Shown one piece after another: positions 1 to 64,000 of a DNA stretch of 64,000 bases. Both the position numbers and the translations under genes were made by a program. Source of the stretch: Candidatus Omnitrophota bacterium (GTDB taxonomy: Bacteria; Omnitrophota; Gorgyraeia; Zapsychrales; Zapsychraceae). A model generated the notes under the pieces. It saw only the letters and a program-made list of their open reading frames with translations. It ran no database searches and was not told where the DNA came from. Every line of letters starts with the position of its first letter. Within the stretch, counting starts at the first letter, position 1. The stretch is from assembly GCA_029261055.1 (NCBI GenBank), contig JAJDCA010000037.1, positions 10,291 through 74,290 of the forward strand, in the 5' to 3' direction.

Positions 1-8
1 TTAGGCCA

Positions 9-275
9 GTGCTTTATAGTAATTGTTATCACGGCATTCAAGTTGCTTCTACAGGAGAAAGGAATAGCCGGATGGGCGATTTAGGTGTGGTGAGGCCATT
101 TGTATTTATCGTGCTTATGCTGCTTTTGTGGGCTATTGTTGAATCTGCAATGGAATATAGGTATGCAGTATGTAAAAACAACACTTTAATTGTTATAAAT
201 GGTTGTGAATATTATACAAAGAATGGCGGTCGCACCTTTACGCATTGTTATGATTGCGGTAATCACAATAACTAG
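9..275 (+). CDS. hypothetical small protein with one TM segment (may start upstream of window)
   Basis: ORF track; hydrophobic stretch VVRPFVFIVLMLLLWAIV; no recognisable domain. Confidence 0.3.
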   Translation: MLYSNCYHGIQVASTGERNSRMGDLGVVRPFVFIVLMLLLWAIVESAMEYRYAVCKNNTLIVINGCEYYTKNGGRTFTHCYDCGNHNN

Positions 276-436
276 TTTCATGAGTCGGACTACCGTTCTT
301 TGGAAAGGATTAAGATGAACGACAACGATGATGTGTGGCAAACTAAGAAGTTTAATATTTATTGGGGCTGGTTTTGTATGTTTGTACTTTGTGTTTATTT
401 ATATACAAAGATATAATGTGTAAATTATTAAAAAGA

Positions 437-465
437 TTGATCATTAAAATATTATGTGGTATAAT
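437..465 (+). promoter_or_regulatory. sigma70-like promoter TTGATC-N17-TATAAT with TGn extended -10
   Basis: TTGATC at 437-442, 17-nt spacer, TATAAT at 460-465, TGG immediately upstream of -10; 28 nt upstream of RBS GAAAGGAGAAT. Confidence 0.6.
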
Positions 466-493
466 AATAAAAATGTTTTCTTGAAAGGAGAAT

Positions 494-709
494 ATGATGG
501 CTAAAAAAAAGAAACGTAAGCCAAGAAGTCGTGCAGTTACTACCATTTTAAAAGAGATTGAAAAAGCTAAAAATGCGATTGAAAAAGCTAAGGTTGCTGA
601 GTCAGAACTCAAGGCTTTGCAGGATGAGTTGGCTGCAATACCGCAAGAAAGACTAGATAGAGAAATTGCCAAAGCTAAGAATGCAATGGATATGTTGTCT
701 GGTAAATAA
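494..709 (+). CDS. small basic coiled-coil protein (hypothetical)
   Basis: Strong RBS GAAAGGAGAAT; Lys/Arg-rich N-terminus then heptad-like EKAK repeats. Confidence 0.55.
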   Translation: MMAKKKKRKPRSRAVTTILKEIEKAKNAIEKAKVAESELKALQDELAAIPQERLDREIAKAKNAMDMLSGK

Positions 710-739
710 TTAATATTAATAATGGAAAGAATAATTTAA

Positions 740-1351
740 ATGAAAGTTAATGGATACGAAATATGTTCAGGTGCTAATTTACGTGGCATTGATTTAAGTG
801 GTGTTGATTTGCGTGATGCTAACTTGTGTTATGCTGATTTAGCCTTTGCAAATTTATCTGATGCTAAACTATGTAATGTTAATTTGAGTAATGCTGATTT
901 GAGCAATGCTAATCTGATTAATACTGATCTATCCGGTACTAGTCTTAATTGTAGCAATTTATTCAATTCCAATCTGTGTAGCGCTAATTTAAGTGGAGCT
1001 AATTTATCTTTAGCTACTTTAAACTATGCTAAATTAGATGGTACTAACCTGAGCGATGCCAAATTACCTACAGTTACAATGATGCTAATGGCTAGATGGA
1101 ATAAGGTTTCAGACAAACTATGTTTAAAGTTAATGCAATATGATGCTGATTGTCACGGAAATATTGAGGCATTTGATAATTGGGCGAAAAACTCTAATGA
1201 ATGTCCAATGATAAATCAACCATTTATCAGAGCGTGTAACTTTATAGAAAAATCTGATCTATGGTGTCGTAGGACAGAAAACGAGGTAGCGCCAACACCA
1301 TACGAATTACTAATGCAATTATTTAAAGAAAAAAATATCAAATTTGCATGA
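740..1351 (+). CDS. pentapeptide-repeat protein
   Basis: Long run of A(N/D)L(S/x)x pentapeptides (ANLSDAKLCNVNLSNADLSNANLINTDLSGTSL...). Confidence 0.85.
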   Translation: MKVNGYEICSGANLRGIDLSGVDLRDANLCYADLAFANLSDAKLCNVNLSNADLSNANLINTDLSGTSLNCSNLFNSNLCSANLSGANLSLATLNYAKLDGTNLSDAKLPTVTMMLMARWNKVSDKLCLKLMQYDADCHGNIEAFDNWAKNSNECPMINQPFIRACNFIEKSDLWCRRTENEVAPTPYELLMQLFKEKNIKFA

Positions 1352-1401
1352 GTTGGATATGTGAATTTTGGAAATAAGTTATAGCAACATGTAAGGCAAG
1401 T

Positions 1402-1569
1402 ATGAATATTATACGAAACAGTCCGAGAATTTTACTATATATTATGGTATCAGCAATTATGCTTGCAATTATGATAATGTTTTATGTTGTAGATCCGGCA
1501 GAGACTAATATAAAAATTCAAAATGACAGAACAAATGATTTAATAAAAAAAATCCGTCAATTTAAATAA
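1402..1569 (+). CDS. hypothetical 55-aa membrane protein
   Basis: Unlisted short ORF MNIIRNSPRILLYIMVSAIMLAIMIMFYVV...; one TM; weak RBS AAGG. Confidence 0.3.
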   Translation: MNIIRNSPRILLYIMVSAIMLAIMIMFYVVDPAETNIKIQNDRTNDLIKKIRQFK

Positions 1570-1623
1570 TAATATCATTAATTACTATTCTGTATTAATC
1601 AATGGTTGAAGGGCAAAACTCTA

Positions 1624-3756
1624 ATGAAACTAGATGCAAAGTCTGTCGGTGTAGAATCTCGTGGCGTAAAAAATACAATGAAATTCGGAATTGGCGATGC
1701 ATCCGTTGTAATTGATATTCTAAGAAATAGACTATATGCTCATCCTATTCAAGCTTTAGTGCAAGAATATTTGTCAAATGCTAGAGATGCTCATAGAGAA
1801 ATCAATTCAAGTCGATCAATAGTTATTACTATACCAACTGAGTTATCGCCAGTTTTTAAAGTTAGGGATTTTGGTCCTGGCGTTTCTCCAGATCGTTATG
1901 AAAATGTGTTCATTCTGTATGGATCAAGCACTAAAAGAGATAACAATATTCAGACTGGTGGATTTGGTATTGGTGCAAAATCTGCATGGTCTTATACTGA
2001 TTCATTTAATGTAACCACCTTTGTAGATGGTACTAAACGTGACTACATAAATCATGTTGGAAACACAAATGAGGGTGAGGCTGATTTAATAAGCGAATCT
2101 GAAACCGATGAGTTGAATGGGACAGAGATACAGATATCTGTTGATTATAATGATATCTATAAGTTTAGAGATGCTATTTTCAGAGCTACATACTTTTGGC
2201 AAGATCAATGTCAATTTTTTGGTATAGATAAAGACAGCTTGCCAGAAAAAATAGGTGTAATTGTTGGAGAAGATGTTGAAATAGTACCCAAAAATCATAT
2301 CAATAAATTATTGGGAATTAATTCTTATAGTAAGTATTTGATTGTTAGTTTAGATGGTATACCATATGCAGTAAAGGATGCCAGCGAAACAATTAATAAT
2401 GTAATGAATATGCTTGATCCTGAATACACTGCTGTTGTTCATTTGGGTGTTGGAGATATTGGTGTTGCTGCTAGCAGAGATTCCATTAATTATGATGATG
2501 AAACAAATGACACGTTAGAATTGGCAATGCATCATACTCTTAGTGTTTTTAATCGTTATATAGATAATAAAGTAAGTTCTATTGGTTCAATATCAGGATT
2601 TTTTGATGCATACAAAACACTAGAGCCTATGTTTGCCGATAATTACCTATGTAAATCTAGTTTACAGTTTAATAATTATAAAATAATATCATGGAATATT
2701 CATAGTGTTGATTTTAATTATATCAACATTGAAGAGGTGCAGTTTCTATATAATAGAAGATCAAGATCCAGAAATATGTATAGATTAACAAGAAATGACA
2801 GGAAAAGTGTTAATTTTAAGGATTTAAATCACTGTATTTATTATATTGACACAGATGAATCAAAACAAAAGATAAATAGAAGAATTCGCACCGCATTAAA
2901 TATAATCAATGATGACTTATCAAATAAAAAGGAATATATTACTGTTTTAGGTTCAAAATTAAATAATAAATCTAAACTAATGCAGATTGTAAAAGATTTA
3001 AAAGCTATTCCTATATCTTCAATAGAAATGGCTCCGGTTCAAAAAAGAACAAATACTAAAAAATTGTCTTGTGAAAGTGTGATAGTTCATTGTGTGTCAA
3101 AAAACAATTACCATACTGCTAAAAAATCTCACTCAAAATATACAAAATATGTTAATCTTTACGAAAATGAAGTTACATATATATATGTGGAGCTTCACAA
3201 AGGTAAATTTCCAGAATCTATACATGAGGGTGAATTATCAGACTGGTTTGAGAAACATTATGATGATCAAAAGTTGGTCTTTTGTGGAGTAGCTAATAGA
3301 ACTGCTAAGAGTGTTAAAAATGATTCAAATTTTATATCTCTGGAAAAATGGGCATCTAAGTTTAAACCTTCTAAAGATATGATCAATGATACAGTTTATG
3401 TTGATTCAATACGCAGAGAGTCTCAAATTGGAGACCTAATAAAAATATTAAAAGATTTGAAATTGAGAAATGCTAAGTTAGTAAAAACGGTGTATAATAT
3501 GAATGAAATTATAAATAGCTTTAATCAAAATCAATTGCCAACAAAAATAAAGGAATTAATAAATTATGACCATGAAAAACATTCAAAAAAAATAAATTCA
3601 ATGATAGATGCTTTGCGGGATGTAAAGCAACAGTATCCAATATTACAATTTTTACTAGATAATACCCATTACAAAATGGGCAATAGGTTTAAGGAAATGC
3701 CGTTTGAAGATTTGTCACTATATATTAACTATAAAAAAAGATTTTTAAAAAAATAG
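1624..3756 (+). CDS. GHKL-superfamily ATPase, Hsp90/MORC-like (HATPase_c)
   Basis: Bergerat-fold motifs in order: N-box EYLSNARDAH, G1 VRDFGPGV, G2 GGFGIGAKSAWSY. ATG at 1624 preferred over the TTG at 1606 used by the ORF track. Confidence 0.65.
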   Translation: MKLDAKSVGVESRGVKNTMKFGIGDASVVIDILRNRLYAHPIQALVQEYLSNARDAHREINSSRSIVITIPTELSPVFKVRDFGPGVSPDRYENVFILYGSSTKRDNNIQTGGFGIGAKSAWSYTDSFNVTTFVDGTKRDYINHVGNTNEGEADLISESETDELNGTEIQISVDYNDIYKFRDAIFRATYFWQDQCQFFGIDKDSLPEKIGVIVGEDVEIVPKNHINKLLGINSYSKYLIVSLDGIPYAVKDASETINNVMNMLDPEYTAVVHLGVGDIGVAASRDSINYDDETNDTLELAMHHTLSVFNRYIDNKVSSIGSISGFFDAYKTLEPMFADNYLCKSSLQFNNYKIISWNIHSVDFNYINIEEVQFLYNRRSRSRNMYRLTRNDRKSVNFKDLNHCIYYIDTDESKQKINRRIRTALNIINDDLSNKKEYITVLGSKLNNKSKLMQIVKDLKAIPISSIEMAPVQKRTNTKKLSCESVIVHCVSKNNYHTAKKSHSKYTKYVNLYENEVTYIYVELHKGKFPESIHEGELSDWFEKHYDDQKLVFCGVANRTAKSVKNDSNFISLEKWASKFKPSKDMINDTVYVDSIRRESQIGDLIKILKDLKLRNAKLVKTVYNMNEIINSFNQNQLPTKIKELINYDHEKHSKKINSMIDALRDVKQQYPILQFLLDNTHYKMGNRFKEMPFEDLSLYINYKKRFLKK

Positions 3757-3766
3757 AAAATGGCAC

Positions 3767-3795
3767 TTGCATTAGTTTAAATAATATGTTATAAT
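3767..3795 (+). promoter_or_regulatory. sigma70-like promoter TTGCAT-N17-TATAAT (extended -10)
   Basis: TTGCAT 3767-3772, 17-nt spacer ending TGT, TATAAT 3790-3795; upstream of RBS AAGGAGAAAC. Confidence 0.6.
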
Positions 3796-3823
3796 ACAAT
3801 AGATATTAGTATAAGGAGAAACA

Positions 3824-4018
3824 ATGGATAATAAAGCTAGGACTGAATTCTTGAAATGTACAATAACTGAAGTTTTGGGTGAGTTAGATGACCTAAACGA
3901 TAAACCTTGCGAAGATCCTACGTTATATGGACTAGAGGAAAAGTTTTTGTTACGTAAAATGGAAATGCTAGAGGCTCATTTAAATAAAATAGAATATCTA
4001 ATTGAAAAAGAAAACTAA
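3824..4018 (+). CDS. small conserved protein, paralog of ORF 61092..61286
   Basis: RBS AAGGAGAAAC; shares pattern EFL..LDD..P..E.F..RM.ML.AHL..EYL with the 61092 ORF. Confidence 0.5.
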   Translation: MDNKARTEFLKCTITEVLGELDDLNDKPCEDPTLYGLEEKFLLRKMEMLEAHLNKIEYLIEKEN

Positions 4019-4074
4019 TGGCCTGTAAATCAAAATCAACATTATAAACAAATCTAAAAGAAAGTGAGAAATCA

Positions 4075-5031
4075 ATGTTAAGCTATCATATTTTACCCAA
4101 TGGAATTAGTCTTAGTTATGATGGAAAAGTTGTTCTGGTCAATAAAAGCGACAAGAGACACGAGAAAATCATAGCCGCGATCAGAAATGGCGAAGAGTCT
4201 ACTATTCCTGGCATCGTTGAGCACATGCAGCGTTATTTTGACAGACATGACGGAGCTGAATTCGTTAATGGTCAAGTTTTAATCGATGGATGCGAAATTC
4301 CACAAGAGCTGAATCATTATATTCTTGGTTTGGCGGATGATGAGCTTCCATTTAATCGCATGATAAAGTTCTGGAGACGGTTACAGAAGAGTAATCGTTT
4401 CGGTGTTAGAGAAAGACTATTTCGGTTTCTTCAGCGACAAGAACATCCTATTACAGAAGATGGTAGGTTTTTGGCTTATCGTCGTGTTGGTGTTATTGAT
4501 AATAAAAAAACGAAAAAGGATGGTGTTGATGTTTTAAAATTCCCAAACAAGACTGAGGGTGAGCGCATTCTGGTTGACTTGCATACTAGGACTATCGACA
4601 ACTCAGTTGGTGAAACTCCCTATATGGACCCTGTGACAGTATGTGACGATCCAAACATTACATGCGCAGAAGGACTACATGCTGCATCATTTAAGTATGC
4701 TAGTGAATTCTACGGTGATGGTGTTTTGGTTGAGGTTGCTATTGCTCCAGAAGATGTAATTTGTGTGCCAAATGATTATGATGGGCAAAAAATGCGCACA
4801 TGCCGCTATGAAGTCATTACAGAAATAGATGGTCCAAGGTCTGGTCCCTCTGTTGATTTGGAACCTAATAATAAGACCAATGATAGTTCGGATGAAAACG
4901 TCATAATGACAGATGAAGAAATTGAGGAAGAGCGACAAAAGGAAAGATGTTGGGATTCCGAACATAACAATATTGATTACGATGATGACAATGGCAATTA
5001 CGATGACGACGATGTTGAGTATAGCTATTAA
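4075..5031 (+). CDS. hypothetical protein with poly-acidic C-terminus
   Basis: 318-aa ORF, RBS GAAAGTGAGAAATCA; C-terminal DYDDDNGNYDDDDVEYSY tail; no motif recognised. Confidence 0.55.
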   Translation: MLSYHILPNGISLSYDGKVVLVNKSDKRHEKIIAAIRNGEESTIPGIVEHMQRYFDRHDGAEFVNGQVLIDGCEIPQELNHYILGLADDELPFNRMIKFWRRLQKSNRFGVRERLFRFLQRQEHPITEDGRFLAYRRVGVIDNKKTKKDGVDVLKFPNKTEGERILVDLHTRTIDNSVGETPYMDPVTVCDDPNITCAEGLHAASFKYASEFYGDGVLVEVAIAPEDVICVPNDYDGQKMRTCRYEVITEIDGPRSGPSVDLEPNNKTNDSSDENVIMTDEEIEEERQKERCWDSEHNNIDYDDDNGNYDDDDVEYSY

Positions 5032-5062
5032 ATAATTAATTTTAAACATCACCTATAATAGT

Positions 5063-5434
5063 TTGAAAGGCATATTTATGGATTTTAACATCGGCGACAC
5101 TGTATTATTAACGTTGGACAAAAAGGCTGGAAAAGTAATTAGAAGTTTTGAATCTTTAGATGATATTGCGCTCCACTATCCACGTTATAATAGTCAGGAA
5201 GAATACTATATATTAACTAGAAAAGTATGGTATCAAGATAATAATGTTGATGAATATGACCCTATATATCTTGTCGAGCTTACTAATCCTGAATCATGCT
5301 CAGAATCAATCAAGTATATGCTTTGTCCTGGTCCACTATTATCTTTGATTAAAAATAATTGCTGTTGTGGCGTTGATACACTTGGGTATGGTATTCATTC
5401 ACAATATTGTGATAAATACAAAATTAGTTTATAG
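5063..5434 (+). CDS. hypothetical protein
   Basis: ORF with RBS GAAAGG; ends in TAG and lies in frame with the downstream pentapeptide gene. Confidence 0.5.
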   Translation: MKGIFMDFNIGDTVLLTLDKKAGKVIRSFESLDDIALHYPRYNSQEEYYILTRKVWYQDNNVDEYDPIYLVELTNPESCSESIKYMLCPGPLLSLIKNNCCCGVDTLGYGIHSQYCDKYKISL

Positions 5435-5443
5435 GTAAAGAGA

Positions 5444-6064
5444 GTGTTTAAAGTGTCAAATTGTCCTAAATGTGGTAGTCAGATAGTATATCAAGGTTTG
5501 TCCAAGGTAGAGTGCGATACATCAAGTTGTTCTAATTTCAGCTCTATCGAGTCTTTAGATGTAGATTTCAATGACGACTACTTAATGACAAAGATTAAAG
5601 ATGTGTTGAGATACACTAATTGTATTAGTTGGTTCAAGTATTTTGAAAATAATCGGCAGATAATTGCTAATGCACTAGATTCCAATAATTTAGTGGGTTA
5701 TTTTAATATTTTGCGTGATACTGAACTAGAGTATTGTAGTGGACCACTGGTGGGTAGATTATTTACTAGTTTTGGCAATTTACGTGGCGCTAATTTGAAT
5801 CGTTTTAGCTTATGTAGTGCTAATTTAGATGGCTTAGATTTGTGTGGTACTAATTTAATTCGCGCTAGTCTAGCTTGTGTCAATTTGACTGGTGCTGATC
5901 TAACCAATGCATCTTTACAAAGGGCTGACCTGTTTGGTGCTAATCTATCCTATGCTAATTTGGCTGGTGCCAACTTAACTAATGCTGATTTGCGTGGCGC
6001 TGATCTAGGATTCTGTAATTTAACTAACACTGTCTTAACTGGAACTATTTTGGAAAAACCATAA
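5444..6064 (+). CDS. zinc-ribbon plus pentapeptide-repeat protein
   Basis: N-terminal CPKCG...C..SSC; C-terminal ANL/ADL pentapeptide run; GTG start uncertain (GTG 5444 or 5453). Confidence 0.75.
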   Translation: MFKVSNCPKCGSQIVYQGLSKVECDTSSCSNFSSIESLDVDFNDDYLMTKIKDVLRYTNCISWFKYFENNRQIIANALDSNNLVGYFNILRDTELEYCSGPLVGRLFTSFGNLRGANLNRFSLCSANLDGLDLCGTNLIRASLACVNLTGADLTNASLQRADLFGANLSYANLAGANLTNADLRGADLGFCNLTNTVLTGTILEKP

Positions 6065-6072
6065 AATAATAC

Positions 6073-6101
6073 TTGCACCAATTTATTTAATGTGTTATAA
6101 T
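6073..6101 (+). promoter_or_regulatory. sigma70-like promoter TTGCAC-N17-TATAAT (extended -10)
   Basis: TTGCAC 6073-6078, 17-nt spacer ending TGT, TATAAT 6096-6101. Confidence 0.6.
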
Positions 6102-6144
6102 TTATTGTAGGTAATTTTGCTTACATAATTAGAAAGAGGCTGTT

Positions 6145-6492
6145 ATGAGCTTACTTAAAAATGATTTTGATTCACTTATGAATAAGGCTAAGAATGAAAA
6201 TCTAGTAACCAATATCGCAAAACAGGTGTTTCTGACTTTATTTTTTGGTGTACTAGGAATGATTCTTGTACCATATTCTTTGAATCTACTTTTATCTTGT
6301 GCTAGTATGGAGCCTGTTGCTACTAAAACTGCTGGATTCCTTATTGGTGCTGCTATATTTAACCTAGATAAATTTGGAAAATTTAAGTTTGTTTCAATCT
6401 TGTCTATGTTGCTGTATGTTGCTTTCGATGTAAATATGTTTGACGCAGTTAAAGTTGGCGTTGATTTTCTATTAGCTGCTGCACCAGAGTAA
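6145..6492 (+). CDS. hypothetical membrane protein
   Basis: RBS AGAAAGAGG; 2-3 predicted TM helices. Confidence 0.5.
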   Translation: MSLLKNDFDSLMNKAKNENLVTNIAKQVFLTLFFGVLGMILVPYSLNLLLSCASMEPVATKTAGFLIGAAIFNLDKFGKFKFVSILSMLLYVAFDVNMFDAVKVGVDFLLAAAPE

Positions 6493-6515
6493 AATTAAAG
6501 TTGAGAGAATAAATT

Positions 6516-6980
6516 ATGGAAATTATCGAGGGTGATTTGCTCCATTTGGCATGTACTGGTGAATTTGATGTTATTATTCATGGTACTAATTGTCAAAATG
6601 TTATGGGTGCTGGGATTGCTTATGAAATTAAGGAGTATTTTCCAGAAGCTTTTGTGGCTGACCGTGATTATTTAAGATGTCATGGTTCAGAATTTCTGCT
6701 AGGGAATTTTTCCTCAGTCGATGTTTCTGATCTGTTTGGAAGACCTTTAATTATAGTTAATGCCTACACTCAACTAAAATATGGAGAAGGATTGCAAGTT
6801 GATTACGATGCAATTGACCAAGTGTTTGGTAGAATTGCTGATGCTTTTCCAAATAAATCAATAGGTTATCCAAAAATTGGTGCTGGGTTAGGCGGTGGTG
6901 ATTGGGATAGGATCTCAAAAATAATTGATACGCGCTTAGATGGCATGGATCATACTTTGGTAATCTATAAAGAAAGTTAG
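6516..6980 (+). CDS. macro-domain protein, TARG1/OARD1/DarG-like
   Basis: VIIHGTNCQNVMGAGIAYEIKEYFP matches the TARG1-type signature (H-x-x-N-C-x-x-MGAGIA). Confidence 0.7.
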   Translation: MEIIEGDLLHLACTGEFDVIIHGTNCQNVMGAGIAYEIKEYFPEAFVADRDYLRCHGSEFLLGNFSSVDVSDLFGRPLIIVNAYTQLKYGEGLQVDYDAIDQVFGRIADAFPNKSIGYPKIGAGLGGGDWDRISKIIDTRLDGMDHTLVIYKES

Positions 6981-6986
6981 CAATTT

Positions 6987-7553
6987 ATGCTATTTACAAC
7001 AATTCAGTTATGCAAAAATAATAAACCATGTACTGATGGATATAAAAGAATGCTGGAACGATTTCCAGATCACACCAAAGATGAAATTATACCCATACTA
7101 AGAATAGCTGAAGATAACAATTTTGGACTAGAAGATGGCTTGTTTGCCTTAAAGTGCACTATGGAAGATAGTAGAAGTACCTGTATTGATTTCTGTATCT
7201 TTTGCTTAGAAATAGCTATTAATTCTTTACATACAAATAACAAAAACTACAATAGAATAATAAAGCTTGAGCGCAACATAAGAGACTATGCTTACGGTGA
7301 CATCACTACATTTCCAGAATGCGACATGCCATTATCTATTGTAGATTCTTGGGATATTGATGAGCGTATTTTAAATGTTGTGTATCATACATATTCATGT
7401 ATAGAAAGCGCAAGTAATAAAGATGCCGCTGGCCATGCCGCCGATGTGTCACACATAACAATTGATCATTGCATCAATGATAAAAATGATAAAGATATAA
7501 GGAAAAGTCAGGTGCATAAGCACTTGATTCATTTACTAGAATTTAATAAATGA
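6987..7553 (+). CDS. hypothetical Cys/His-containing protein
   Basis: 188-aa ORF, no recognised domain. Confidence 0.45.
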   Translation: MLFTTIQLCKNNKPCTDGYKRMLERFPDHTKDEIIPILRIAEDNNFGLEDGLFALKCTMEDSRSTCIDFCIFCLEIAINSLHTNNKNYNRIIKLERNIRDYAYGDITTFPECDMPLSIVDSWDIDERILNVVYHTYSCIESASNKDAAGHAADVSHITIDHCINDKNDKDIRKSQVHKHLIHLLEFNK

Positions 7554-7744
7554 TTAAATATATAGAAGGGTATGCTGTGTTTATTTCCATATTATTGATA
7601 GTGTGGAGTCTTATAAGTGTATCTATATTAGGTTTAAGTTCCCCTAAACCAACTGTTCTTGGGCTGTTTGGTGCATTAGCAGTATTAGTTTTCATATTTG
7701 TAGCCATCGTATCGAGGGATAAAAATAAAAAGGAAACATATTAG
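7550..7744 (+). CDS. small membrane protein
   Basis: Two hydrophobic helices, overlaps neighbours by 4 nt (operon-like). Confidence 0.4.
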   Translation: MIKYIEGYAVFISILLIVWSLISVSILGLSSPKPTVLGLFGALAVLVFIFVAIVSRDKNKKETY

Positions 7745-8193
7745 TGATAACATTATTAACAATTCTTTGGCTTTTATGTTTGTTTTGTTTTGCTATGTGG
7801 GGCATGTATAGGCTCGTAGTTAGAGGAGATCAATATGGCGACAAGGATGAATTTCATCTGTTTATGTATCTCTGTGGATTATGTCTCTTTCTATTTGCTG
7901 CTGGGTTTGCTGGCTGTGAAGCAACCAACAAATTTAATAAAGGGCAATCTTTTATAAATGAATTTGGAACGATTGGTATTGTAACTGATATCAAAACAAT
8001 TAGAACTAGTGCCCATCCAAGCCATCCACATTATATTACATTATATGTAGTAAAAAATAGAGAAAATAAATTAATGAGCGTTAATAGTGGCAAACATAGT
8101 GCTAAAGTTGGAGAACTATGGGAGTTAAAATGTGATTATAGTGGCCCATATTCTGTAGGACTATATAAAAAATTAAATAAAAAATCATTGTAA
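7744..8193 (+). CDS. membrane protein (hypothetical)
   Basis: N-terminal two TM helices; GTG start. Confidence 0.45.
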   Translation: MITLLTILWLLCLFCFAMWGMYRLVVRGDQYGDKDEFHLFMYLCGLCLFLFAAGFAGCEATNKFNKGQSFINEFGTIGIVTDIKTIRTSAHPSHPHYITLYVVKNRENKLMSVNSGKHSAKVGELWELKCDYSGPYSVGLYKKLNKKSL

Positions 8194-8209
8194 AGTTAGG
8201 TAGAGTTAA

Positions 8210-8518
8210 GTGGATTTACCATTATACAAAAAAGAAATTGCTAGAATGGAGTATTTTTGTGACTGGTTTGCTGATGCTGTAACCAAGAGAGATTATGAAA
8301 ACCTATCTGTTCAAAATTTTGAAGATGCATATGCTGCTAACAGTTGTCTTAAATATTTTAATAATATGACAAAAAATGAATTATCTATAATTCGTATTAA
8401 TGATCAAATAGAATTTATTTCAGGTGGGACTGGACTAGTGTGGGAGCGTGTTTTTCGCATTAGCGTATTAGAAGCCCTTAAGCAGGACTTTGAAAATCAT
8501 AAAAATAAAGGAACATAA
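8210..8518 (+). CDS. hypothetical protein
   Basis: ORF track; GTG start; ATGA overlap with next gene. Confidence 0.45.
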   Translation: MDLPLYKKEIARMEYFCDWFADAVTKRDYENLSVQNFEDAYAANSCLKYFNNMTKNELSIIRINDQIEFISGGTGLVWERVFRISVLEALKQDFENHKNKGT

Positions 8519-8994
8519 TGGACAATGACGATTATAATGTAGTAAAAGAGGCTAATGCACTTGGGTTAACAGCAGAAGAAGATTCTGATGGATGGACTAT
8601 TTTTGGAGATGGATGGTCAATGATGTTTCTTATGAAACATAAGGCAATTACATTTTTAAATGGTTATCATATGGGCAAGCAACATTTTAAAACCGATGAA
8701 TTAGAAAATATCAAAGCAAAAAATAAAAAATTAATATGTATACTAAAAGAATTATATAACAATAATAATAGAAGAATAAAAAAATCCAATACATTATTAG
8801 GTCATCAAAAAGAACAGATTAGGGCTAGGATTAGGCATATGAATACAGAATTAGATATGTCTGGCGAAGGACTAATTAATGGCGTTACTGAAAATATGAC
8901 AGAATTTATTGAGCTAAGAGCCAGTATTAGACTTTTAGAAGATATTAAAAAAGAACTCAATCCTTTTAAGACACAATTTAATAAACTCAAATAA
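8518..8994 (+). CDS. hypothetical protein
   Basis: ORF track, translationally coupled to previous gene. Confidence 0.5.
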   Translation: MDNDDYNVVKEANALGLTAEEDSDGWTIFGDGWSMMFLMKHKAITFLNGYHMGKQHFKTDELENIKAKNKKLICILKELYNNNNRRIKKSNTLLGHQKEQIRARIRHMNTELDMSGEGLINGVTENMTEFIELRASIRLLEDIKKELNPFKTQFNKLK

Positions 8995-9009
8995 GTAGAA
9001 AGATGTAGC

Positions 9010-9345
9010 ATGACTACAGGGAGCAGTGAGCGCGATATAGATACTAGCTGTCTAACAGAACCAATCAAAATTGACCGCTGGACAAGAACATATTGTCATA
9101 ATTGCGGGGTTACTTTTGATTTTACTAGAACCATGGAAAAAGAAGTTCGGCCACACGAAAAAATATTATGTAGCGAATGTGAAGTTTCTAACCCACTATA
9201 TGATGAAATAGATGAACTAAATAGTGAAATAAGTAAGCTTAAGTTAGAAAATAAAAAATTAAAAACTAAAATAAACAATATGACTAGAAAAATTACTGCA
9301 ACAAACAAAAGATTAGCTGCTATAATAGCGAAAAGAGGTTTTTAA
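9010..9345 (+). CDS. zinc-ribbon / coiled-coil protein
   Basis: CHNCG...CSECE then leucine-heptad KLKLENKKLKTKINN. Confidence 0.45.
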   Translation: MTTGSSERDIDTSCLTEPIKIDRWTRTYCHNCGVTFDFTRTMEKEVRPHEKILCSECEVSNPLYDEIDELNSEISKLKLENKKLKTKINNMTRKITATNKRLAAIIAKRGF

Positions 9346-9349
9346 AATA

Positions 9350-9640
9350 ATGGACAATCTTTGCTTTGACCTAGAAGCTATTGGTATTGATGAAGAATTG
9401 ATATTAAAAACAAATATAGACTCTGCTAAAAAAAATATTAAACTATTAAAAACTTTAATTAATTCTTCCAAGAAAGATACAGAGGAATTGGAATGTTTAC
9501 CAAAGTGTGGAGAGTCGCCTGGTATTTCTTATAATTTAGGAATAGAGGAGGGTAGGCGTCAAATTTATAAAGATCTGATTTACTTTTATGAATCACAAAT
9601 TAAAAATATTAGAAAAAGGAAAATTAGGAGAAAATTATGA
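9350..9640 (+). CDS. hypothetical protein
   Basis: ORF track. Confidence 0.45.
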   Translation: MDNLCFDLEAIGIDEELILKTNIDSAKKNIKLLKTLINSSKKDTEELECLPKCGESPGISYNLGIEEGRRQIYKDLIYFYESQIKNIRKRKIRRKL

Positions 9641-9996
9641 AAAATACAAAGGATAAGTTAGTGATGAGTTTTGGTGCCTTAGTTATTATTGCCATTATTG
9701 GCTTTATATTTATAGGTATTGCTGGTCATTTTAATACAAAAACAATAACTGGTACAGTAACCGAAAAAGAACGAATCATTGATAGTGGCGGTGGCTCTTC
9801 ATACTATTTGGTTTGGGTAGAATCAAAAGATGGCACCACTCACGTATTGAAAAATTCAGACACTTGCTTTCGGTGGAAGTTTAATTCATCTACTATTCAT
9901 GGCAAGATCAAAGTAGGTAATCAAGTAAATTTACGGACGTATGGATTTCGTATTCCCATCTTATCTATGTATCCGAATATTATTGAAATTGAATAG
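9637..9996 (+). CDS. membrane-anchored protein
   Basis: N-terminal TM FGALVIIAIIGFIFIGIAG. Confidence 0.45.
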   Translation: MKNTKDKLVMSFGALVIIAIIGFIFIGIAGHFNTKTITGTVTEKERIIDSGGGSSYYLVWVESKDGTTHVLKNSDTCFRWKFNSSTIHGKIKVGNQVNLRTYGFRIPILSMYPNIIEIE

Positions 9997-10094
9997 TGTG
10001 TTGGCTCCTATGACATGCACTGACAGAGAAAAAAACATAACCCGCAACCATATATTGGTGGCATAACGTTTACAGCGTCCAAGAAAGGACAACT

Positions 10095-10934
10095 ATGCGT
10101 CTTTATTGTATTTTAGTGATTCTATTAGGCTTAATTTGTTTTTCTGTAAAAGCATATGGTCAGGATGAACAGTCGCAACCAAAGTCTTATTTCCCACATG
10201 GAACATTTAGTGACAATGGTGACGGTACTTATTTAATGGAGGTTTTTACGCAAGATATGATTGATAATGGACTTTATCCTGATGGGTTTGATTCCTTGCC
10301 CGCTCAGATGAAGTCGAGCTATCTATCTACCATTAAAACACTATTATCAACATCATATGAGGAGGGAACTAAAATTTACCTCGTGCCAGATGGTGGAATA
10401 TGCAAGATATTATCTACAGCTAAAGATGTGGTAGTTCCAGGAGGCAATAACAGATTTGAGTATAATCGGGTGGATTATACGACATATTCTACTAATCGTG
10501 CAGAGTTTAAGTCTATTACCTTTTATGGGCAGCAGTGTTGTAAGGTCAAGCTTAAGGGAGCCTTTAGTGTTCCTGAAGATGAAATTCCTCTAATTGGATG
10601 GTCTAATATAACTACACAAATTTACGATTGTAATTCTGGCAACATATCAACAGATGCTAATGGTCAAATTCAAATTAATAGCATTAATTTGGGGAGTCCT
10701 ATTGCATCAGCTCCTATATACGAAGTTAGATGGGATACAACAGGTTGGCGCGGAGAGCCTGGACTTACTCATACTCGCTTCAAAAAATTTACTGGTGAGT
10801 TTATAATGGAGGTGCCTTGTGATAGTTGTAGGATTGTTAAATTTCAGATTTCAACTAGGACAGGATCTTATTCTCTTATATATGCTTTAAAATGTGGAGC
10901 CGTCTACTGTAATGGATACGAGAATGGGTTCTAG
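10095..10934 (+). CDS. secreted protein (signal peptide)
   Basis: MRLYCILVILLGLICFSVKAYG signal peptide; RBS AAAGGACAACT. Confidence 0.55.
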   Translation: MRLYCILVILLGLICFSVKAYGQDEQSQPKSYFPHGTFSDNGDGTYLMEVFTQDMIDNGLYPDGFDSLPAQMKSSYLSTIKTLLSTSYEEGTKIYLVPDGGICKILSTAKDVVVPGGNNRFEYNRVDYTTYSTNRAEFKSITFYGQQCCKVKLKGAFSVPEDEIPLIGWSNITTQIYDCNSGNISTDANGQIQINSINLGSPIASAPIYEVRWDTTGWRGEPGLTHTRFKKFTGEFIMEVPCDSCRIVKFQISTRTGSYSLIYALKCGAVYCNGYENGF

Positions 10935-11080
10935 AATATAGAACTTAGATTTTGTGTAGCTTGTGACAATCCAAGTTACAGGCTACATATTTCACCATTA
11001 TAGAGCTTATAATAATAAACTAATGTAAATTCGTATAATGTATTGCATACTTTTAACTTAATACACTATAGGGGGTTTAC

Positions 11081-11641
11081 ATGTTGATATTTAAAATTAG
11101 ACAGCGTGGTGCTGCAATTGTTGAGACTGATTTGGTTGAAATTGTATTTTCTCAAGAGACACCACTAGCGTTTAGGCGTAAAGATCATGATAATCGTGCA
11201 TTTCTAGTAAACAGAAGACTTATGCAGTTTGATAAAAGAGTTGTGGATTCTTGGCTAAATGGCCAAGACTACTCTATTGTTAGCGAAAACAGTGTGGCCG
11301 AATCTATAAAAACAAAAACTGGAGATGCAATACCAAATACAGCGCCAATCATTCGTTTTTTTACTCCAAATACACAGGTTGTAGCCAATGGAGGGTTTCC
11401 GTTTACTTTATCAACTAATGGTACAGCATCATTGATTGACGATAATCTTCCAAGCGGAAACATAACATTTTTATGGAAGCAAATAAGTGGCCCTGGTGTT
11501 TCGTCTGTGACATTTTCTGACCCTACGGTCGGATTTCCATCTATTACTTTTCCAACAAGTGGGATATATGTCATAAGACTCACAGCGGATGATGGTGAAT
11601 TATCTGGATACGCCGAAATAACTGTTGATATTAATAAATAA
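11081..11641 (+). CDS. Ig-like/PKD-type domain protein (possible virion decoration)
   Basis: C-terminal FLWKQISGPGVSSVTFSDP...GIYVIRLTADDGELSGYAEITVDI resembles bacterial Ig/PKD repeats. Confidence 0.5.
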   Translation: MLIFKIRQRGAAIVETDLVEIVFSQETPLAFRRKDHDNRAFLVNRRLMQFDKRVVDSWLNGQDYSIVSENSVAESIKTKTGDAIPNTAPIIRFFTPNTQVVANGGFPFTLSTNGTASLIDDNLPSGNITFLWKQISGPGVSSVTFSDPTVGFPSITFPTSGIYVIRLTADDGELSGYAEITVDINK

Positions 11642-11669
11642 ATAAACGTCAAATATAGCAATATTTATG

Positions 11670-11703
11670 CCTGATAATTTTTGTAAATTGTCAGGTTTTT
11701 TTA
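11670..11703 (+). terminator. rho-independent terminator
   Basis: CCTGATAAT...ATTGTCAGG 9-bp stem (one mismatch) followed by T7 run. Confidence 0.6.
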
Positions 11704-11732
11704 TTGACAATACAAACATTTCATCTTATAAT
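11704..11732 (+). promoter_or_regulatory. consensus sigma70 promoter TTGACA-N17-TATAAT
   Basis: Exact consensus hexamers with 17-nt spacer; 38 nt upstream of the 11771 start. Confidence 0.7.
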
Positions 11733-11770
11733 TTATTGAACGTATTTTAGTTGTATTTTGAACCCATGAG

Positions 11771-12097
11771 ATGAAAGTAACTATTATGAGCAATCAAATA
11801 GATATTATAAAAAATTTAATTGAAAATACTAACGGCAAGATTGCCAGCATTACATTTAAAAAACGTACTGGGAAACAAGAGGTGACTACCAGAACAATTA
11901 GAACTGGTGTAAAACGAGATGTTATTGGTGTTGGACAAAAATATAATCCGTCAGATTACGATCTCATAACGATATTTGATATGAATAGAGATAATGGTCC
12001 TGGCAAAGAGCGTGGTAGACATTTGAACATCCCTCTTGACTCTATCATAGAATTGCGTTGCGGTAAAATTAAATATACAACAGATAAGGTTATTTAA
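11771..12097 (+). CDS. hypothetical protein
   Basis: ORF track. Confidence 0.5.
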   Translation: MKVTIMSNQIDIIKNLIENTNGKIASITFKKRTGKQEVTTRTIRTGVKRDVIGVGQKYNPSDYDLITIFDMNRDNGPGKERGRHLNIPLDSIIELRCGKIKYTTDKVI

Positions 12098-12423
12098 TGA
12101 AAATATCAATTTTGCTAATTATTTTATTATCTATATGTGGCTGTAATAAAACTAGTAGTATTAATAACAGTCACATTGTAGAAAATACTACTGAGTTTGA
12201 ATATTGGGATGGTAAATTCCCAAATACTATACCAAAAGAATCATTTAGAGTGTATTTTAAAACTCTGAAAAACAAAAATCACTCAATTAGGACTGGAATT
12301 ATGGTTGAGCCAGCAACTAGATTACATGACGTTGCAATCAATACCTGTAAGGATCATGCTAGAAATCAGGGCTGGGTTGAATACAGTAGTCAACAATGGA
12401 GACGAGAGGTTTCTGTTAAATAA
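12097..12423 (+). CDS. putative lipoprotein
   Basis: N-terminal LLIILLSICGC lipobox-like signal. Confidence 0.5.
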   Translation: MKISILLIILLSICGCNKTSSINNSHIVENTTEFEYWDGKFPNTIPKESFRVYFKTLKNKNHSIRTGIMVEPATRLHDVAINTCKDHARNQGWVEYSSQQWRREVSVK

Positions 12424-12424
12424 A

Positions 12425-12661
12425 ATGACAAAACAAATTTCCGTCTATATGTGCATCAAGTGTGCTAAGGTTTTTTCTGAGCCCGACAGATATAAAACTA
12501 ATTCAGAGTATTTTGAGTGGTGTCCATGCTGCTGTAGTCCCGATATTAAATCTATTACCTGTACTGAAAACCTTAATTTAAAGCAATCAAAATGTTGTGA
12601 TTTATTTGATAGTATTGGAAACTTTATTATTATAGATTCACTATTTAATGAAAGTATATAA
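12425..12661 (+). CDS. zinc-ribbon protein
   Basis: CIKCAKV...CPCCCSPD; ATG at 12425 directly after the upstream stop (track start 12305 overlaps the previous gene). Confidence 0.4.
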   Translation: MTKQISVYMCIKCAKVFSEPDRYKTNSEYFEWCPCCCSPDIKSITCTENLNLKQSKCCDLFDSIGNFIIIDSLFNESI

Positions 12662-12664
12662 CTT

Positions 12665-13156
12665 ATGGATTATGATGATTTAGAAAAAATCTACACCAAA
12701 CAATTTACTGACAAGTGCGAAGAATTAAATTTAAGAAAACCAAAAAAGGACTTTGAGGGAATTCCAACACTTTATCCTCGTGGAAAAAAAAGAAAGTGGT
12801 ACTGTCAGGCTTGGGGAAATAATGAGGCAGCACTAACCCTCTTTGATCATATTTTAGCAGCAGATGGTAAAACACTGCATGGTAAAACGGTAGTTGTTTT
12901 TTTTAATAAATTCATCAAGTGTACGGGGTTTTATGGCGTTGAGTTTCGCGATTTAGAAGATCATAATGTCATGTCTCGCTTCATAGAGAATGGATTTAAA
13001 ATTATAACAGGCGATACAGAGATGAACCTTGTTTTTCCACTGTCTAAATTAGAGGAAATAGTAGAAGAATTTGGTTTTGAAAAAAAGAAAGCTAGTAAAA
13101 ATCAAATAGAGTACAGAAAAAACTTTGGCAAATTCGTCAAAGAGTCAAAAAAATAA
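12665..13156 (+). CDS. hypothetical protein
   Basis: ORF track. Confidence 0.5.
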   Translation: MDYDDLEKIYTKQFTDKCEELNLRKPKKDFEGIPTLYPRGKKRKWYCQAWGNNEAALTLFDHILAADGKTLHGKTVVVFFNKFIKCTGFYGVEFRDLEDHNVMSRFIENGFKIITGDTEMNLVFPLSKLEEIVEEFGFEKKKASKNQIEYRKNFGKFVKESKK

Positions 13157-13282
13157 TAATACACTAAAGAATGCCAATGCCCAATGATTACTTCGTACTG
13201 CTTTGCGTGTTACCAACTAACTGTTCTGCTCTAACAAGAGAAGTTAATTAGTTATGTTGCTTAGTAGTTTACTACTGCTCGT

Positions 13283-13310
13283 CTGGGGAGCACCCCCAGT
13301 GCGCTTTGTT
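13283..13310 (+). terminator. GC-rich hairpin with interrupted U-tract
   Basis: CTGGGG-AGCAC-CCCCAG followed by TGCGCTTTGTTTGG. Confidence 0.35.
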
Positions 13311-13428
13311 TGGTGTCTCAATGTTTTTGAGTTGCGCCATCTATACCAGTTATAACTATATGTTATGTTTAAAATCGCGAAGTGCTGGTTAAAAATTTAT
13401 TTTGTTTGTAAGTTACGTTTACCTAACA

Positions 13429-13449
13429 CGTTCTGGGAGCGTTTTTTTT
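13429..13449 (+). terminator. rho-independent terminator
   Basis: CGTTC-TGG-GAGCG stem-loop followed by T8. Confidence 0.5.
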
Positions 13450-13500
13450 CTCTAGTATCACACATATGAAAAATGCTTATTAGACTTATGACTATACAAT

Positions 13501-13950
13501 GTGACACTATACAATAAGAAAAGAGCTATAATGTTATTAGATTTATCATTTCAGTTAGATGACTTTAGAGACGTTGTTGTCGAGTACCCCGATCATGTTA
13601 CCGACATATTTAGACAGATTTTTGACGATGGGTTTAATCAGTCTGACCCTAGTAATCCTGGGTACACGGTAAATATCCAACCCTGCGACCTAACCTGGAT
13701 GCTTGTTCGTGATGAGGAGTGCTTAGGCAATGCAACCGTAGACACATCCAATAAGTCTATAAACATTAGATTTGACCAACTAGACTTTAAACTGGCGGCG
13801 GTATATAAATCGGCACTGTGGAAGAGTAGATCCACCGTAAGGATGACACAACCAAGAATAAACAAATATGATAGGAATATCATTAGTAATAATAAGCCAA
13901 CTAGGCTCAGACTAGTAGAGCAGGATTCAGTTCCATTTATGAGGCTGTGA
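13501..13950 (+). CDS. hypothetical protein
   Basis: ORF track. Confidence 0.45.
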   Translation: MTLYNKKRAIMLLDLSFQLDDFRDVVVEYPDHVTDIFRQIFDDGFNQSDPSNPGYTVNIQPCDLTWMLVRDEECLGNATVDTSNKSINIRFDQLDFKLAAVYKSALWKSRSTVRMTQPRINKYDRNIISNNKPTRLRLVEQDSVPFMRL

Positions 13951-13965
13951 GGCTATGACTTTCCC

Positions 13966-14538
13966 TTGTTAAAGAATACGCTATGTTGTGGTAAGGAATT
14001 GAAATTGAAATTAGATGGTAATAATGCTATTATATCCTATTTGTCATTTTTATTAATAGGTATTTTTACATTTGTTAGTGTTTCGGTTGGTAAACCAGGC
14101 ATTGAATATTTGTCGTTTGCAATTGACTTAAAGGATGTTGTAGTGATTGCGGTGGCGTTACCAACAATGATATTAATTAATTATGTTGTTGGTTTACTTT
14201 CTCCCAATGAAGGTGATAGTGGTAGAATTAATGGTAAATTGTTGCCTATGATTGTATTCGTTATATTTGCCTCCATTATAGAAGAAATGTTTATTAGGAG
14301 CGTCATTCATGTTAGGTTTGGGGTTTTTATTGCAGCTATTGTTTTTGCATTAATGCATTTAAAATCATTTTCATACTTTATAATGACATTTATTATAGGA
14401 TTACTGCTCGGTGTTTGTTTTGAGTTTACAGGTAGTGTGTCTGTTCCGGTAATAATTCATGTTTTACATAACATAATCGTTGTTGTTTCGTTGAACTTTA
14501 GAAAGAATAATTATGTCGTGTGTGAAAATTGTTCCTGA
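13966..14538 (+). CDS. CPBP (CAAX/Abi) family intramembrane metalloprotease
   Basis: Motif 1 IEEMFIRS (EExxxR), motif 2 FALMH (FxxxH), motif 3 HVLHN (HxxxN); multiple TM helices. Confidence 0.7.
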   Translation: MLKNTLCCGKELKLKLDGNNAIISYLSFLLIGIFTFVSVSVGKPGIEYLSFAIDLKDVVVIAVALPTMILINYVVGLLSPNEGDSGRINGKLLPMIVFVIFASIIEEMFIRSVIHVRFGVFIAAIVFALMHLKSFSYFIMTFIIGLLLGVCFEFTGSVSVPVIIHVLHNIIVVVSLNFRKNNYVVCENCS

Positions 14539-14785
14539 AGATAATGTAGACATAGAAGATATTTTATTAGTTGTGTTTAATAATAATCTATTGCCTGGAT
14601 TGGAAAACTGTACAAAAGCATTATGTACTAAGGGTAGGTGGCTTGGGTGGCTATTTTGTCTGAATAATAAAAATAAATGGAAGCCATGCAGGTTTCCTAC
14701 TGAAGTTGACATGTCCTATATTGTAAGAGATGATATATTTTCACAAACAATTATAGATTACATCATACAATCTATAAGTAAGTAG
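14513..14785 (+). CDS. hypothetical protein
   Basis: ORF track; 26-nt overlap with CPBP gene. Confidence 0.35.
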   Translation: MSCVKIVPEDNVDIEDILLVVFNNNLLPGLENCTKALCTKGRWLGWLFCLNNKNKWKPCRFPTEVDMSYIVRDDIFSQTIIDYIIQSISK

Positions 14786-14795
14786 GTGTAGACAT

Positions 14796-15002
14796 ATGTT
14801 TAAATTTAAACATAATGAAATTGTTAAAATAAAAAAATCTAATAAAATAGGTGTTGTTGTTTGCATAAGACATAGCTCTACTGATAATGCACCACAGTAT
14901 TTAGTTCAGACATCAAGTAGTGGCCTATCTCAATCTTTTGATCAAAGCGATTTGAAAAAAAGATACAATCTATTAATGAGATTAATAAAGAAGTTGAAAT
15001 AA
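14796..15002 (+). CDS. hypothetical small protein
   Basis: ORF track. Confidence 0.4.
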   Translation: MFKFKHNEIVKIKKSNKIGVVVCIRHSSTDNAPQYLVQTSSSGLSQSFDQSDLKKRYNLLMRLIKKLK

Positions 15003-15287
15003 CTCAATTTAGATTATATTAAGTCTAGTTAAACTCATGTCTTGGACACAATCTATAAAAATTATACTGTTTTGTTTATACATGTGATATTATCATAGTA
15101 ATAGATTGGAGGTTTTTTGGAGCAGCTTTTGTTTTTCATTGGTGTACTTATATGTTTATTTACATTAATGTTTGTATCTGAAATAATTAAGTTTTTTACT
15201 TATTTAATTTGGCAACCACTAGAAACAATAATTAAAGTTTTGTGTGATATTGTCAATAAACGTTAGTATGTTAGATAGGATTTTACA

Positions 15288-15590
15288 ATGAAGCCATTTT
15301 ATTCTCACCTAAGAGAAGATCATAAGAATTTTGATCAAGAGGTGTTTCGTGCGTTATGTGATAGTATTAAATTAGGACAAATAAGCTACAATTGTGCTTT
15401 TAGACTTATTAAGCAGAAGAAAATCAAAGCATTTACTACATGTAGACTTAAAAACAGCAAATATGAACTTGTTGGTTGCGGATATGCTTTCTGTGTTGAT
15501 AACTTTTGTAAAAAAGATGGTAGGTCAATCTCTAAAGGTAGAGCTGAAGAAAACTATATGTTTAATATTAGGGATGACAACAGTAAATAG
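15288..15590 (+). CDS. hypothetical protein
   Basis: ORF track; RBS TAGGATTTTACA. Confidence 0.4.
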   Translation: MKPFYSHLREDHKNFDQEVFRALCDSIKLGQISYNCAFRLIKQKKIKAFTTCRLKNSKYELVGCGYAFCVDNFCKKDGRSISKGRAEENYMFNIRDDNSK

Positions 15591-15653
15591 TTTGACAGAT
15601 GTGACAAATGTGAACTATTTATTTAAAAATGTGATAGATGTGATAAAAATGAC

Positions 15654-15682
15654 TTGACAATATCATTATTTTGTGGTACAAT
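15654..15682 (+). promoter_or_regulatory. sigma70-like promoter TTGACA-N17-TACAAT (extended -10)
   Basis: TTGACA 15654-15659, 17-nt spacer ending TGG, TACAAT 15677-15682. Confidence 0.6.
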
Positions 15683-15727
15683 ATAGTGTATTGTTTGTTA
15701 AACTATTGTACTAGAAAGAGATATGCT

Positions 15728-16966
15728 ATGAAAACTGAAGTCAAGTCAACATCTGTTGCAGGTAAGAAATTATTATTAGAATTAAAAAAAATTCATCCTC
15801 AGTGGGAGTTGGCGGCAGCAATATTTTTATCATTGCGAGGTCGTCTTGAGCGTAAGTTAGTTGAATCAGGTGACTTGGAATTTGATAACCGTATTGGGAA
15901 AGCATTTCCAGACGGAGATATCTCTATCATTATGCTTGGTGATCGTGGTACGCGAAAAACAACACTGATGAAAAGTATTTTTAATGGTTTAGGTCTTAAT
16001 GGCACTTCTGATAATGATGAACCAATGTCTCATTTTGTTAAAAGTGCTAATGCTGCAACATCTGTTGGATTATTTGAACTTTTTGAAGATCATCCCGATA
16101 AGGTTTTATTCATAGACGAAATTGATTTAGATAGTTCTGGTCATTTTGGAATCTTTAAACAAATCTCAAATGGAGAAATATTCAGGCAAAAGCATGGTGG
16201 TATTGATCCAGTGCCATTTAAGAGCTTAGTAATATCTGCAACAAATTCTATTAGTATGCCTAAAAAACGTAGTGATCGTCAACATCTATTAGCTGTACTT
16301 GATAGATTCTATGTCATGTTAGCAAAACCAGTTGAAACAAATGTTCATAATATAATTGACAATGTTATTGATGGTAATTTTGCTAATCAAAAGGTAAACT
16401 GGAAATATCTCACAGAATGTCTTACTAGAAGTAATTTCAATAAAATTGTAGAAAATGAAAAAGCTCTTGTTCATGCGATTTGGGAAGAAAAAGAGAAATA
16501 TGTACTAGGGTCTGGAAGAGATCAGACGAGAAATATCTTTAAAATTGTAGATACTGTATTGTTTTTTAAAAGAATACTTGGTGTTGAAGATGTTACCCAA
16601 CATAAAGACATTGCTGCAATGATAGTTAAGTTGATTGATGCCATTATTTTGATTAATCCTGCCAGCATTATTTCTCTCAAGGATGACTTAGATGAGCTTT
16701 TATATAATGCCGTATCTAATAATGATGATGAAAATGGTGTGCGAATGTCTCAAATACTAGATACATGTAGCGAACATGGTATGTCAATAAATGAAAGCCA
16801 GAGAAGAAAAATAATTAATCGTCTTGATAATTTAGTTATGTCAAGTATTTTAACTAGACCATCTAAGGGGCGTTATAGTACGAAAAAAATAATGATCCCC
16901 AAAAAGAAAAGCGATGGATCTAAAGTTAATAAGGTTAAAAATAGTCCATTATCTGGACTACTATAA
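15728..16966 (+). CDS. AAA+ ATPase with non-canonical Walker A
   Basis: GDRGTRKTT (GxxGxRKT), Walker B VLFIDEIDL, sensor-1 ISATN. ATG at 15728 with RBS GAAAGAGA preferred over track start 15671, which lies inside the promoter. Confidence 0.55.
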   Translation: MKTEVKSTSVAGKKLLLELKKIHPQWELAAAIFLSLRGRLERKLVESGDLEFDNRIGKAFPDGDISIIMLGDRGTRKTTLMKSIFNGLGLNGTSDNDEPMSHFVKSANAATSVGLFELFEDHPDKVLFIDEIDLDSSGHFGIFKQISNGEIFRQKHGGIDPVPFKSLVISATNSISMPKKRSDRQHLLAVLDRFYVMLAKPVETNVHNIIDNVIDGNFANQKVNWKYLTECLTRSNFNKIVENEKALVHAIWEEKEKYVLGSGRDQTRNIFKIVDTVLFFKRILGVEDVTQHKDIAAMIVKLIDAIILINPASIISLKDDLDELLYNAVSNNDDENGVRMSQILDTCSEHGMSINESQRRKIINRLDNLVMSSILTRPSKGRYSTKKIMIPKKKSDGSKVNKVKNSPLSGLL

Positions 16967-16989
16967 ATTAGTGATAGGTAATATAGCCA

Positions 16990-17193
16990 ATGAGTAATGT
17001 ATTCAGGGAGATATTCAGTATCAAAGAGGACAACGGCGATCTTGGCTTCTACGAGGACGGAACGATTTGCGTAGAAGTTAGTGGTTCATATGGGGTTGAC
17101 TTTGGAGTGTTGGAACTAACAAAAGCCCAAACCTGCGCCCTTTATGAAGCAATGAAGGCGCATTATGAGAGGGAAGAGGATGAGCAGGATTAA
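16990..17193 (+). CDS. hypothetical small acidic protein
   Basis: ORF track. Confidence 0.4.
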   Translation: MSNVFREIFSIKEDNGDLGFYEDGTICVEVSGSYGVDFGVLELTKAQTCALYEAMKAHYEREEDEQD

Positions 17194-17392
17194 AGAAGGA
17201 GATCTATGCAAGTTGAGGAAAGATAAATACCTAATACTCAAAGTGAAGAGGATTCTGCCTAAAGGATCTCACGATAGAAAGTGTGAGCTTGTTGAGTGCT
17301 GGGCAGAGCCCGATAGAGGACAAGATAATATGTCTTTCGCCTTAATGAAAACATTTAGAATGGTTGACTTAGTTGCAATAGAAAGAAAATGA
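17165..17392 (+). CDS. hypothetical small protein
   Basis: ORF track. Confidence 0.4.
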   Translation: MRGKRMSRIKEGDLCKLRKDKYLILKVKRILPKGSHDRKCELVECWAEPDRGQDNMSFALMKTFRMVDLVAIERK

Positions 17393-17404
17393 AATGGAGT
17401 TACA

Positions 17405-17659
17405 GTGAAAAAATATGAACTAAAAAAGAATAGCGTCACATTTGCAGAATGGGATGGCAAAATATGTTGTCATGAAGAGAGTAATCTTTCGTGGGCTGCT
17501 ATTGTTAATAACCATCATGATAAGGTTTATATATCAGAAGAACTTATAGACGATTTATCAAAGGCTCTTGAGAGGCACAGAAGATTTAGGGTATTAAATG
17601 GAGTTATTGCGTTTAGTCAGGAGATAAAAAAGGGTGACAATGGTGATAAAGTCGACTAG
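17405..17659 (+). CDS. hypothetical small protein
   Basis: ORF track. Confidence 0.4.
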   Translation: MKKYELKKNSVTFAEWDGKICCHEESNLSWAAIVNNHHDKVYISEELIDDLSKALERHRRFRVLNGVIAFSQEIKKGDNGDKVD

Positions 17660-18185
17660 CTGGGATTATGTTTGGATGAATATCGCCGAAACTATAGCAG
17701 AAATGAAATCTAAAGATCCCGAAATAAAGGTTGGGTCCGTATTGGTGAGCGATGATAATAAACAGATGTCTGTTGGGTTTAATGGATTTGCTAAAAACAT
17801 CAAAGAAACAGAAGAAAGATGGAGCAACGACAGCAAAAAAGACCTCGTAATTCATGCTGAAGAGAATGCTTTGCATAATGCAAATACAGATGTGAGCGGA
17901 TGGACAATTTATATAACGCTATTTCCATGCACCAGATGTGCTAATATTATAATAAACAATGGAATTAAGCGGGTAGTTTATTTAAATGATTACAAAAAGG
18001 AAAGCAGTTGGAATCAGAAAAGAGAACTAACACTAGAGTTGTTAAAAGAGGCGGGGGTAAAGATAGAGAAGCTGAGCGAATTAGAGGATTCAGTGAAAAA
18101 GTCAATAGTCTCAACCAGCAAGAAATCTCAAAATTTGTTTATGAGAATATTGATGAATTTATTAACATTTGGAAACCGTCCATAG
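17634..18185 (+). CDS. dCMP deaminase
   Basis: GFNGFAKN (GYNG-like), HAEENAL zinc-binding, PCTRCANII (PCxxC); C-terminal ~30 aa overlap next ORF. Confidence 0.8.
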   Translation: MTMVIKSTSWDYVWMNIAETIAEMKSKDPEIKVGSVLVSDDNKQMSVGFNGFAKNIKETEERWSNDSKKDLVIHAEENALHNANTDVSGWTIYITLFPCTRCANIIINNGIKRVVYLNDYKKESSWNQKRELTLELLKEAGVKIEKLSELEDSVKKSIVSTSKKSQNLFMRILMNLLTFGNRP

Positions 18186-18703
18186 AGAAAATTCATAATA
18201 AGTATTGCAAATTTAATAGAATAATAGATCTTAGTGACCTAGAACAAGAGTCTGTTGTTATTGCTCTAGAATGTCTTGGTAGATTTGACCCTCTTAAGAT
18301 AAAGAAGGGAACTAATTATTCTAAATTGACTAACTTTGTTATAACGTCTATTCATTTTAAACTTTTATCATATATTTATCATAATAGATTTTCAATTCAT
18401 ATTCCGGCAGGTTCTTCCAGGGGGTTGACCGAAACCATAAAGCAAAAGTATAGTCCCACAGCATCCGGCTTGAATAACGTTGCATCAAATAGTATTGACC
18501 TAGATAGTATTATATACTCACAAGAGTTAGTTGATAAGATAGCATTGTTTGATAAAGATGGTATTTTTACATTGCATTATTTTTATGGGTTTACACAAAA
18601 TGAAATTGCTAGTGCATTAAATTTAACCAGACAAACAGTTTATTGTAGATTATCAATTATTAAAAATAAAATCAAAAACAGAATAAAAAACACAATGGAG
18701 TAA
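18008..18703 (+). CDS. putative sigma-factor-like transcription regulator
   Basis: Region-2-like ESVVIALECLGRFDP and C-terminal HTH NEIASALNLTRQTVYCRLSIIK; 178-nt overlap with deaminase makes the true start uncertain. Confidence 0.4.
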   Translation: MESEKRTNTRVVKRGGGKDREAERIRGFSEKVNSLNQQEISKFVYENIDEFINIWKPSIEKIHNKYCKFNRIIDLSDLEQESVVIALECLGRFDPLKIKKGTNYSKLTNFVITSIHFKLLSYIYHNRFSIHIPAGSSRGLTETIKQKYSPTASGLNNVASNSIDLDSIIYSQELVDKIALFDKDGIFTLHYFYGFTQNEIASALNLTRQTVYCRLSIIKNKIKNRIKNTME

Positions 18704-18706
18704 CAT

Positions 18707-27764: not shown

Positions 27765-27838
27765 TCGCTCTTAGTGTAGTGGCAGCACCAGAAATTCTAA
27801 ACTTCTTAGTCAGGGTTCGATTCCCTGGGGGCGATCCA
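27765..27838 (+). tRNA. suppressor-type tRNA, anticodon CUA (amber), CCA encoded
   Basis: Acceptor TCGCTCT/GGGGCGA, D stem GTGT/GCAC, anticodon arm AGAAA-TTCTAAA-CTTCT (U33, A37), T arm CAGGG-TTCGATT-CCCTG, TCCA. Confidence 0.6.
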
Positions 27839-27862
27839 AGTTAAAAGAAAGAAAATAATATC

Positions 27863-28063
27863 ATGGCAAAGAAATTAGAAAAATCAATTGTATTTAGAAA
27901 ATCCAGCAAGCTTGGATTTGGTTTTCAAGTTTATCTATACAAAGTTGCAAAACTATTTGACACTATTCTTAGACGAGGAGATAGAATTGTACTGCGTAAA
28001 GATTACGTAAATCTTCAAGTTCAGTTCATGTTTTGGGAGATGTCAATACTCATCTATGGTTAA
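27863..28063 (+). CDS. hypothetical small protein
   Basis: ORF track. Confidence 0.35.
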   Translation: MAKKLEKSIVFRKSSKLGFGFQVYLYKVAKLFDTILRRGDRIVLRKDYVNLQVQFMFWEMSILIYG

Positions 28064-28084
28064 CAAAAAAAGAAAGAAAACATT

Positions 28085-28567
28085 ATGAGAGAAGTAAGCA
28101 GAATACAAGCTGAAAACATTTGTAAAGAATTGATTGAAATTTCTTCTGATACAGAACATAGGATGACAAGAACATCAAATTGTCTGGTTGATTACGCACT
28201 TATTAAAATTACTGAACAGTCCACACTTTTGAAGGATAAAAATATGGAAGATAAAGAGAAGTCATTACAAGTTCGTGCTATTGATATTTTAAGTAAATAT
28301 CTTAATGATCTAGACAAGAAAGATAATCTTACTGAAAAGGAGGCAGAGTTAGTTTTGGCCATTCAAGAGGTTGCACGTCTTAAGATTATCAAACTTGGTG
28401 ATGTTAAAAATGGATTTCCACCCACTGGGAAAAAAATTAAAAAAATGATTAAAATAATTCAGGAGTCCCATAGTATAGATTTTCGTGCAATTATCTGGGA
28501 TGATCTGATCGATGTCGTTGATATAGACGGCAATTCAATTTCAATTGACAGCAGTGACTTAATTTAG
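28085..28567 (+). CDS. hypothetical protein
   Basis: ORF track. Confidence 0.5.
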   Translation: MREVSRIQAENICKELIEISSDTEHRMTRTSNCLVDYALIKITEQSTLLKDKNMEDKEKSLQVRAIDILSKYLNDLDKKDNLTEKEAELVLAIQEVARLKIIKLGDVKNGFPPTGKKIKKMIKIIQESHSIDFRAIIWDDLIDVVDIDGNSISIDSSDLI

Positions 28568-28589
28568 TCACAACACAAGAGGAGGACAG

Positions 28590-28757
28590 TATGCGTATTA
28601 AGTTTGAAAATTGGAAAGACCTAATTAATGCCAATGGTGTTACATTAAATACCTACAAAACACCAAATGGTTCATGGGTTGGATCTGTTGATACAAACGG
28701 TGAGCTTTTAGGCTTTGTTGATGTTGATTGGAACTTCCTACCAATGGGTGTTCAGTA
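28590..28757 (+). CDS. hypothetical 55-aa protein (unlisted ORF)
   Basis: Strong RBS AAGAGGAGGACAGT; MRIKFENWKDLINANGVTLNTYKTPNGSWVG... Confidence 0.45.
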
Positions 28758-28898
28758 ATAATTAGCAAGGGTTGATAAGATACAGTGGGAAGATGCTTTC
28801 GAGCACGCGATTCATTTATTTGAACTTACTTAGGTCGTTTTTCATAGTTACGAATTGAGTACCTCTGCTTTCAGCCCTTGCACCTTTTAAGATTTGCA

Positions 28899-29174
28899 AT
28901 GAATAAAAATTTTGAACTATTAAATAGAATGCATGAGCTATGTGACATTATAACAAGCTTTGATCCTTACCCAGTCAAGATCAAGGCCCCAATGCATGTT
29001 GTATGGCAAATAAATGAATTGGAAATTATAACATGTGCAAAAGGTCCACTATTTGGAGAAGATATAAAAATAAATAGTAGTTGGGATTTAGTAACTACCT
29101 ATATAGTAGAGTTGGCAGATGGCACAGAAGTCATTAAAGCATGTAGCGAAGGTGGAGTAGATTATGTCAGATAA
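28899..29174 (+). CDS. hypothetical protein
   Basis: ORF track (ATG 28899 preferred over TTG 28878). Confidence 0.4.
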   Translation: MNKNFELLNRMHELCDIITSFDPYPVKIKAPMHVVWQINELEIITCAKGPLFGEDIKINSSWDLVTTYIVELADGTEVIKACSEGGVDYVR

Positions 29175-29379
29175 AAAATTAAAGAGCTTTGAGCTGACTG
29201 CCAGTGGATCTACACACACTCAGGTTAATTTGGTTTTTAACGCTAAAAACAAAGAAGAAGCTGAAAAATTAGTAGATGAAATTCTATCTAATGGACATTT
29301 CAACGGTAAAAAACTAGAATATAGTTTTGATTACACAAATTTCGAAGACATAGATGTAGTGGAGGTTGAAAATGAATGA
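29164..29379 (+). CDS. hypothetical small protein
   Basis: ORF track. Confidence 0.4.
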   Translation: MSDKKLKSFELTASGSTHTQVNLVFNAKNKEEAEKLVDEILSNGHFNGKKLEYSFDYTNFEDIDVVEVENE

Positions 29380-29992
29380 ATGGCGCAAATATCCAAAAAC
29401 TACTAGGTTATCAAAATGTAGAATGAGAATAACTGAAAAGCTCGACGGAACAAACGCTGCAATTGAAATTATAGAAAAGCTTGATGGACCCAATATTGTT
29501 TTATCATATTCTCGCAATAGGCAACTTGGTGAGCCTAAACCCTATACTACAGTACTTGAAGATGGTTCTGAAAAAACATACATGTCTAAAGAGTATGAGC
29601 ATTTTGGATTTAGAGAATGGGTAAAAGAAAACGCTAAAAGATTATCGGAGCTATTGCCGGTTGGTATTCATTATGGAGAATGGTGTGGTCCTGGAATACA
29701 AAAAAATCCTTTAGGGTTGCCTAGCAAGAGGTTTTTTCTATTTAATGGATACCCCAAGGACACGGAAGTAGAAAAGGCACAGGGTATAGGGCTATTTGAA
29801 GTACCAACGTTATATATTGGTAAATTTTCTATAGAAAAAATAGAAGAGGTTCACAATGACCTACTATCAAATGGCACCAAGGTGTTTAATTCAATTGAAC
29901 CAAAGTCACCAGAGGGAATAATCATTAACGCATTTGGTACAAGATTCAAGAAAACAGAATTAGATTTACCAAAGGGTCTTATTGATGAATAG
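29372..29992 (+). CDS. ATP-dependent RNA/DNA ligase-family nucleotidyltransferase (RNA-ligase-like)
   Basis: Motif I EKLDGTN (KxDG), motif III-like HYGEWCG, motif IV PEGIIINAFG, motif V RFKKT. Confidence 0.5.
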   Translation: MNEWRKYPKTTRLSKCRMRITEKLDGTNAAIEIIEKLDGPNIVLSYSRNRQLGEPKPYTTVLEDGSEKTYMSKEYEHFGFREWVKENAKRLSELLPVGIHYGEWCGPGIQKNPLGLPSKRFFLFNGYPKDTEVEKAQGIGLFEVPTLYIGKFSIEKIEEVHNDLLSNGTKVFNSIEPKSPEGIIINAFGTRFKKTELDLPKGLIDE

Positions 29993-30551
29993 CAACCAAG
30001 AAGAAACATTTGATAAAATGTTTAGTGATGGATACTTTGTAGTTTATGAAGCAGATAGTGGTGAGGTGATTTGTCGCAAAACACAAATTAAAGGAAAAGA
30101 CACCACTACATACTATAAGATCATCAAGACCGATGGAACAATATGTAATAAAAAAGAACAAATGATAGAGGATATATTTGGACCATTTAACGAAAACGAA
30201 GATAAAAAATACTTTGATGAATGGAACAATAATGAGATAGAAAGAGGAAGCATTGTTCATGTTTTCAATGATCCGTTTCGTCCAGAGGTAATAGTTCGTT
30301 TTTGTTTTGAAGACGAGTATCGCAGATATGCTTTTGAAATGTATTCTAGAAGAAGCAATATGTTTGAACATGTTGACACCACTCCAAGGGTTATTGTTAA
30401 CGAAAACGAATTAAAAAGATGGTCAAAATATTTATCAGAGTCATCATTCAAACCATTATTCGATATGAACTTGCCATCACTAACTAAAGTAGTATTTAAA
30501 GAAATAGATACCATTGATCGTTGTGCCGTATGGAGAACTGATGAACAATAA
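29982..30551 (+). CDS. hypothetical protein
   Basis: ORF track. Confidence 0.5.
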   Translation: MMNSNQEETFDKMFSDGYFVVYEADSGEVICRKTQIKGKDTTTYYKIIKTDGTICNKKEQMIEDIFGPFNENEDKKYFDEWNNNEIERGSIVHVFNDPFRPEVIVRFCFEDEYRRYAFEMYSRRSNMFEHVDTTPRVIVNENELKRWSKYLSESSFKPLFDMNLPSLTKVVFKEIDTIDRCAVWRTDEQ

Positions 30552-30726
30552 AGAATTTTGGAAATTTTTAAAGAAGTTAGACGATTTTGATAGAGAGTAT
30601 GGTAAAATTTTAGAATTATTAGACGAGATGGGTATCAAGCCAGAACCATTTTATATAGATCCAAGTCAAGCAATTGGTATTGATGAACATAGTCTTGATT
30701 TACTTAAATCAAATAGGCGGAAATAG
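30514..30726 (+). CDS. hypothetical small protein
   Basis: ORF track. Confidence 0.4.
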   Translation: MIVVPYGELMNNKEFWKFLKKLDDFDREYGKILELLDEMGIKPEPFYIDPSQAIGIDEHSLDLLKSNRRK

Positions 30727-30739
30727 GTAATAATTAATA

Positions 30740-32197
30740 ATGTTGTTTACGGAAAAAAAAGCTAAATTGGCTCTAAAAAAGGTCTTTGGCTATGATGAAT
30801 TTAGACCTGGACAGTTAGAAGCGATTATGGACTTGTCAAGCGGTAAAGATGTTCAGGTTATTTTTCCTACATCACACGGCAAGTCTATTTGTTATCAAAT
30901 TCCCGCCATATGCTCCAAAGGCACTGCGCTAGTTGTGTCTCCACTAATTTCATTGATGAAGGATCAGGTTGATGCACTACTTGAAAAGGGCGTAGATGCG
31001 GCATTTCTAAATAGCACACTCTCACCTAAACGACAAACTGAAGTTATGGACATGTTGAAGAATGATGAGCTTAAAATATTATATATAACTCCAGAAAGAT
31101 TCAAGTCGTCATCCTTTAAAACCACACTGATTGATTCAAATATAAGCATTTTTGCAGTTGACGAATGCCACGCCATAAGCGCCTGGGGTCATGATTTTAG
31201 ACCAGATTATAGACGATTGGGGTCTGTCAAGGAAGCATTAGACGTGCCAACCATTGCGTTAACAGCAACGGCAACCACTGTTGTTCAGGACGATATTGAA
31301 ACACAACTAAAAATGCAAAATGTTTCAAAGTATATTCATGGATTCGATAGACCAAATCTAGAATACAGTATAGAACTATTCTCCGATCAATTTCTAAAAG
31401 AAACCGCCATTAAAAAACACATCATAAAGATAGCAAAAGAGGGTGGAGACCCAGCAATTTTTTATTGTGGCACAAGGAAGCAGACAGATCGTATCGTCCA
31501 GATTGTTAAAAGTATCAAGGGTCTAAAAATACCGTCAATTGCAAAATATCATGGAGCAATGAAAGACAAGGACAGAGAAAAGGTACAGGGCGACTTCATG
31601 AGTGGCAAAACACCATGGATTGCTGCGACTAATGCATTCGGTATGGGGATCGACAAAGCTAATGTCAGGAATATAATTCATGTATCGGTCCCTGGGTCGG
31701 TAGAGGCGTGGTATCAAGAGGTTGGACGTGCAGGTCGTGATGGTAAGGATTCTCGGTGCAATCTTTTCTACTGTCAGCGTGATTTAGGTTTGCAGTGGTT
31801 CTTTATTAATATAGCAAATCCATCAAAATATGTTTTTGAAAATGTTTGGGATCTTTTATGGTCATATGGTGATTCTGTTGTGCAAATGACACAGAAGAAA
31901 TTTTATGATGATTATAAGATTAGATGTGGTAGTTCAGATTCGTCTGGCTGTATCAGTACTGCTGTTCGTGTTTTGAAAAAGTCAGGTGCCATAGATCCGA
32001 ATTCTAGTAGAGGCCAAATGGTTTTAATGGATTATCCTAATCGTAGACCAGTAGAACTGTATTTAGATTTTGATAAATTGGAAGAAAAAGAAAAAATGGA
32101 TAGGGACAGATTTGGTAGAATGCTCAATTTTATCAATGGGTATGGCTCTATTCGAAATAGGGTATTGAGATACTTTGGAGAAAGTACTAATGAGTAA
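30740..32197 (+). CDS. recQ: RecQ-family DNA helicase
   Basis: FRPGQLEAI, Walker A PTSHGKSICYQIP, VVSPLISLMKDQV, DECH box VDECHAISAWGHDFRP, motif VI QEVGRAGRDG. Confidence 0.85.
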   Translation: MLFTEKKAKLALKKVFGYDEFRPGQLEAIMDLSSGKDVQVIFPTSHGKSICYQIPAICSKGTALVVSPLISLMKDQVDALLEKGVDAAFLNSTLSPKRQTEVMDMLKNDELKILYITPERFKSSSFKTTLIDSNISIFAVDECHAISAWGHDFRPDYRRLGSVKEALDVPTIALTATATTVVQDDIETQLKMQNVSKYIHGFDRPNLEYSIELFSDQFLKETAIKKHIIKIAKEGGDPAIFYCGTRKQTDRIVQIVKSIKGLKIPSIAKYHGAMKDKDREKVQGDFMSGKTPWIAATNAFGMGIDKANVRNIIHVSVPGSVEAWYQEVGRAGRDGKDSRCNLFYCQRDLGLQWFFINIANPSKYVFENVWDLLWSYGDSVVQMTQKKFYDDYKIRCGSSDSSGCISTAVRVLKKSGAIDPNSSRGQMVLMDYPNRRPVELYLDFDKLEEKEKMDRDRFGRMLNFINGYGSIRNRVLRYFGESTNE

Positions 32198-32570
32198 TGA
32201 TAAGTCTTATTGTATTAAGTGGTCTGCAAAAGATAAGAAATATATAGCAACGTGTGCTGAATTTCCTAGTATTTCAGCTTTGTCTATAGATTCCAAAAGG
32301 GCGATGCAAGACTTAGAGGTTATGATTAGTTATATTGAAAAAGAGACCTATCCTCATTATTCAGAGCTTAGCAATCATTTAGAATCTGATATATCTTTTG
32401 AATGCTGTAGTTGTGTACATCGTTATATGATTAACAAATGTAAAGCCCAGGTGTATGAAGAGGTTTTGGAGGCGTGGAATGCACCAATAAATAAAATGAA
32501 GAAATTTGAATACAAAAGATTTATAGATTGGCTAGAAAATAAAGTTAAAGAAAGTAAGTATGTCCAATAA
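32175..32570 (+). CDS. hypothetical protein
   Basis: ORF track. Confidence 0.45.
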   Translation: MEKVLMSNDKSYCIKWSAKDKKYIATCAEFPSISALSIDSKRAMQDLEVMISYIEKETYPHYSELSNHLESDISFECCSCVHRYMINKCKAQVYEEVLEAWNAPINKMKKFEYKRFIDWLENKVKESKYVQ

Positions 32571-32913
32571 AAACAACAAGTCTAAACAGTACATTAAACA
32601 TGCACATAGTCTGGGATACCGTGTTTTAAGTTGTGGATCTGTCAAATCCCCACTTGGAAAAAGAAGAAAACTAAGAGTTAATACTAGCGGATATTTAAGA
32701 TTTAATATTAAATTTAATAAAGATACTGTAAGTATAGATGTCCATCGGCTTGCTGCATTTCAAGTGTATGGAAGTAAAATATTCAATGATAAGTTAGTTA
32801 TTAGACATTTAAACGATTGCAAAACTGATAATAGGAAGAAAAATTTAAAGCTTGGAACTCACTCTGAAAATTTGATTGATAGTTATAAAAACGGCAAAAG
32901 AAACAGCAAGTAA
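32560..32913 (+). CDS. HNH homing-endonuclease-like protein (HNH_3 type)
   Basis: SGYLRFNIKF...VHRLAAFQVYG...IRHLNDCKTDNRKKNLKLGTHSEN. Confidence 0.65.
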   Translation: MSNKNNKSKQYIKHAHSLGYRVLSCGSVKSPLGKRRKLRVNTSGYLRFNIKFNKDTVSIDVHRLAAFQVYGSKIFNDKLVIRHLNDCKTDNRKKNLKLGTHSENLIDSYKNGKRNSK

Positions 32914-32928
32914 AGAACGGAAATATAC

Positions 32929-33372
32929 ATGGGTAATAGTTTAATAAGATGGTGGGTTGTGTTTTGCACAATGGTTGGAATGATTGCCACTTCATTTTTA
33001 TTTGGTGGTGCAGATTTTATTTTACAAAATGATTCAACTTATATATCTTGGTTGATTATTGCCATTTTTACAATTGCATCATTTCATACCGGCTATTTAG
33101 CACATAATAATACTGATAAGTTTAGTGTAGTTAAATATTTTATTATGGCGTGTGGTATGTTGGGGATGCTCGGAACAGTGGTTGGGTTGTCTATGTCGAT
33201 ATCTGGAACACTTGATCAAATAGATGTTAAAAATATAGAGACAACCAAGTTGGCATTATCAAACATTGCAAACGGAAGTGGTGCTGCATTTACAACAACT
33301 ATAGTTGGGCTTGTGTGTGGATTAATGCTTGAGACACAATTAATAGCAATCAATGGTAAATGGAGAGCTTAA
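32929..33372 (+). CDS. MotA/TolQ/ExbB-family proton-channel protein (short form)
   Basis: Multi-TM; conserved GMLGMLGTVVGLSMSI and AAFTTTIVGLVCGLMLE blocks of the MotA_ExbB family. Confidence 0.6.
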   Translation: MGNSLIRWWVVFCTMVGMIATSFLFGGADFILQNDSTYISWLIIAIFTIASFHTGYLAHNNTDKFSVVKYFIMACGMLGMLGTVVGLSMSISGTLDQIDVKNIETTKLALSNIANGSGAAFTTTIVGLVCGLMLETQLIAINGKWRA

Positions 33373-33973
33373 TTTGTTTAATAAAGCAACTAGTTTAATT
33401 TTTATTGATCTATTATTGAATCTTGTATTGACTTATTTAATTCTATTTGCATTGGCGTTCATCCTAATAAATGACACATCTAGCAAGAACCAAACGAAAA
33501 ATAGCAACAACATACTAATATCAATGGCATGGGATCTTGATTGTGACATTGACTTATGGCTACTAATGCCTGATGGTAGTAAAATTTATTATAATAGAAG
33601 AGATAATCCACCAGCGCATCTCGATGTTGATGTAAAGAGATGGAGAAGATACAAGTATCCCGATACAGGTGAAATTTACACTATTAAAAATAATGAGGAA
33701 ATAATCTCTATTCGTGGAATTATGGATGGTAAGTATGTTGTAAATGCACACGCTTACGACTTACACAATGTTAAAGATTCTATAAATGTAGATATATTGA
33801 TTCAAGATGTTGGAAATTCAAAAATTATTTATGCTGGATCTAAGACACTTAGAAGAGAAGTAGTGGAGCAGAGTTTTGTAACATTCACTGTAAATGACCT
33901 AAAAAATGACAACTATGACATATCTGAAGTTTATACAAATAGACCAGAGTACTTTGTTGGGGAAGACTTATAA
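33353..33973 (+). CDS. ExbD/TolR-like membrane protein with divergent periplasmic domain
   Basis: N-terminal LIFIDLLLNLVLTYLILF matches the ExbD/TolR TM block (PFIDVMLVLLIIFMV) and keeps the TM aspartate. Confidence 0.5.
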   Translation: MVNGELNLFNKATSLIFIDLLLNLVLTYLILFALAFILINDTSSKNQTKNSNNILISMAWDLDCDIDLWLLMPDGSKIYYNRRDNPPAHLDVDVKRWRRYKYPDTGEIYTIKNNEEIISIRGIMDGKYVVNAHAYDLHNVKDSINVDILIQDVGNSKIIYAGSKTLRREVVEQSFVTFTVNDLKNDNYDISEVYTNRPEYFVGEDL

Positions 33974-34443
33974 TGGAATTATTTTTAGCAGCAAGCATTA
34001 TATCTCTCATGTTTATTACTGTATTTTCATTAGTTATAACATTTTATAATACACGCTGGGTTCTAATATTTATGATTCCGCTAGTTATTGCAATTGGAAT
34101 GGTTGGTATAACGTCATATAAATCTATGCTTGGTTATCCTGTAAATATCGAATGGCACCAAATGCCTAACAAGTGGACAGCGATATTTTTTCGTGTTAAA
34201 GATAAAGACAGCATTAGTATTTGGCTACTGGAGAACAAAACCACTAGATTAGTTAAATTGCCATACATAAAAAAAGCACAGGATGCACTTGAGGCAGAGA
34301 AAAAGAAGATGGGCAGCGGCACCCCTGTTACGTTTGGCAAAAATAAAAAGTCTAGCAAAGGCGGCAAGGGTGTTGACGGTTGGAAATATGGCGTTAAATC
34401 ATACGGTGATCCAATTAGGGGGATTTTGCCTAAAAAACAGTAG
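33973..34443 (+). CDS. two-TM membrane protein with Lys/Gly-rich C-terminus (third component?)
   Basis: Two N-terminal TM helices; C-terminal KKKMGSGTPVTFGKNKKSSKGGKG. Confidence 0.45.
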   Translation: MELFLAASIISLMFITVFSLVITFYNTRWVLIFMIPLVIAIGMVGITSYKSMLGYPVNIEWHQMPNKWTAIFFRVKDKDSISIWLLENKTTRLVKLPYIKKAQDALEAEKKKMGSGTPVTFGKNKKSSKGGKGVDGWKYGVKSYGDPIRGILPKKQ

Positions 34444-34467
34444 GCCCTTGTTGTATAGGAGTTAATT

Positions 34468-34785
34468 ATGAAATTGCAAATTGCAGATCGTCTTTGTAGC
34501 TTATGTGAGTGTACTGAACTAGAAGAATTCTTAAAAACAAGTGGCAACGACATCAATATTAAGGCGTTTAATTTTACATGCGATGTAGACGGTTTAAATA
34601 TTCTTACTATTCAGTATAGTGAGACCAAAAGTAACGATGAACTGTATTGTGCTACATTTACAGTAAATGACATGTATTTAGTTTCCAGTGTAATTATTTT
34701 AGATAATGAGCCAGTAGATAAGTCTAAAAATAAATCTAATCAGAACTCTTTAGAGTGGTTTCAAGATTTTATGAAAAAGTCATAG
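34468..34785 (+). CDS. hypothetical acidic protein
   Basis: RBS TAGGAG; ORF track. Confidence 0.45.
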   Translation: MKLQIADRLCSLCECTELEEFLKTSGNDINIKAFNFTCDVDGLNILTIQYSETKSNDELYCATFTVNDMYLVSSVIILDNEPVDKSKNKSNQNSLEWFQDFMKKS

Positions 34786-34853
34786 TGTAGGTTAATACTG
34801 GTAACTAACTTATGACTATTAATAAAAATCATTATACAAAACACCAATAATAC

Positions 34854-34861
34854 TGTATAAT
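34854..34861 (+). promoter_or_regulatory. extended -10 element TGTATAAT
   Basis: TGTATAAT 7 nt upstream of the GAGG that opens element B. Confidence 0.45.
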
Positions 34862-34868
34862 ATATACA

Positions 34869-34938
34869 GAGGCCACGATTCGCGCTTCCTTCTAATATTT
34901 AATTTTTGGTTTAAAAACTAGCGCAATCAATTTCCTCT
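34869..34938 (+). ncRNA. CUUCCUUCUAA-motif structured element, copy B
   Basis: GAGG-CCACGATTC-GCGC-TTCCTTCTAA...GCGC-AATCAATTT-CCTC with nested helices GAGG/CCTC, GATT/AATC, GCGC/GCGC. Confidence 0.35.
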
Positions 34939-34962
34939 AATTCAAATAAAAAAAATAAGCAT

Positions 34963-35067
34963 AGGCTACAAGGCTAGCTTCCTTCTAATCGGTTTCCAAG
35001 CGGATGGTTGTGGGTTCGACTCCCACCTATAGTTTTGTCTATAGTAGCTCAATGGTAGAGTATCCGC
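34963..35067 (+). tRNA. tRNA-Gly(UCC)-like gene with 3' half upstream of 5' half, embedded in motif copy C
   Basis: The 5' motif part AGGCTACAAGGCTAGC-TTCCTTCTAA is at 34963-34992. The 3' half TTTCCAA-GCGGA-TGGTT-GTGGG-TTCGACT-CCCAC-CTATAG is at 34993-35032. After TTTTG comes the 5' half TCTATAG-TA-GCTC-AATGGTA-GAGT-A-TCCGC at 35038-35067. The halves form a complete cloverleaf. Confidence 0.35.
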
Positions 35068-35112
35068 CCTAAAAGTTTCCTTAATATCCTGTGTATTAAA
35101 TACTAAACGATA

Positions 35113-35186
35113 AGGCTATGTAAGTAGCTTCCTTCTAACTAATCAATCTTAGACGTTGAATCAAACTAGCTACCGCAATCTCCTTT
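35113..35186 (+). ncRNA. CUUCCUUCUAA-motif structured element, copy D
   Basis: AGGCTATGTAA-GTAGC-TTCCTTCTAA...GCTAC-CGCAATCTCCTTT. Confidence 0.3.
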
Positions 35187-35203
35187 TTAAGAAAGTTAAT
35201 ATA

Positions 35204-37306
35204 ATGAAGCAAAAAATTGCACTCAAGTACTCCAGCTCCATATTTATCAGCAACAATGACTCTAGTGATCACAATAACGCTATCTTGGTTGCTTCAATTA
35301 ATTCTGAATTGATGCAAAATGGGTTTATGCTAAGTCAAGATTCTAGCACTAAATTAGGTATGCTTAGTGATGTTGAACTTACTGACATATATAAAGACAT
35401 TGTTACTGAAGTCCGTATCCTCGTTGGTAACGATGTAGACTATCAACCAATGTACCCAAACTTTCCCGAACAGGTAATGAATGCTTCTGCATCAGAGCTT
35501 TTTCTTAATGCTATCACCCACTACTGGACACATGGCGAATGGAGTCCTAGCTATGAAAAATTACCTCGTGAAATAAGTTTTGAGAATGTTAATTTTAAAG
35601 AGATAAACTTAATTCATGATGTGGAATTTAATAAAATTTTCGAAACAATACTATCTTCGAATGATTCTATTTCTGACTTTGACAGAGAGACCATTGCGTG
35701 GTTTGTTGACACTCATAAGCAATGCAATTATGAAAACTTAAAAATTCCATTTAAAGAAAATATGTGCTTTCTTGCTGGATTACTTGCTGCAAACAATGAA
35801 GACATATCAAAACTACCACAAACGGCAACAGATGTTCTTAGGATTGCCACTGTGTTTTCTGGTGGAGATATATCATTAGCAGAAAATACTAAATTTAAAT
35901 CATTGCCACGAAAATTGCGTCGAATGTTAGTTTCTGCTTTAGAAAACGTGGCAAATTTAGATGATCTTATGCGACATAGAGGTAAATGGATTCGTCTGTT
36001 TCATAATCTACATATAAGTGAATTGACCAAATCGGCAAACTTGCTTGATATGGTGGAATTGATTAGAAGTGGCAAAAATATTGAAACATTTAATAGTAAG
36101 GTTGAGTTAACTATAGCGAACAAAGATCCGTTAGCCGCTATAGCTCTTTTAAAGACTCGCCCAGGGGATTTTGCTCGTCGCATCAGTTGTGTTTTGGGAC
36201 TAAAAGTTCCTGGACGTAGAACAGTTGTAGAAGAGTTTTTAAAAGTTGCTAATCAGGTATCAACGCGAGTTTTGCTTCAATTGATGGGCAGTTTAAAAAT
36301 TCGTGGAAATTCTACAACCGATAAAAGGGTAATATTTCCCAAGGGTAGTATTCAGAAGGCACAAATTGTCAATACAGAATTACCTAAGCTTGGCATAAGA
36401 GCAACGTTGGCTTTAACCAATGGTGTGAAGGAAGTACTGACTGAGAGATTTTCTAGCCTGGATAATCTTGGATGTGTCTACATTGATCCAGATCTTAAAA
36501 AATGTCCACTGCCATCTCAGCAGCGCAGTGCTTCAGAAGGTTTAATACAGGTTGCAAGAGGTACACATCTGCCAATCGGAGATGATAAAAATACATTAAG
36601 ATTTTTTGTATACTGGATAGGGCAAGATATAGATTTAAGTGCTACATTTCATGATGAAAATTTTAGAACTATTGGAAATGTTTCATATAGGAATCTACAA
36701 AATAAACTATTTGGATCATATCATAGTGGAGACAAGACCAAAGCTCCAAATGGCGAATGTGAATTTATTGACGTAAATATTGACGATGCCGTTAAATCTG
36801 GTACAAGATATGTGGTTATGAATGTGTTAGTGTATAGTGGTCCAAAATTCTCTGAGCACGAAAAATGTTATGTTGGATGGATGACTCGTTCTCAACCCAA
36901 TAGTAATGAGATATTTGACGCTAAGACAGTAGATCAAAAGATTGACCTAGCTTCAGAATGCCTAAACTCTATTCCAGTCGTGTTTGATTTAGTAGAAAGA
37001 AAGGCAATATGGACAGACTTATCAACCTCCAAAAATGTTCAGTGGGGTGGCAATAATGTAGAATCCAATAGGGCTACCATCGAGGACAAGTTGGAAGCTA
37101 TTACTAGCTTAAACAATAAGACTAATTTGTTTGAGCTATTTGAACTACATGCAATGGCTAGATCTACTGCTATTGTAGATGATCCCGAAAATGCAGAGAT
37201 GATATTTTCTGTAGAAAATTGTGGTGACATTACGCCAAGTAACATCATGTTAATAAATTCTGAATATTTGACCGATAGTACAGCAACAAAGAAAGAAAAT
37301 GTATAA
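35204..37306 (+). CDS. large hypothetical protein (700 aa)
   Basis: ORF track. ATG 35204 preferred because TTG 35156 lies inside element D. No recognised motif. Confidence 0.5.
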   Translation: MKQKIALKYSSSIFISNNDSSDHNNAILVASINSELMQNGFMLSQDSSTKLGMLSDVELTDIYKDIVTEVRILVGNDVDYQPMYPNFPEQVMNASASELFLNAITHYWTHGEWSPSYEKLPREISFENVNFKEINLIHDVEFNKIFETILSSNDSISDFDRETIAWFVDTHKQCNYENLKIPFKENMCFLAGLLAANNEDISKLPQTATDVLRIATVFSGGDISLAENTKFKSLPRKLRRMLVSALENVANLDDLMRHRGKWIRLFHNLHISELTKSANLLDMVELIRSGKNIETFNSKVELTIANKDPLAAIALLKTRPGDFARRISCVLGLKVPGRRTVVEEFLKVANQVSTRVLLQLMGSLKIRGNSTTDKRVIFPKGSIQKAQIVNTELPKLGIRATLALTNGVKEVLTERFSSLDNLGCVYIDPDLKKCPLPSQQRSASEGLIQVARGTHLPIGDDKNTLRFFVYWIGQDIDLSATFHDENFRTIGNVSYRNLQNKLFGSYHSGDKTKAPNGECEFIDVNIDDAVKSGTRYVVMNVLVYSGPKFSEHEKCYVGWMTRSQPNSNEIFDAKTVDQKIDLASECLNSIPVVFDLVERKAIWTDLSTSKNVQWGGNNVESNRATIEDKLEAITSLNNKTNLFELFELHAMARSTAIVDDPENAEMIFSVENCGDITPSNIMLINSEYLTDSTATKKENV

Positions 37307-37308
37307 TT

Positions 37309-38052
37309 ATGCATAGCCCTGAACAAGATAATCAAGAAGAAAATATAATAGAGGTATTACAAGATGTGGCTGATTCCGTAATAGCTGCACCTAACAAAAA
37401 TGCATCTGAAGCACAGATTGCTATTACAGGTAATGAAACTGAAAATGAATCTCTAATCTTATCTCCGAATCTAATGTTAGATATGGTTGATATAGAAACA
37501 GACCTGGATAGACTAACTGTCAATTGTACAGATGTAAAAGATGACGAAATTGATGAAATTAAACGACAACTACATGCAAATATGGTTCTTTTGGACAAAT
37601 CCGCATTAGGATTATCTGCAATACAGATTGGCATTCCAAAAAGAGCTTTTGTGATTAAGGTGATCAACAAAGATAGACCAATGCGCCGCAAACTATCATT
37701 TGATGAAAAATATAATTTAATATATTTTATTAATCCAGAGATTATATTTTCGCAATACCCTCGTCATATGGTTGAATCATGTCTTAGTATCCCTCGTGAA
37801 AAATTTCGTGTTGAAAGATGCTCTCGGGTTAGGATTACAGATGATCTAAATGGTGAACAAATGTTTAAAAATAAACTAGCGCATGTTGTACAGCATGAAT
37901 TTGATCATACTCGTGGAATTACACTGTACCAGTCTGGTAATCAAGAAATCGTACAAGTAGATGACAATGCTAGGGTAGATATTGGTTTCCTTAGCGAACG
38001 TGAAAGACAATCTTTATTTGAGACAACTGGGAGGTTGGATTATGGGACTTAA
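37309..38052 (+). CDS. def: peptide deformylase with ~75-aa acidic N-terminal extension
   Basis: Motif I GLSAIQIG, motif II ESCLSIP (EGCLS), motif III QHEFDHTRG (HExxH). Confidence 0.8.
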   Translation: MHSPEQDNQEENIIEVLQDVADSVIAAPNKNASEAQIAITGNETENESLILSPNLMLDMVDIETDLDRLTVNCTDVKDDEIDEIKRQLHANMVLLDKSALGLSAIQIGIPKRAFVIKVINKDRPMRRKLSFDEKYNLIYFINPEIIFSQYPRHMVESCLSIPREKFRVERCSRVRITDDLNGEQMFKNKLAHVVQHEFDHTRGITLYQSGNQEIVQVDDNARVDIGFLSERERQSLFETTGRLDYGT

Positions 38053-38314
38053 ACAAGAATACATTGGAAACATTCAGCCATTATGCTTGGCTGCATTGGC
38101 GGAAAAGTGGAACACTGTAGATAGTATTGTCAAGTCAATGGACGATATATTAGATGGCGCTGCTTCTGATTCTGGAATCGCCGCATCTCAAGCACATTTT
38201 GATTTTTTAGATGCTCATGCTAGAATTGAAACATCTCGCAGAACACGCAATAAGGAGTCACTATGCACTGCTGCTGCACAAGCGGCAGATATACTGGACC
38301 CCGCTCAGCCTTAA
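38042..38314 (+). CDS. hypothetical protein
   Basis: ATG 38042 with RBS GGGAGGTTGGATT; the track ORF from 37982 overlaps the def 3' end. Confidence 0.45.
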   Translation: MGLKQEYIGNIQPLCLAALAEKWNTVDSIVKSMDDILDGAASDSGIAASQAHFDFLDAHARIETSRRTRNKESLCTAAAQAADILDPAQP

Positions 38315-38326
38315 TTGGTAGCAGAT

Positions 38327-38397
38327 GGCTCTGTAGTTTAATGGTAAAACAGCCGATTCTAACTCGGTATTTGCAGGTTCAAATCCTGTCGGAGTCT
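38327..38397 (+). tRNA. second suppressor-type tRNA, anticodon CUA
   Basis: Acceptor GGCTCTG/CGGAGTC, D arm GTTT-AATGGTA-AAAC, anticodon arm GCCGA-TTCTAAC-TCGGT, T arm GCAGG-TTCAAAT-CCTGT. Confidence 0.6.
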
Positions 38398-38479
38398 TTA
38401 TTTTAGCAATGACAAATCGTATAATAAACACATTAAAAGGAGAATAAATCAAATGTTGTAGACAGTATCATATCTTTAC

Positions 38480-38767
38480 GTGTTAGTTAGACTGGACTTA
38501 ACCAGATCTCAACAAACTGTCCAAGCTGCTCATGCAGCAATTGAGGCAGCTCGCCAATTACCCATCCATGAAACACATCCCCATTTAGTAATATGTGGTA
38601 TAGATGATCTATATTCACTAGAAAAGGCGCTAGGTTGTCTTGAGTTTAAGGGACTGTCGTGTTTTAAATTTTATGAACCAGATATCAATAATGAATTAAC
38701 GGCTATTGCTGTAGGTCTATTGAGAGGCAAGGCATGTCGCCCACTCTCTAAGTATAAACTGCTTTAA
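38480..38767 (+). CDS. PTH2-family peptidyl-tRNA hydrolase
   Basis: QTVQAAHAAIEAA (GKxAAQCxHAA block), HLVICGIDDLYSLEKALG, TAIAVGLLRG; GTG start. Confidence 0.55.
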   Translation: MLVRLDLTRSQQTVQAAHAAIEAARQLPIHETHPHLVICGIDDLYSLEKALGCLEFKGLSCFKFYEPDINNELTAIAVGLLRGKACRPLSKYKLL

Positions 38768-38776
38768 GGAGGCAAA

Positions 38777-39163
38777 ATGAGTACTTTTAAATCAAGCTGG
38801 GGTTATCATTCCGTAGATTACAAAGATTTTTTAATATTAAAAGAGATGCACAAAATGTATTGGGAATCTCTAAAAGAGGCATATCAGTGGATGCGATGGC
38901 AGAGAAAACATCCCAGAAACCGCCGAGGGGAGGAGCCAAAAGTTAACGATCTGTTTATAGATACTGCCAAAAGTTCTTATTTTTTCACCGCCGATGAAGA
39001 CGGTAACAGTAGATGTCATAACTTACCCTTTACTTGCAAATTTGACACCATAGTAGCTGACTTTCAAGACGCTAGAATGCCGGTAAAAGAAGAGTGTGAT
39101 ATCAAGGAGCTAGATATGGCTAAATACCTAGAATTGTACCGCGAAATCACGTCTGTAAGGTAA
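38777..39163 (+). CDS. hypothetical protein
   Basis: RBS AAGGAGGCAAA. Confidence 0.5.
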   Translation: MSTFKSSWGYHSVDYKDFLILKEMHKMYWESLKEAYQWMRWQRKHPRNRRGEEPKVNDLFIDTAKSSYFFTADEDGNSRCHNLPFTCKFDTIVADFQDARMPVKEECDIKELDMAKYLELYREITSVR

Positions 39164-39280
39164 CGTTGATCGCTCCACGCTATTTGCTTTTCTCTGCAAA
39201 AGTATGCAGCATTTTATATGATTATAGATATAATTAGAGTAGTGATATTTAATGTTGTAAATTAGTTAAGGACGGTTGTT

Positions 39281-39772
39281 TTGTCAAGGCAGAAGTATTA
39301 TGGAAGAAAAAAAACCCATAGATTAGTTATTATATTTTCTATGGTAGTATTATTGATTGGTCTTGTCTCTTCTTACTACGGGACAAGACCAATAATTATA
39401 CAGGGATTAAGTATGTTTCCATCTATATCTCATAAAGATAGATTTATATCTATTGAGAATTTCAATATAAATAGATTTGACATTGTATCTGTAGTTGTAA
39501 ACAATGAAAACCTATGCAAGAGAGTAATTGGCTTGCCTAAAGATGTAATTCAATTTACTAAAAATAATATTATAATAAATAATGAACTTATGACAGAATA
39601 TTATGTTCTTGATATTTCAGATTACGAGATTGGCAAATCATACACTCTTAAAGACGATGAGTATTTTGTAATGGGTGATAATCGCAATAATTCTCATGAC
39701 TCTAGAGCATTTGGACCTATTAAAAAAATTCAGATAAAGTCAAAAATACTTCATAGGGTTTGGAGACAGTAA
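39281..39772 (+). CDS. lepB: signal peptidase I (S26 family)
   Basis: Basic N-region plus TM, Ser box GLSMFPSIS, Lys box CKRVIGLPKD, box E VMGDNRNNSHDSRAFGPI; TTG start with RBS TAAGGACGG. Confidence 0.75.
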   Translation: MSRQKYYGRKKTHRLVIIFSMVVLLIGLVSSYYGTRPIIIQGLSMFPSISHKDRFISIENFNINRFDIVSVVVNNENLCKRVIGLPKDVIQFTKNNIIINNELMTEYYVLDISDYEIGKSYTLKDDEYFVMGDNRNNSHDSRAFGPIKKIQIKSKILHRVWRQ

Positions 39773-40734
39773 TGAAAAAACCATTATTATCAATAATTGT
39801 ACCTTGTGCTCCAAATCGAACACAGCGTGTTAAGACAATCATATCTAGATTAAGTTTAAATAAAGGATTGCATCCAGAAATCCCATTTGAATTAATAATT
39901 GTTGATGGTGGATCTACAGATGAATTAAAAGAAATATGCATGGCTGCAAGAGTACATCTAGACATAAAGTATATATATTTACCACTGTATCAATTTATCA
40001 ATCCGTCCTACCCTCGAAATGTTGGATTTAGAATTGCAGAGGGCGATATATTTACTATGCTAGATGCGGACTATTGGGTTGGAGAAGATTTTATAGTTGG
40101 TGCTACCAAGCCCTTTTTAAATGGTGACAGGGATATTATTAACAATGGTTATGTTATTGACACGTCTGAGAACAATAGAGGTGGCCAACGTGTTGCAGAG
40201 CATATAAATAGCTGTTTATTAGATTCAGTAAATTTAAAGAAAACAATATTGAGTCTTTATGATGTGTGCAATATACCTAAACCATGTGAACCAAAGCATA
40301 TTTGGCTGTGGTCAGCACCAAGACAAAATTATTTTAAGATGAATGGGTATGATGAAAAATATGTTTTAGGTGGCTGGTGTAGAGAGGACGATGATTTTTT
40401 CTATCGTACAATGGAGACAGGACTCAAAAGACATAAAAATGAATATGATAAATTTTGCTGTTTGCATATGTGGCACGAACAGGGTGTAAGGTCTAACGCC
40501 AATGTTAATCGTGAATATTATAGTAAAGTACTACCTAGTAACTTTATTAGAAATATAAATCACCAGTGGGGAAAAATGTTAGCAGGCTCATACTGTGATA
40601 TTGGTGGCACAGCACTTGACCATTACGAAACAGAAGAATGGATTGAAACAAATCAATCGGATGTTGTGTCTTATAAAAATGAAAAGCCATGGAAGTCAAT
40701 AGAAGAACTTAAGCAAAGTATAGAAAAGAGCTGA
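39772..40734 (+). CDS. GT2-family glycosyltransferase
   Basis: LSIIVPCAPNRTQRV..., LIIVDGGSTD, TMLDADYW (DxD-like). Confidence 0.65.
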   Translation: MKKPLLSIIVPCAPNRTQRVKTIISRLSLNKGLHPEIPFELIIVDGGSTDELKEICMAARVHLDIKYIYLPLYQFINPSYPRNVGFRIAEGDIFTMLDADYWVGEDFIVGATKPFLNGDRDIINNGYVIDTSENNRGGQRVAEHINSCLLDSVNLKKTILSLYDVCNIPKPCEPKHIWLWSAPRQNYFKMNGYDEKYVLGGWCREDDDFFYRTMETGLKRHKNEYDKFCCLHMWHEQGVRSNANVNREYYSKVLPSNFIRNINHQWGKMLAGSYCDIGGTALDHYETEEWIETNQSDVVSYKNEKPWKSIEELKQSIEKS

Positions 40735-40735
40735 G

Positions 40736-41125
40736 ATGAAGACAATAATAGCCGGAGGACGTAAAATACATGATAAAAAACTGTTGTGGGATATTGTAAA
40801 AGATATTGATTTTGACATAACAGAAATAGTGTCTGGTTGTGCAAATGGTGTTGATACAATGGGTGAAAAATATGCTAAATGGGCTAACATACCTGTTAAG
40901 CAATTTCCTGCCGATTGGGGAAACCTAGACTTGCCTGGTGCTCGTATTAAAGAAAATGAATATGGCAAATACAATGCTACTGCTGGACTTTTCAGAAATG
41001 ATGAAATGGCAAGGTATGCAGGTGCATTAATATTAATTTGGGATGGAGAGAGTTCTGGCAGTAGAAATATGCTAGAATTGGCTGAAGAATATGGTTTAGT
41101 TATTTTAGAAAAAGTAATACAGTAA
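40736..41125 (+). CDS. DUF2493/SLOG-family Rossmann protein
   Basis: IIAGGRKIHD...IVSGCANGVDTMGEKYAKWANIPVKQFPADWGN...AGLFRNDEM...IWDGESSGSRNMLELAEEYGL. Confidence 0.5.
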   Translation: MKTIIAGGRKIHDKKLLWDIVKDIDFDITEIVSGCANGVDTMGEKYAKWANIPVKQFPADWGNLDLPGARIKENEYGKYNATAGLFRNDEMARYAGALILIWDGESSGSRNMLELAEEYGLVILEKVIQ

Positions 41126-41140
41126 AATAAGGATTTTAAG

Positions 41141-41569
41141 ATGCAGGGGTTTCCACAAGATAATGTATTGGGTCAAACAGGTGTTGATCAAGATAATATT
41201 ACTCCAGAAATGCTACAGCAAAAAGCTGTAATGGATGAAAGAAACAGGATCATAAATAAGTTTATGACTGGTGTTCAGTCCGTTGGTATGGTTGACGCTA
41301 CAACTAATCGCGGTATTTTAAATGGTTTATTAGCTGACAATATTGACATAATTGTTGGATGTGCAACTTTTAAAAATATATCTAAGAGAATATCGAGTGC
41401 CAGAGACATTGGTTTAGATAGTATAATTGTATCCTGTGAAGAAATTGAAGAGATTGAGTACCAAATGAAGGGCAACGAAATAAGTTCTGGATCGTGGATA
41501 TCTGTACTCACAACATTGCAGTACGGAGTAATACGCAAAGATAATGGTGAGGTTATAGTTCTGTGGTAA
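41141..41569 (+). CDS. hypothetical protein
   Basis: ORF track. Confidence 0.45.
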   Translation: MQGFPQDNVLGQTGVDQDNITPEMLQQKAVMDERNRIINKFMTGVQSVGMVDATTNRGILNGLLADNIDIIVGCATFKNISKRISSARDIGLDSIIVSCEEIEEIEYQMKGNEISSGSWISVLTTLQYGVIRKDNGEVIVLW

Positions 41570-42036
41570 ATTTTAAAAAAAAGCCAAAATCTGATTGTAA
41601 CACTATAGGTATTTGTGCAGGTTGCTTCACTATTCTTACACCCAATCATGTCAAGTATTTGGAAGAGGCAAGGGATGCATGTGATTATTTAATAGTCATA
41701 ACTAATTCGGATAAGTATATACTTGATAAAAAGGGCATTGTTCCCATATCTTGTGAAGGTAGAATGCAGATATTATCAGGATTAAAATCCGTTGATGAAG
41801 TATCTAGCTTTGAAGAAGAGGATGAGCATGACTGGATTGACAGATTTAAAAGAACTAGATTGTCTGAGTTTGCAGAAAATGCCAAGACAGTAGTGTTTCA
41901 TGATCAGTGTGCTATGTTTAATAAATTTCCAGATGATATTCCAGGATTTGGAGTGGCAGACATTGTAACTATGATTAGTCGTAAGGCTGGAGTGGCTGTT
42001 TCAGATATTTTTAGAAAGATTAAAAATGAAAAATAA
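41563..42036 (+). CDS. hldE: D-glycero-beta-D-manno-heptose-1-phosphate adenylyltransferase (HldE domain II-like), HxGH replaced by TPNH
   Basis: GICAGCFTILTPNHVKYLEEAR, LIVITNSD (VNSD block), R..ILSGLKSVDEVSSFEEEDEHD. Confidence 0.65.
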   Translation: MVNFKKKPKSDCNTIGICAGCFTILTPNHVKYLEEARDACDYLIVITNSDKYILDKKGIVPISCEGRMQILSGLKSVDEVSSFEEEDEHDWIDRFKRTRLSEFAENAKTVVFHDQCAMFNKFPDDIPGFGVADIVTMISRKAGVAVSDIFRKIKNEK

Positions 42037-42967
42037 TATACTCGTAATAGGTGATGCGATGTTAGATTCTCATGTAATGGGTCATACTGATCGCATATCA
42101 CCAGAAGCACCTGTACCAGTTGTTAGTGATGTCGAGAAGATTTGCAAGCTTGGCGGTGCTGCTAATGTGGCTGCACAAGTATCAGTTTATGCTGACAATA
42201 CAGTAATGATGTATAAAATAACATCTGGCGATCCTTTAGAACACAATGAAATGTGCAAATTGCTGAAGGAGAAAAATATTTATTTCCTTCCCATGTCACT
42301 TCCAAGAAGTAGTAAAACTATGATACCTGTAAAAGAAAGAGTTTGGGTTGGTAAACAGCAGATTTGTCGCATAGACAGAGAAAATACAGACCGCCCAACG
42401 CTTAAGGAATCAGCACAGTGGATAGAGGATATAAAAACTACTATTAAAGAATACGGCATTACTAAGGTAATATTTTCGGACTATGACAAGGGTACATTAA
42501 CGGACGGAATTATAGAGAGCATAGCTCGTTACTGCAACAGTCGTCAAATAATTACAGTACTAGACCCCAAAAGACCCACGTTCTCCGGTATTAAATTTTT
42601 ATCCGCCGTAAAGTGCAACGAAAAGGAATTACAATCAACCGGACTCAATAATATTGATGAATTATCCTCTAGTATGGCCGGAGTACGCATTATTCAAACT
42701 CGCGGGAATAAGTCAACCAAGGTTAGTTTATCCTCTATGCTTGGACTACAAAGCAGTGTAGTAGATGTCACTGAGTCAGACGTTGTTGACACATGCGGAT
42801 GTGGAGATATTCATATCGCAATACTAACACTTATGTTTGATGGAACTAATATTTTGTCAGCGGTTAGGTGTGCAAACAGTGCAGCATCATTGTCGGCCAA
42901 GCATCTTGGTTGTTACACACTATCTAAAGAGGAGATCGAAAGTTGCATACAAAGCCACACTTCTTAG
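42026..42967 (+). CDS. hldE: D-glycero-beta-D-manno-heptose-7-phosphate kinase (HldE domain I / RfaE-like)
   Basis: ILVIGDAMLD, RISPEAPVPVV, GGAANVA, VIFSDYDKG, DTCGCGD. Confidence 0.8.
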   Translation: MKNNILVIGDAMLDSHVMGHTDRISPEAPVPVVSDVEKICKLGGAANVAAQVSVYADNTVMMYKITSGDPLEHNEMCKLLKEKNIYFLPMSLPRSSKTMIPVKERVWVGKQQICRIDRENTDRPTLKESAQWIEDIKTTIKEYGITKVIFSDYDKGTLTDGIIESIARYCNSRQIITVLDPKRPTFSGIKFLSAVKCNEKELQSTGLNNIDELSSSMAGVRIIQTRGNKSTKVSLSSMLGLQSSVVDVTESDVVDTCGCGDIHIAILTLMFDGTNILSAVRCANSAASLSAKHLGCYTLSKEEIESCIQSHTS

Positions 42968-43920
42968 TAACTGGTGGATTAGGATTTATTGGATCTGCAC
43001 TAGTTGATAGATTAGAAAGAGATTATCCAAGTGTAGGTATTTTGATAATTGATAATCTTACACACTCTAGTTCTACAAAGGGAGATGAGTTTACAAATAG
43101 AGTTTTTGCACGTAGCTTAAGTCATAATGTTTTTTGTGATTTCTCAGATTACTTGCTGGAGTCATATAATGTGCAATGTGTATTTCATTTGGCAGCACTG
43201 AGCAACACTTCAACAGAATCCATGGCAGACTTATTTGAGCAAAACGTCAAGGCTACTGAACTGCTGGTTAAGTCAGCAGTTAAAAATAATATACCTATGG
43301 TGTATGCATCTTCTGCTAGCGTTTATGGTAATGAAAAAGTACCAATGGAGGAAGACCAAGATTTATTTCCTATAAGTAATTACGGTATTTCAAAAATGTT
43401 GTCTGATTTGACAGTCGATAAATATATGGATGTTGGAAATAGTATTGCTGGTTTAAGAATTTTTAACTGTTATGGACCAGGAGAAGATCACAAGCAGTAC
43501 ACCAACTCATGTTCTCCAATGCTGACATTCTATAATTCACTATCTAGTGGGAGTGGAGTCAGTCTATTTAACGACAGTAAACAATATTTTCGTGACTTTA
43601 TATATATAGATGATGTTGTAGAAGCTATTGTGTGTTCATATAGACAAGGACTAGATGGAATCTTTAATGTTGGCTCAGGAGAGTGTCATAGTTTTTATGA
43701 TATTGCTAAGCTTATTGCAGAAGAATTAGGTATAATGAATATAGACGATCTTATTACGTGGAAGTCAATGAGTGACGAGATGTATAATAGATATCAGGCA
43801 CATACGCTTTCATGCAACGAAAATTCTCCATTTAATTTTCTTTATAAAGATGTTAGAACTGGTGTAAAGAAATACATTGAATATTTAAAGAGTAGGAACA
43901 ATGGACAAAAAGCTTACTGA
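42943..43920 (+). CDS. hldD: ADP-L-glycero-D-manno-heptose-6-epimerase (HldD/RfaD)
   Basis: FLVTGGLGFIGS, YASSASVYG, SNYGISK (YxxxK), RIFNCYGPGEDHK, RDFIYIDDV, GIFNVGSG, RYQAHT. Confidence 0.75.
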   Translation: MHTKPHFLVTGGLGFIGSALVDRLERDYPSVGILIIDNLTHSSSTKGDEFTNRVFARSLSHNVFCDFSDYLLESYNVQCVFHLAALSNTSTESMADLFEQNVKATELLVKSAVKNNIPMVYASSASVYGNEKVPMEEDQDLFPISNYGISKMLSDLTVDKYMDVGNSIAGLRIFNCYGPGEDHKQYTNSCSPMLTFYNSLSSGSGVSLFNDSKQYFRDFIYIDDVVEAIVCSYRQGLDGIFNVGSGECHSFYDIAKLIAEELGIMNIDDLITWKSMSDEMYNRYQAHTLSCNENSPFNFLYKDVRTGVKKYIEYLKSRNNGQKAY

Positions 43921-44092
43921 TAAAATTAAAAAAATGTACAAAGAGGACTTCATGAGCCTAAATGAGATTGGCAGGTTGCTTGATCTACATCAAGAGACAG
44001 TCAAAAGAAGGCTTGTAAAGATGGGTGTTAGAATCAGAAGTAGAAGCATGTCAATGGATATCCATCATGCTAAAAGAAGAAAAAAATCTTAG
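43901..44092 (+). CDS. small HTH protein
   Basis: MSLNEIGRLLDLHQETVKRRLVKMG helix-turn-helix. Confidence 0.4.
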   Translation: MDKKLTDKIKKMYKEDFMSLNEIGRLLDLHQETVKRRLVKMGVRIRSRSMSMDIHHAKRRKKS

Positions 44093-44108
44093 AGTTAGGA
44101 ATTTTATA

Positions 44109-44864
44109 ATGGCTGGAAAGAAACCAACCGAGAAGGATCTACAAGGCAAGAGCTTTACTACTATTTTTGGAGATGAGTATAAGGTGTCTGATCACTTTGA
44201 ACCCAGTGACTTTATCTTGCTAAAGCAAGGGTCTAGAGATAGTCTATTTGTTAGACATGATCCACTGTTGCGTGTAGCTAAAGACGAAGATGTTCTTGGA
44301 ATTTTAGGTAGAAAAGTAGAAGTTAACCAAAGTCCTAGTAGGGATAATGAATGGTGTGCTACATCTACTGTTACTTATAAATTTGGCGGTAAAGATGAAT
44401 CTATAACATGGTCTGATTGTGCAGATTGTCGCAAAGGAAATGCTCGTGGTGGATATGCAACATATTCTACTGCAATGTCCACAACAAGAGCTTCTGCTAG
44501 GGCACTGAGGTTTGCTCTTGGTTTAGAATTTTGTAGTGCTGAAGAAATGGGTGACATAGATGATATGGTAGATGAATCATTTACTGATCCTATAGACGAT
44601 GCTCAATTGAATGTAATAAAAAGCAAATACATTAAGCAATATGGATATACACTAGAAGATATAGTGTCATACATTTTAAAAACCTTTGAACGAAACGTTG
44701 ACGTATTAGAGGATATTTACAAGGGCGAAGCAGCACAATTGTTACAATATTTGAATAAGTCTAAAAAACCAGTTGACAAGGTTAAGAAGCCAGCAAAAGA
44801 AACCAAGAAGAAAGTAAGCAAAACTAAAAAGAAAACAAGCAAAGTCAAGAAAAAGGAGGAGTAA
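44109..44864 (+). CDS. putative Rad52/Sak-like single-strand annealing protein with Lys-rich tail
   Basis: GGYATYSTAMSTTRASARALRFALGL resembles the Rad52 block KEAxTDxLKRALRxFG; C-terminal KKPVDKVKKPAKETKKK. ATG 44109 with RBS AGGAAT. Confidence 0.3.
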   Translation: MAGKKPTEKDLQGKSFTTIFGDEYKVSDHFEPSDFILLKQGSRDSLFVRHDPLLRVAKDEDVLGILGRKVEVNQSPSRDNEWCATSTVTYKFGGKDESITWSDCADCRKGNARGGYATYSTAMSTTRASARALRFALGLEFCSAEEMGDIDDMVDESFTDPIDDAQLNVIKSKYIKQYGYTLEDIVSYILKTFERNVDVLEDIYKGEAAQLLQYLNKSKKPVDKVKKPAKETKKKVSKTKKKTSKVKKKEE

Positions 44865-44867
44865 TAG

Positions 44868-45242
44868 ATGCTGGAGCAATTTAATGCAGTATTTTATGAA
44901 GTACTGCCAGTCATATTGGCTATACTGGTCCCTTCGGTGTTTTTTGTAGTTAGGATTATTATTAAAAAACTAACGAATAAACTAGATGCAGAAACTCAGT
45001 CAAATATACATTCTATTGTTATGGATGTTGTTCAGCAGGGAGTTGATTATGCTGACAAATGGGCAGAAGATCAGAAGCGTAAAACGGATAATAAGCCATA
45101 TGGCAGTTTAAAGAGTAAAGAGGCGACCGCCTACATATTAGATGAATTAAAAGAGAGGGGTATAACTGATATAGCACGAGACTCTCTATTGCGTAAGATA
45201 GAGTCTAAACTTGGATCTGAAAAGAAAATTATAAAGGACTAG
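44868..45242 (+). CDS. N-terminally anchored membrane protein
   Basis: RBS AAGGAGGAGTAA; single TM VLPVILAILVPSVFFVV. Confidence 0.5.
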   Translation: MLEQFNAVFYEVLPVILAILVPSVFFVVRIIIKKLTNKLDAETQSNIHSIVMDVVQQGVDYADKWAEDQKRKTDNKPYGSLKSKEATAYILDELKERGITDIARDSLLRKIESKLGSEKKIIKD

Positions 45243-45244
45243 TA

Positions 45245-45712
45245 ATGCGAAAATTATTTTTATTATCAATTATTTTAACTGTACTTAGTACATTAACAGG
45301 CTGTAGCATGTTGGGCATTCGTGAAAAATCAGAGCTGACAATTGATCAAAAGGTCAACATTATTAAAAGTACAGCTACTAGTGCAACGTTTTTGGCACTA
45401 ACAGAAAACTCAGATGACAATGAGGAATTAGTCGAAAAGGCCAATGATCTAAAAGCACCAATTGAAAATGATGTTTTGCCGCTATTGCAGGATGGTAGTG
45501 TTACATTTGATTCAATAACAATTGGGTTACTGGAAGAAAAAATTGATCGTAGGTACATGCTATATCTCCAACAAACTATTGCTCTATTACAATTGTACTA
45601 TGAAGTACCTGATGTTGGTGATTTTATGTCGCCAGAAGATATATCATTATGGATAGCACTATTTGAAGGAATTGTAAAGGGTGCTAATCAGGCATTACTA
45701 ACTACGGAATAA
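45245..45712 (+). CDS. lipoprotein
   Basis: Signal plus lipobox LSTLTGCSM. Confidence 0.55.
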   Translation: MRKLFLLSIILTVLSTLTGCSMLGIREKSELTIDQKVNIIKSTATSATFLALTENSDDNEELVEKANDLKAPIENDVLPLLQDGSVTFDSITIGLLEEKIDRRYMLYLQQTIALLQLYYEVPDVGDFMSPEDISLWIALFEGIVKGANQALLTTE

Positions 45713-45731
45713 AGTATTTTAGGAGCAAGAT

Positions 45732-46004
45732 ATGGGTTGGTTAATGTTGGTAAAATTGCTATTACCACTGATAGCTAAAAAAAAGACTCTTTCATTTTCT
45801 GAAGCTAAGGTATTGGAGCAGTTAATTTCTAATGTAGCTGATCTTTTTGCCAAATCAAAAAGAACATGTGTGTATAAAACGCACGAGTGTAAATATAGAG
45901 ATGGCGCATGTTTTGTTTTAGCAACAAAGGGTAAGGACTGGAAAATTGATGATATTAAAAAGTGCCCATATTTAAAACCAATAAAGGAGAATGATAAAAA
46001 GTGA
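45732..46004 (+). CDS. hypothetical small protein
   Basis: RBS TAGGAGCAAGAT. Confidence 0.45.
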   Translation: MGWLMLVKLLLPLIAKKKTLSFSEAKVLEQLISNVADLFAKSKRTCVYKTHECKYRDGACFVLATKGKDWKIDDIKKCPYLKPIKENDKK

Positions 46005-46843
46005 GACTATTTGCAGTGTTTATTATATTATCTATACTCTCTTTTTTATCTTGCGACTTTGATAATGAATTAGATTATATGTTTTCTCCAGCATCAATTA
46101 TTAATGAAACAAAAAACAAAAGCATAACTGATTCTATGATATCTCCAGTTGGCAGAATACATATTTTTTCAAAAGATGACAATAAAGACGACATGGGTAG
46201 CGGTAGTGCTATACTAGTATCAGATTCATCAAAATCTATGGGTAATGATGAGTATCCATATGTGTATATTTATTTTACGGCGTCTCATGTTATAAATCCA
46301 ATTAATGATTTTGATGAGTTTGGAAACTTAACAAAAGTAAATACATGCTGGTCTATCCAAATGTGGTCATATAACAGTATAAATGACATTAAAGATGTAT
46401 CATATACTATAGACTTGTGCCCAGACAATGATATGTCAAAGTGTCATGTGTATAAATCATACATGCATGATGCTGCTATTTTGATAGTGTATACTAAAAA
46501 TAAATTATCTAAAATTAATCCTGTAAATATTGCTAAATTAAAAACAATAGGTGATATAAAAATAGGAGACATGCAATACTCTGTAGGATGTCAAGGTGGA
46601 ATATTTCCATACATTAGAACTGGGATTGTTTCAGCCATACAAAAAAATCTAATATGGGTTTCTACATCGGTTAATCTTGGAGACTCTGGTGGAGCTGCTT
46701 ACAATAAAGATATGGAGCTTGTTGGTATAATTATAGGTAAAGTTAATCATGGTGATGGAGGTGTATTTATACCGCTAAATAACATACATGAAGAATTGCT
46801 CATGGGTAATCGGATGAAAATTTTAAAAGAAATATGGAAATAA
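46001..46843 (+). CDS. secreted chymotrypsin-like (S1) serine protease
   Basis: Signal peptide; His box YFTASHVI, Ser box GDSGGAAY. Confidence 0.65.
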   Translation: MRLFAVFIILSILSFLSCDFDNELDYMFSPASIINETKNKSITDSMISPVGRIHIFSKDDNKDDMGSGSAILVSDSSKSMGNDEYPYVYIYFTASHVINPINDFDEFGNLTKVNTCWSIQMWSYNSINDIKDVSYTIDLCPDNDMSKCHVYKSYMHDAAILIVYTKNKLSKINPVNIAKLKTIGDIKIGDMQYSVGCQGGIFPYIRTGIVSAIQKNLIWVSTSVNLGDSGGAAYNKDMELVGIIIGKVNHGDGGVFIPLNNIHEELLMGNRMKILKEIWK

Positions 46844-46854
46844 GGAGAATATAA

Positions 46855-47220
46855 ATGGCAAACAAATCAGATGAAAAAACTATTAGAATTGTTCAAGGTG
46901 TTATATCTGAAGTCGCTAATGGCAAAGAGATTAATGGTGAATTAGCAAATATTTTAGCTAAAAAAATAATGGTAGCATTGAGAACTACTGGTGCTGAAAA
47001 GGCCACACAGCCAAAGAGACAATCTGCATTTATGGCGGTTCCAGGAGCAGATGGAGAAACTGCCATTGAGAATGTTTCCCCAAGCAGAACTGGGAGTGTG
47101 CCAAAACAAGCATCAGAAAAAAATGCATTTATTGTTGGTGATAATGTAGGTACTGAGAATAGTAAACCCAGTAAAAAGAACAAAAATAAAAATAAAAAAG
47201 ATAATTTAGGCAACAATTAA
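46855..47220 (+). CDS. hypothetical protein
   Basis: RBS AAGGAGAATATAA. Confidence 0.5.
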   Translation: MANKSDEKTIRIVQGVISEVANGKEINGELANILAKKIMVALRTTGAEKATQPKRQSAFMAVPGADGETAIENVSPSRTGSVPKQASEKNAFIVGDNVGTENSKPSKKNKNKNKKDNLGNN

Positions 47221-47221
47221 A

Positions 47222-47680
47222 ATGTCTATAAATGGATTTGGAGATATTATTAGTTGGGTCACTGGCCTATTTGGAATAATGCCGTGTGCAGCTTGTGAAA
47301 AGCGCCGTAAATGGCTAAATAAAATATTTCCATTCCGTTTTAAAACAATGCATGATAAAATGTTTGAAATACAAAATAAACTATGCAAAACAAATAAAAT
47401 GTCAAATAGTGATAGTGTATTTCTACATATGAAACACAGAGAAACTATCGAAGATTTTTTTAATGTTTTTGGTGACAAATTTGAAAACCTAAGAAATACT
47501 AGAGATATTGCCTTTCACGTATTGCACATTGATGATGATGTATTGCATTGTGCGCTAGTCCCAGCTAAATATGGTAAAAAGTTTAATATTAGTAAAAAAG
47601 AAATTATTAATATGAAAACAAGCATTAGAGATGATATAATTGACAATACTAAATTTAAAAAAGTAAGGTGGCATATATAA
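47222..47680 (+). CDS. hypothetical protein
   Basis: ORF track. Confidence 0.45.
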   Translation: MSINGFGDIISWVTGLFGIMPCAACEKRRKWLNKIFPFRFKTMHDKMFEIQNKLCKTNKMSNSDSVFLHMKHRETIEDFFNVFGDKFENLRNTRDIAFHVLHIDDDVLHCALVPAKYGKKFNISKKEIINMKTSIRDDIIDNTKFKKVRWHI

Positions 47681-47681
47681 A

Positions 47682-48050
47682 ATGTTATGGCAGATAGATT
47701 TAGACAATTATGAAACCATAACAGAAGACCATAATGATCTTGGACACTGGGGTAAAATCCTAAAAAAGTGCCATGATGGAAATCTATCAATATTAAATTT
47801 TCGTCTAGTATCACCAAATGGAAGTGCAAATATAATAGATAAAAATGCAGACAGATACTTTGTAATAAATGAAATTACAGCATTTGTTGGTGGTAGCAGC
47901 ATATCAAGACGCGGAATAGGTAGCGTAAGAGAAAAAACAAATAAAGTTAGAATAGAGTGGTATTGTCTTAATACTAGAAATTATATATTTACAGAAGTTA
48001 ATGAGGGTGTCAAAGATTATATATCTGAAATTTCTATCCAACATATTTAG
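47682..48050 (+). CDS. hypothetical protein
   Basis: ORF track. Confidence 0.45.
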   Translation: MLWQIDLDNYETITEDHNDLGHWGKILKKCHDGNLSILNFRLVSPNGSANIIDKNADRYFVINEITAFVGGSSISRRGIGSVREKTNKVRIEWYCLNTRNYIFTEVNEGVKDYISEISIQHI

Positions 48051-48112
48051 GTTTTAATATGTATAATATTTATAAATAATTTAACAAAACTCTAAAGATT
48101 GAAAAACTAAAT

Positions 48113-48670
48113 ATGAATAATAGTAAAATAAACGGTGTTAAAACTTGTCCAGTACACAAAACATACAAGGGTCGCAAACCAACCAAAAGAAACTGTCCAG
48201 ATTGTAAAAAACTTTACGAAACTCTTCAAGCAAAAAGTAGAGAGACAAAACCATTTAGATCATTATTTTCATCAGATTTTAACGTTAGTATGTTTCATAT
48301 GCTATCAGAACTTGCCTGCTATCAAAGGTTTGGAAAATTACCACCTTATTTCTGGAGAAAAGCCACACCATGTAGTCAAAAGGCCAAAGATCATTATCAA
48401 AAAACATACAAAATGCTTATGTCTTGGCAAAAAAAGAAATTTCCAGCTAAAAATAATAAATGGAATCCACTAGAGGCGCTAAATACTGTATTTTATTATC
48501 TATCAACAAATGATAGAGATATAGATGATTTTGCAAGAAGAAATGTCACAGTAATAAAAGAAATTAAGACAAGGGAAAAACATACACCCGAAGAGGCAAT
48601 TGATTTTGGGTCTACGAAAAGAAAGAGCAGATTTAAAGGGCTAAACAATCTTGGAGATGATAATGGCTAA
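48113..48670 (+). CDS. hypothetical basic protein
   Basis: ORF track; the alternative-frame ORF 48135..48473 is rejected. Confidence 0.45.
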   Translation: MNNSKINGVKTCPVHKTYKGRKPTKRNCPDCKKLYETLQAKSRETKPFRSLFSSDFNVSMFHMLSELACYQRFGKLPPYFWRKATPCSQKAKDHYQKTYKMLMSWQKKKFPAKNNKWNPLEALNTVFYYLSTNDRDIDDFARRNVTVIKEIKTREKHTPEEAIDFGSTKRKSRFKGLNNLGDDNG

Positions 48671-49652
48671 AAAGAAAACTAAAACTGGGAATGCAAGTAG
48701 TCCAATTGATATTGCGGCAGCATTAGAAAAAATGGGTGCAAAAGTAACTAATAAGATTGAACATTTTAATAGCCCATATCATATTCGCACTGGACTATGG
48801 AGCTTAGATTATATTATTTCTGATGGTAGAGGATTACCAACTGGTGTTATTCAATACTATGGCGGCGAAAGCTCTGGTAAAACCACGGCAGCGCTACAGG
48901 CAATGTCGAGTGCTCAAGAATTGGGTATGCCATGCTATTATATAAATGCCGAAAGAGCACTTACTGAAAGTTTAGTAAAATCATTTCCAAAAATAGATAC
49001 AACTAAAGTAACATGGATTGATCCAGACGGTGGTGAAGCAGCACTCGACGCTATTAAGCTAATACTGAAAAGTCAACCTGGGTCATTTATAGTTCTTGAC
49101 TCAATACCAGCATGTGTTCCCAAAGAGGTTTTGGATTCTGAAGCTGGAAAATACCACATGGCCAGATTAGCTCGTCTATTTTCTCCTGTCATGCCCGATT
49201 TTAAAAGGTTGGCCTGGAAGAACAAAAGCACATTATTGTTGATTAACCAGATGAGAGATAACATTAGTCCAATGCCAGGCAAACCAAAGAAGCCTGGTGG
49301 CCAAGCTATCAGTTTCTATTGTGATGTAATTGTTAAATTTAGAGTTAAGGGCAAAATAAAGCATGGCGATGACATTATTGGTCATGAGATGATTGCTGAA
49401 GTTGATAAAACTCGTGGTCAAGGTTCTGGTAAAAAATCTACATCAACCTTAATATATGGTAGTGGATTTATAGAAGGTTATGATGTTTTAGATTTAGCAA
49501 TAAGTTTTGGCTTTATCACCAAGAAAGGTGCTTGGTATTATTTTGATGATAATAATAAATTTCAAGGAAAGGATGCTACAGTGCAGGCACTTACCGATGA
49601 TGAAAAATTATTCAAAGAGATTGAATCTAAGATTCTGGAGATGATTCAATGA
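48663..49652 (+). CDS. recA: RecA-family recombinase
   Basis: GLPTGVIQYYGGESSGKTTAALQ (Walker A), FIVLDSIPA (Walker B), LLLINQMRDNI, GGQAISFYCDV; ATG 48663 with RBS GGAGATGA. Confidence 0.8.
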   Translation: MAKKKTKTGNASSPIDIAAALEKMGAKVTNKIEHFNSPYHIRTGLWSLDYIISDGRGLPTGVIQYYGGESSGKTTAALQAMSSAQELGMPCYYINAERALTESLVKSFPKIDTTKVTWIDPDGGEAALDAIKLILKSQPGSFIVLDSIPACVPKEVLDSEAGKYHMARLARLFSPVMPDFKRLAWKNKSTLLLINQMRDNISPMPGKPKKPGGQAISFYCDVIVKFRVKGKIKHGDDIIGHEMIAEVDKTRGQGSGKKSTSTLIYGSGFIEGYDVLDLAISFGFITKKGAWYYFDDNNKFQGKDATVQALTDDEKLFKEIESKILEMIQ

Positions 49653-50050
49653 AGTTTATTGGCCTAGATGGTAGAGAATATAATAAATCAATAACAGCTT
49701 CAGATTATGTTCGCACACCAGAAAGCAGGTCAAGGGGTGAGCAATGGTTATATGATGGGATATCGTGTCTTTTTCCTTATTATGATATATTGGAAGAGTT
49801 TCAATGTATTGGGCTGTCAAGACTTAGGATTGATTTTTTAATTTTAAGTCCTGGAATACGTATTGCATTTGAGTATGATGGTGAACAGCATCATAAGTAT
49901 GTGCCACATTTTCATCGCAGTCGTAAAGGTCATGCGGATTCAATTATTAGAGACTCTCAAAAGGATCAATGGTGTAAAATAAATGCCATAAAATTAATAA
50001 GAATAAATAAACAAGATGATAAACTTTTAAAGAGACTAATCAATGAGTGA
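49649..50050 (+). CDS. Vsr/DUF559-like PD-(D/E)xK endonuclease (free-standing)
   Basis: RIDFLILSPGIRIAFEYDGEQHHKY. Confidence 0.5.
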   Translation: MKFIGLDGREYNKSITASDYVRTPESRSRGEQWLYDGISCLFPYYDILEEFQCIGLSRLRIDFLILSPGIRIAFEYDGEQHHKYVPHFHRSRKGHADSIIRDSQKDQWCKINAIKLIRINKQDDKLLKRLINE

Positions 50051-50498
50051 TTTAAATGATGAAATACTGCAATGGACAAAAGACACTGGAACGACAAAAT
50101 TCAATAAACCATCATTGACTGTAGAAAAAATTTGTAGCTTTATGGAAAATGGCATGGCAGACAAAGAATTGTCTGAGATAGAGGACTTTTTATTGCAGTT
50201 AGGATCATATAATTTATGGTTGCGCAATACATGTGGATCTATACTGGCAACTATTCGTAGAACGGAACAAGATTTAAACATTCAAATAGCTAAAGGGTAT
50301 AAGTCAATGTCTAAGGTCTTTGCATCTCAGGATGTTAAAGAGGCTATGATATGTGAAAAAAATAGTAATGCACGTAAACTTAAAGAACAATTAGTGAAAT
50401 TGCGAATGAAATATGATAAAATAAGTAAAATACCACAATCAATTGACTCATCTATTAGAACTATAGAGAACGCAGTTAGGAGAAAGAGTGGCACGTAA
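50043..50498 (+). CDS. hypothetical protein (possible helicase-associated)
   Basis: ORF track, immediately upstream of dnaB-like gene. Confidence 0.4.
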   Translation: MSDLNDEILQWTKDTGTTKFNKPSLTVEKICSFMENGMADKELSEIEDFLLQLGSYNLWLRNTCGSILATIRRTEQDLNIQIAKGYKSMSKVFASQDVKEAMICEKNSNARKLKEQLVKLRMKYDKISKIPQSIDSSIRTIENAVRRKSGT

Positions 50499-51966
50499 TA
50501 ACAACATTTTACTTGGTTCTGAAAAATCAATTTTAGCAGCAATTATAAATGAACCAAATTTAATATTTGACATACATGATATTACATTAAATGAGACCGA
50601 TTTTAAAAATACTACATTGCGTCAAATATATGTTGGTGCATTAAATGTGTCAAAAAAACTAGATGAAGAAAGTGGCTCAGTACCTATTGATCACATTATA
50701 CTTTTAGAATCTATTGCGCAACATTTTCCAGCAGCATACAAAGAAAATAGTCAGCAATTTCAGACAACTATAGATTCTCTATCTAAATTAAGTGTTGGAA
50801 ACATAAATGATCACATTCGTATTGTAGCTACTGAATCTTATAAGCGCAAAACTATAAGACATTTGAAATCAATCAAGGACTCCATAGACGATTTCAGTGA
50901 CCCAGTTTCACTGGTTGAGCATTTGGAAAGCGAAACATTGGGATTCACAGGAAGTCTTTTTGATGATTCGGCAGACGTTGTTCATATTGGCGAAAGACAC
51001 AAGGATTGGATAAGTGAGCTAGCATTAAAAGCCAAAGAAGACGATATTGATCTGGGATTCAGTTCTGGTTTTGAAAGATATGATAATGCCATTGGTGCAG
51101 GATTTGAAAAAGGTTGTGTTAATGTTATAGCAGCTCGCCCGAAGCGTGGCAAATCATTTGTGGCGTTAAAAATAGGAATGTTTGTTTCAAGTCTGGATAT
51201 TCCGGTATTATATTTAGACACAGAATTGTCTGAAGATATACAAATGACAAGAATGACTGCAATGGAGTCGCTGGTTCCATTTAGTACTATCAAGTCTGGA
51301 GAATTTGTATTTGATGATGCTGCTGCTAATTCAATAAAAAACTGCATGAAAGATATTCGTGAGAGATCGCTGTATTATCTACCAATAGCTGGCTGGACAA
51401 TAGAAAAGCAAGTTTCAGCAATTCGGAGATGGTTTTCTAAAGTTGTTGGAAAAGACGAAAATGGCAAACCTAAGAATGCATTGGTTATATTAGACTATTT
51501 AAAACTAATGAATTCCACCGATAAGAAAAATGACAAAGAGTGGGAGGCTCTTGGCTACAGAATGACATTGCTAAAGAATCTTATGGCGCAGCAGGGTGGC
51601 AGCATGTTGGCATTTGCTCAACAAAACAGAGACGGCACAGAGAGGGGAGATGCTACTACAATCAGCGGTAGTGATAGAATTATCTGGCTATGTGATAGTT
51701 TTTCAATATGGTCACTGAAGTCAGAAGAAGAAATAAATGCTCAGATACAAAACATTAGAGAGCAGGATGGTAATGAGGATGCGCAGAGTAGTTTTACAAA
51801 TATGAAATTATCAGTAGTAGAATCGAGACATGGCCCAGGAACAGGCGAGGGTAGATATATAGGATTTTATTTTGATGGAAAAGATCCCAGTATTGATAGA
51901 GATGAATTCTGTGGAACAATTCAGGAAAAGGGTATTGAGTGTCCGTGGACAGGTGCAAATAGATGA
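50488..51966 (+). CDS. dnaB: DnaB-family replicative helicase
   Basis: Walker A AARPKRGKSFVALKIG, LYLDTELS, ILDYLKLM (Walker B), QQNRD; GTG start with RBS TTAGGAGAAAGA. Confidence 0.8.
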   Translation: MARNNNILLGSEKSILAAIINEPNLIFDIHDITLNETDFKNTTLRQIYVGALNVSKKLDEESGSVPIDHIILLESIAQHFPAAYKENSQQFQTTIDSLSKLSVGNINDHIRIVATESYKRKTIRHLKSIKDSIDDFSDPVSLVEHLESETLGFTGSLFDDSADVVHIGERHKDWISELALKAKEDDIDLGFSSGFERYDNAIGAGFEKGCVNVIAARPKRGKSFVALKIGMFVSSLDIPVLYLDTELSEDIQMTRMTAMESLVPFSTIKSGEFVFDDAAANSIKNCMKDIRERSLYYLPIAGWTIEKQVSAIRRWFSKVVGKDENGKPKNALVILDYLKLMNSTDKKNDKEWEALGYRMTLLKNLMAQQGGSMLAFAQQNRDGTERGDATTISGSDRIIWLCDSFSIWSLKSEEEINAQIQNIREQDGNEDAQSSFTNMKLSVVESRHGPGTGEGRYIGFYFDGKDPSIDRDEFCGTIQEKGIECPWTGANR

Positions 51967-52982
51967 AAAAATACCAATTATTGGCGTTAGCATTAGAGGA
52001 ACATGTAGAAAGTCTAATGGATGAACTAGATTTACCAATAGAAGAATATACCGTTTCATTAAGAGATATAAGGGGATGTGCTCCGTGTCATGATGGCGAC
52101 AATCCGACTGGATGGATATATTATGTTGATAAAGGAAAATGGTTCTGCTGGACAGAAGGATGTCACAAAGAGTATGGCTCTGATCTAATTGGGTTAGTTC
52201 GTGTGGTTAAAAATTGTAGCTTTAAAGAGGCTGTATTATGGTCCAATAATTTTCTTAGCAATAAAAATGGAGTCACTGCGAAAGAACTTGAAGAAAAGAA
52301 GAAGTCTAGAGTATCTATAAAGCGTGACTTTTGGCAAGAGCATACTGATCAAAAGATATTTCATAAGTCTATTTTAAAAAAACTTGATACGGCAGTAAAG
52401 TATGCTAGATTTCGTCGTTTGTCATGGGCCATAATGCGCAAAATGGGAGCTGGATATGCTCGAAAGGGTCGTCTTGGCGGAAGAGTTGTTCTGCCAGTTA
52501 GAAACATTGACGGAAATATTGTTGGATTTACTGGCAGAAAAATACATGATAATATGAATGGTCCAAAGTGGTTTCATAAATTTAAAACAGATATAAATTT
52601 ATTTAACATAGATCGTGCTGCTAAATTTATAAAAGAAACAGGGTCTTCTACAATTTTTGTAGTAGAGGGGCCATGGGATATGATAAAGATGGAAATGGCC
52701 GGATTCCCCAATACTGTTGCTTGCTTTGGTGTATATTTGTCAACTGGTCAGACTGAGATTTTAAATAAGATAGGTGTCAACAATATAATTCTTGGTCTGG
52801 ACAATGATGACGCCGGTAATAAAAATTCTATAGAAAACAAAAAAAGACTAGAGCAAAATGGGTTTGATGTATGTATAATATCTCCTAGAAAAGGGTTTGA
52901 CTTTGGAGACAAAGGTACGTCTACAGAAGAAATTGTTAATATAGTAAAAAAATCTTGCCCTGAAATACAACCAGTTAGATAG
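51963..52982 (+). CDS. dnaG: DnaG-like primase (zinc-binding plus TOPRIM)
   Basis: CAPCHDGDNPTG...CWTEGCH zinc ribbon; TOPRIM VVEGPWDMI ... LGLDNDDAGN. Confidence 0.75.
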   Translation: MKKYQLLALALEEHVESLMDELDLPIEEYTVSLRDIRGCAPCHDGDNPTGWIYYVDKGKWFCWTEGCHKEYGSDLIGLVRVVKNCSFKEAVLWSNNFLSNKNGVTAKELEEKKKSRVSIKRDFWQEHTDQKIFHKSILKKLDTAVKYARFRRLSWAIMRKMGAGYARKGRLGGRVVLPVRNIDGNIVGFTGRKIHDNMNGPKWFHKFKTDINLFNIDRAAKFIKETGSSTIFVVEGPWDMIKMEMAGFPNTVACFGVYLSTGQTEILNKIGVNNIILGLDNDDAGNKNSIENKKRLEQNGFDVCIISPRKGFDFGDKGTSTEEIVNIVKKSCPEIQPVR

Positions 52983-52990
52983 GTGCTAAT

Positions 52991-53653
52991 ATGAAAGTCA
53001 TTGGACTTAATGGAATGCTACAGTCTGGAAAAGACACATTTGCAAATTTTGCAGAAGAGGTTCTACCCAACCAAGTTGCTAGAATATCATTGGCGTATCC
53101 CCTTAAGAAATTTTGTGTAAACTATTTAGGTATACCGGAAAAAAACTGCTTTGGAAATGATTTTGAAAAAAATCAATGGGTTGGGCAATGGGGCCAAATT
53201 TTTAAAAATCCAGAAATATTGTCAAAGTACGAAAAAGAAAAGGATGATAATATTAGTGGCCGTGAAGTATTGCAAGTTGTTGGTACTGATATATTTCGCG
53301 ACAACCTAAACCCCAACATATGGATTGACATAGCTCAAAAGAGACTAGAGGATAGGCAGTTTGATAAAGAAGTGTCTGGTGATGTCAAGGTGGTTTTCAT
53401 TACGGATGTCAGATTTCCAAATGAGGTAGAGTGGATCAAGTCACATAAGTATACAGGAATCAGACTATATAGATATGTCTCTAGATCAAAAGATGTGGCA
53501 GCACATAAAAGCGAATCACTATTTAGTGAAATTAGCGATAATAATTTTGATCATATTATAGATGCAAAAGATAATCAAAGCTTATCTGCATTAAAAAAAC
53601 ACGTCATCAGGATACTATACTCAGAGGAGCTTCTGGATGGAATTTTTGAATAG
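52991..53653 (+). CDS. dNMP kinase (T4 gp1-like)
   Basis: VIGLNGMLQSGKDTFANF matches T4 gp1 LSGVKRSGKDT. Confidence 0.6.
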   Translation: MKVIGLNGMLQSGKDTFANFAEEVLPNQVARISLAYPLKKFCVNYLGIPEKNCFGNDFEKNQWVGQWGQIFKNPEILSKYEKEKDDNISGREVLQVVGTDIFRDNLNPNIWIDIAQKRLEDRQFDKEVSGDVKVVFITDVRFPNEVEWIKSHKYTGIRLYRYVSRSKDVAAHKSESLFSEISDNNFDHIIDAKDNQSLSALKKHVIRILYSEELLDGIFE

Positions 53654-54539
53654 CAAAGAGTGTAGAAGAGACATGCTTCTAGGCTTAAAAGACGAAACAA
53701 TAGCAGTACTGTGTGACACAGATCCAGATGGGTATGGTGCAGCATGGGCAGTATCTAAATTTTTGACTAACTGTAAGTTTTTTCCAATAGAAGATGGTAG
53801 ACCTGACTGGGAGATGGCAGTTAAAAATAATCCTGAAATACTGAATTGTAATCATATAATGATGCTAGACATGTCTTTTGATCGCTCAACGACTTTATCT
53901 TTATATCAAAAATACAACACTGTAACAGTTATAGATCATCATTGGACAGCGAAAAGTGAAATTGGGGATTTGCATGGTGTATTTATTAATGAACATAAAT
54001 CTGCTGCGGCCCTAGCTTATGAGTTTTTTGACAGTTCACATCTACCAAACGTTATAAAGTATATTCAGGATTATGATCTATGGCAACACAGACTGCCACA
54101 TACCCACGAAATAGCAAGCTTATTACAGAGCTTAAAAATTCCTATTTTCGATTCATTAGACGAACTGGACTTTATGTTGAGTACTACTGAAGGCATTGAC
54201 AATGCGGCAACTATTGGTGGCTCAGCACTAAATTATAGGAGAGCAATGTCAGCGCTAGCAGAGAAAAATGTAATGCGCGGCACCCTAAATGGATACAACG
54301 TGCCATTTGTTAACATATCTAATCCACTATTGGTTAGTGATGTTGGCGATACGCTCAGCGATGGGGAGCCCTTTTCCTTGTCCTGGTTTCAGCAGTCCGA
54401 TGGTACATATAAGTACTCACTAAGATCTCGATTTAATAAACAGCAACAAGCGATTGATGTTTCTGTTATTGCCAAATTTCATGGTGGTGGAGGACACTCT
54501 ACTGCCGCAAGTTTTATTACAAACGATAGGATAGTATAA
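53637..54539 (+). CDS. DHH-family phosphoesterase (NrnA/RecJ-like)
   Basis: LCDTDPDGYGAA, VIDHHWT, FHGGGGHSTAASF (DHHA1). Confidence 0.7.
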   Translation: MEFLNSKECRRDMLLGLKDETIAVLCDTDPDGYGAAWAVSKFLTNCKFFPIEDGRPDWEMAVKNNPEILNCNHIMMLDMSFDRSTTLSLYQKYNTVTVIDHHWTAKSEIGDLHGVFINEHKSAAALAYEFFDSSHLPNVIKYIQDYDLWQHRLPHTHEIASLLQSLKIPIFDSLDELDFMLSTTEGIDNAATIGGSALNYRRAMSALAEKNVMRGTLNGYNVPFVNISNPLLVSDVGDTLSDGEPFSLSWFQQSDGTYKYSLRSRFNKQQQAIDVSVIAKFHGGGGHSTAASFITNDRIV

Positions 54540-54838
54540 TGTCTACACTTAGAGAGAGAATTTTGTCAGAATCTAATGGATCTTACATGCTTGACAGATA
54601 CTTACTTGGTCAACATGTATGCGCAATTACGTGTGATCCAAGAGACGCTGATACATGTATTATTGGTGATTCACATATTGGTACATCTGAACATGTATGT
54701 TTAAAAGAAGTTGGTTTAGATGAAGAAATATCAGATGACTGTCGCATATTGATGATAACTAAGTCAACGTGGAAAAAGTCACTAACCGAAAATCTCCTTA
54801 AGACAACTTTAGAAGAATACAAGAGGCAGCAGGATTAA
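54539..54838 (+). CDS. hypothetical protein
   Basis: ORF track. Confidence 0.4.
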   Translation: MSTLRERILSESNGSYMLDRYLLGQHVCAITCDPRDADTCIIGDSHIGTSEHVCLKEVGLDEEISDDCRILMITKSTWKKSLTENLLKTTLEEYKRQQD

Positions 54839-55977
54839 TGCATATTAATAGATTAAGTGCTAGTGCATACAAGTGCCATGAACAGTGTCCATTTAAATAT
54901 TTTTTAAATTATCATTTGAAAATTCGTGGAGAACAGACATTCGCCGCAGATTATGGTAGTGTAATTCATGAAATATTGGAGAGATATGCTTTTGCTAAAA
55001 AAGATACTGTAGAAGATAAGGAAGGAAAAGGTAAAGAGGGCACTGATGAGGTTTGGCACAATAATCAAAAGCCAGTAAGCAATGGTCCGTATTTAACTGT
55101 TTCAGATATTGAAGAGCAGTATATAGATATATTGTTGGAAAATGGCTGGAGAAGTGAATCTATGTCAAAACTGTGGCCCAGTCATCGCTATGTTAGAGAA
55201 GTTGAAAAAACATGTGATGATTGTCCTTTCTTTAAAGATGGAGTGTGTGGAATTGTAAACCACAATGTTGATGATATTTCAGGATATGATCCAGATGCAA
55301 AGGTCAATAAAGGAAAGTCAGCTAAAGAAAAGAAGATTGACTTTAACTTCGGTTGTCCACTTGAGGAATATAAAGAGGGTGTTCGTCAAATTGAAGATGT
55401 AATATTTGATGATAAGCCATACGGACCATTCAATAGAAAGATTGTAGACGCAGAGCGATATTTTAGAATAAAAATTGTAGATGGTGAAAAAACCTACACA
55501 TGTAGTGGGTTGATGGATTTAACTACAGAATTGGACAAAGATACTATTGAGATTTTTGATTATAAAACTGGTAGATTCAAGATGTCTTATCCAGACTGCT
55601 TAAAAGACATTCAGTTGATGATGTATTATTATGCGGCTAAACGATTATATCCAAAATACAAAAATCATATGATAACAATATATTATTTATGTGGTGGAAA
55701 GAAGCAGATTACACCACCATTTGGAGACATGACAGAGCAAGAGGTGTGTGACAGAATTAAAAAACGTTGGAATGAAATTGAGCAAGATATTTTTCCACAA
55801 AGACGTTGTGATAAATATGATGGGTCCGTAGAATTTGATCATAAATGTAATTATTTATGCGATAAAGAATTCTGTGAAGAGATGCACCCCAAGTTAACTA
55901 AATTTGTAGCTAATGGTGGCAACATTCATGATGTTGAGTCGGCAGATGACTTTGAAGAATTTTTAATTAATATTTAA
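54838..55977 (+). CDS. RecB/Cas4-like PD-(D/E)xK nuclease with C-terminal Cys cluster
   Basis: EIFDYKTGR (DYKTG motif), QLMMYYY; C-terminal C-x-CDKYDGSVEFDHKCNYLCDKEFC suggests an Fe-S cluster. Confidence 0.55.
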   Translation: MHINRLSASAYKCHEQCPFKYFLNYHLKIRGEQTFAADYGSVIHEILERYAFAKKDTVEDKEGKGKEGTDEVWHNNQKPVSNGPYLTVSDIEEQYIDILLENGWRSESMSKLWPSHRYVREVEKTCDDCPFFKDGVCGIVNHNVDDISGYDPDAKVNKGKSAKEKKIDFNFGCPLEEYKEGVRQIEDVIFDDKPYGPFNRKIVDAERYFRIKIVDGEKTYTCSGLMDLTTELDKDTIEIFDYKTGRFKMSYPDCLKDIQLMMYYYAAKRLYPKYKNHMITIYYLCGGKKQITPPFGDMTEQEVCDRIKKRWNEIEQDIFPQRRCDKYDGSVEFDHKCNYLCDKEFCEEMHPKLTKFVANGGNIHDVESADDFEEFLINI

Positions 55978-56000
55978 TACAAGAAAGAGAAATTAAAATA

Positions 56001-56540
56001 ATGCAACTAACCAGAGATGAGAAATATGAATGTTTAGATGCAATAGTAGAATATATTACTAAGTGTAATGTAATGCGTGTTCCAGTTATTTTTTGTGGTG
56101 AAGGAAATCGTTTTCCAACGGTGCCTGGAAGTATTCATAATATATCCACTATGTATGGTAGTCATTGTCAATATGGCGGTGTTCTTAGAGATTCTGAGTT
56201 TAAAATTGGTCCAGTTGGCATAGGCATTTTGGTAAGTAACCAATATTCAGATGAAAATATTTTGAGTATAATATTTGCACTAATTCACGAATATGTTCAT
56301 GCTACTAATGTGGACAATGTTCCATTAGCAGAAAATGGTTGGCTTGACGCTTGTGAAGATGAAACAATGAACATTGAGATTATGATTCCTCTCATGGAAA
56401 AAAGATTTAGTGCCTGTTTATTTAAGAAGATACTTATTAATTATAAAACAACAATAATAGATAATAATATGTTGGCGGGACATTACGCTTATTTAAAATC
56501 AACAGAAATTATATTAGAAAAATTAAAAAGTATTACTTAG
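56001..56540 (+). CDS. hypothetical protein with HExxH motif
   Basis: ALIHEYVHATN. Confidence 0.4.
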   Translation: MQLTRDEKYECLDAIVEYITKCNVMRVPVIFCGEGNRFPTVPGSIHNISTMYGSHCQYGGVLRDSEFKIGPVGIGILVSNQYSDENILSIIFALIHEYVHATNVDNVPLAENGWLDACEDETMNIEIMIPLMEKRFSACLFKKILINYKTTIIDNNMLAGHYAYLKSTEIILEKLKSIT

Positions 56541-56589
56541 AAAATCATCAATCTTTAAAAATGTTTAAATAGGAGATATAAAACAGACT

Positions 56590-59500
56590 ATGGATAATAA
56601 AAAACACAAGTATTGTAGTCTACATACACATTCTTCATTTTCTATTAGAGATTCTTGCAATAGGGTTGATGACCTCGTTACTAGAGCAAAAGAAGTTGGC
56701 ATGAAGGCAATTTCCATAAATGATCATGGCAATGTATTTGGACTTATTAAAATGTACAAAGCATGTCAGGAAAATGGAATTAAATTTGTACCTGGAATTG
56801 AAGCATATTTTACTCATGATCACTCGGAAAAAGAGCGGAGTTCGCGCCATATTACTATTTTGGTAGAAAATAATATAGGATTAGAGAATCTATATAAATT
56901 AGTAACACGATCTAATCTACCAGGAACTAGGGGTGGCGGGTTTTATTTTCGTCCACGTATTGATTGGTCAGACCTTAGAGAATTCCACAAAGGGTTAATA
57001 ATTTTAAGTGGATGCATGAACTCTCCAATTAATTTTGAATTTTATAAAAATGAAGACTATGAGACTGGTAAAAAATACGCTAAAGAAATAATTAAAATTG
57101 TTGGTAGAGATAATTTTTTTATTGAACTCCAAAATGTAAATGAAAAAAATAAAATATATATTCCAGAACAAGAAATTATTTTAGAATACAGTCGCCGTCT
57201 AGCAAGTGACCTAAATATTCCTGCCTGTGCATCTAATGATTGCCATATCACCAACAAAGATGATGCGTTTGCTCACGAAGTACTAAAAGCTATAGATGCT
57301 AGGATGACTTTAGAAAGTCCAGTGGTTGATAGGTCAAAAGGTGTTACTCGTGGTAGATTAGTGTTTAGTGGTTTCGACTATTATGTTCGCTCTGATGAAG
57401 AGATGCGTCAAAAATTCACAGATGAAGAAGTTGAAACAAGTAGCATTATTGCAGATAGATGTAATGTAACTTTTCCACTTGGTGAAAATCACATGCCTAG
57501 TTTTCGTGGAATGAGTGATGACAAATGCTATGATTTTCTAATACAAGAATGTCGCAAAGGCTGGAAGCGCCTAAAAATAAATAAAAAGAAAAATAAAGAC
57601 GAGTATCTTGATAGACTAAAACATGAGCTTGCAGAAGTAAAGGATGCAAGATTACATCACTATTTTATGATTGTTTGGGATGTTTGTAATTTCTGTAGAG
57701 AAAATAAAATAGCACTAGGCTTCGGTCGCGGAAGCTGTGGGGGAAGTTTAGCATTATATCTACTAGGAATAACTCAAAGAGCTGATCCAATAAAATATAA
57801 TCTAATCTGGGAGAGATTTTGGAATCATGGTCGTAAAGGGTCGATGCCAGATATTGACCTAGATATTCAGCCAGATAGACGTGAAGACGTGATTGAATAC
57901 TTGCGTCAACAGTTTGGTAATGATAAAGTAATGCCAATGATGACTATTGGCACGATGGCAGCAAAAGAAGCTATTGTTAGTTGTGGCAAGGTAATTGGAC
58001 TAAATTTAGATTATCTTCATAATATGACGAAGCTTTTCCCACACAAGTATAAGGACTTAAATGATGTTATCAATACTGTACCAGAGATTAAAGATGCTTC
58101 GAGAGGGGTGGACAAGGATGTAAAACAATGGCGCAAGGAGTGGAAATCTGCTACTGTTGGACAGAAGAAAACCCTGGAGAGACTAGCCAAGGCTCGTAAG
58201 GATAAACTTGTTAAAACATTTGAGGTAGCCAAAAGGTTAGAGGGCACTGTTAGTAACCGTGGAACTCATGCATGTGCTATTTTACTATCGGATGAATCTA
58301 TAGAGGGGAAAATTCCCACATGCTGGGATGCTAAGAGCCGAAGTGTGTTGACTGGATTTGATATGTATGACCTCGACGATCTTGGTTATATGAAATTAGA
58401 TTGCCTTGGTTTAAAAACCCTCGGAGTTGTTAATAGCATTGACACTGATTTCTACAATACGGTTGGTGATTTTGATGATCCAGAAGTATACAAGGCGCTT
58501 GGTCGTGGCAAAAACAAGGGTATTTTTCAATTAGAGAGCCAACTTGGAACAAAATGGACAAAGAAACAAAAGCCTAAAAATATTACTGATATTGCAGATT
58601 TAATTACTATTATCCGCCCCGCTGCGTTAGAACCAGGACTGTCTGACCAATATGTAAAGAATAGAGAAAGCAAAAAGAAGCCAGTATATCTTCATCCTGA
58701 CCTAAAAAAAATACTAGACGACAGTGAAGGTGTAATGATATACCAAGAACAGGCGTTAGAGATAGCGAGGTACTATGCCGGATTTTCTTTACAGAAGGCA
58801 GACTCACTAAGAAAAGTTCTCGGAAAAAAGCTTGAAGACAAGCTTCCAGAGTTTGAGGCAGAGTTTAAAGACGGCGTTGTGGAAAAATTCAATGATGCTG
58901 ACCTTGCTCACGAACTGTGGGAATGGCTAAAGCATGGCGCTGGCTATGGATTCAACCTAGCCCACGCTTTAACTTATGGTATGATGGCATATACAACAGC
59001 CTACTTTAAACTGCATCGACCAATGGAATTTTTCTGTGCCATGCTTCGATTCTCCGAGTATAAACAAAATACACAGGAAGAAATCGGAGAACTGTTTTAT
59101 GATGCCAAATGGCATGGCGTTGATGTCAAAGGCCCATGTGCTCTTCATGGAAATGAAGATTTTGAAATTATAGATGGTGAAATATATTATGGACTTGCCA
59201 AAATAAAGAGCGTGGGACTAACTACAATTAAATCACTAAAGAAAACGAAACTAAATACTTGGCAAGATGTTGTTAGGAATAGAAAAAAGTTAAAGAAAAA
59301 TGTGGTAGATTCTCTAATTTGGTCTGGTGCATTGGACTATCTTAATATATCAAGAATAGAGATGGCTTCTAATATGGAGTTTCTAGAAAATCTTACAGAT
59401 AGAGAGATTGAGATATTTAATACAGGTTTTCTGGGAGAGAGTTCTGTTGAATTTAAAGGTGGCAAAGTAGTTTCATTGAATCCTAAAAATAATACATTAT

Positions 59501-60009
59501 CTTTTCGTGAAACCGTTGATGCGTTTTATAAATTTATGACTGATTCAAAAATAGGAAATTCAAAAATAAAAGCCATAAGCGCTCGTAGAGCTGAAAAGGT
59601 TACTGATTATTTAGCATTATTCCTATCATCAAAGTTGGAAGACATCTCCAAATCTAAAATTGCCCAAAAAGAGACACATTATTTGGGAATTCCTTTGACA
59701 TGTTGTGAGGTTGATATGTATAATGATAATAGACAAACTCACAGTATTTTAGATATAGATAAAGAAATAAATGGTAAAGGTGTTGCGACGATAGGTGTTG
59801 TGTCAAAAATCAATACAAGGCTTGATAAAAACCGTAATCGCATGTGTTTCATTGGCCTACAAGACAAGACATTTATGATAGATGCTGTCATGTTTTCTGA
59901 TTCTTATAGAAAATATGGAACAGGTATAGATGTTGGGAGTGTGATCTATGTTGAAGGTAAGAAAAACAACGGTGGGTCATTCCAGATTGAGAAGGCGGAG
60001 ATTCTTTGA
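56590..60009 (+). CDS. dnaE: DNA polymerase III alpha subunit-like (DnaE-type, PHP domain)
   Basis: N-terminal PHP HTHSSFSIRDS...NDHGNVFG...GIEAY; 1139 aa; polymerase core FGRGSCGGSLALYLLGIT; C-terminal OB-like region. Confidence 0.85.
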   Translation: MDNKKHKYCSLHTHSSFSIRDSCNRVDDLVTRAKEVGMKAISINDHGNVFGLIKMYKACQENGIKFVPGIEAYFTHDHSEKERSSRHITILVENNIGLENLYKLVTRSNLPGTRGGGFYFRPRIDWSDLREFHKGLIILSGCMNSPINFEFYKNEDYETGKKYAKEIIKIVGRDNFFIELQNVNEKNKIYIPEQEIILEYSRRLASDLNIPACASNDCHITNKDDAFAHEVLKAIDARMTLESPVVDRSKGVTRGRLVFSGFDYYVRSDEEMRQKFTDEEVETSSIIADRCNVTFPLGENHMPSFRGMSDDKCYDFLIQECRKGWKRLKINKKKNKDEYLDRLKHELAEVKDARLHHYFMIVWDVCNFCRENKIALGFGRGSCGGSLALYLLGITQRADPIKYNLIWERFWNHGRKGSMPDIDLDIQPDRREDVIEYLRQQFGNDKVMPMMTIGTMAAKEAIVSCGKVIGLNLDYLHNMTKLFPHKYKDLNDVINTVPEIKDASRGVDKDVKQWRKEWKSATVGQKKTLERLAKARKDKLVKTFEVAKRLEGTVSNRGTHACAILLSDESIEGKIPTCWDAKSRSVLTGFDMYDLDDLGYMKLDCLGLKTLGVVNSIDTDFYNTVGDFDDPEVYKALGRGKNKGIFQLESQLGTKWTKKQKPKNITDIADLITIIRPAALEPGLSDQYVKNRESKKKPVYLHPDLKKILDDSEGVMIYQEQALEIARYYAGFSLQKADSLRKVLGKKLEDKLPEFEAEFKDGVVEKFNDADLAHELWEWLKHGAGYGFNLAHALTYGMMAYTTAYFKLHRPMEFFCAMLRFSEYKQNTQEEIGELFYDAKWHGVDVKGPCALHGNEDFEIIDGEIYYGLAKIKSVGLTTIKSLKKTKLNTWQDVVRNRKKLKKNVVDSLIWSGALDYLNISRIEMASNMEFLENLTDREIEIFNTGFLGESSVEFKGGKVVSLNPKNNTLSFRETVDAFYKFMTDSKIGNSKIKAISARRAEKVTDYLALFLSSKLEDISKSKIAQKETHYLGIPLTCCEVDMYNDNRQTHSILDIDKEINGKGVATIGVVSKINTRLDKNRNRMCFIGLQDKTFMIDAVMFSDSYRKYGTGIDVGSVIYVEGKKNNGGSFQIEKAEIL

Positions 60010-60473
60010 AAAAATTGTCTAAAAAAGAAGTGCGTGAAAGTTTGGAGCACTGGCAAACTGTGCTTAAGCTTACAAACTGGACAATTGAATTTGCTGTTAT
60101 TTCAGAAGAAAATATGTTGGAAGAAATTCTTGAAAATCAGCCAGAGGGCGGATGGTCGCAAAGTGATTTAGAAGAAAGCGCTTCTGCATTTTTAGTATGG
60201 GTGAGACAAGATGAGCAATGTGCAAAGATTTTGTTTCACGAAGATATGAAAGATGATGTAGAGTATGGTTCGGTTTATAATTTAGATACTGTATGTATAC
60301 ATGAATTATTGCATATAATGTTAAACGAACAGTTTGGTCTATTCCCCAAACATATAAGAACACATAAGAAGGTTCATCTCTTTGAGGAATGGATTTGTAA
60401 TAGGTTTTCTAGGATAATATATGATTTTGGTGAGTCTGGTGTAATTGACTCTGAATCATATAACAACAAATAG
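60006..60473 (+). CDS. small HExxH protein (putative zinc metallopeptidase-like)
   Basis: VCIHELLHIMLNEQFG. Confidence 0.4.
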   Translation: MKKLSKKEVRESLEHWQTVLKLTNWTIEFAVISEENMLEEILENQPEGGWSQSDLEESASAFLVWVRQDEQCAKILFHEDMKDDVEYGSVYNLDTVCIHELLHIMLNEQFGLFPKHIRTHKKVHLFEEWICNRFSRIIYDFGESGVIDSESYNNK

Positions 60474-60491
60474 TTTTACGAGAGGTAATGT

Positions 60492-61028
60492 ATGTCTAGT
60501 CCTAATTTTGTTTTACTTGAGGGATACGTGTCACGAAATGCTGAGTTGCGAGAAGTTGGAAACAATGGAGCTACAATTTTGGCATTTAGTGTTGGAGTTA
60601 GTAAGGGTCGTGACAGCGATGGAGAGAGTCTAGGAACCTCTTATTTTGACATTGATTTCTGGAATCCGTCTGAAAAGCTTGCTGATTCCATTATCGATGC
60701 CAGCGAGGATGAAGATAGTAGTCTAAAACTTTCAATTCGAGGTAGACTCAATCAGGATAGGTGGGAGAATGAAGATGGTGAGTCGCGCAGCAGGGTGAAA
60801 ATTGTTGCAAGCACTATTAGTATTCCAAACTATTCTGAAAATAATGATAATGGTGGAAAAAAAGGTAAGAAAAAGAAAAAGAAAAAGGGAAGCAGCAAAA
60901 AGAAATCTTCTCGGCCAACTAATCGCAAGAGTAGTAAAAAATCTAGAAAAGCCACCAATACTGGCAGAAAAAACGATGACGATTTTGATGAAGACGAAGA
61001 CGATGATGAGGATGACGTACCCTTTTAA
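60492..61028 (+). CDS. ssb: single-stranded DNA-binding protein
   Basis: OB-fold N-terminus VLLEGYVSRNAELRE...; acidic C-terminal tail DDDFDEDEDDDEDDVPF. Confidence 0.8.
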   Translation: MSSPNFVLLEGYVSRNAELREVGNNGATILAFSVGVSKGRDSDGESLGTSYFDIDFWNPSEKLADSIIDASEDEDSSLKLSIRGRLNQDRWENEDGESRSRVKIVASTISIPNYSENNDNGGKKGKKKKKKKGSSKKKSSRPTNRKSSKKSRKATNTGRKNDDDFDEDEDDDEDDVPF

Positions 61029-61091
61029 TAATAAATAAGTTTGAATTTAGTAATGATTATTAATTAATATTAAATATGAAATGAGAAAACA

Positions 61092-61286
61092 ATGAATAAT
61101 GCACATAGGGTTGAGTTTTTGAGACATGCAATAAATAAAGAGTCAAAAGCACTAGATGATATAGAGTATAGACCTTATAAAGATGCTGATGAGCACAAAC
61201 TACAAAAAGAGTTTATAGAGTGTAGAATGAATATGCTAAAAGCTCATCTGTCTTTAAGAGAATATCTTGCCAAAAAAAGACAATAA
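61092..61286 (+). CDS. small conserved protein, paralog of ORF 3824..4018
   Basis: Shared pattern with the 3824 ORF (EFL, LDD, RM.ML.AHL, EYL). Confidence 0.45.
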   Translation: MNNAHRVEFLRHAINKESKALDDIEYRPYKDADEHKLQKEFIECRMNMLKAHLSLREYLAKKRQ

Positions 61287-61351
61287 GGTATCTGGGCGTT
61301 CAAAATTATAAAGATTAAAGAATTACTTAAACAAAGATTAAGGAATAGACC

Positions 61352-61603
61352 ATGCTTAATGATACACTTAAAGCTGCAAATAGCAAATTTGCAGAATTTC
61401 CAGCCCTTTCATTATCGAATGATACACTTCGCACAAAGACAGATTATATGGACCAGTCCGTATTAATAAATTTAAACTCTATAGAAAGCATTGATAAGAG
61501 TAGCAACAATAGTTGCAGAATTACTGTTGACAGTGGAAGGGTTTGGGATATTGCACTGTCTCAAGAGGAAGTTATTAATCTTGTGCTAACATTTAATAAT
61601 TAA
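61352..61603 (+). CDS. hypothetical protein
   Basis: RBS TTAAGGAATAGACC. Confidence 0.45.
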   Translation: MLNDTLKAANSKFAEFPALSLSNDTLRTKTDYMDQSVLINLNSIESIDKSSNNSCRITVDSGRVWDIALSQEEVINLVLTFNN

Positions 61604-61629
61604 ATCATAATCAGATAATAAGGGTGTCA

Positions 61630-64000
61630 ATGTCTAATAAACATAAAAAATCTTCCAACAGTTCAATAAATCTTAAAAATGGTATTAAGGTTGTGAGAAA
61701 CAATCAGAAAAAAACATCGGCACCTAAATTTGATGGTGTTTCAAAGTTAGCACTACCAAGAATTATTGGTGGAGATTTTGACTATGATGCGAATGATATA
61801 AGTAAATATCAAAAGATGATAGATGATGCGCCCAAAAGAAATGAAAAGCCACGCATTTTATTCATTGGTGAAGCTTCTTATTTAAAGACAGGGTTTTCAA
61901 CTTATCTTCACTATGTGTTTTCTCATCTCTATGAGACTGGAAAATACGAATTAGCAGAACATGCTTCTTACGGATATTCAAAAAATGTAGATCCTCGTGC
62001 CAGATCTGTTAAATGGAAATATTATCACTGTATGCCTGAAAGTCCAGAAGAAGAGAGATTGTACAAGTCTGATCATGAAGCACAGTTTGGTAAATTGAAA
62101 CTATCTCAAACATTATCAGATTTTCGTCCAGATATAATTATATGTATTAGAGATAATTGGATGGATACACATGTTCTTAAGAATAAACTAGCTAAAAATG
62201 CATCAATATTTTGGATGGTGTGTCTAGATGGCTCTCCTCAAAAATGGGAATGGTTGCAAGATTACAATAATGTTGACAAAGTGTTTGCATATTCTTATTT
62301 TGGCAAAAAAGTATTAGAAAGCCAGTCTAAGTCAGAGTTAGCGAAAGTCAAAAATGTCAAACCAATTCTTGTTTCAGATGTTATGCAGGCTGGTGCAGAT
62401 CTAGATGTTTTAAAACCATTACCTCGTGATGAGGTTTACGAAAAGCTTGGCTTGGGTGAGGCCAAACATCTAAGATTTATTGGCACCGTAATGAGAAACC
62501 AACCTAGAAAATTATTCACTAGAATAATCGAATCATTTGCTGAATTAATTCGCAAGCATCCTAAAGAGTCTGAAAATGTTATGCTGCATTTGCACACTAG
62601 CGTTAGGGATGTTGGTTTCAATATTCCAGAGGCGATTCAACAAAACGGTGTAGAGCACAGAGTTACTTTTACATATCTATGTCAGGGATGTGGAAATGTA
62701 GCAATATCAACTTTTCGTGGTTCACCTACGCAGTGTCCTTTGTGTGGTGAAAACAAGATGGATTGCCCAAGTACTGCGCATGGCCTAGACCCAAAAACAT
62801 TTAATCTTATATACAATATGCTAGATGTTTACATTCAAGGGTCAATTGCAGAAGGGTGTTTTGGCAAAGGAACATTAGTTTGTACAGGTAAAGGCTATAT
62901 TCCAATTGAAACGGTGTCTGTTGGTGATAAAATATTATCACATAATGGAAAATGGCAAACAGTCAATAAAACCTTCATCAATGAGGTAAGCAGTAGTGTT
63001 CTAAAGCTTGGAATAACTGGAACATACGAAGACATCATGATAACAGATAACCATAAAGTATATGTTGCAAAAACAAACGAAGTGATTGATAAGTGGGGCA
63101 GAAAACATAATACACCAATAGGTGAAGTAACATCTAAGTCTGCTGGCAAATTAACAAAAGAGGACTGGATCGCCTGCCCTATTGACCAACATGTTGATGA
63201 TGTACAATATATAAAAATTACAGACTATGTTTCCGACTCTTATGAAGATAAAAATGGGTTGGTAAGATATAAAACTAAAAGATACTGCAAATCTGGAATC
63301 CAAACGGATGTAAAAAATAAATTCGAACTAAATAATGATAATTTAAGCCTATTGGGTTTGTTGATGGGGGATGGCTATTTTGATGGTAGATATGTATCAA
63401 TTTCAGGAAACAGTCAAACAAAATTAAAAAACTTTGAACTATTTGAAAAATCAATGAATGGGCTTACAGAAAATCCAGTAGGAAAAAGAATTAAGTCCAA
63501 TGCAAATGCTACTGAATGTACTGTTAGTAGTCCAATATTATCTAAATTTTTTAGAGCACTAATAGGAAGATATTCAAGAGATAGAAAAATACCTAGTGAA
63601 TTGATTCATTTGCCGATCAATAAGCAAAAATTATTCATATGTGGTTACTATATGGCAGATAATACTACAGACAAGGATCTAATAGGGTTTAGCACTAGCT
63701 CTTTACAATTAGCTACTCAAGTCAGAAACATGCTGTCAAGAATGAACATTTGCATGTATATTTCTAGTTGTAAGAGGTCAAGTTGCGAATATAAAATATA
63801 TACAAAAATTAACAGAGTAGAATTGAGTCTCCTTGTGAATGAAACTAACTTTAAATATGAAAAACCAAAAAAAGATAGATTAAGATCTAAAATTATTAAC
63901 AATTATATATTTTCTAGGGTTAAAAAAATTGAAAAATGCAATTATGATTGCGACAAAGTTTACAACCTACAAGCAATAGACAGGGAGAATATCAATAATA
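61630..64000 (+). CDS. GT4-like glycosyltransferase interrupted by an intein (3' end beyond window)
   Basis: Open frame from ATG 61630 to window end (not in ORF track because it is unterminated). Extein ends ...NMLDVYIQGSIAEG (EGxG catalytic block), then Cys-1 of the intein. Upstream zinc ribbon CQGCGN...CPLCGEN. Confidence 0.6.
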   Translation, partial: MSNKHKKSSNSSINLKNGIKVVRNNQKKTSAPKFDGVSKLALPRIIGGDFDYDANDISKYQKMIDDAPKRNEKPRILFIGEASYLKTGFSTYLHYVFSHLYETGKYELAEHASYGYSKNVDPRARSVKWKYYHCMPESPEEERLYKSDHEAQFGKLKLSQTLSDFRPDIIICIRDNWMDTHVLKNKLAKNASIFWMVCLDGSPQKWEWLQDYNNVDKVFAYSYFGKKVLESQSKSELAKVKNVKPILVSDVMQAGADLDVLKPLPRDEVYEKLGLGEAKHLRFIGTVMRNQPRKLFTRIIESFAELIRKHPKESENVMLHLHTSVRDVGFNIPEAIQQNGVEHRVTFTYLCQGCGNVAISTFRGSPTQCPLCGENKMDCPSTAHGLDPKTFNLIYNMLDVYIQGSIAEGCFGKGTLVCTGKGYIPIETVSVGDKILSHNGKWQTVNKTFINEVSSSVLKLGITGTYEDIMITDNHKVYVAKTNEVIDKWGRKHNTPIGEVTSKSAGKLTKEDWIACPIDQHVDDVQYIKITDYVSDSYEDKNGLVRYKTKRYCKSGIQTDVKNKFELNNDNLSLLGLLMGDGYFDGRYVSISGNSQTKLKNFELFEKSMNGLTENPVGKRIKSNANATECTVSSPILSKFFRALIGRYSRDRKIPSELIHLPINKQKLFICGYYMADNTTDKDLIGFSTSSLQLATQVRNMLSRMNICMYISSCKRSSCEYKIYTKINRVELSLLVNETNFKYEKPKKDRLRSKIINNYIFSRVKKIEKCNYDCDKVYNLQAIDRENINN
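62857..64000 (+). mobile_element. intein with LAGLIDADG homing endonuclease domain (C-terminal part outside window)
   Basis: Block A CFGKGTLVCTGKGYIPIETVSVGDKILS; LAGLIDADG motifs LLGLLMGDGYFDGR and LIGFSTSSLQLATQVRNMLSRMNI. Confidence 0.7.

What the first reader, a model, noticed from the sequence alone, without database searches (positions are those of the whole stretch)
39772..43920. Phage ADP-heptose pathway (split HldE kinase and adenylyltransferase, HldD) next to GT2 and a DUF2493/SLOG protein, with GT9 and methyltransferases upstream
Consecutive genes encode a GT2 glycosyltransferase, a DUF2493/SLOG Rossmann protein, an unknown protein, the HldE adenylyltransferase domain, the HldE kinase domain (as separate genes rather than the fused bacterial enzyme) and the HldD epimerase. 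About 20 kb upstream there are a CgeB-like GT, a GT9 heptosyltransferase-like gene (VNSGMMHLANAIS) and three SAM methyltransferases (18707-24913). Together these suggest the phage makes ADP-L,D-heptose and a methylated heptose glycan, which may decorate virion proteins, DNA or the host surface. GmhA and GmhB are absent, so sedoheptulose-7-P processing would depend on the host. The adenylyltransferase has TPNH in place of the HxGH signature.
Basis: partly seen in the sequence, partly recalled or inferred. Interest (0 to 1): 0.6.

Follow-up and report, generated by a model that had tools for sequence, protein, structure and literature searches.

The report
Phage ADP-heptose sugar-activation and glycosyltransferase module
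A large, uncultured phage carries its own kinase, nucleotidyltransferase and epimerase for making the activated sugar ADP-heptose, next to glycosyltransferases; the annotation holds up, but such modules are already known in phages and what gets glycosylated is still open.

Summary
Window 39760-43920 holds six co-directional, abutting or overlapping genes:
- a GT2 glycosyltransferase
- a YAcAr/SLOG protein
- a conserved unknown protein
- a cytidylyltransferase-fold NTase
- a PfkB kinase
- an SDR epimerase

The last three score best, by wide margins, against the heptose-specific models rfaE_dom_II, rfaE_dom_I and heptose_epim. All three stay below NCBI's equivalog cut-offs. Kinase and epimerase keep the HldA and HldD catalytic residues.

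TPNH replaces HxGH in the NTase. It is strictly conserved in four related phages.

The upstream "GT9" gene is weak by sequence. Its AlphaFold model, however, matches only ADP-heptose heptosyltransferases (TibC, WaaF, WaaC).

The block signal peptidase I-GT2-NTase-kinase sits at the same position, upstream of RecA/DnaB, in a broad group of 125-180 kb phages.

No GmhA or GmhB is present in the 64 kb window.

This is not new in kind:
- Cyanophage S-SSM7 has the same NTase-then-kinase split.
- At least 88 IMG/VR contigs carry related kinases.
- A 2023 preprint showed that a phage kinase/NTase/GT set can heptosylate 5hmC in DNA.

Most likely the module supplies ADP-heptose to phage glycosyltransferases. 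The acceptor (envelope, protein or DNA) is unresolved.

The parts
39281..39772 (+). Membrane-anchored signal peptidase I (S26). It overlaps the GT2 start by 13 nt and is the conserved first gene of the block.
   Evidence: PF10502 6.8e-27. TIGR02227 at 96.3 bits, above the cut-off of 47. Found directly upstream of GT2 in L004, L005, L008 and L017, and one gene further upstream in L016.
39760..40734 (+). GT2 (GT-A fold) glycosyltransferase with a DAD motif and a WCREDDD motif. Candidate consumer of the activated sugar.
   Evidence: PF00535 4.5e-12 and PF02709 1e-6. Best PDB match is TarS 5tze, 3.8e-6. Co-occurs with the NTase and kinase in L004, L008, L012, L016 and L017.
40736..41125 (+). YAcAr-family SLOG domain protein (DUF2493). 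Role in the module is unknown.
   Evidence: PF10686 at 42.6 bits, above the 28.2 cut-off. phrog_289 2.6e-20. 57-66% identical in L004, L008 and L015. Lies next to the unknown protein and the NTase in L015.
41141..41569 (+). Conserved protein of unknown function with a W(I/L)SxLTTLQYGxI motif. Its stop overlaps the NTase start.
   Evidence: No Pfam, NCBIfam, PHROG or PDB match. 34-49% identical positional homologues in L004, L007, L008 and L015. The AF2 single-sequence model is unusable, pLDDT 38.7.
41563..42036 (+). HldC / HldE-domain-II-like nucleotidyltransferase. TPNH replaces HxGH. It carries a 15-residue insertion and an SVSDIF tail.
   Evidence: TIGR02199 at 67.6 bits (cut-off 181.5), against 35.3 bits for glycerol-3-P cytidylyltransferase. 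phrog_7878 8.8e-17, full length. Alignment A1. Exhaustive search and motif survey.
42026..42967 (+). HldA / HldE-domain-I-like D-glycero-beta-D-manno-heptose-7-phosphate 1-kinase.
   Evidence: TIGR02198 at 180.6 bits (cut-off 345), against 31.6 bits for ribokinase. The only PDB hit is B. cenocepacia HldA 4e84, 4.8e-20. RISPEAPVPV, DYxKG, DPK, NxxE and GxGD are invariant in A7.
42943..43920 (+). HldD-like ADP-glyceromanno-heptose 6-epimerase. Present only in the closest relatives.
   Evidence: TIGR02197 at 222.5 bits (cut-off 274.6), against 93.3 bits for GalE. The top four PDB hits are all ADP-heptose 6-epimerases. S116, Y140, K144 and K178 are conserved. Present in L006, L007 and L008, absent in L004 and L005.
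18707..19663 (+). CgeB-like GT-B glycosyltransferase. First gene of the upstream glycan cluster.
   Evidence: PF13524 8e-14 and PF12996 5.1e-8. 58% identical orthologue in L011.
21530..22315 (+). Short (261 aa) GT9/TibC-like heptosyltransferase-fold protein.
   Evidence: PF01075 E=0.0076, below gathering. TIGR02193 E=0.0077. Clade profile against PDB finds only WaaF 1psw, E=0.042. AF2 pLDDT 86.7. All 30 Foldseek PDB hits with E<=3e-5 are ADP-heptose heptosyltransferases: TibC 2e-8, WaaF, WaaC and a structural-genomics GT9 entry (3tov); the next hit is at about 9e-3. BFVD top hits are phage 'GT family 9', 'Aah/TibC' and 'RfaF' proteins.
22315..22569 (+). DUF4254 protein directly after the GT9-like gene.
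   Evidence: PF14063 1.4e-8. Same adjacency in L011.
22553..23047 (+). Possible SAM methyltransferase (marginal).
   Evidence: PF08241 at 21.7 bits against a cut-off of 21.2. No NCBIfam hit.
23647..24264 (+). FkbM-family methyltransferase.
   Evidence: PF05050 3e-14. TIGR01444 at 37.7 bits, exactly at the cut-off.
24251..24913 (+). Class I SAM methyltransferase (Methyltransf_11).
   Evidence: PF08241 1e-9.

Best explanation
**What it is.** The genes from 39281 to 43920 form one conserved, tightly packed phage module that supplies a nucleotide-activated heptose to phage glycosyltransferases.

**Proposed pathway.**
1. The HldA-like kinase phosphorylates host-made D-glycero-D-manno-heptose-7-phosphate at C1.
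2. A phosphatase removes the 7-phosphate. This is host GmhB or a phage enzyme outside the window.
3. The HldC-like NTase, a TPNH variant, adds AMP to give ADP-D,D-heptose.
4. The HldD-like epimerase converts it to ADP-L,D-heptose.
5. The sugar is used by the adjacent GT2 and/or the TibC/GT9-like transferase at 21530-22315. The neighbouring CgeB-like GT and methyltransferases extend and O-methylate the glycan.

**Acceptor, my ranking:** cell-envelope glycoconjugate about 0.4, phage or secreted protein about 0.3, DNA about 0.15-0.2.

**Shown:** family assignment, catalytic residues, gene arrangement, conservation and the heptosyltransferase fold.

**Inferred:** substrate, nucleotide specificity, dependence on host GmhA/GmhB, coupling of the two clusters, and the acceptor.
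For: **Family assignment.** Heptose-specific models are the best hits for all three enzymes by 30-150 bits over the next family.

**Solved structures.** The only solved relative of the kinase is HldA. The four best relatives of the epimerase are ADP-heptose 6-epimerases.

**Conserved residues.**
- Kinase: RISPEAPVPV, DYxKG, DPK, NxxE and GxGD
- Epimerase: S116, Y140, K144 and the HldD-typical K178

**PHROGs.** The NTase falls in phrog_7878, annotated as heptose kinase/adenylyltransferase.

**Gene arrangement.** Genes abut or overlap: the pairs S26/GT2, unknown/NTase, NTase/kinase and kinase/epimerase overlap by 13, 7, 11 and 25 nt, GT2 and SLOG are 1 nt apart, and SLOG and the unknown 15 nt apart. 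G+C content matches the rest of the window.

**Conservation.** The block is conserved at 50-66% identity in L004, L006 and L008. In looser form it is present in the 168-181 kb contigs L016 and L017.

**Heptosyltransferase fold.** The GT9-like model matches only ADP-heptose heptosyltransferases. It is conserved in the clade together with the methyltransferases.

**Precedents.**
- S-SSM7 has the same NTase-then-kinase split plus an epimerase.
- Iyer et al. 2021 describe PfkB kinase, HIGH NTase, epimerase and GT clusters in cyanophages.
Against: - All three enzymes score below NCBI's equivalog cut-offs: 180.6 of 345, 67.6 of 181.5 and 222.5 of 274.6.
- The NTase lacks HxGH. It belongs to a distinct phage-rich subfamily in which fused bacterial HldE proteins match only partially. 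ATP and heptose-1-P specificity is therefore unproven.
- No GmhA or GmhB homologue occurs in the window or in any of about 90 viral loci carrying related kinases.
- The epimerase is missing from L004, L005, L016 and L017.
- GT2 enzymes are not known heptosyltransferases (my knowledge).
- The GT9-like gene lies 17 kb away from the module.
- The roles of the SLOG and unknown proteins are unexplained.
Confidence: 0.6

Rival explanations
1. DNA hypermodification. The module activates heptose so that a phage glycosyltransferase (the GT2 or one of the GT-B enzymes) attaches it to 5-hydroxymethyl-pyrimidines in phage DNA, protecting the genome from host nucleases.
For: - Pyle et al. 2023 (bioRxiv 10.1101/2023.12.21.572611) showed that a phage HAD-APH enzyme, a cytidylyltransferase-like NTase and a GT-B make 5-heptosyl- and di-heptosyl-methylcytosine in E. 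coli.
- Their phage GT-A DNA transferases are GT2 enzymes whose best PDB match is TarP. The window GT2's best PDB match is the related TarS.
- Their neighbourhood annotation lists include TIGR02199 and TIGR02197.
- The window has a dCMP deaminase just upstream of the GT cluster and a T4-gp1-type dNMP kinase.
- The module sits next to the replication genes.
Against: - No C5-cytosine methyltransferase, TET/JBP-type dioxygenase or thymidylate-synthase-like hydroxymethylase was found among about 60 window ORFs of at least 140 aa.
- None appears in the visible parts of related contigs.
- The methyltransferases here are FkbM and class I small-molecule types.
- The GT9-like model resembles protein and LPS heptosyltransferases, not T4 beta-GT.
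- Only 64 of about 155 kb could be examined.
Confidence: 0.2
2. Plain auxiliary metabolic genes. The phage only boosts the host's own ADP-heptose pool for LPS core synthesis during infection, and no phage-specific glycan is made.
For: - HldE-type genes and heptosyltransferases are routinely listed as phage auxiliary metabolic genes in metagenome surveys.
- The pathway depends on host GmhA and GmhB.
Against: - The module is fixed in position and always accompanied by phage glycosyltransferases.
- The genome also carries a heptosyltransferase-fold protein and methyltransferases of its own.
- A lytic phage with rIIA/rIIB homologues gains little from more host LPS (for the rIIA-like GHKL hit, for rIIB; the reasoning is inference).
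Confidence: 0.1
3. The activated product is not ADP-heptose. This NTase subfamily and the PfkB kinase activate another phospho-sugar or polyol, and the SDR epimerase acts on that product.
For: - The NTase matches glycerol-3-P and ethanolamine-P cytidylyltransferases best in the PDB.
- HxGH is replaced, and the position is variable in the subfamily.
- L012 pairs the same NTase and kinase with a HAD-NTP_transferase fusion, a cupin and a DUF7796 protein.
- No GmhA is found in any viral locus.
Against: - The kinase carries the HldA-specific RISPEAPVPV segment and has no other solved relative.
- The epimerase keeps K178, the second catalytic base typical of HldD (its role is from my knowledge of Morrison and Tanner 2007).
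- rfaE_dom_II outscores the cytidylyltransferase model by 32 bits.
Confidence: 0.1
4. NAD/ADP-ribose-centred counter-defence. The SLOG protein, the unknown protein and the NTase handle ADP-ribose-like nucleotides, and the sugar genes are neighbours by accident.
For: - YAcAr SLOG domains are predicted to use NAD+ or ADP-ribose derivatives (Iyer et al. 2021).
- Relatives carry NAMPT and NMNAT-Nudix directly upstream of the block.
- The trio SLOG-unknown-NTase recurs in L015.
Against: - The NTase overlaps the HldA-like kinase. The two are paired in 49 of 80 IMG/VR loci without any SLOG.
- In L017 the SLOG gene is detached from the block.
- The kinase and epimerase assignments are heptose-specific.
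Confidence: 0.05

Closest known systems
Bacterial ADP-L-glycero-beta-D-manno-heptose pathway (GmhA, HldE or HldA+HldC, GmhB, HldD) feeding GT9 heptosyltransferases WaaC/WaaF
   Same: - Same three enzyme families and the same predicted chemistry.
- Kinase and epimerase catalytic residues are conserved.
- Standalone kinase and NTase genes also occur in bacteria, for example Burkholderia HldA 4e84. 5x9q is, as I recall, Burkholderia HldC; the deposited name is only 'Putative cytidylyltransferase'.
   Different: - About 26-33% identity to the Salmonella enzymes.
- Scores fall below the equivalog cut-offs.
- The gene order is NTase before kinase.
- TPNH replaces HxGH, with a 15-residue insertion.
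- No GmhA or GmhB is found in the window.
- The partners are a GT2, a SLOG protein, an unknown protein and a signal peptidase.
Cyanomyovirus sugar clusters (Synechococcus phages S-SSM7, S-SSM6a, Sf-FS3; 'LPS/capsule modification' or secondary-metabolite clusters of Iyer et al. 2021)
   Same: - A separate NTase gene lies immediately upstream of, and overlaps, a PfkB kinase gene, with an SDR epimerase nearby.
- The NTase falls in the same PHROG.
- Glycosyltransferases and methyltransferases sit in the neighbourhood.
   Different: - The S-SSM7 NTase keeps HPGH.
- The S-SSM7 cluster has a small DxDxT HAD protein, carbamoyltransferases, a halogenase and 2OG oxygenases.
- It has no S26, SLOG or GT2 block.
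- The kinases are only about 26-28% identical.
Phage DNA heptosylation cluster 'contig 53' (Pyle, Lund, O'Toole, Saleh 2023, bioRxiv 10.1101/2023.12.21.572611)
   Same: A phage-encoded kinase/phosphatase, a cytidylyltransferase-fold NTase and a glycosyltransferase together use the host heptose precursor. This is the only experimental demonstration I found that a phage module of this type yields a heptose conjugate.
   Different: - That kinase is APH-like and fused to a HAD domain; here it is PfkB/HldA-like.
- That GT is GT-B/GT4, similar to T4 beta-GT.
- That cluster lies next to a C5-methyltransferase and a 5mYOX enzyme, which were not found here.
TibC/AAH bacterial autotransporter heptosyltransferases (BAHT) and GT9
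   Same: The model of the 21530-22315 protein is closest to TibC (E 2e-8, 18-20% identity), then WaaF and WaaC. It also carries the C-terminal (D/N)SGxMH motif.
   Different: - 261 aa, against about 320-406 aa.
- Below the Pfam GT9 threshold.
- No evidence for the TibC iron-finger or dodecamer.
- The acceptor is unknown.

Membership tests
HldA / HldE domain I heptose-7-phosphate kinase (TIGR02198) | Best-scoring family, well separated from other PfkB kinases | tested here: met
   180.6 bits, against 31.6 for ribokinase. The only PDB relative is HldA 4e84.
HldA / HldE domain I heptose-7-phosphate kinase (TIGR02198) | Reaches NCBI's equivalog cut-off (345 bits) | tested here: not met
   180.6 bits.
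HldA / HldE domain I heptose-7-phosphate kinase (TIGR02198) | Conserved N-terminal RISPEAPVPV segment, NxxE and GxGD catalytic motifs | tested here: met
   Invariant in alignment A7, which includes Salmonella HldE. Identical segment in the alignment with 4e84.
HldC / HldE domain II heptose-1-phosphate adenylyltransferase (TIGR02199) | Best-scoring family among nucleotidyltransferases | tested here: met
   67.6 bits, against 35.3 for glycerol-3-P cytidylyltransferase. phrog_7878 8.8e-17.
HldC / HldE domain II heptose-1-phosphate adenylyltransferase (TIGR02199) | Reaches the equivalog cut-off (181.5 bits) | tested here: not met
   67.6 bits, and only residues 6-96 align.
HldC / HldE domain II heptose-1-phosphate adenylyltransferase (TIGR02199) | HxGH signature | tested here: not met
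   TPNH in all four clade members. Only the last His is invariant. Related subfamily members show TAGH, TKGH, TRNH, HNGH and similar.
HldC / HldE domain II heptose-1-phosphate adenylyltransferase (TIGR02199) | C-terminal ISTT-type motif | tested here: inconclusive
   SVSDIF aligns with STTNII of Salmonella HldE.
HldD ADP-glyceromanno-heptose 6-epimerase (TIGR02197) | Best-scoring family among SDR sugar epimerases and dehydratases | tested here: met
   222.5 bits, against 93.3 for GalE. The top four PDB hits are AGME enzymes.
HldD ADP-glyceromanno-heptose 6-epimerase (TIGR02197) | Reaches the equivalog cut-off (274.6 bits) | tested here: not met
   222.5 bits.
HldD ADP-glyceromanno-heptose 6-epimerase (TIGR02197) | Catalytic Ser116, Tyr140, Lys144 and second base Lys178, plus GxxGxxG | tested here: met
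   Window S124, Y147, K151 and K184 are invariant in A2. Numbering was checked on Salmonella HldD.
Complete ADP-heptose pathway | GmhA (SIS isomerase) and GmhB (HAD phosphatase) encoded alongside | tested here: not met
   No SIS or HAD Pfam hit in about 60 ORFs. No DxDxT ORF. No tblastn hit to E. coli GmhA or GmhB in the window or the loci. Only 64 of about 155 kb was examined.
GT9 / BAHT heptosyltransferases | Pfam PF01075 gathering score | tested here: not met
   16.0 bits against 22. TIGR02193 15.5 bits.
GT9 / BAHT heptosyltransferases | GT-B fold closest to ADP-heptose-dependent transferases | tested here: met
   The model has pLDDT 86.7. All 30 PDB hits with E<=3e-5 are TibC, WaaF, WaaC or GT9.
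GT9 / BAHT heptosyltransferases | Transfers heptose from ADP-heptose | not testable with these tools
   Needs an enzyme assay.
Phage DNA sugar-hypermodification clusters (Pyle et al. 2023) | Neighbouring source of 5hmC or 5hmU (C5-MT plus 5mYOX, or ThyS-like hydroxymethylase) | tested here: not met
   None in the window ORFs or in the visible parts of relatives. The rest of the genome was not examined.
YAcAr SLOG (PF10686) | Pfam gathering score | tested here: met
   42.6 bits against 28.2.
Signal peptidase I (TIGR02227) | Equivalog cut-off | tested here: met
   96.3 bits against 47.

The most novel reading that the evidence does not exclude
The module is not an envelope-remodelling accessory. 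It is a core function of a whole lineage of 125-180 kb phages that heptosylates a macromolecule of the phage itself. One option is phage DNA, as in the single reconstituted heptosyl-5hmC cluster. The other is virion or secreted proteins, through the short TibC-like transferase. Cytoplasmic heptosylation before Sec export and cleavage by the co-encoded signal peptidase I would mirror AIDA/TibA biogenesis. In this reading the conserved SLOG and unknown proteins would be new pathway components, for example standing in for GmhB or handling the ADP-sugar.
Probability: 0.25. Interest if true: 0.65.

Novelty: new member of a known kind. Interest (0 to 1): 0.38.

Why it matters
Phage-encoded sugar-activation pathways decide what phages can attach to their DNA, their particles or their host's surface. 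That in turn shapes restriction evasion, receptor masking and immune recognition.

This locus adds a well-conserved, compact example in an uncultured lineage of large phages. Three features are directly testable:
- an NTase that has lost the canonical HxGH motif yet is under purifying selection;
- a miniature TibC/GT9-like transferase;
- a conserved SLOG-plus-unknown pair beside the pathway.

It does not open a new category. Related modules are annotated in cyanophages and in many IMG/VR contigs, and heptosylation of phage DNA has been shown experimentally.

Tried and rejected
**Searches that found nothing**
- Megablast of 35000-47000 against GenBank phages: no match.
- Single-protein scan of IMG/VR with the kinase: no relatives. 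An alignment was needed.
- Exact look-up of the window's own kinase and of P0001: not on record. The rest of the 154,790 bp contig therefore could not be read.

**Computations that gave no usable result**
- Structure of the unknown 142 aa protein. The single-sequence model has pLDDT 38.7 and was discarded. Profile against PDB and the word-index homologue search were both empty.
- SLOG profile against PDB: only a weak hit to the Mo-carrier-like protein 3imk, E=0.25.
- Promoter and terminator scan: counts equal the shuffle expectation and are uninformative.

**Ideas tested and dropped**
- The split HldE could be an artefact of TAG recoding, since two tRNA-CUA genes are present. Rejected for three reasons. 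The NTase precedes the kinase. TAG ends 23-27 ordinary ORFs here. TAG-ended ORFs show no excess of backup stops.
- The two 716 aa ORFs could be paralogues. Rejected: no similarity.
- The intein-bearing epimerase of L017 could be an HldD orthologue. Rejected: no tblastn similarity.
- The S-SSM7 'phosphoheptose isomerase' could serve as a GmhA reference. Rejected: it is a DxDxT HAD-like protein.

Full report
**Observation**

The window is AT-rich (about 34% G+C), and essentially all genes lie on the + strand.

At 39281-43920 seven ORFs abut or overlap:

| Coordinates | Gene |
|---|---|
| 39281-39772 | signal peptidase I |
| 39760-40734 | GT2 |
| 40736-41125 | YAcAr/SLOG |
| 41141-41569 | unknown protein |
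| 41563-42036 | nucleotidyltransferase (NTase) |
| 42026-42967 | PfkB kinase |
| 42943-43920 | SDR epimerase |

The three pathway enzymes score best against the heptose-specific models:

| Enzyme | Best model | Bits | Next unrelated family |
|---|---|---|---|
| Kinase | TIGR02198 rfaE_dom_I | 180.6 | ribokinase, 31.6 |
| NTase | TIGR02199 rfaE_dom_II | 67.6 | glycerol-3-P cytidylyltransferase, 35.3 |
| Epimerase | TIGR02197 heptose_epim | 222.5 | GalE, 93.3 |

None reaches NCBI's equivalog cut-off (345, 181.5 and 274.6 bits). These are divergent relatives, not orthologues by that standard.

**Enzyme detail: kinase and epimerase**

The kinase has a single relative in the PDB, Burkholderia HldA (4e84, 4.8e-20). 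It shares the RISPEAPVPV segment with that protein.

In an alignment with phage relatives and Salmonella HldE, these motifs are invariant: RISPEAPVPV, DYxKG, DPK, NxxE and the GxGD aspartate.

The four best PDB matches of the epimerase are all ADP-heptose 6-epimerases. Ser116, Tyr140, Lys144 and Lys178 (Salmonella numbering, checked) are invariant. From my knowledge, Lys178 is the second catalytic base that sets HldD apart from GalE-type epimerases.

**Enzyme detail: the NTase**

The NTase is the weakest assignment.
- It carries CAGCFTILTPNH where Salmonella HldE has HAGH and phage S-SSM7 has HPGH.
- It has a 15-residue insertion.
- It has SVSDIF in place of STTNII.

TPNH is identical in all four members of the clade, so it is selected rather than decayed.

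An exhaustive HMMER search shows that the NTase belongs to a subfamily of small NTases, apparently mostly phage-borne.
- Members share the insertion and the tail.
- The first three motif positions vary (HSGH, HNGH, TAGH, TKGH, TRNH, LVHH). The final His is kept in every member where the motif could be located.
- Some members are fused to HNH/zinc-ribbon modules.
- Fused bacterial HldE proteins match only over the first 90 residues.

PHROGs places the NTase in phrog_7878, annotated as heptose kinase/adenylyltransferase.

**The upstream cluster**

- 18707-19663 is a CgeB-like GT-B.
- 23647-24264 is an FkbM methyltransferase.
- 24251-24913 is a Methyltransf_11 protein.
- 22553-23047 is a marginal methyltransferase.

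The 'GT9' gene at 21530-22315 is only E=0.0076 against PF01075 and E=0.0077 against WaaC's TIGR02193. It has just seven homologues, all in this phage clade.

A profile of those seven finds only WaaF in the PDB, at E=0.042.

The AlphaFold model is confident (pLDDT 86.7). Every one of its 30 Foldseek PDB matches with E<=3e-5 is an ADP-heptose-dependent heptosyltransferase:
- TibC comes first (2e-8, 18-20% identity).
- WaaF, WaaC and a Veillonella GT9 follow.
- The next hit is at about 9e-3.

Against viral models, the best matches are phage proteins named 'GT family 9', 'Aah/TibC' and 'RfaF'.

The heptose link of the upstream cluster is therefore supported by fold, not by sequence thresholds.

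**Relatives and synteny**

Nothing similar exists at the DNA level in GenBank phages.

The kinase has a 100% identical record on a 154,790 bp contig. It has 49-54% identical relatives on contigs of 40-168 kb.

Those contigs show the same order: S26, GT2, YAcAr, unknown, NTase, kinase. A small HTH protein follows, then a ~225 aa protein, a holin, a trypsin-like protease, RecA, DnaB and primase.

The epimerase is present in L006, L007 and L008 but absent in L004 and L005.

The upstream cluster is conserved in the 168 kb relative. It comprises dCMP deaminase, a sigma-like protein, the CgeB-like GT, methyltransferases, the GT9-like protein and DUF4254.

More distant contigs of 168-181 kb (kinase 36-37% identical) keep S26, GT2 (two copies), NTase (one or two copies), an unknown protein and the kinase at the same place upstream of RecA/DnaB.

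Two small contigs add further contexts.
- L015 carries YAcAr, a 34% identical homologue of the unknown protein, and the NTase.
- L012 links a GT2, a cupin, the NTase, a HAD-NTP_transferase fusion, FkbM and the kinase.

The stable core is GT2 plus NTase plus kinase. S26 is a constant neighbour. SLOG, the unknown protein and the epimerase are variable additions.

**How common this is**

tblastn against GenBank phages finds related kinases in:
- Synechococcus phages S-SSM7, S-SSM6a and Sf-FS3;
- a 735 kb megaphage;
- a marine single-cell virus.

In S-SSM7 a 133 aa NTase gene overlaps the start of a 279 aa kinase gene. This is the same reversed split as here, and an epimerase lies nearby.

An alignment-based scan of IMG/VR found 88 contigs with related kinases. 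Of the 80 kept:
- 49 also encode a similar NTase on the same strand;
- in 41 the NTase lies downstream (the HldE order);
- in 8 it lies upstream.

None of these loci, nor the window, encodes a detectable homologue of E. coli GmhA or GmhB. Eighteen carry the small DxDxT HAD protein that S-SSM7 mis-annotates as 'phosphoheptose isomerase'.

**Literature**

- Iyer et al. 2021 describe cyanophage clusters of PfkB kinases, HIGH-superfamily NTases, epimerases and glycosyltransferases. They predict surface-polysaccharide remodelling against superinfection. They also predict that YAcAr SLOG domains act on NAD/ADP-ribose.
- Metagenome surveys list HldE and heptosyltransferase I as phage auxiliary metabolic genes.
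- Pyle et al. 2023 is the most relevant. They reconstituted a phage cluster of a HAD-APH enzyme, a cytidylyltransferase and a GT-B. It makes 5-heptosyl- and di-heptosyl-methylcytosine in E. coli DNA. Their GT-A DNA transferases are TarP-like GT2 enzymes.

**Interpretation**

The best-supported reading is a phage module that makes ADP-heptose from the host's heptose-7-phosphate and passes it to phage glycosyltransferases. In this subclade the product would be the L,D epimer.

- **Shown:** family placement, catalytic residues, tight packing and overlaps between genes, conservation, and a heptosyltransferase-fold protein in the same genome.
- **Inferred:** substrate and nucleotide specificity, reliance on host GmhA/GmhB, coupling between the two clusters, methylation of the glycan, and the acceptor.

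The acceptor cannot be settled.
- **Envelope glycoconjugates** are favoured by precedent and by the envelope-related neighbours (signal peptidase, holin, lipoproteins).
- **Proteins** are suggested by the TibC-first ranking and by the module's fixed place in a lytic-type genome.
- **DNA** has an experimental precedent. It is hinted at by the nearby dCMP deaminase and a gp1-type dNMP kinase. It lacks any 5hmC or 5hmU-forming enzyme in the sequence I could read.

**Verdict**

The finding is a sound annotation of a conserved phage nucleotide-heptose and glycosylation module. It is a new member of a known kind.

Its particular points of interest are the selected TPNH variant, the miniature TibC/GT9-like enzyme and the unexplained SLOG-plus-unknown pair.

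Noticed in passing
window 27765-27838 and 38327-38397: Two tRNA genes with anticodon CUA (amber suppressors) among seven tRNAs. TAG still ends 23-27 ordinary ORFs in this window, and TAG-ended ORFs show no excess of nearby backup stops. Recoding, if any, would concern genes outside the window.
   Followed up: partly
window 5063-5434/5444-6064, 6516-6980/6987-7553, 33973-34443/34468-34785: Three pairs of adjacent ORFs are in frame and separated only by a TAG stop or a very short stretch. If TAG were suppressed they would read through into fusions of 295-346 codons. One pair would be a pentapeptide-repeat fusion and another a Macro-domain fusion.
   Followed up: no
window 1606-3756 and 4075-5031: A GHKL-ATPase protein of 716 aa and a protein matching RIIB lysis-inhibitor PHROGs (2e-42). 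This is an rIIA/rIIB-like pair typical of T4-like and jumbo myoviruses.
   Followed up: partly
window 20262-20702: A half-size (146 aa) PnuC-like membrane protein sits inside the upstream glycosyltransferase cluster (PF04973 5.7e-8; TIGR01528 25.8 bits, below cut-off). It might be a small transporter or flippase rather than an NMN transporter.
   Followed up: no
L004 3350-6995; L008 4511-7183: Related phages carry NMNAT-Nudix and NAMPT genes (an NAD+ salvage pair) immediately upstream of the S26 gene. In the window that position is instead taken by a 716 aa protein (phrog_33734), a peptide deformylase and a suppressor tRNA.
   Followed up: no
L003 9661-9996 (S-SSM7 SSSM7_130): The protein annotated 'phosphoheptose isomerase' starts MRYCVDIDNTIC. 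That is a HAD-type DxDxT phosphatase motif, so the annotation looks wrong. Homologues lie near the kinase in 18 of 80 IMG/VR loci.
   Followed up: partly
window 37309-38052 and 39281-39772: The phage encodes its own peptide deformylase and a bona fide signal peptidase I. Candidate substrates with signal peptides or lipoboxes are at 10095-10934, 12097-12423, 45245-45712 and 46001-46843.
   Followed up: partly
L017 11038-13149: A 703 aa SDR epimerase/dehydratase in a distant relative is interrupted by an intein with a LAGLIDADG endonuclease. It is not detectably similar to the window's HldD-like epimerase.
   Followed up: partly
window 740-1351, 5444-6064, 6516-6980: Two pentapeptide-repeat proteins and a Macro-domain protein lie in the early part of the window. 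They are possible counter-defence genes.
   Followed up: no
window 44868-46843: Directly downstream of the module lie a holin-like gene (by synteny with Phage_holin_6_1 genes in relatives), a lipobox protein and a lipobox-bearing trypsin-like protease. This is a lysis or envelope-acting cassette.
   Followed up: no
L005 (GCA_023143585.1, JAGLHJ010001499.1): A 124 kb contig that is clearly a relative of this phage (RecA, DnaB, primase and the same module) is deposited inside a 'Candidatus Pacearchaeota archaeon' genome bin. This is probably a binning artefact.
   Followed up: no

Follow-up and report, generated by a model that had tools for sequence, protein, structure and literature searches.

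The last gene of the window (the whole stretch of phage DNA that was analysed, 64,000 nt) very probably encodes a precursor in which a phage nucleotide-sugar glycosyltransferase of the GT4 type (GT-B) is split within its EX7E motif by a homing intein of about 397 residues, of the class-1 type with a double-LAGLIDADG endonuclease. The intein itself is of an ordinary kind, with a textbook mechanism, and is nothing categorically new; with it, a GT-B/GT4 glycosyltransferase joins the known intein hosts, the insertion being in the EX7E loop that binds the nucleotide sugar. The gene starts with an ATG that has an AAGGG Shine-Dalgarno sequence 6–10 nt upstream, and contains the following features:

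61630–64000, + strand: 5' part of the glycosyltransferase–intein precursor gene, from the ATG at 61630 and open to the window end (790 codons)
61630–62856, + strand: N-extein, 409 aa, comprising the N-terminal Rossmann domain and the first part of the C-terminal domain (from homologues, profile and orthologue model)
62680–62748, + strand: four-cysteine zinc ribbon (CQGCG...CPLCG) in the C-terminal domain (from invariant Cys and weak profile matches)
62851–62856, + strand: Glu408-Gly409, the first two EX7E residues and the end of the N-extein (from family alignment A1, the MshA alignment and the P0002 model)
62857–64000, + strand: intein, 381 of an estimated ~397 residues, Hint domain with nested LAGLIDADG endonuclease (from Pfam, NCBIfam and P0121)
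62857–62940, + strand: intein block A, CFGKGTLVCTGKGYIPIETVSVGDKILS, with the nucleophile Cys1 first (Hint_2/Hom_end_hint match from residue 1)
63019–63066, + strand: intein block B, with TDNH (TxxH) at 63043–63054 (read from the sequence and from the same-site alignment)
63343–63387, + strand: first LAGLIDADG motif, LSLLGLLMGDGYFDG (aligned to the LAGLIDADG helix of the V-ATPase intein 7qsu)
63622–63672, + strand: second LAGLIDADG motif, KQKLFICGYYMADNTTD (Pfam LAGLIDADG_3, intein residues 257–310)
63955–63999, + strand: start of intein block F, KVYNLQAIDRENINN, where the window ends (aligned to P0121 and P0057)

As the original prediction had stated, the gene is open to the end of the window, and no stop occurs between 61630 and 63999. 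The intein accounts for 381 codons of this frame; a stop-free stretch of that length has P ≈ 6e-15 given the base composition of the window, and the other five frames contain 12–59 stops over the same stretch. The gene order (DnaE, small ORF, SSB, glycosyltransferase) is identical in the related contigs L003 and L004. More glycosyltransferase genes lie downstream of the family gene in the three related contigs examined (L003, L004 and L005), as well as downstream of an intein-bearing homologue in L001.

No record was found for the exact proteins of the adjacent SSB and DnaE genes, exact 50-mers from the junction and the window end had zero matches in viral or metagenome contigs, and back-translated intein or N-extein queries found no relatives in either. 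Megablast against 50,697 phage records gave no match, and tblastn against phage records gave only three weak matches (22–24% identity), annotated as glycosyltransferase. This absence of the DNA and its exact proteins from the searched collections, together with the probably metagenomic origin of the window, would be in keeping with an assembly artefact, in which the junction between glycosyltransferase and intein is a chimera of mis-assembled metagenomic reads. However, the in-frame AEG|CF.. junction recurs in four diverged cluster representatives, two of which come from different samples or have different architectures, and GC3 is equal in extein (0.252) and intein (0.247). The artefact is thereby effectively refuted.

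The host protein had been described as GT4-like, and both profile and structure comparisons agree. The N-extein has 160 homologues (best identity 54%), most of them with PF00534. The window N-extein alone had zero Pfam match to PF00534, because the matching region lies mostly in the C-extein; the PF00534 scores were 30.7 for P0103 and 26.4 for both P0002 and P0124, against a cut-off of 26.4. The N-extein family was not found in PHROGs. A profile of intein-free homologues matched the GT4 structures MshA, PBCV B736L, PimB' and BshA. The AlphaFold (AF2) model of the orthologue P0002, which is 53% identical to the window copy over the N-extein, had a pLDDT of 91.4 and the two Rossmann-like domains of the GT-B fold. 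When this model was compared to the PDB with Foldseek, the top 50 matches were all GT-B sugar transferases, the GT4 enzymes being the best (E down to 4e-19, target TM 0.7–0.79). From the GT4-like fold and the motif only, we infer that the transferase is of the retaining type.

The zinc ribbon, which had been seen as an insertion in this particular gene, is present, with weak matches to Zn_ribbon_8 and FmdB. Its four cysteines are invariant across 38 family members, and it is therefore a trait of the whole family rather than a peculiarity of the window gene. Between two aligned blocks, the family profile has about 35 positions more than MshA.

The N-extein ends in ...DVYIQGSIAEG, and the residues directly before the intein are LIYNMLDVYIQGSIAEG. 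The Glu-Gly pair (E384/G385) is nearly invariant in family alignment A1, and in the P0002 model it is located in a loop between a strand (376–379) and a helix (388–395). The family sequence ysiaEGfgmPiveakacG aligned to SFNESFGLVAMEAQASG of MshA, which marks E-G as the start of EX7E and bears out the predicted insertion right after a conserved Glu-Gly. The family consensus is E-G-x-G-M-P-x-x-E, of which only the first E-G is visible in the window, and the intein sits between the second and third residues of the motif (E-G | C-G-M-P-x-x-E). The Glu-Gly had also been called catalytic. This does not hold for the first Glu as a proven catalytic nucleophile; in GT4 enzymes this Glu is a donor-binding or active-site residue. 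An alternative intein start at the preceding Ala (..SI|AEGC.., the site of P0057) was rejected, since Cys1 aligns with Cys1 of P0057 and all relatives, and since AEG matches the intein-free exteins. These are therefore two distinct sites, one after residue 382 and the other after residue 385.

Both the sequence and the Pfam matches agree with the predicted layout of the intein, a Hint block A followed by two LAGLIDADG motifs. LAGLIDADG_3 (PF14528) matched with E = 7.8e-11 (42.5 bits, cut-off 22.5), and Hint_2 was borderline for the truncated window copy (E = 2.6e-6, 28.3 bits, gathering score 28.4), while the full-length relatives P0121 (29.2) and P0124 (30.0) both passed. Cys1 (62857–62859) has an aligned counterpart in every same-site intein as well as in P0057. 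The T..NH/DH of block B is kept in all four same-site inteins, and is aligned as T(E/S/G)(N/D)H in P0121, P0122 and P0124. Each of the two LAGLIDADG helices, LLGLLMGDGY and FICGYYMADN, has kept its acidic residue, and this part of the intein aligned to the endonuclease domain of 7qsu. Block F aligns to VVYNLQAINENNID...GVGN|C in P0121 and to DKVYNLEVEN...ACHN|C in P0057. In addition, the intein gave profile matches to models of intein-bearing archaeal RpoA'' and V-ATPase and to the solved V-ATPase inteins 7qsu and 7qss, with a best E of 1e-4 to any solved intein.

The C-terminal junction is not seen in the window copy, because the window stops in block F, about 16–17 residues (~50 nt) short of it. 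Full-length metagenomic homologues with an intein at exactly this site (P0121, P0122, P0123 and P0124) provide the missing part. Their inteins are 385–397 aa long, bounded by AEG|C and N|CGMP, and 33–63% identical to the window intein, P0121 being the closest (397 aa, 63% identity over residues 1–380). All end in [H/G/S]N|CGMPxxE, the four junctions being GVGN|C, VSN|C, VHN|C and VHN|C, and the C-extein that resumes at CGMPxxE is intact and conserved. The intein-free homologues P0001, P0002, P0007 and P0016 read ..AEG-DGMPxNE.. without a gap across the site, and the same-site exteins align gaplessly to them, as expected for two halves of one continuous protein. The C-terminal splice motif that had been anticipated downstream is thus seen by proxy only, as Asn followed by Cys+1 in four out of four same-site homologues; the window's own junction lies beyond its end.

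The penultimate His is absent in the closest relatives (Gly in P0121, ...GVGN|C; Ser in P0122, ...VSN|C), as is the block-F His, so splicing could be slow or impaired in this sub-lineage. Moreover, in some related site-382 alleles the gene is broken by a stop five residues past the intein, and not all intein-bearing alleles therefore encode one continuous enzyme. In such split alleles the stop follows CEGxG, and the restart is at the Met of MPxxE. These observations, and the position of the window copy's junction outside the window, would fit a decaying or splicing-dead intein, so that the allele would give either a glycosyltransferase without activity (an incipient pseudogene) or a protein that is used unspliced. 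We consider this unlikely, however. Inteins that lack the penultimate His are known to splice, the frame is intact over 790 codons in DNA of 34% GC, and Cys1, TxxH and both LAGLIDADG acidic residues have been kept. The terminal Asn, Cys+1 and an intact, conserved C-extein are likewise found in all four same-site homologues.

For an intein that splices and homes, which is the reading we favour, the precursor would be enzymatically dead before splicing, because the donor-binding loop is interrupted by an insert of some 400 residues. Once translated, the intein would excise itself through an N–S acyl shift at Cys1 and trans-thioesterification to Cys+1, followed by cyclisation of the terminal Asn and an S–N shift. 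The spliced product would read ...SIAEG-CGMPxxE..., in which a Cys takes the place of the Asp or Phe of intein-free alleles. During co-infection, the endonuclease would cut intein-less alleles at the conserved motif, and the intein would then be copied into the cut allele by recombinational repair, i.e., homing.

A word-indexed protein search with the intein alone as query returned nothing, and an exhaustive HMMER search over 1.84 billion representative proteins was therefore needed. It yielded 354 matches at E ≤ 1e-10 (best 1.5e-155), and 41 of the 150 best matches belonged to the same phage glycosyltransferase family. There are at least 41 intein-bearing representative clusters in this family, and its inteins occupy at least seven different sites, which map after P0002 residues 87, 146, ~154, 177, 382, 385 and 395, with one more in L017. 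The inteins are always located in conserved functional motifs, and some of the proteins carry two or three of them. The site-385 intein as a recent derivative of the site-382 inteins was unsupported: their identity is only 26–31%, no higher than that to inteins of unrelated multi-intein proteins (P0125–P0127).

Intein and extein similarities are discordant. The window and P0121 are 63% identical in their inteins compared to 54% in their N-exteins, whereas the window and P0124 are 57% identical in the N-extein and 34% in the intein; the exteins of P0121 are 78% and 69% identical to the intein-free P0002. This discordance indicates horizontal homing, which would explain the closer similarity of the window and P0121 inteins, the patchy presence of inteins among close alleles, and their occurrence at seven or more conserved motifs.

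The same data bear on whether the Hint/LAGLIDADG module has been domesticated and is no longer mobile, serving for example as a post-translational switch that times the activation of the glycosyltransferase. Cys1 and Cys+1 flank the junction and could conceivably form a redox-sensitive disulfide, splicing could be slowed by the non-canonical C-terminal block, and the restriction to functional motifs would suit a regulatory role. However, patchiness among close alleles and discordant similarities are a signature of mobility and not of a fixed regulatory domain, and the acidic residues persist in both LAGLIDADG motifs, which makes domestication very improbable.

A broader combination of ideas can be formulated, in which the family is a previously unrecognised major intein hotspot and the EX7E-site inteins act as a conditional switch rather than being purely selfish. 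The hotspot would be manifested in at least seven sites, in alleles that carry two or three inteins and in splitting of the gene at the same motif; the hosts would be a widespread group of uncultivated aquatic phages in which the gene directly follows DnaE and SSB; and the switch, slow or redox-gated, would, in the course of infection, delay the activation of a glycosylation step that is essential. The switch is proposed because Cys1 and Cys+1 flank the junction and the C-terminal block is non-canonical. Taken as a whole, this combination appears doubtful, and we give it little credence.

The splicing and homing intein that we prefer has several consequences. Its position in EX7E is in line with the notion that inteins establish themselves in those ligand-binding motifs that are most conserved. 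The heavy colonisation of the family singles the enzyme out as highly conserved and as probably essential in a large group of uncultivated aquatic phages. The diverged inteins at adjacent sites in one loop (after residues 382 and 385) offer material for studying the site specificity of homing endonucleases, as well as the extein dependence of splicing. For annotation, the "hypothetical" proteins of 900–1400 aa in this family can be read as glycosyltransferase precursors.

No published report of inteins in phage glycosyltransferases was found in the literature on inteins or exteins with glycosyltransferases or phages. The only glycosyltransferase intein host in the literature searched was fungal chitin synthase (CHS), with only four cases listed (PMC5784728). 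The original view that an intein in a glycosyltransferase is unusual thus agrees with the literature, but not with the family itself, in which such inteins are common (at least 41 clusters). Compared to CHS, the phage enzyme is soluble and GT-B/GT4-like and has at least seven insertion sites, and no relation was found between the CHS inteins and the window intein. CHS belongs to family GT2 and is a nuclear-encoded membrane enzyme of eukaryotes.

The phage family shares the two-Rossmann GT-B fold of the solved GT4 enzymes (MshA, 3c4q; BshA, 3mbo; PimB', 3oka; chlorovirus B736L, 3oy2) and has EX7E at the same structural position. It differs from them by three additions, namely the zinc ribbon with its four Cys, a basic tail at the N-terminus and a helical extension at the C-terminus that includes DUF4214, and the sequence identity is only 11–16%.

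With canonical class-1 LAGLIDADG inteins (PI-SceI/VMA1 and the archaeal V-ATPase inteins 7qsu and 7qss), the window intein shares Cys1, TxxH, block F, a double-LAGLIDADG endonuclease between the Hint halves, and an insertion site within a ligand-binding motif that is conserved in the host protein; its same-site relatives also have the terminal Asn and Cys+1. However, its host is a glycosyltransferase and not an ATPase, polymerase or ribonucleotide reductase, its closest same-site relatives have Gly or Ser in place of the penultimate His and Asn in place of the block-F Asp (VYNL), and it has little sequence identity to any solved intein.

As a target, the family resembles the known intein hotspots of phage and bacterial genes, namely DnaB, ribonucleotide reductase, the terminase large subunit and DNA polymerase (PMC4760082, PMC3706429). 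These likewise have several sites in their most conserved motifs, some proteins with two or three inteins, and a patchy spread that implies homing. The known hotspot hosts function in replication, packaging and nucleotide metabolism, whereas the host described here is a sugar transferase, although its gene is located directly after DnaE and SSB.

The insert in the last gene of the window is very probably a genuine intein, lying in the loop of the EX7E donor-binding motif (opened by Glu408-Gly409) of a GT4-like glycosyltransferase. The gene was read in one frame without a stop, confirming that it is open to the window end, and its ATG is preceded by an AAGGG ribosome-binding site 6–10 nt upstream. 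Intein block boundaries were assigned by eye:

61630–63999, +, 5' part of the intein-bearing glycosyltransferase gene, ATG to last complete codon (790 codons)
from 62857, +, intein block A, from Cys1
63043–63054, +, intein block B, TDNH
63343–63387, +, LAGLIDADG 1, LLGLLMGDGY
63622–63672, +, LAGLIDADG 2, FICGYYMADN
63955–63999, +, start of intein block F, KVYNLQAID

The string quoted in the original prediction, CFGKGTLVCTGKGYIPIETVSVGDKILS, occupies 62857–62940 and directly follows ...LIYNMLDVYIQGSIAEG. Its assignment to a LAGLIDADG intein was borne out by Hint block A and the two LAGLIDADG motifs, and by Pfam, which recognized LAGLIDADG_3 (42.5 bits, cut-off 22.5, E 7.8e-11) and, from insert residue 1, Hint_2 (28.3 bits, cut-off 28.4, E 2.6e-6; borderline for the incomplete window copy). 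In NCBIfam, the models for archaeal RpoA'' and V-ATPase A proteins with inteins also matched the insert, as did intein-bearing proteins in PHROGs, e.g., an anaerobic RNR. Its homing-endonuclease part aligned with two V-ATPase inteins of solved structure, 7qsu and 7qss. The chance of 381 stop-free codons is ≈6e-15 at the window composition (34% GC), and the remaining five frames of this stretch contain 12–59 stops. GC3 is 0.25 in both extein and intein parts, and the insert thus does not stand out in composition.

A search of the word-indexed protein collection with the 409-aa N-extein (the host part before the intein) gave 160 homologues (best 54% identity), typically of 545–650 aa and most with PF00534 Glycos_transf_1. 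A profile of 38 intein-free members matched the GT4 structures MshA (1.4e-8), chlorovirus B736L, PimB' and BshA, and aligned the family segment ysiaEGfgmPiveakacG with the EX7E motif of MshA, SFNESFGLVAMEAQASG. The AlphaFold model of the intein-free orthologue P0002 (pLDDT 91.4, pTM 0.87) gave B736L, GlgM, MshA, BshA, PimB', PglA and PimA as best Foldseek PDB matches (E down to 4e-19, target-normalised TM 0.7–0.79), and places the insertion point, G385/D386, in the loop between strand 376–379 and helix 388–395. Both the GT4-type host and the insertion right after the conserved Glu-Gly, where same-site homologues read AEG/C (slash, splice junction), were thus upheld. The predicted zinc-ribbon insertion is additional relative to MshA in the profile alignment, and the four cysteines of its CxxC...CPxC ribbon are invariant across the glycosyltransferase family; the ribbon is therefore real, but a trait of the whole family.

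An exhaustive HMMER search of 1.84 billion representative proteins with the intein as query returned 2694 matches at E ≤ 1e-3, the four best being full-length, metagenomic glycosyltransferases of the same family with an intein at the identical position.

Same-site homologues (length; intein identity to window; E)
P0121: 1023 aa; 63%; 1.5e-155
P0122: 1006 aa; 42%; 1.1e-74
P0123: 1361 aa; 35%; 3.8e-62
P0124: 1000 aa; 33%; 8.6e-45

Their inteins are 385–397 aa long, and all four have the boundaries ..QG[ST][IV]AEG/CF... and ...[HGS]N/CGMP[IVC]xE.., supplying by proxy the predicted C-terminal Asn plus Cys/Ser/Thr junction. Their exteins align continuously with the intein-free P0002 and P0016, with Cys+1 in place of Asp in the intein-free ..AEG-DGMPxNE... 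By alignment to these homologues, ≈16–17 intein residues and the entire C-extein (the part after the intein) of ≈225 aa lie beyond the window end. The nearest relatives' inteins end in GVGN/C (P0121) and VSN/C (P0122), with the usual penultimate His and the block-F His absent. Splicing is still possible in inteins that lack the penultimate His.

Compared with P0121, the window intein is 63% identical and the N-extein only 54%; compared with P0124, the N-extein is 57% identical, the closest among intein-bearing alleles, and the intein only 34%. P0121 shares 78% identity with intein-free P0002 in the N-extein and 69% in the C-extein. Such patchy intein presence and discordant intein and extein similarity are as homing predicts. 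Acidic residues are kept in both LAGLIDADG motifs of the window intein, making an active endonuclease plausible.

An intein in a glycosyltransferase active site had been considered unusual. Fungal chitin synthase was the only glycosyltransferase host found in the searchable literature (PMC5784728). Within the present family inteins are common: 41 of the 150 best intein representatives match the window N-extein.

Intein sites mapped onto intein-free references (P0002 numbering; representatives)
after 87: AELG/C..HN/SYGH; 3
after 146: FKPDIV/C..HN/CDIRD; about 17
after ~154: IRDxWM/C..HN/C; 3
after 177: MPTVD[AS]/C..HN/C; 3
after 382: YVQYSx/C..HN/CEG[FL]G; about 25
after 385: the window's own site; window + 4
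after 395: EAKS/C..HN/CGVP; 1

A further site, FQPDIVWD/C..HN/CRDPWM, was found in the probably mis-binned MAG contig L017, and several proteins carry two inteins (e.g., P0123, P0225 and P0129). Every mapped site falls at an invariant or nearly invariant motif of the family alignment. Sites 382 and 385 are distinct: the spliced readings are YSI-C-EGFGMP and SIAEG-C-GMP, respectively, and intein identity between them is only 26–31%. Equally close to the window intein as the glycosyltransferase inteins at the neighbouring site are those of P0125 (3308 aa), P0126 (1861 aa) and P0127 (1543 aa), proteins made mostly of repeated Hint/LAGLIDADG modules (up to 7 matched stretches) with exteins that Pfam did not recognize.

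Three proteins with an intein at site 382 (P0057, P0131 and P0249) stop exactly five residues past the intein and restart at the conserved EX7E Met. The split lies at 2340–2370 in contig L001 (L002 has the same sequence), 7330–7360 in L005 and 2430–2460 in L006, with the junctions ..HN/CEGWG-TGA-gc-ATG MPLTEAQACG.. and ..HN/CEGDG-TGA-atggc-ATG MPIQEAKACG... The downstream ORF encodes the remainder of the enzyme (230–234 aa in L001, L002 and L005; cut by the contig end in L006). An assembly error does not account for the split, since it occurs in two diverged lineages; it may represent gene fission with translational coupling beside the homing site.

A large phage is the source of the window, which encodes rIIA, DnaB, primase, UvsX, DNMK, DnaE and SSB. 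DnaE, a small ORF, SSB and the glycosyltransferase gene lie in the same order in the related contigs L003, L004 and L005, where more glycosyltransferase genes (GT9/GT2 or GT1/GT2) come next. The family is present in MAGs assigned to eleven unrelated bacterial and archaeal taxa (labels of L007–L020 include Hydrogenophaga, Paceibacteria, SAR202, Verrucomicrobiales, Flavobacteriales, Dehalococcoidia, Roseovarius, Promethearchaeota, Phycisphaerales and Thermoplasmatales); the contigs are most probably phage DNA placed in the wrong bins. Among the phage records searched, no cultured phage carried a close homologue of the window glycosyltransferase. In L003, the contig of P0121, DnaE (1757–7558) has 1933 aa and intein domains, whereas the window DnaE (56590–60009, 1139 aa) is intein-free, so intein load differs among related phages. 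Other features of the window are:

25753–27838, tRNA cluster
27765–27838 and 38327–38397, two tRNAs with anticodon CUA (amber-suppressor type), labelled Pyl by ARAGORN
39760–40734, GT2 glycosyltransferase
42026–42967, PfkB-family sugar kinase
42943–43920, NAD-dependent sugar epimerase/dehydratase

The CUA tRNAs sit among tRNA-Met (two), Gly, Asn and Pro. TAG ends 21 of the 70 long + strand ORFs, so recoding, if any, would touch other (late?) genes. SIS-isomerase and GT9 (heptosyltransferase-like) genes adjoin the intein host gene in related contigs, and together with the sugar genes of the window suggest a phage-encoded (heptose-type?) glycan pathway.

No report of an intein in a GT4 or phage glycosyltransferase was found in the searchable literature, and the family-level hotspot, apparently undescribed, is more noteworthy than the single intein. 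By its sequence the window element, whose sole defining feature outside the window is the C-terminal junction, is a canonical LAGLIDADG-bearing intein, and it would work like one.
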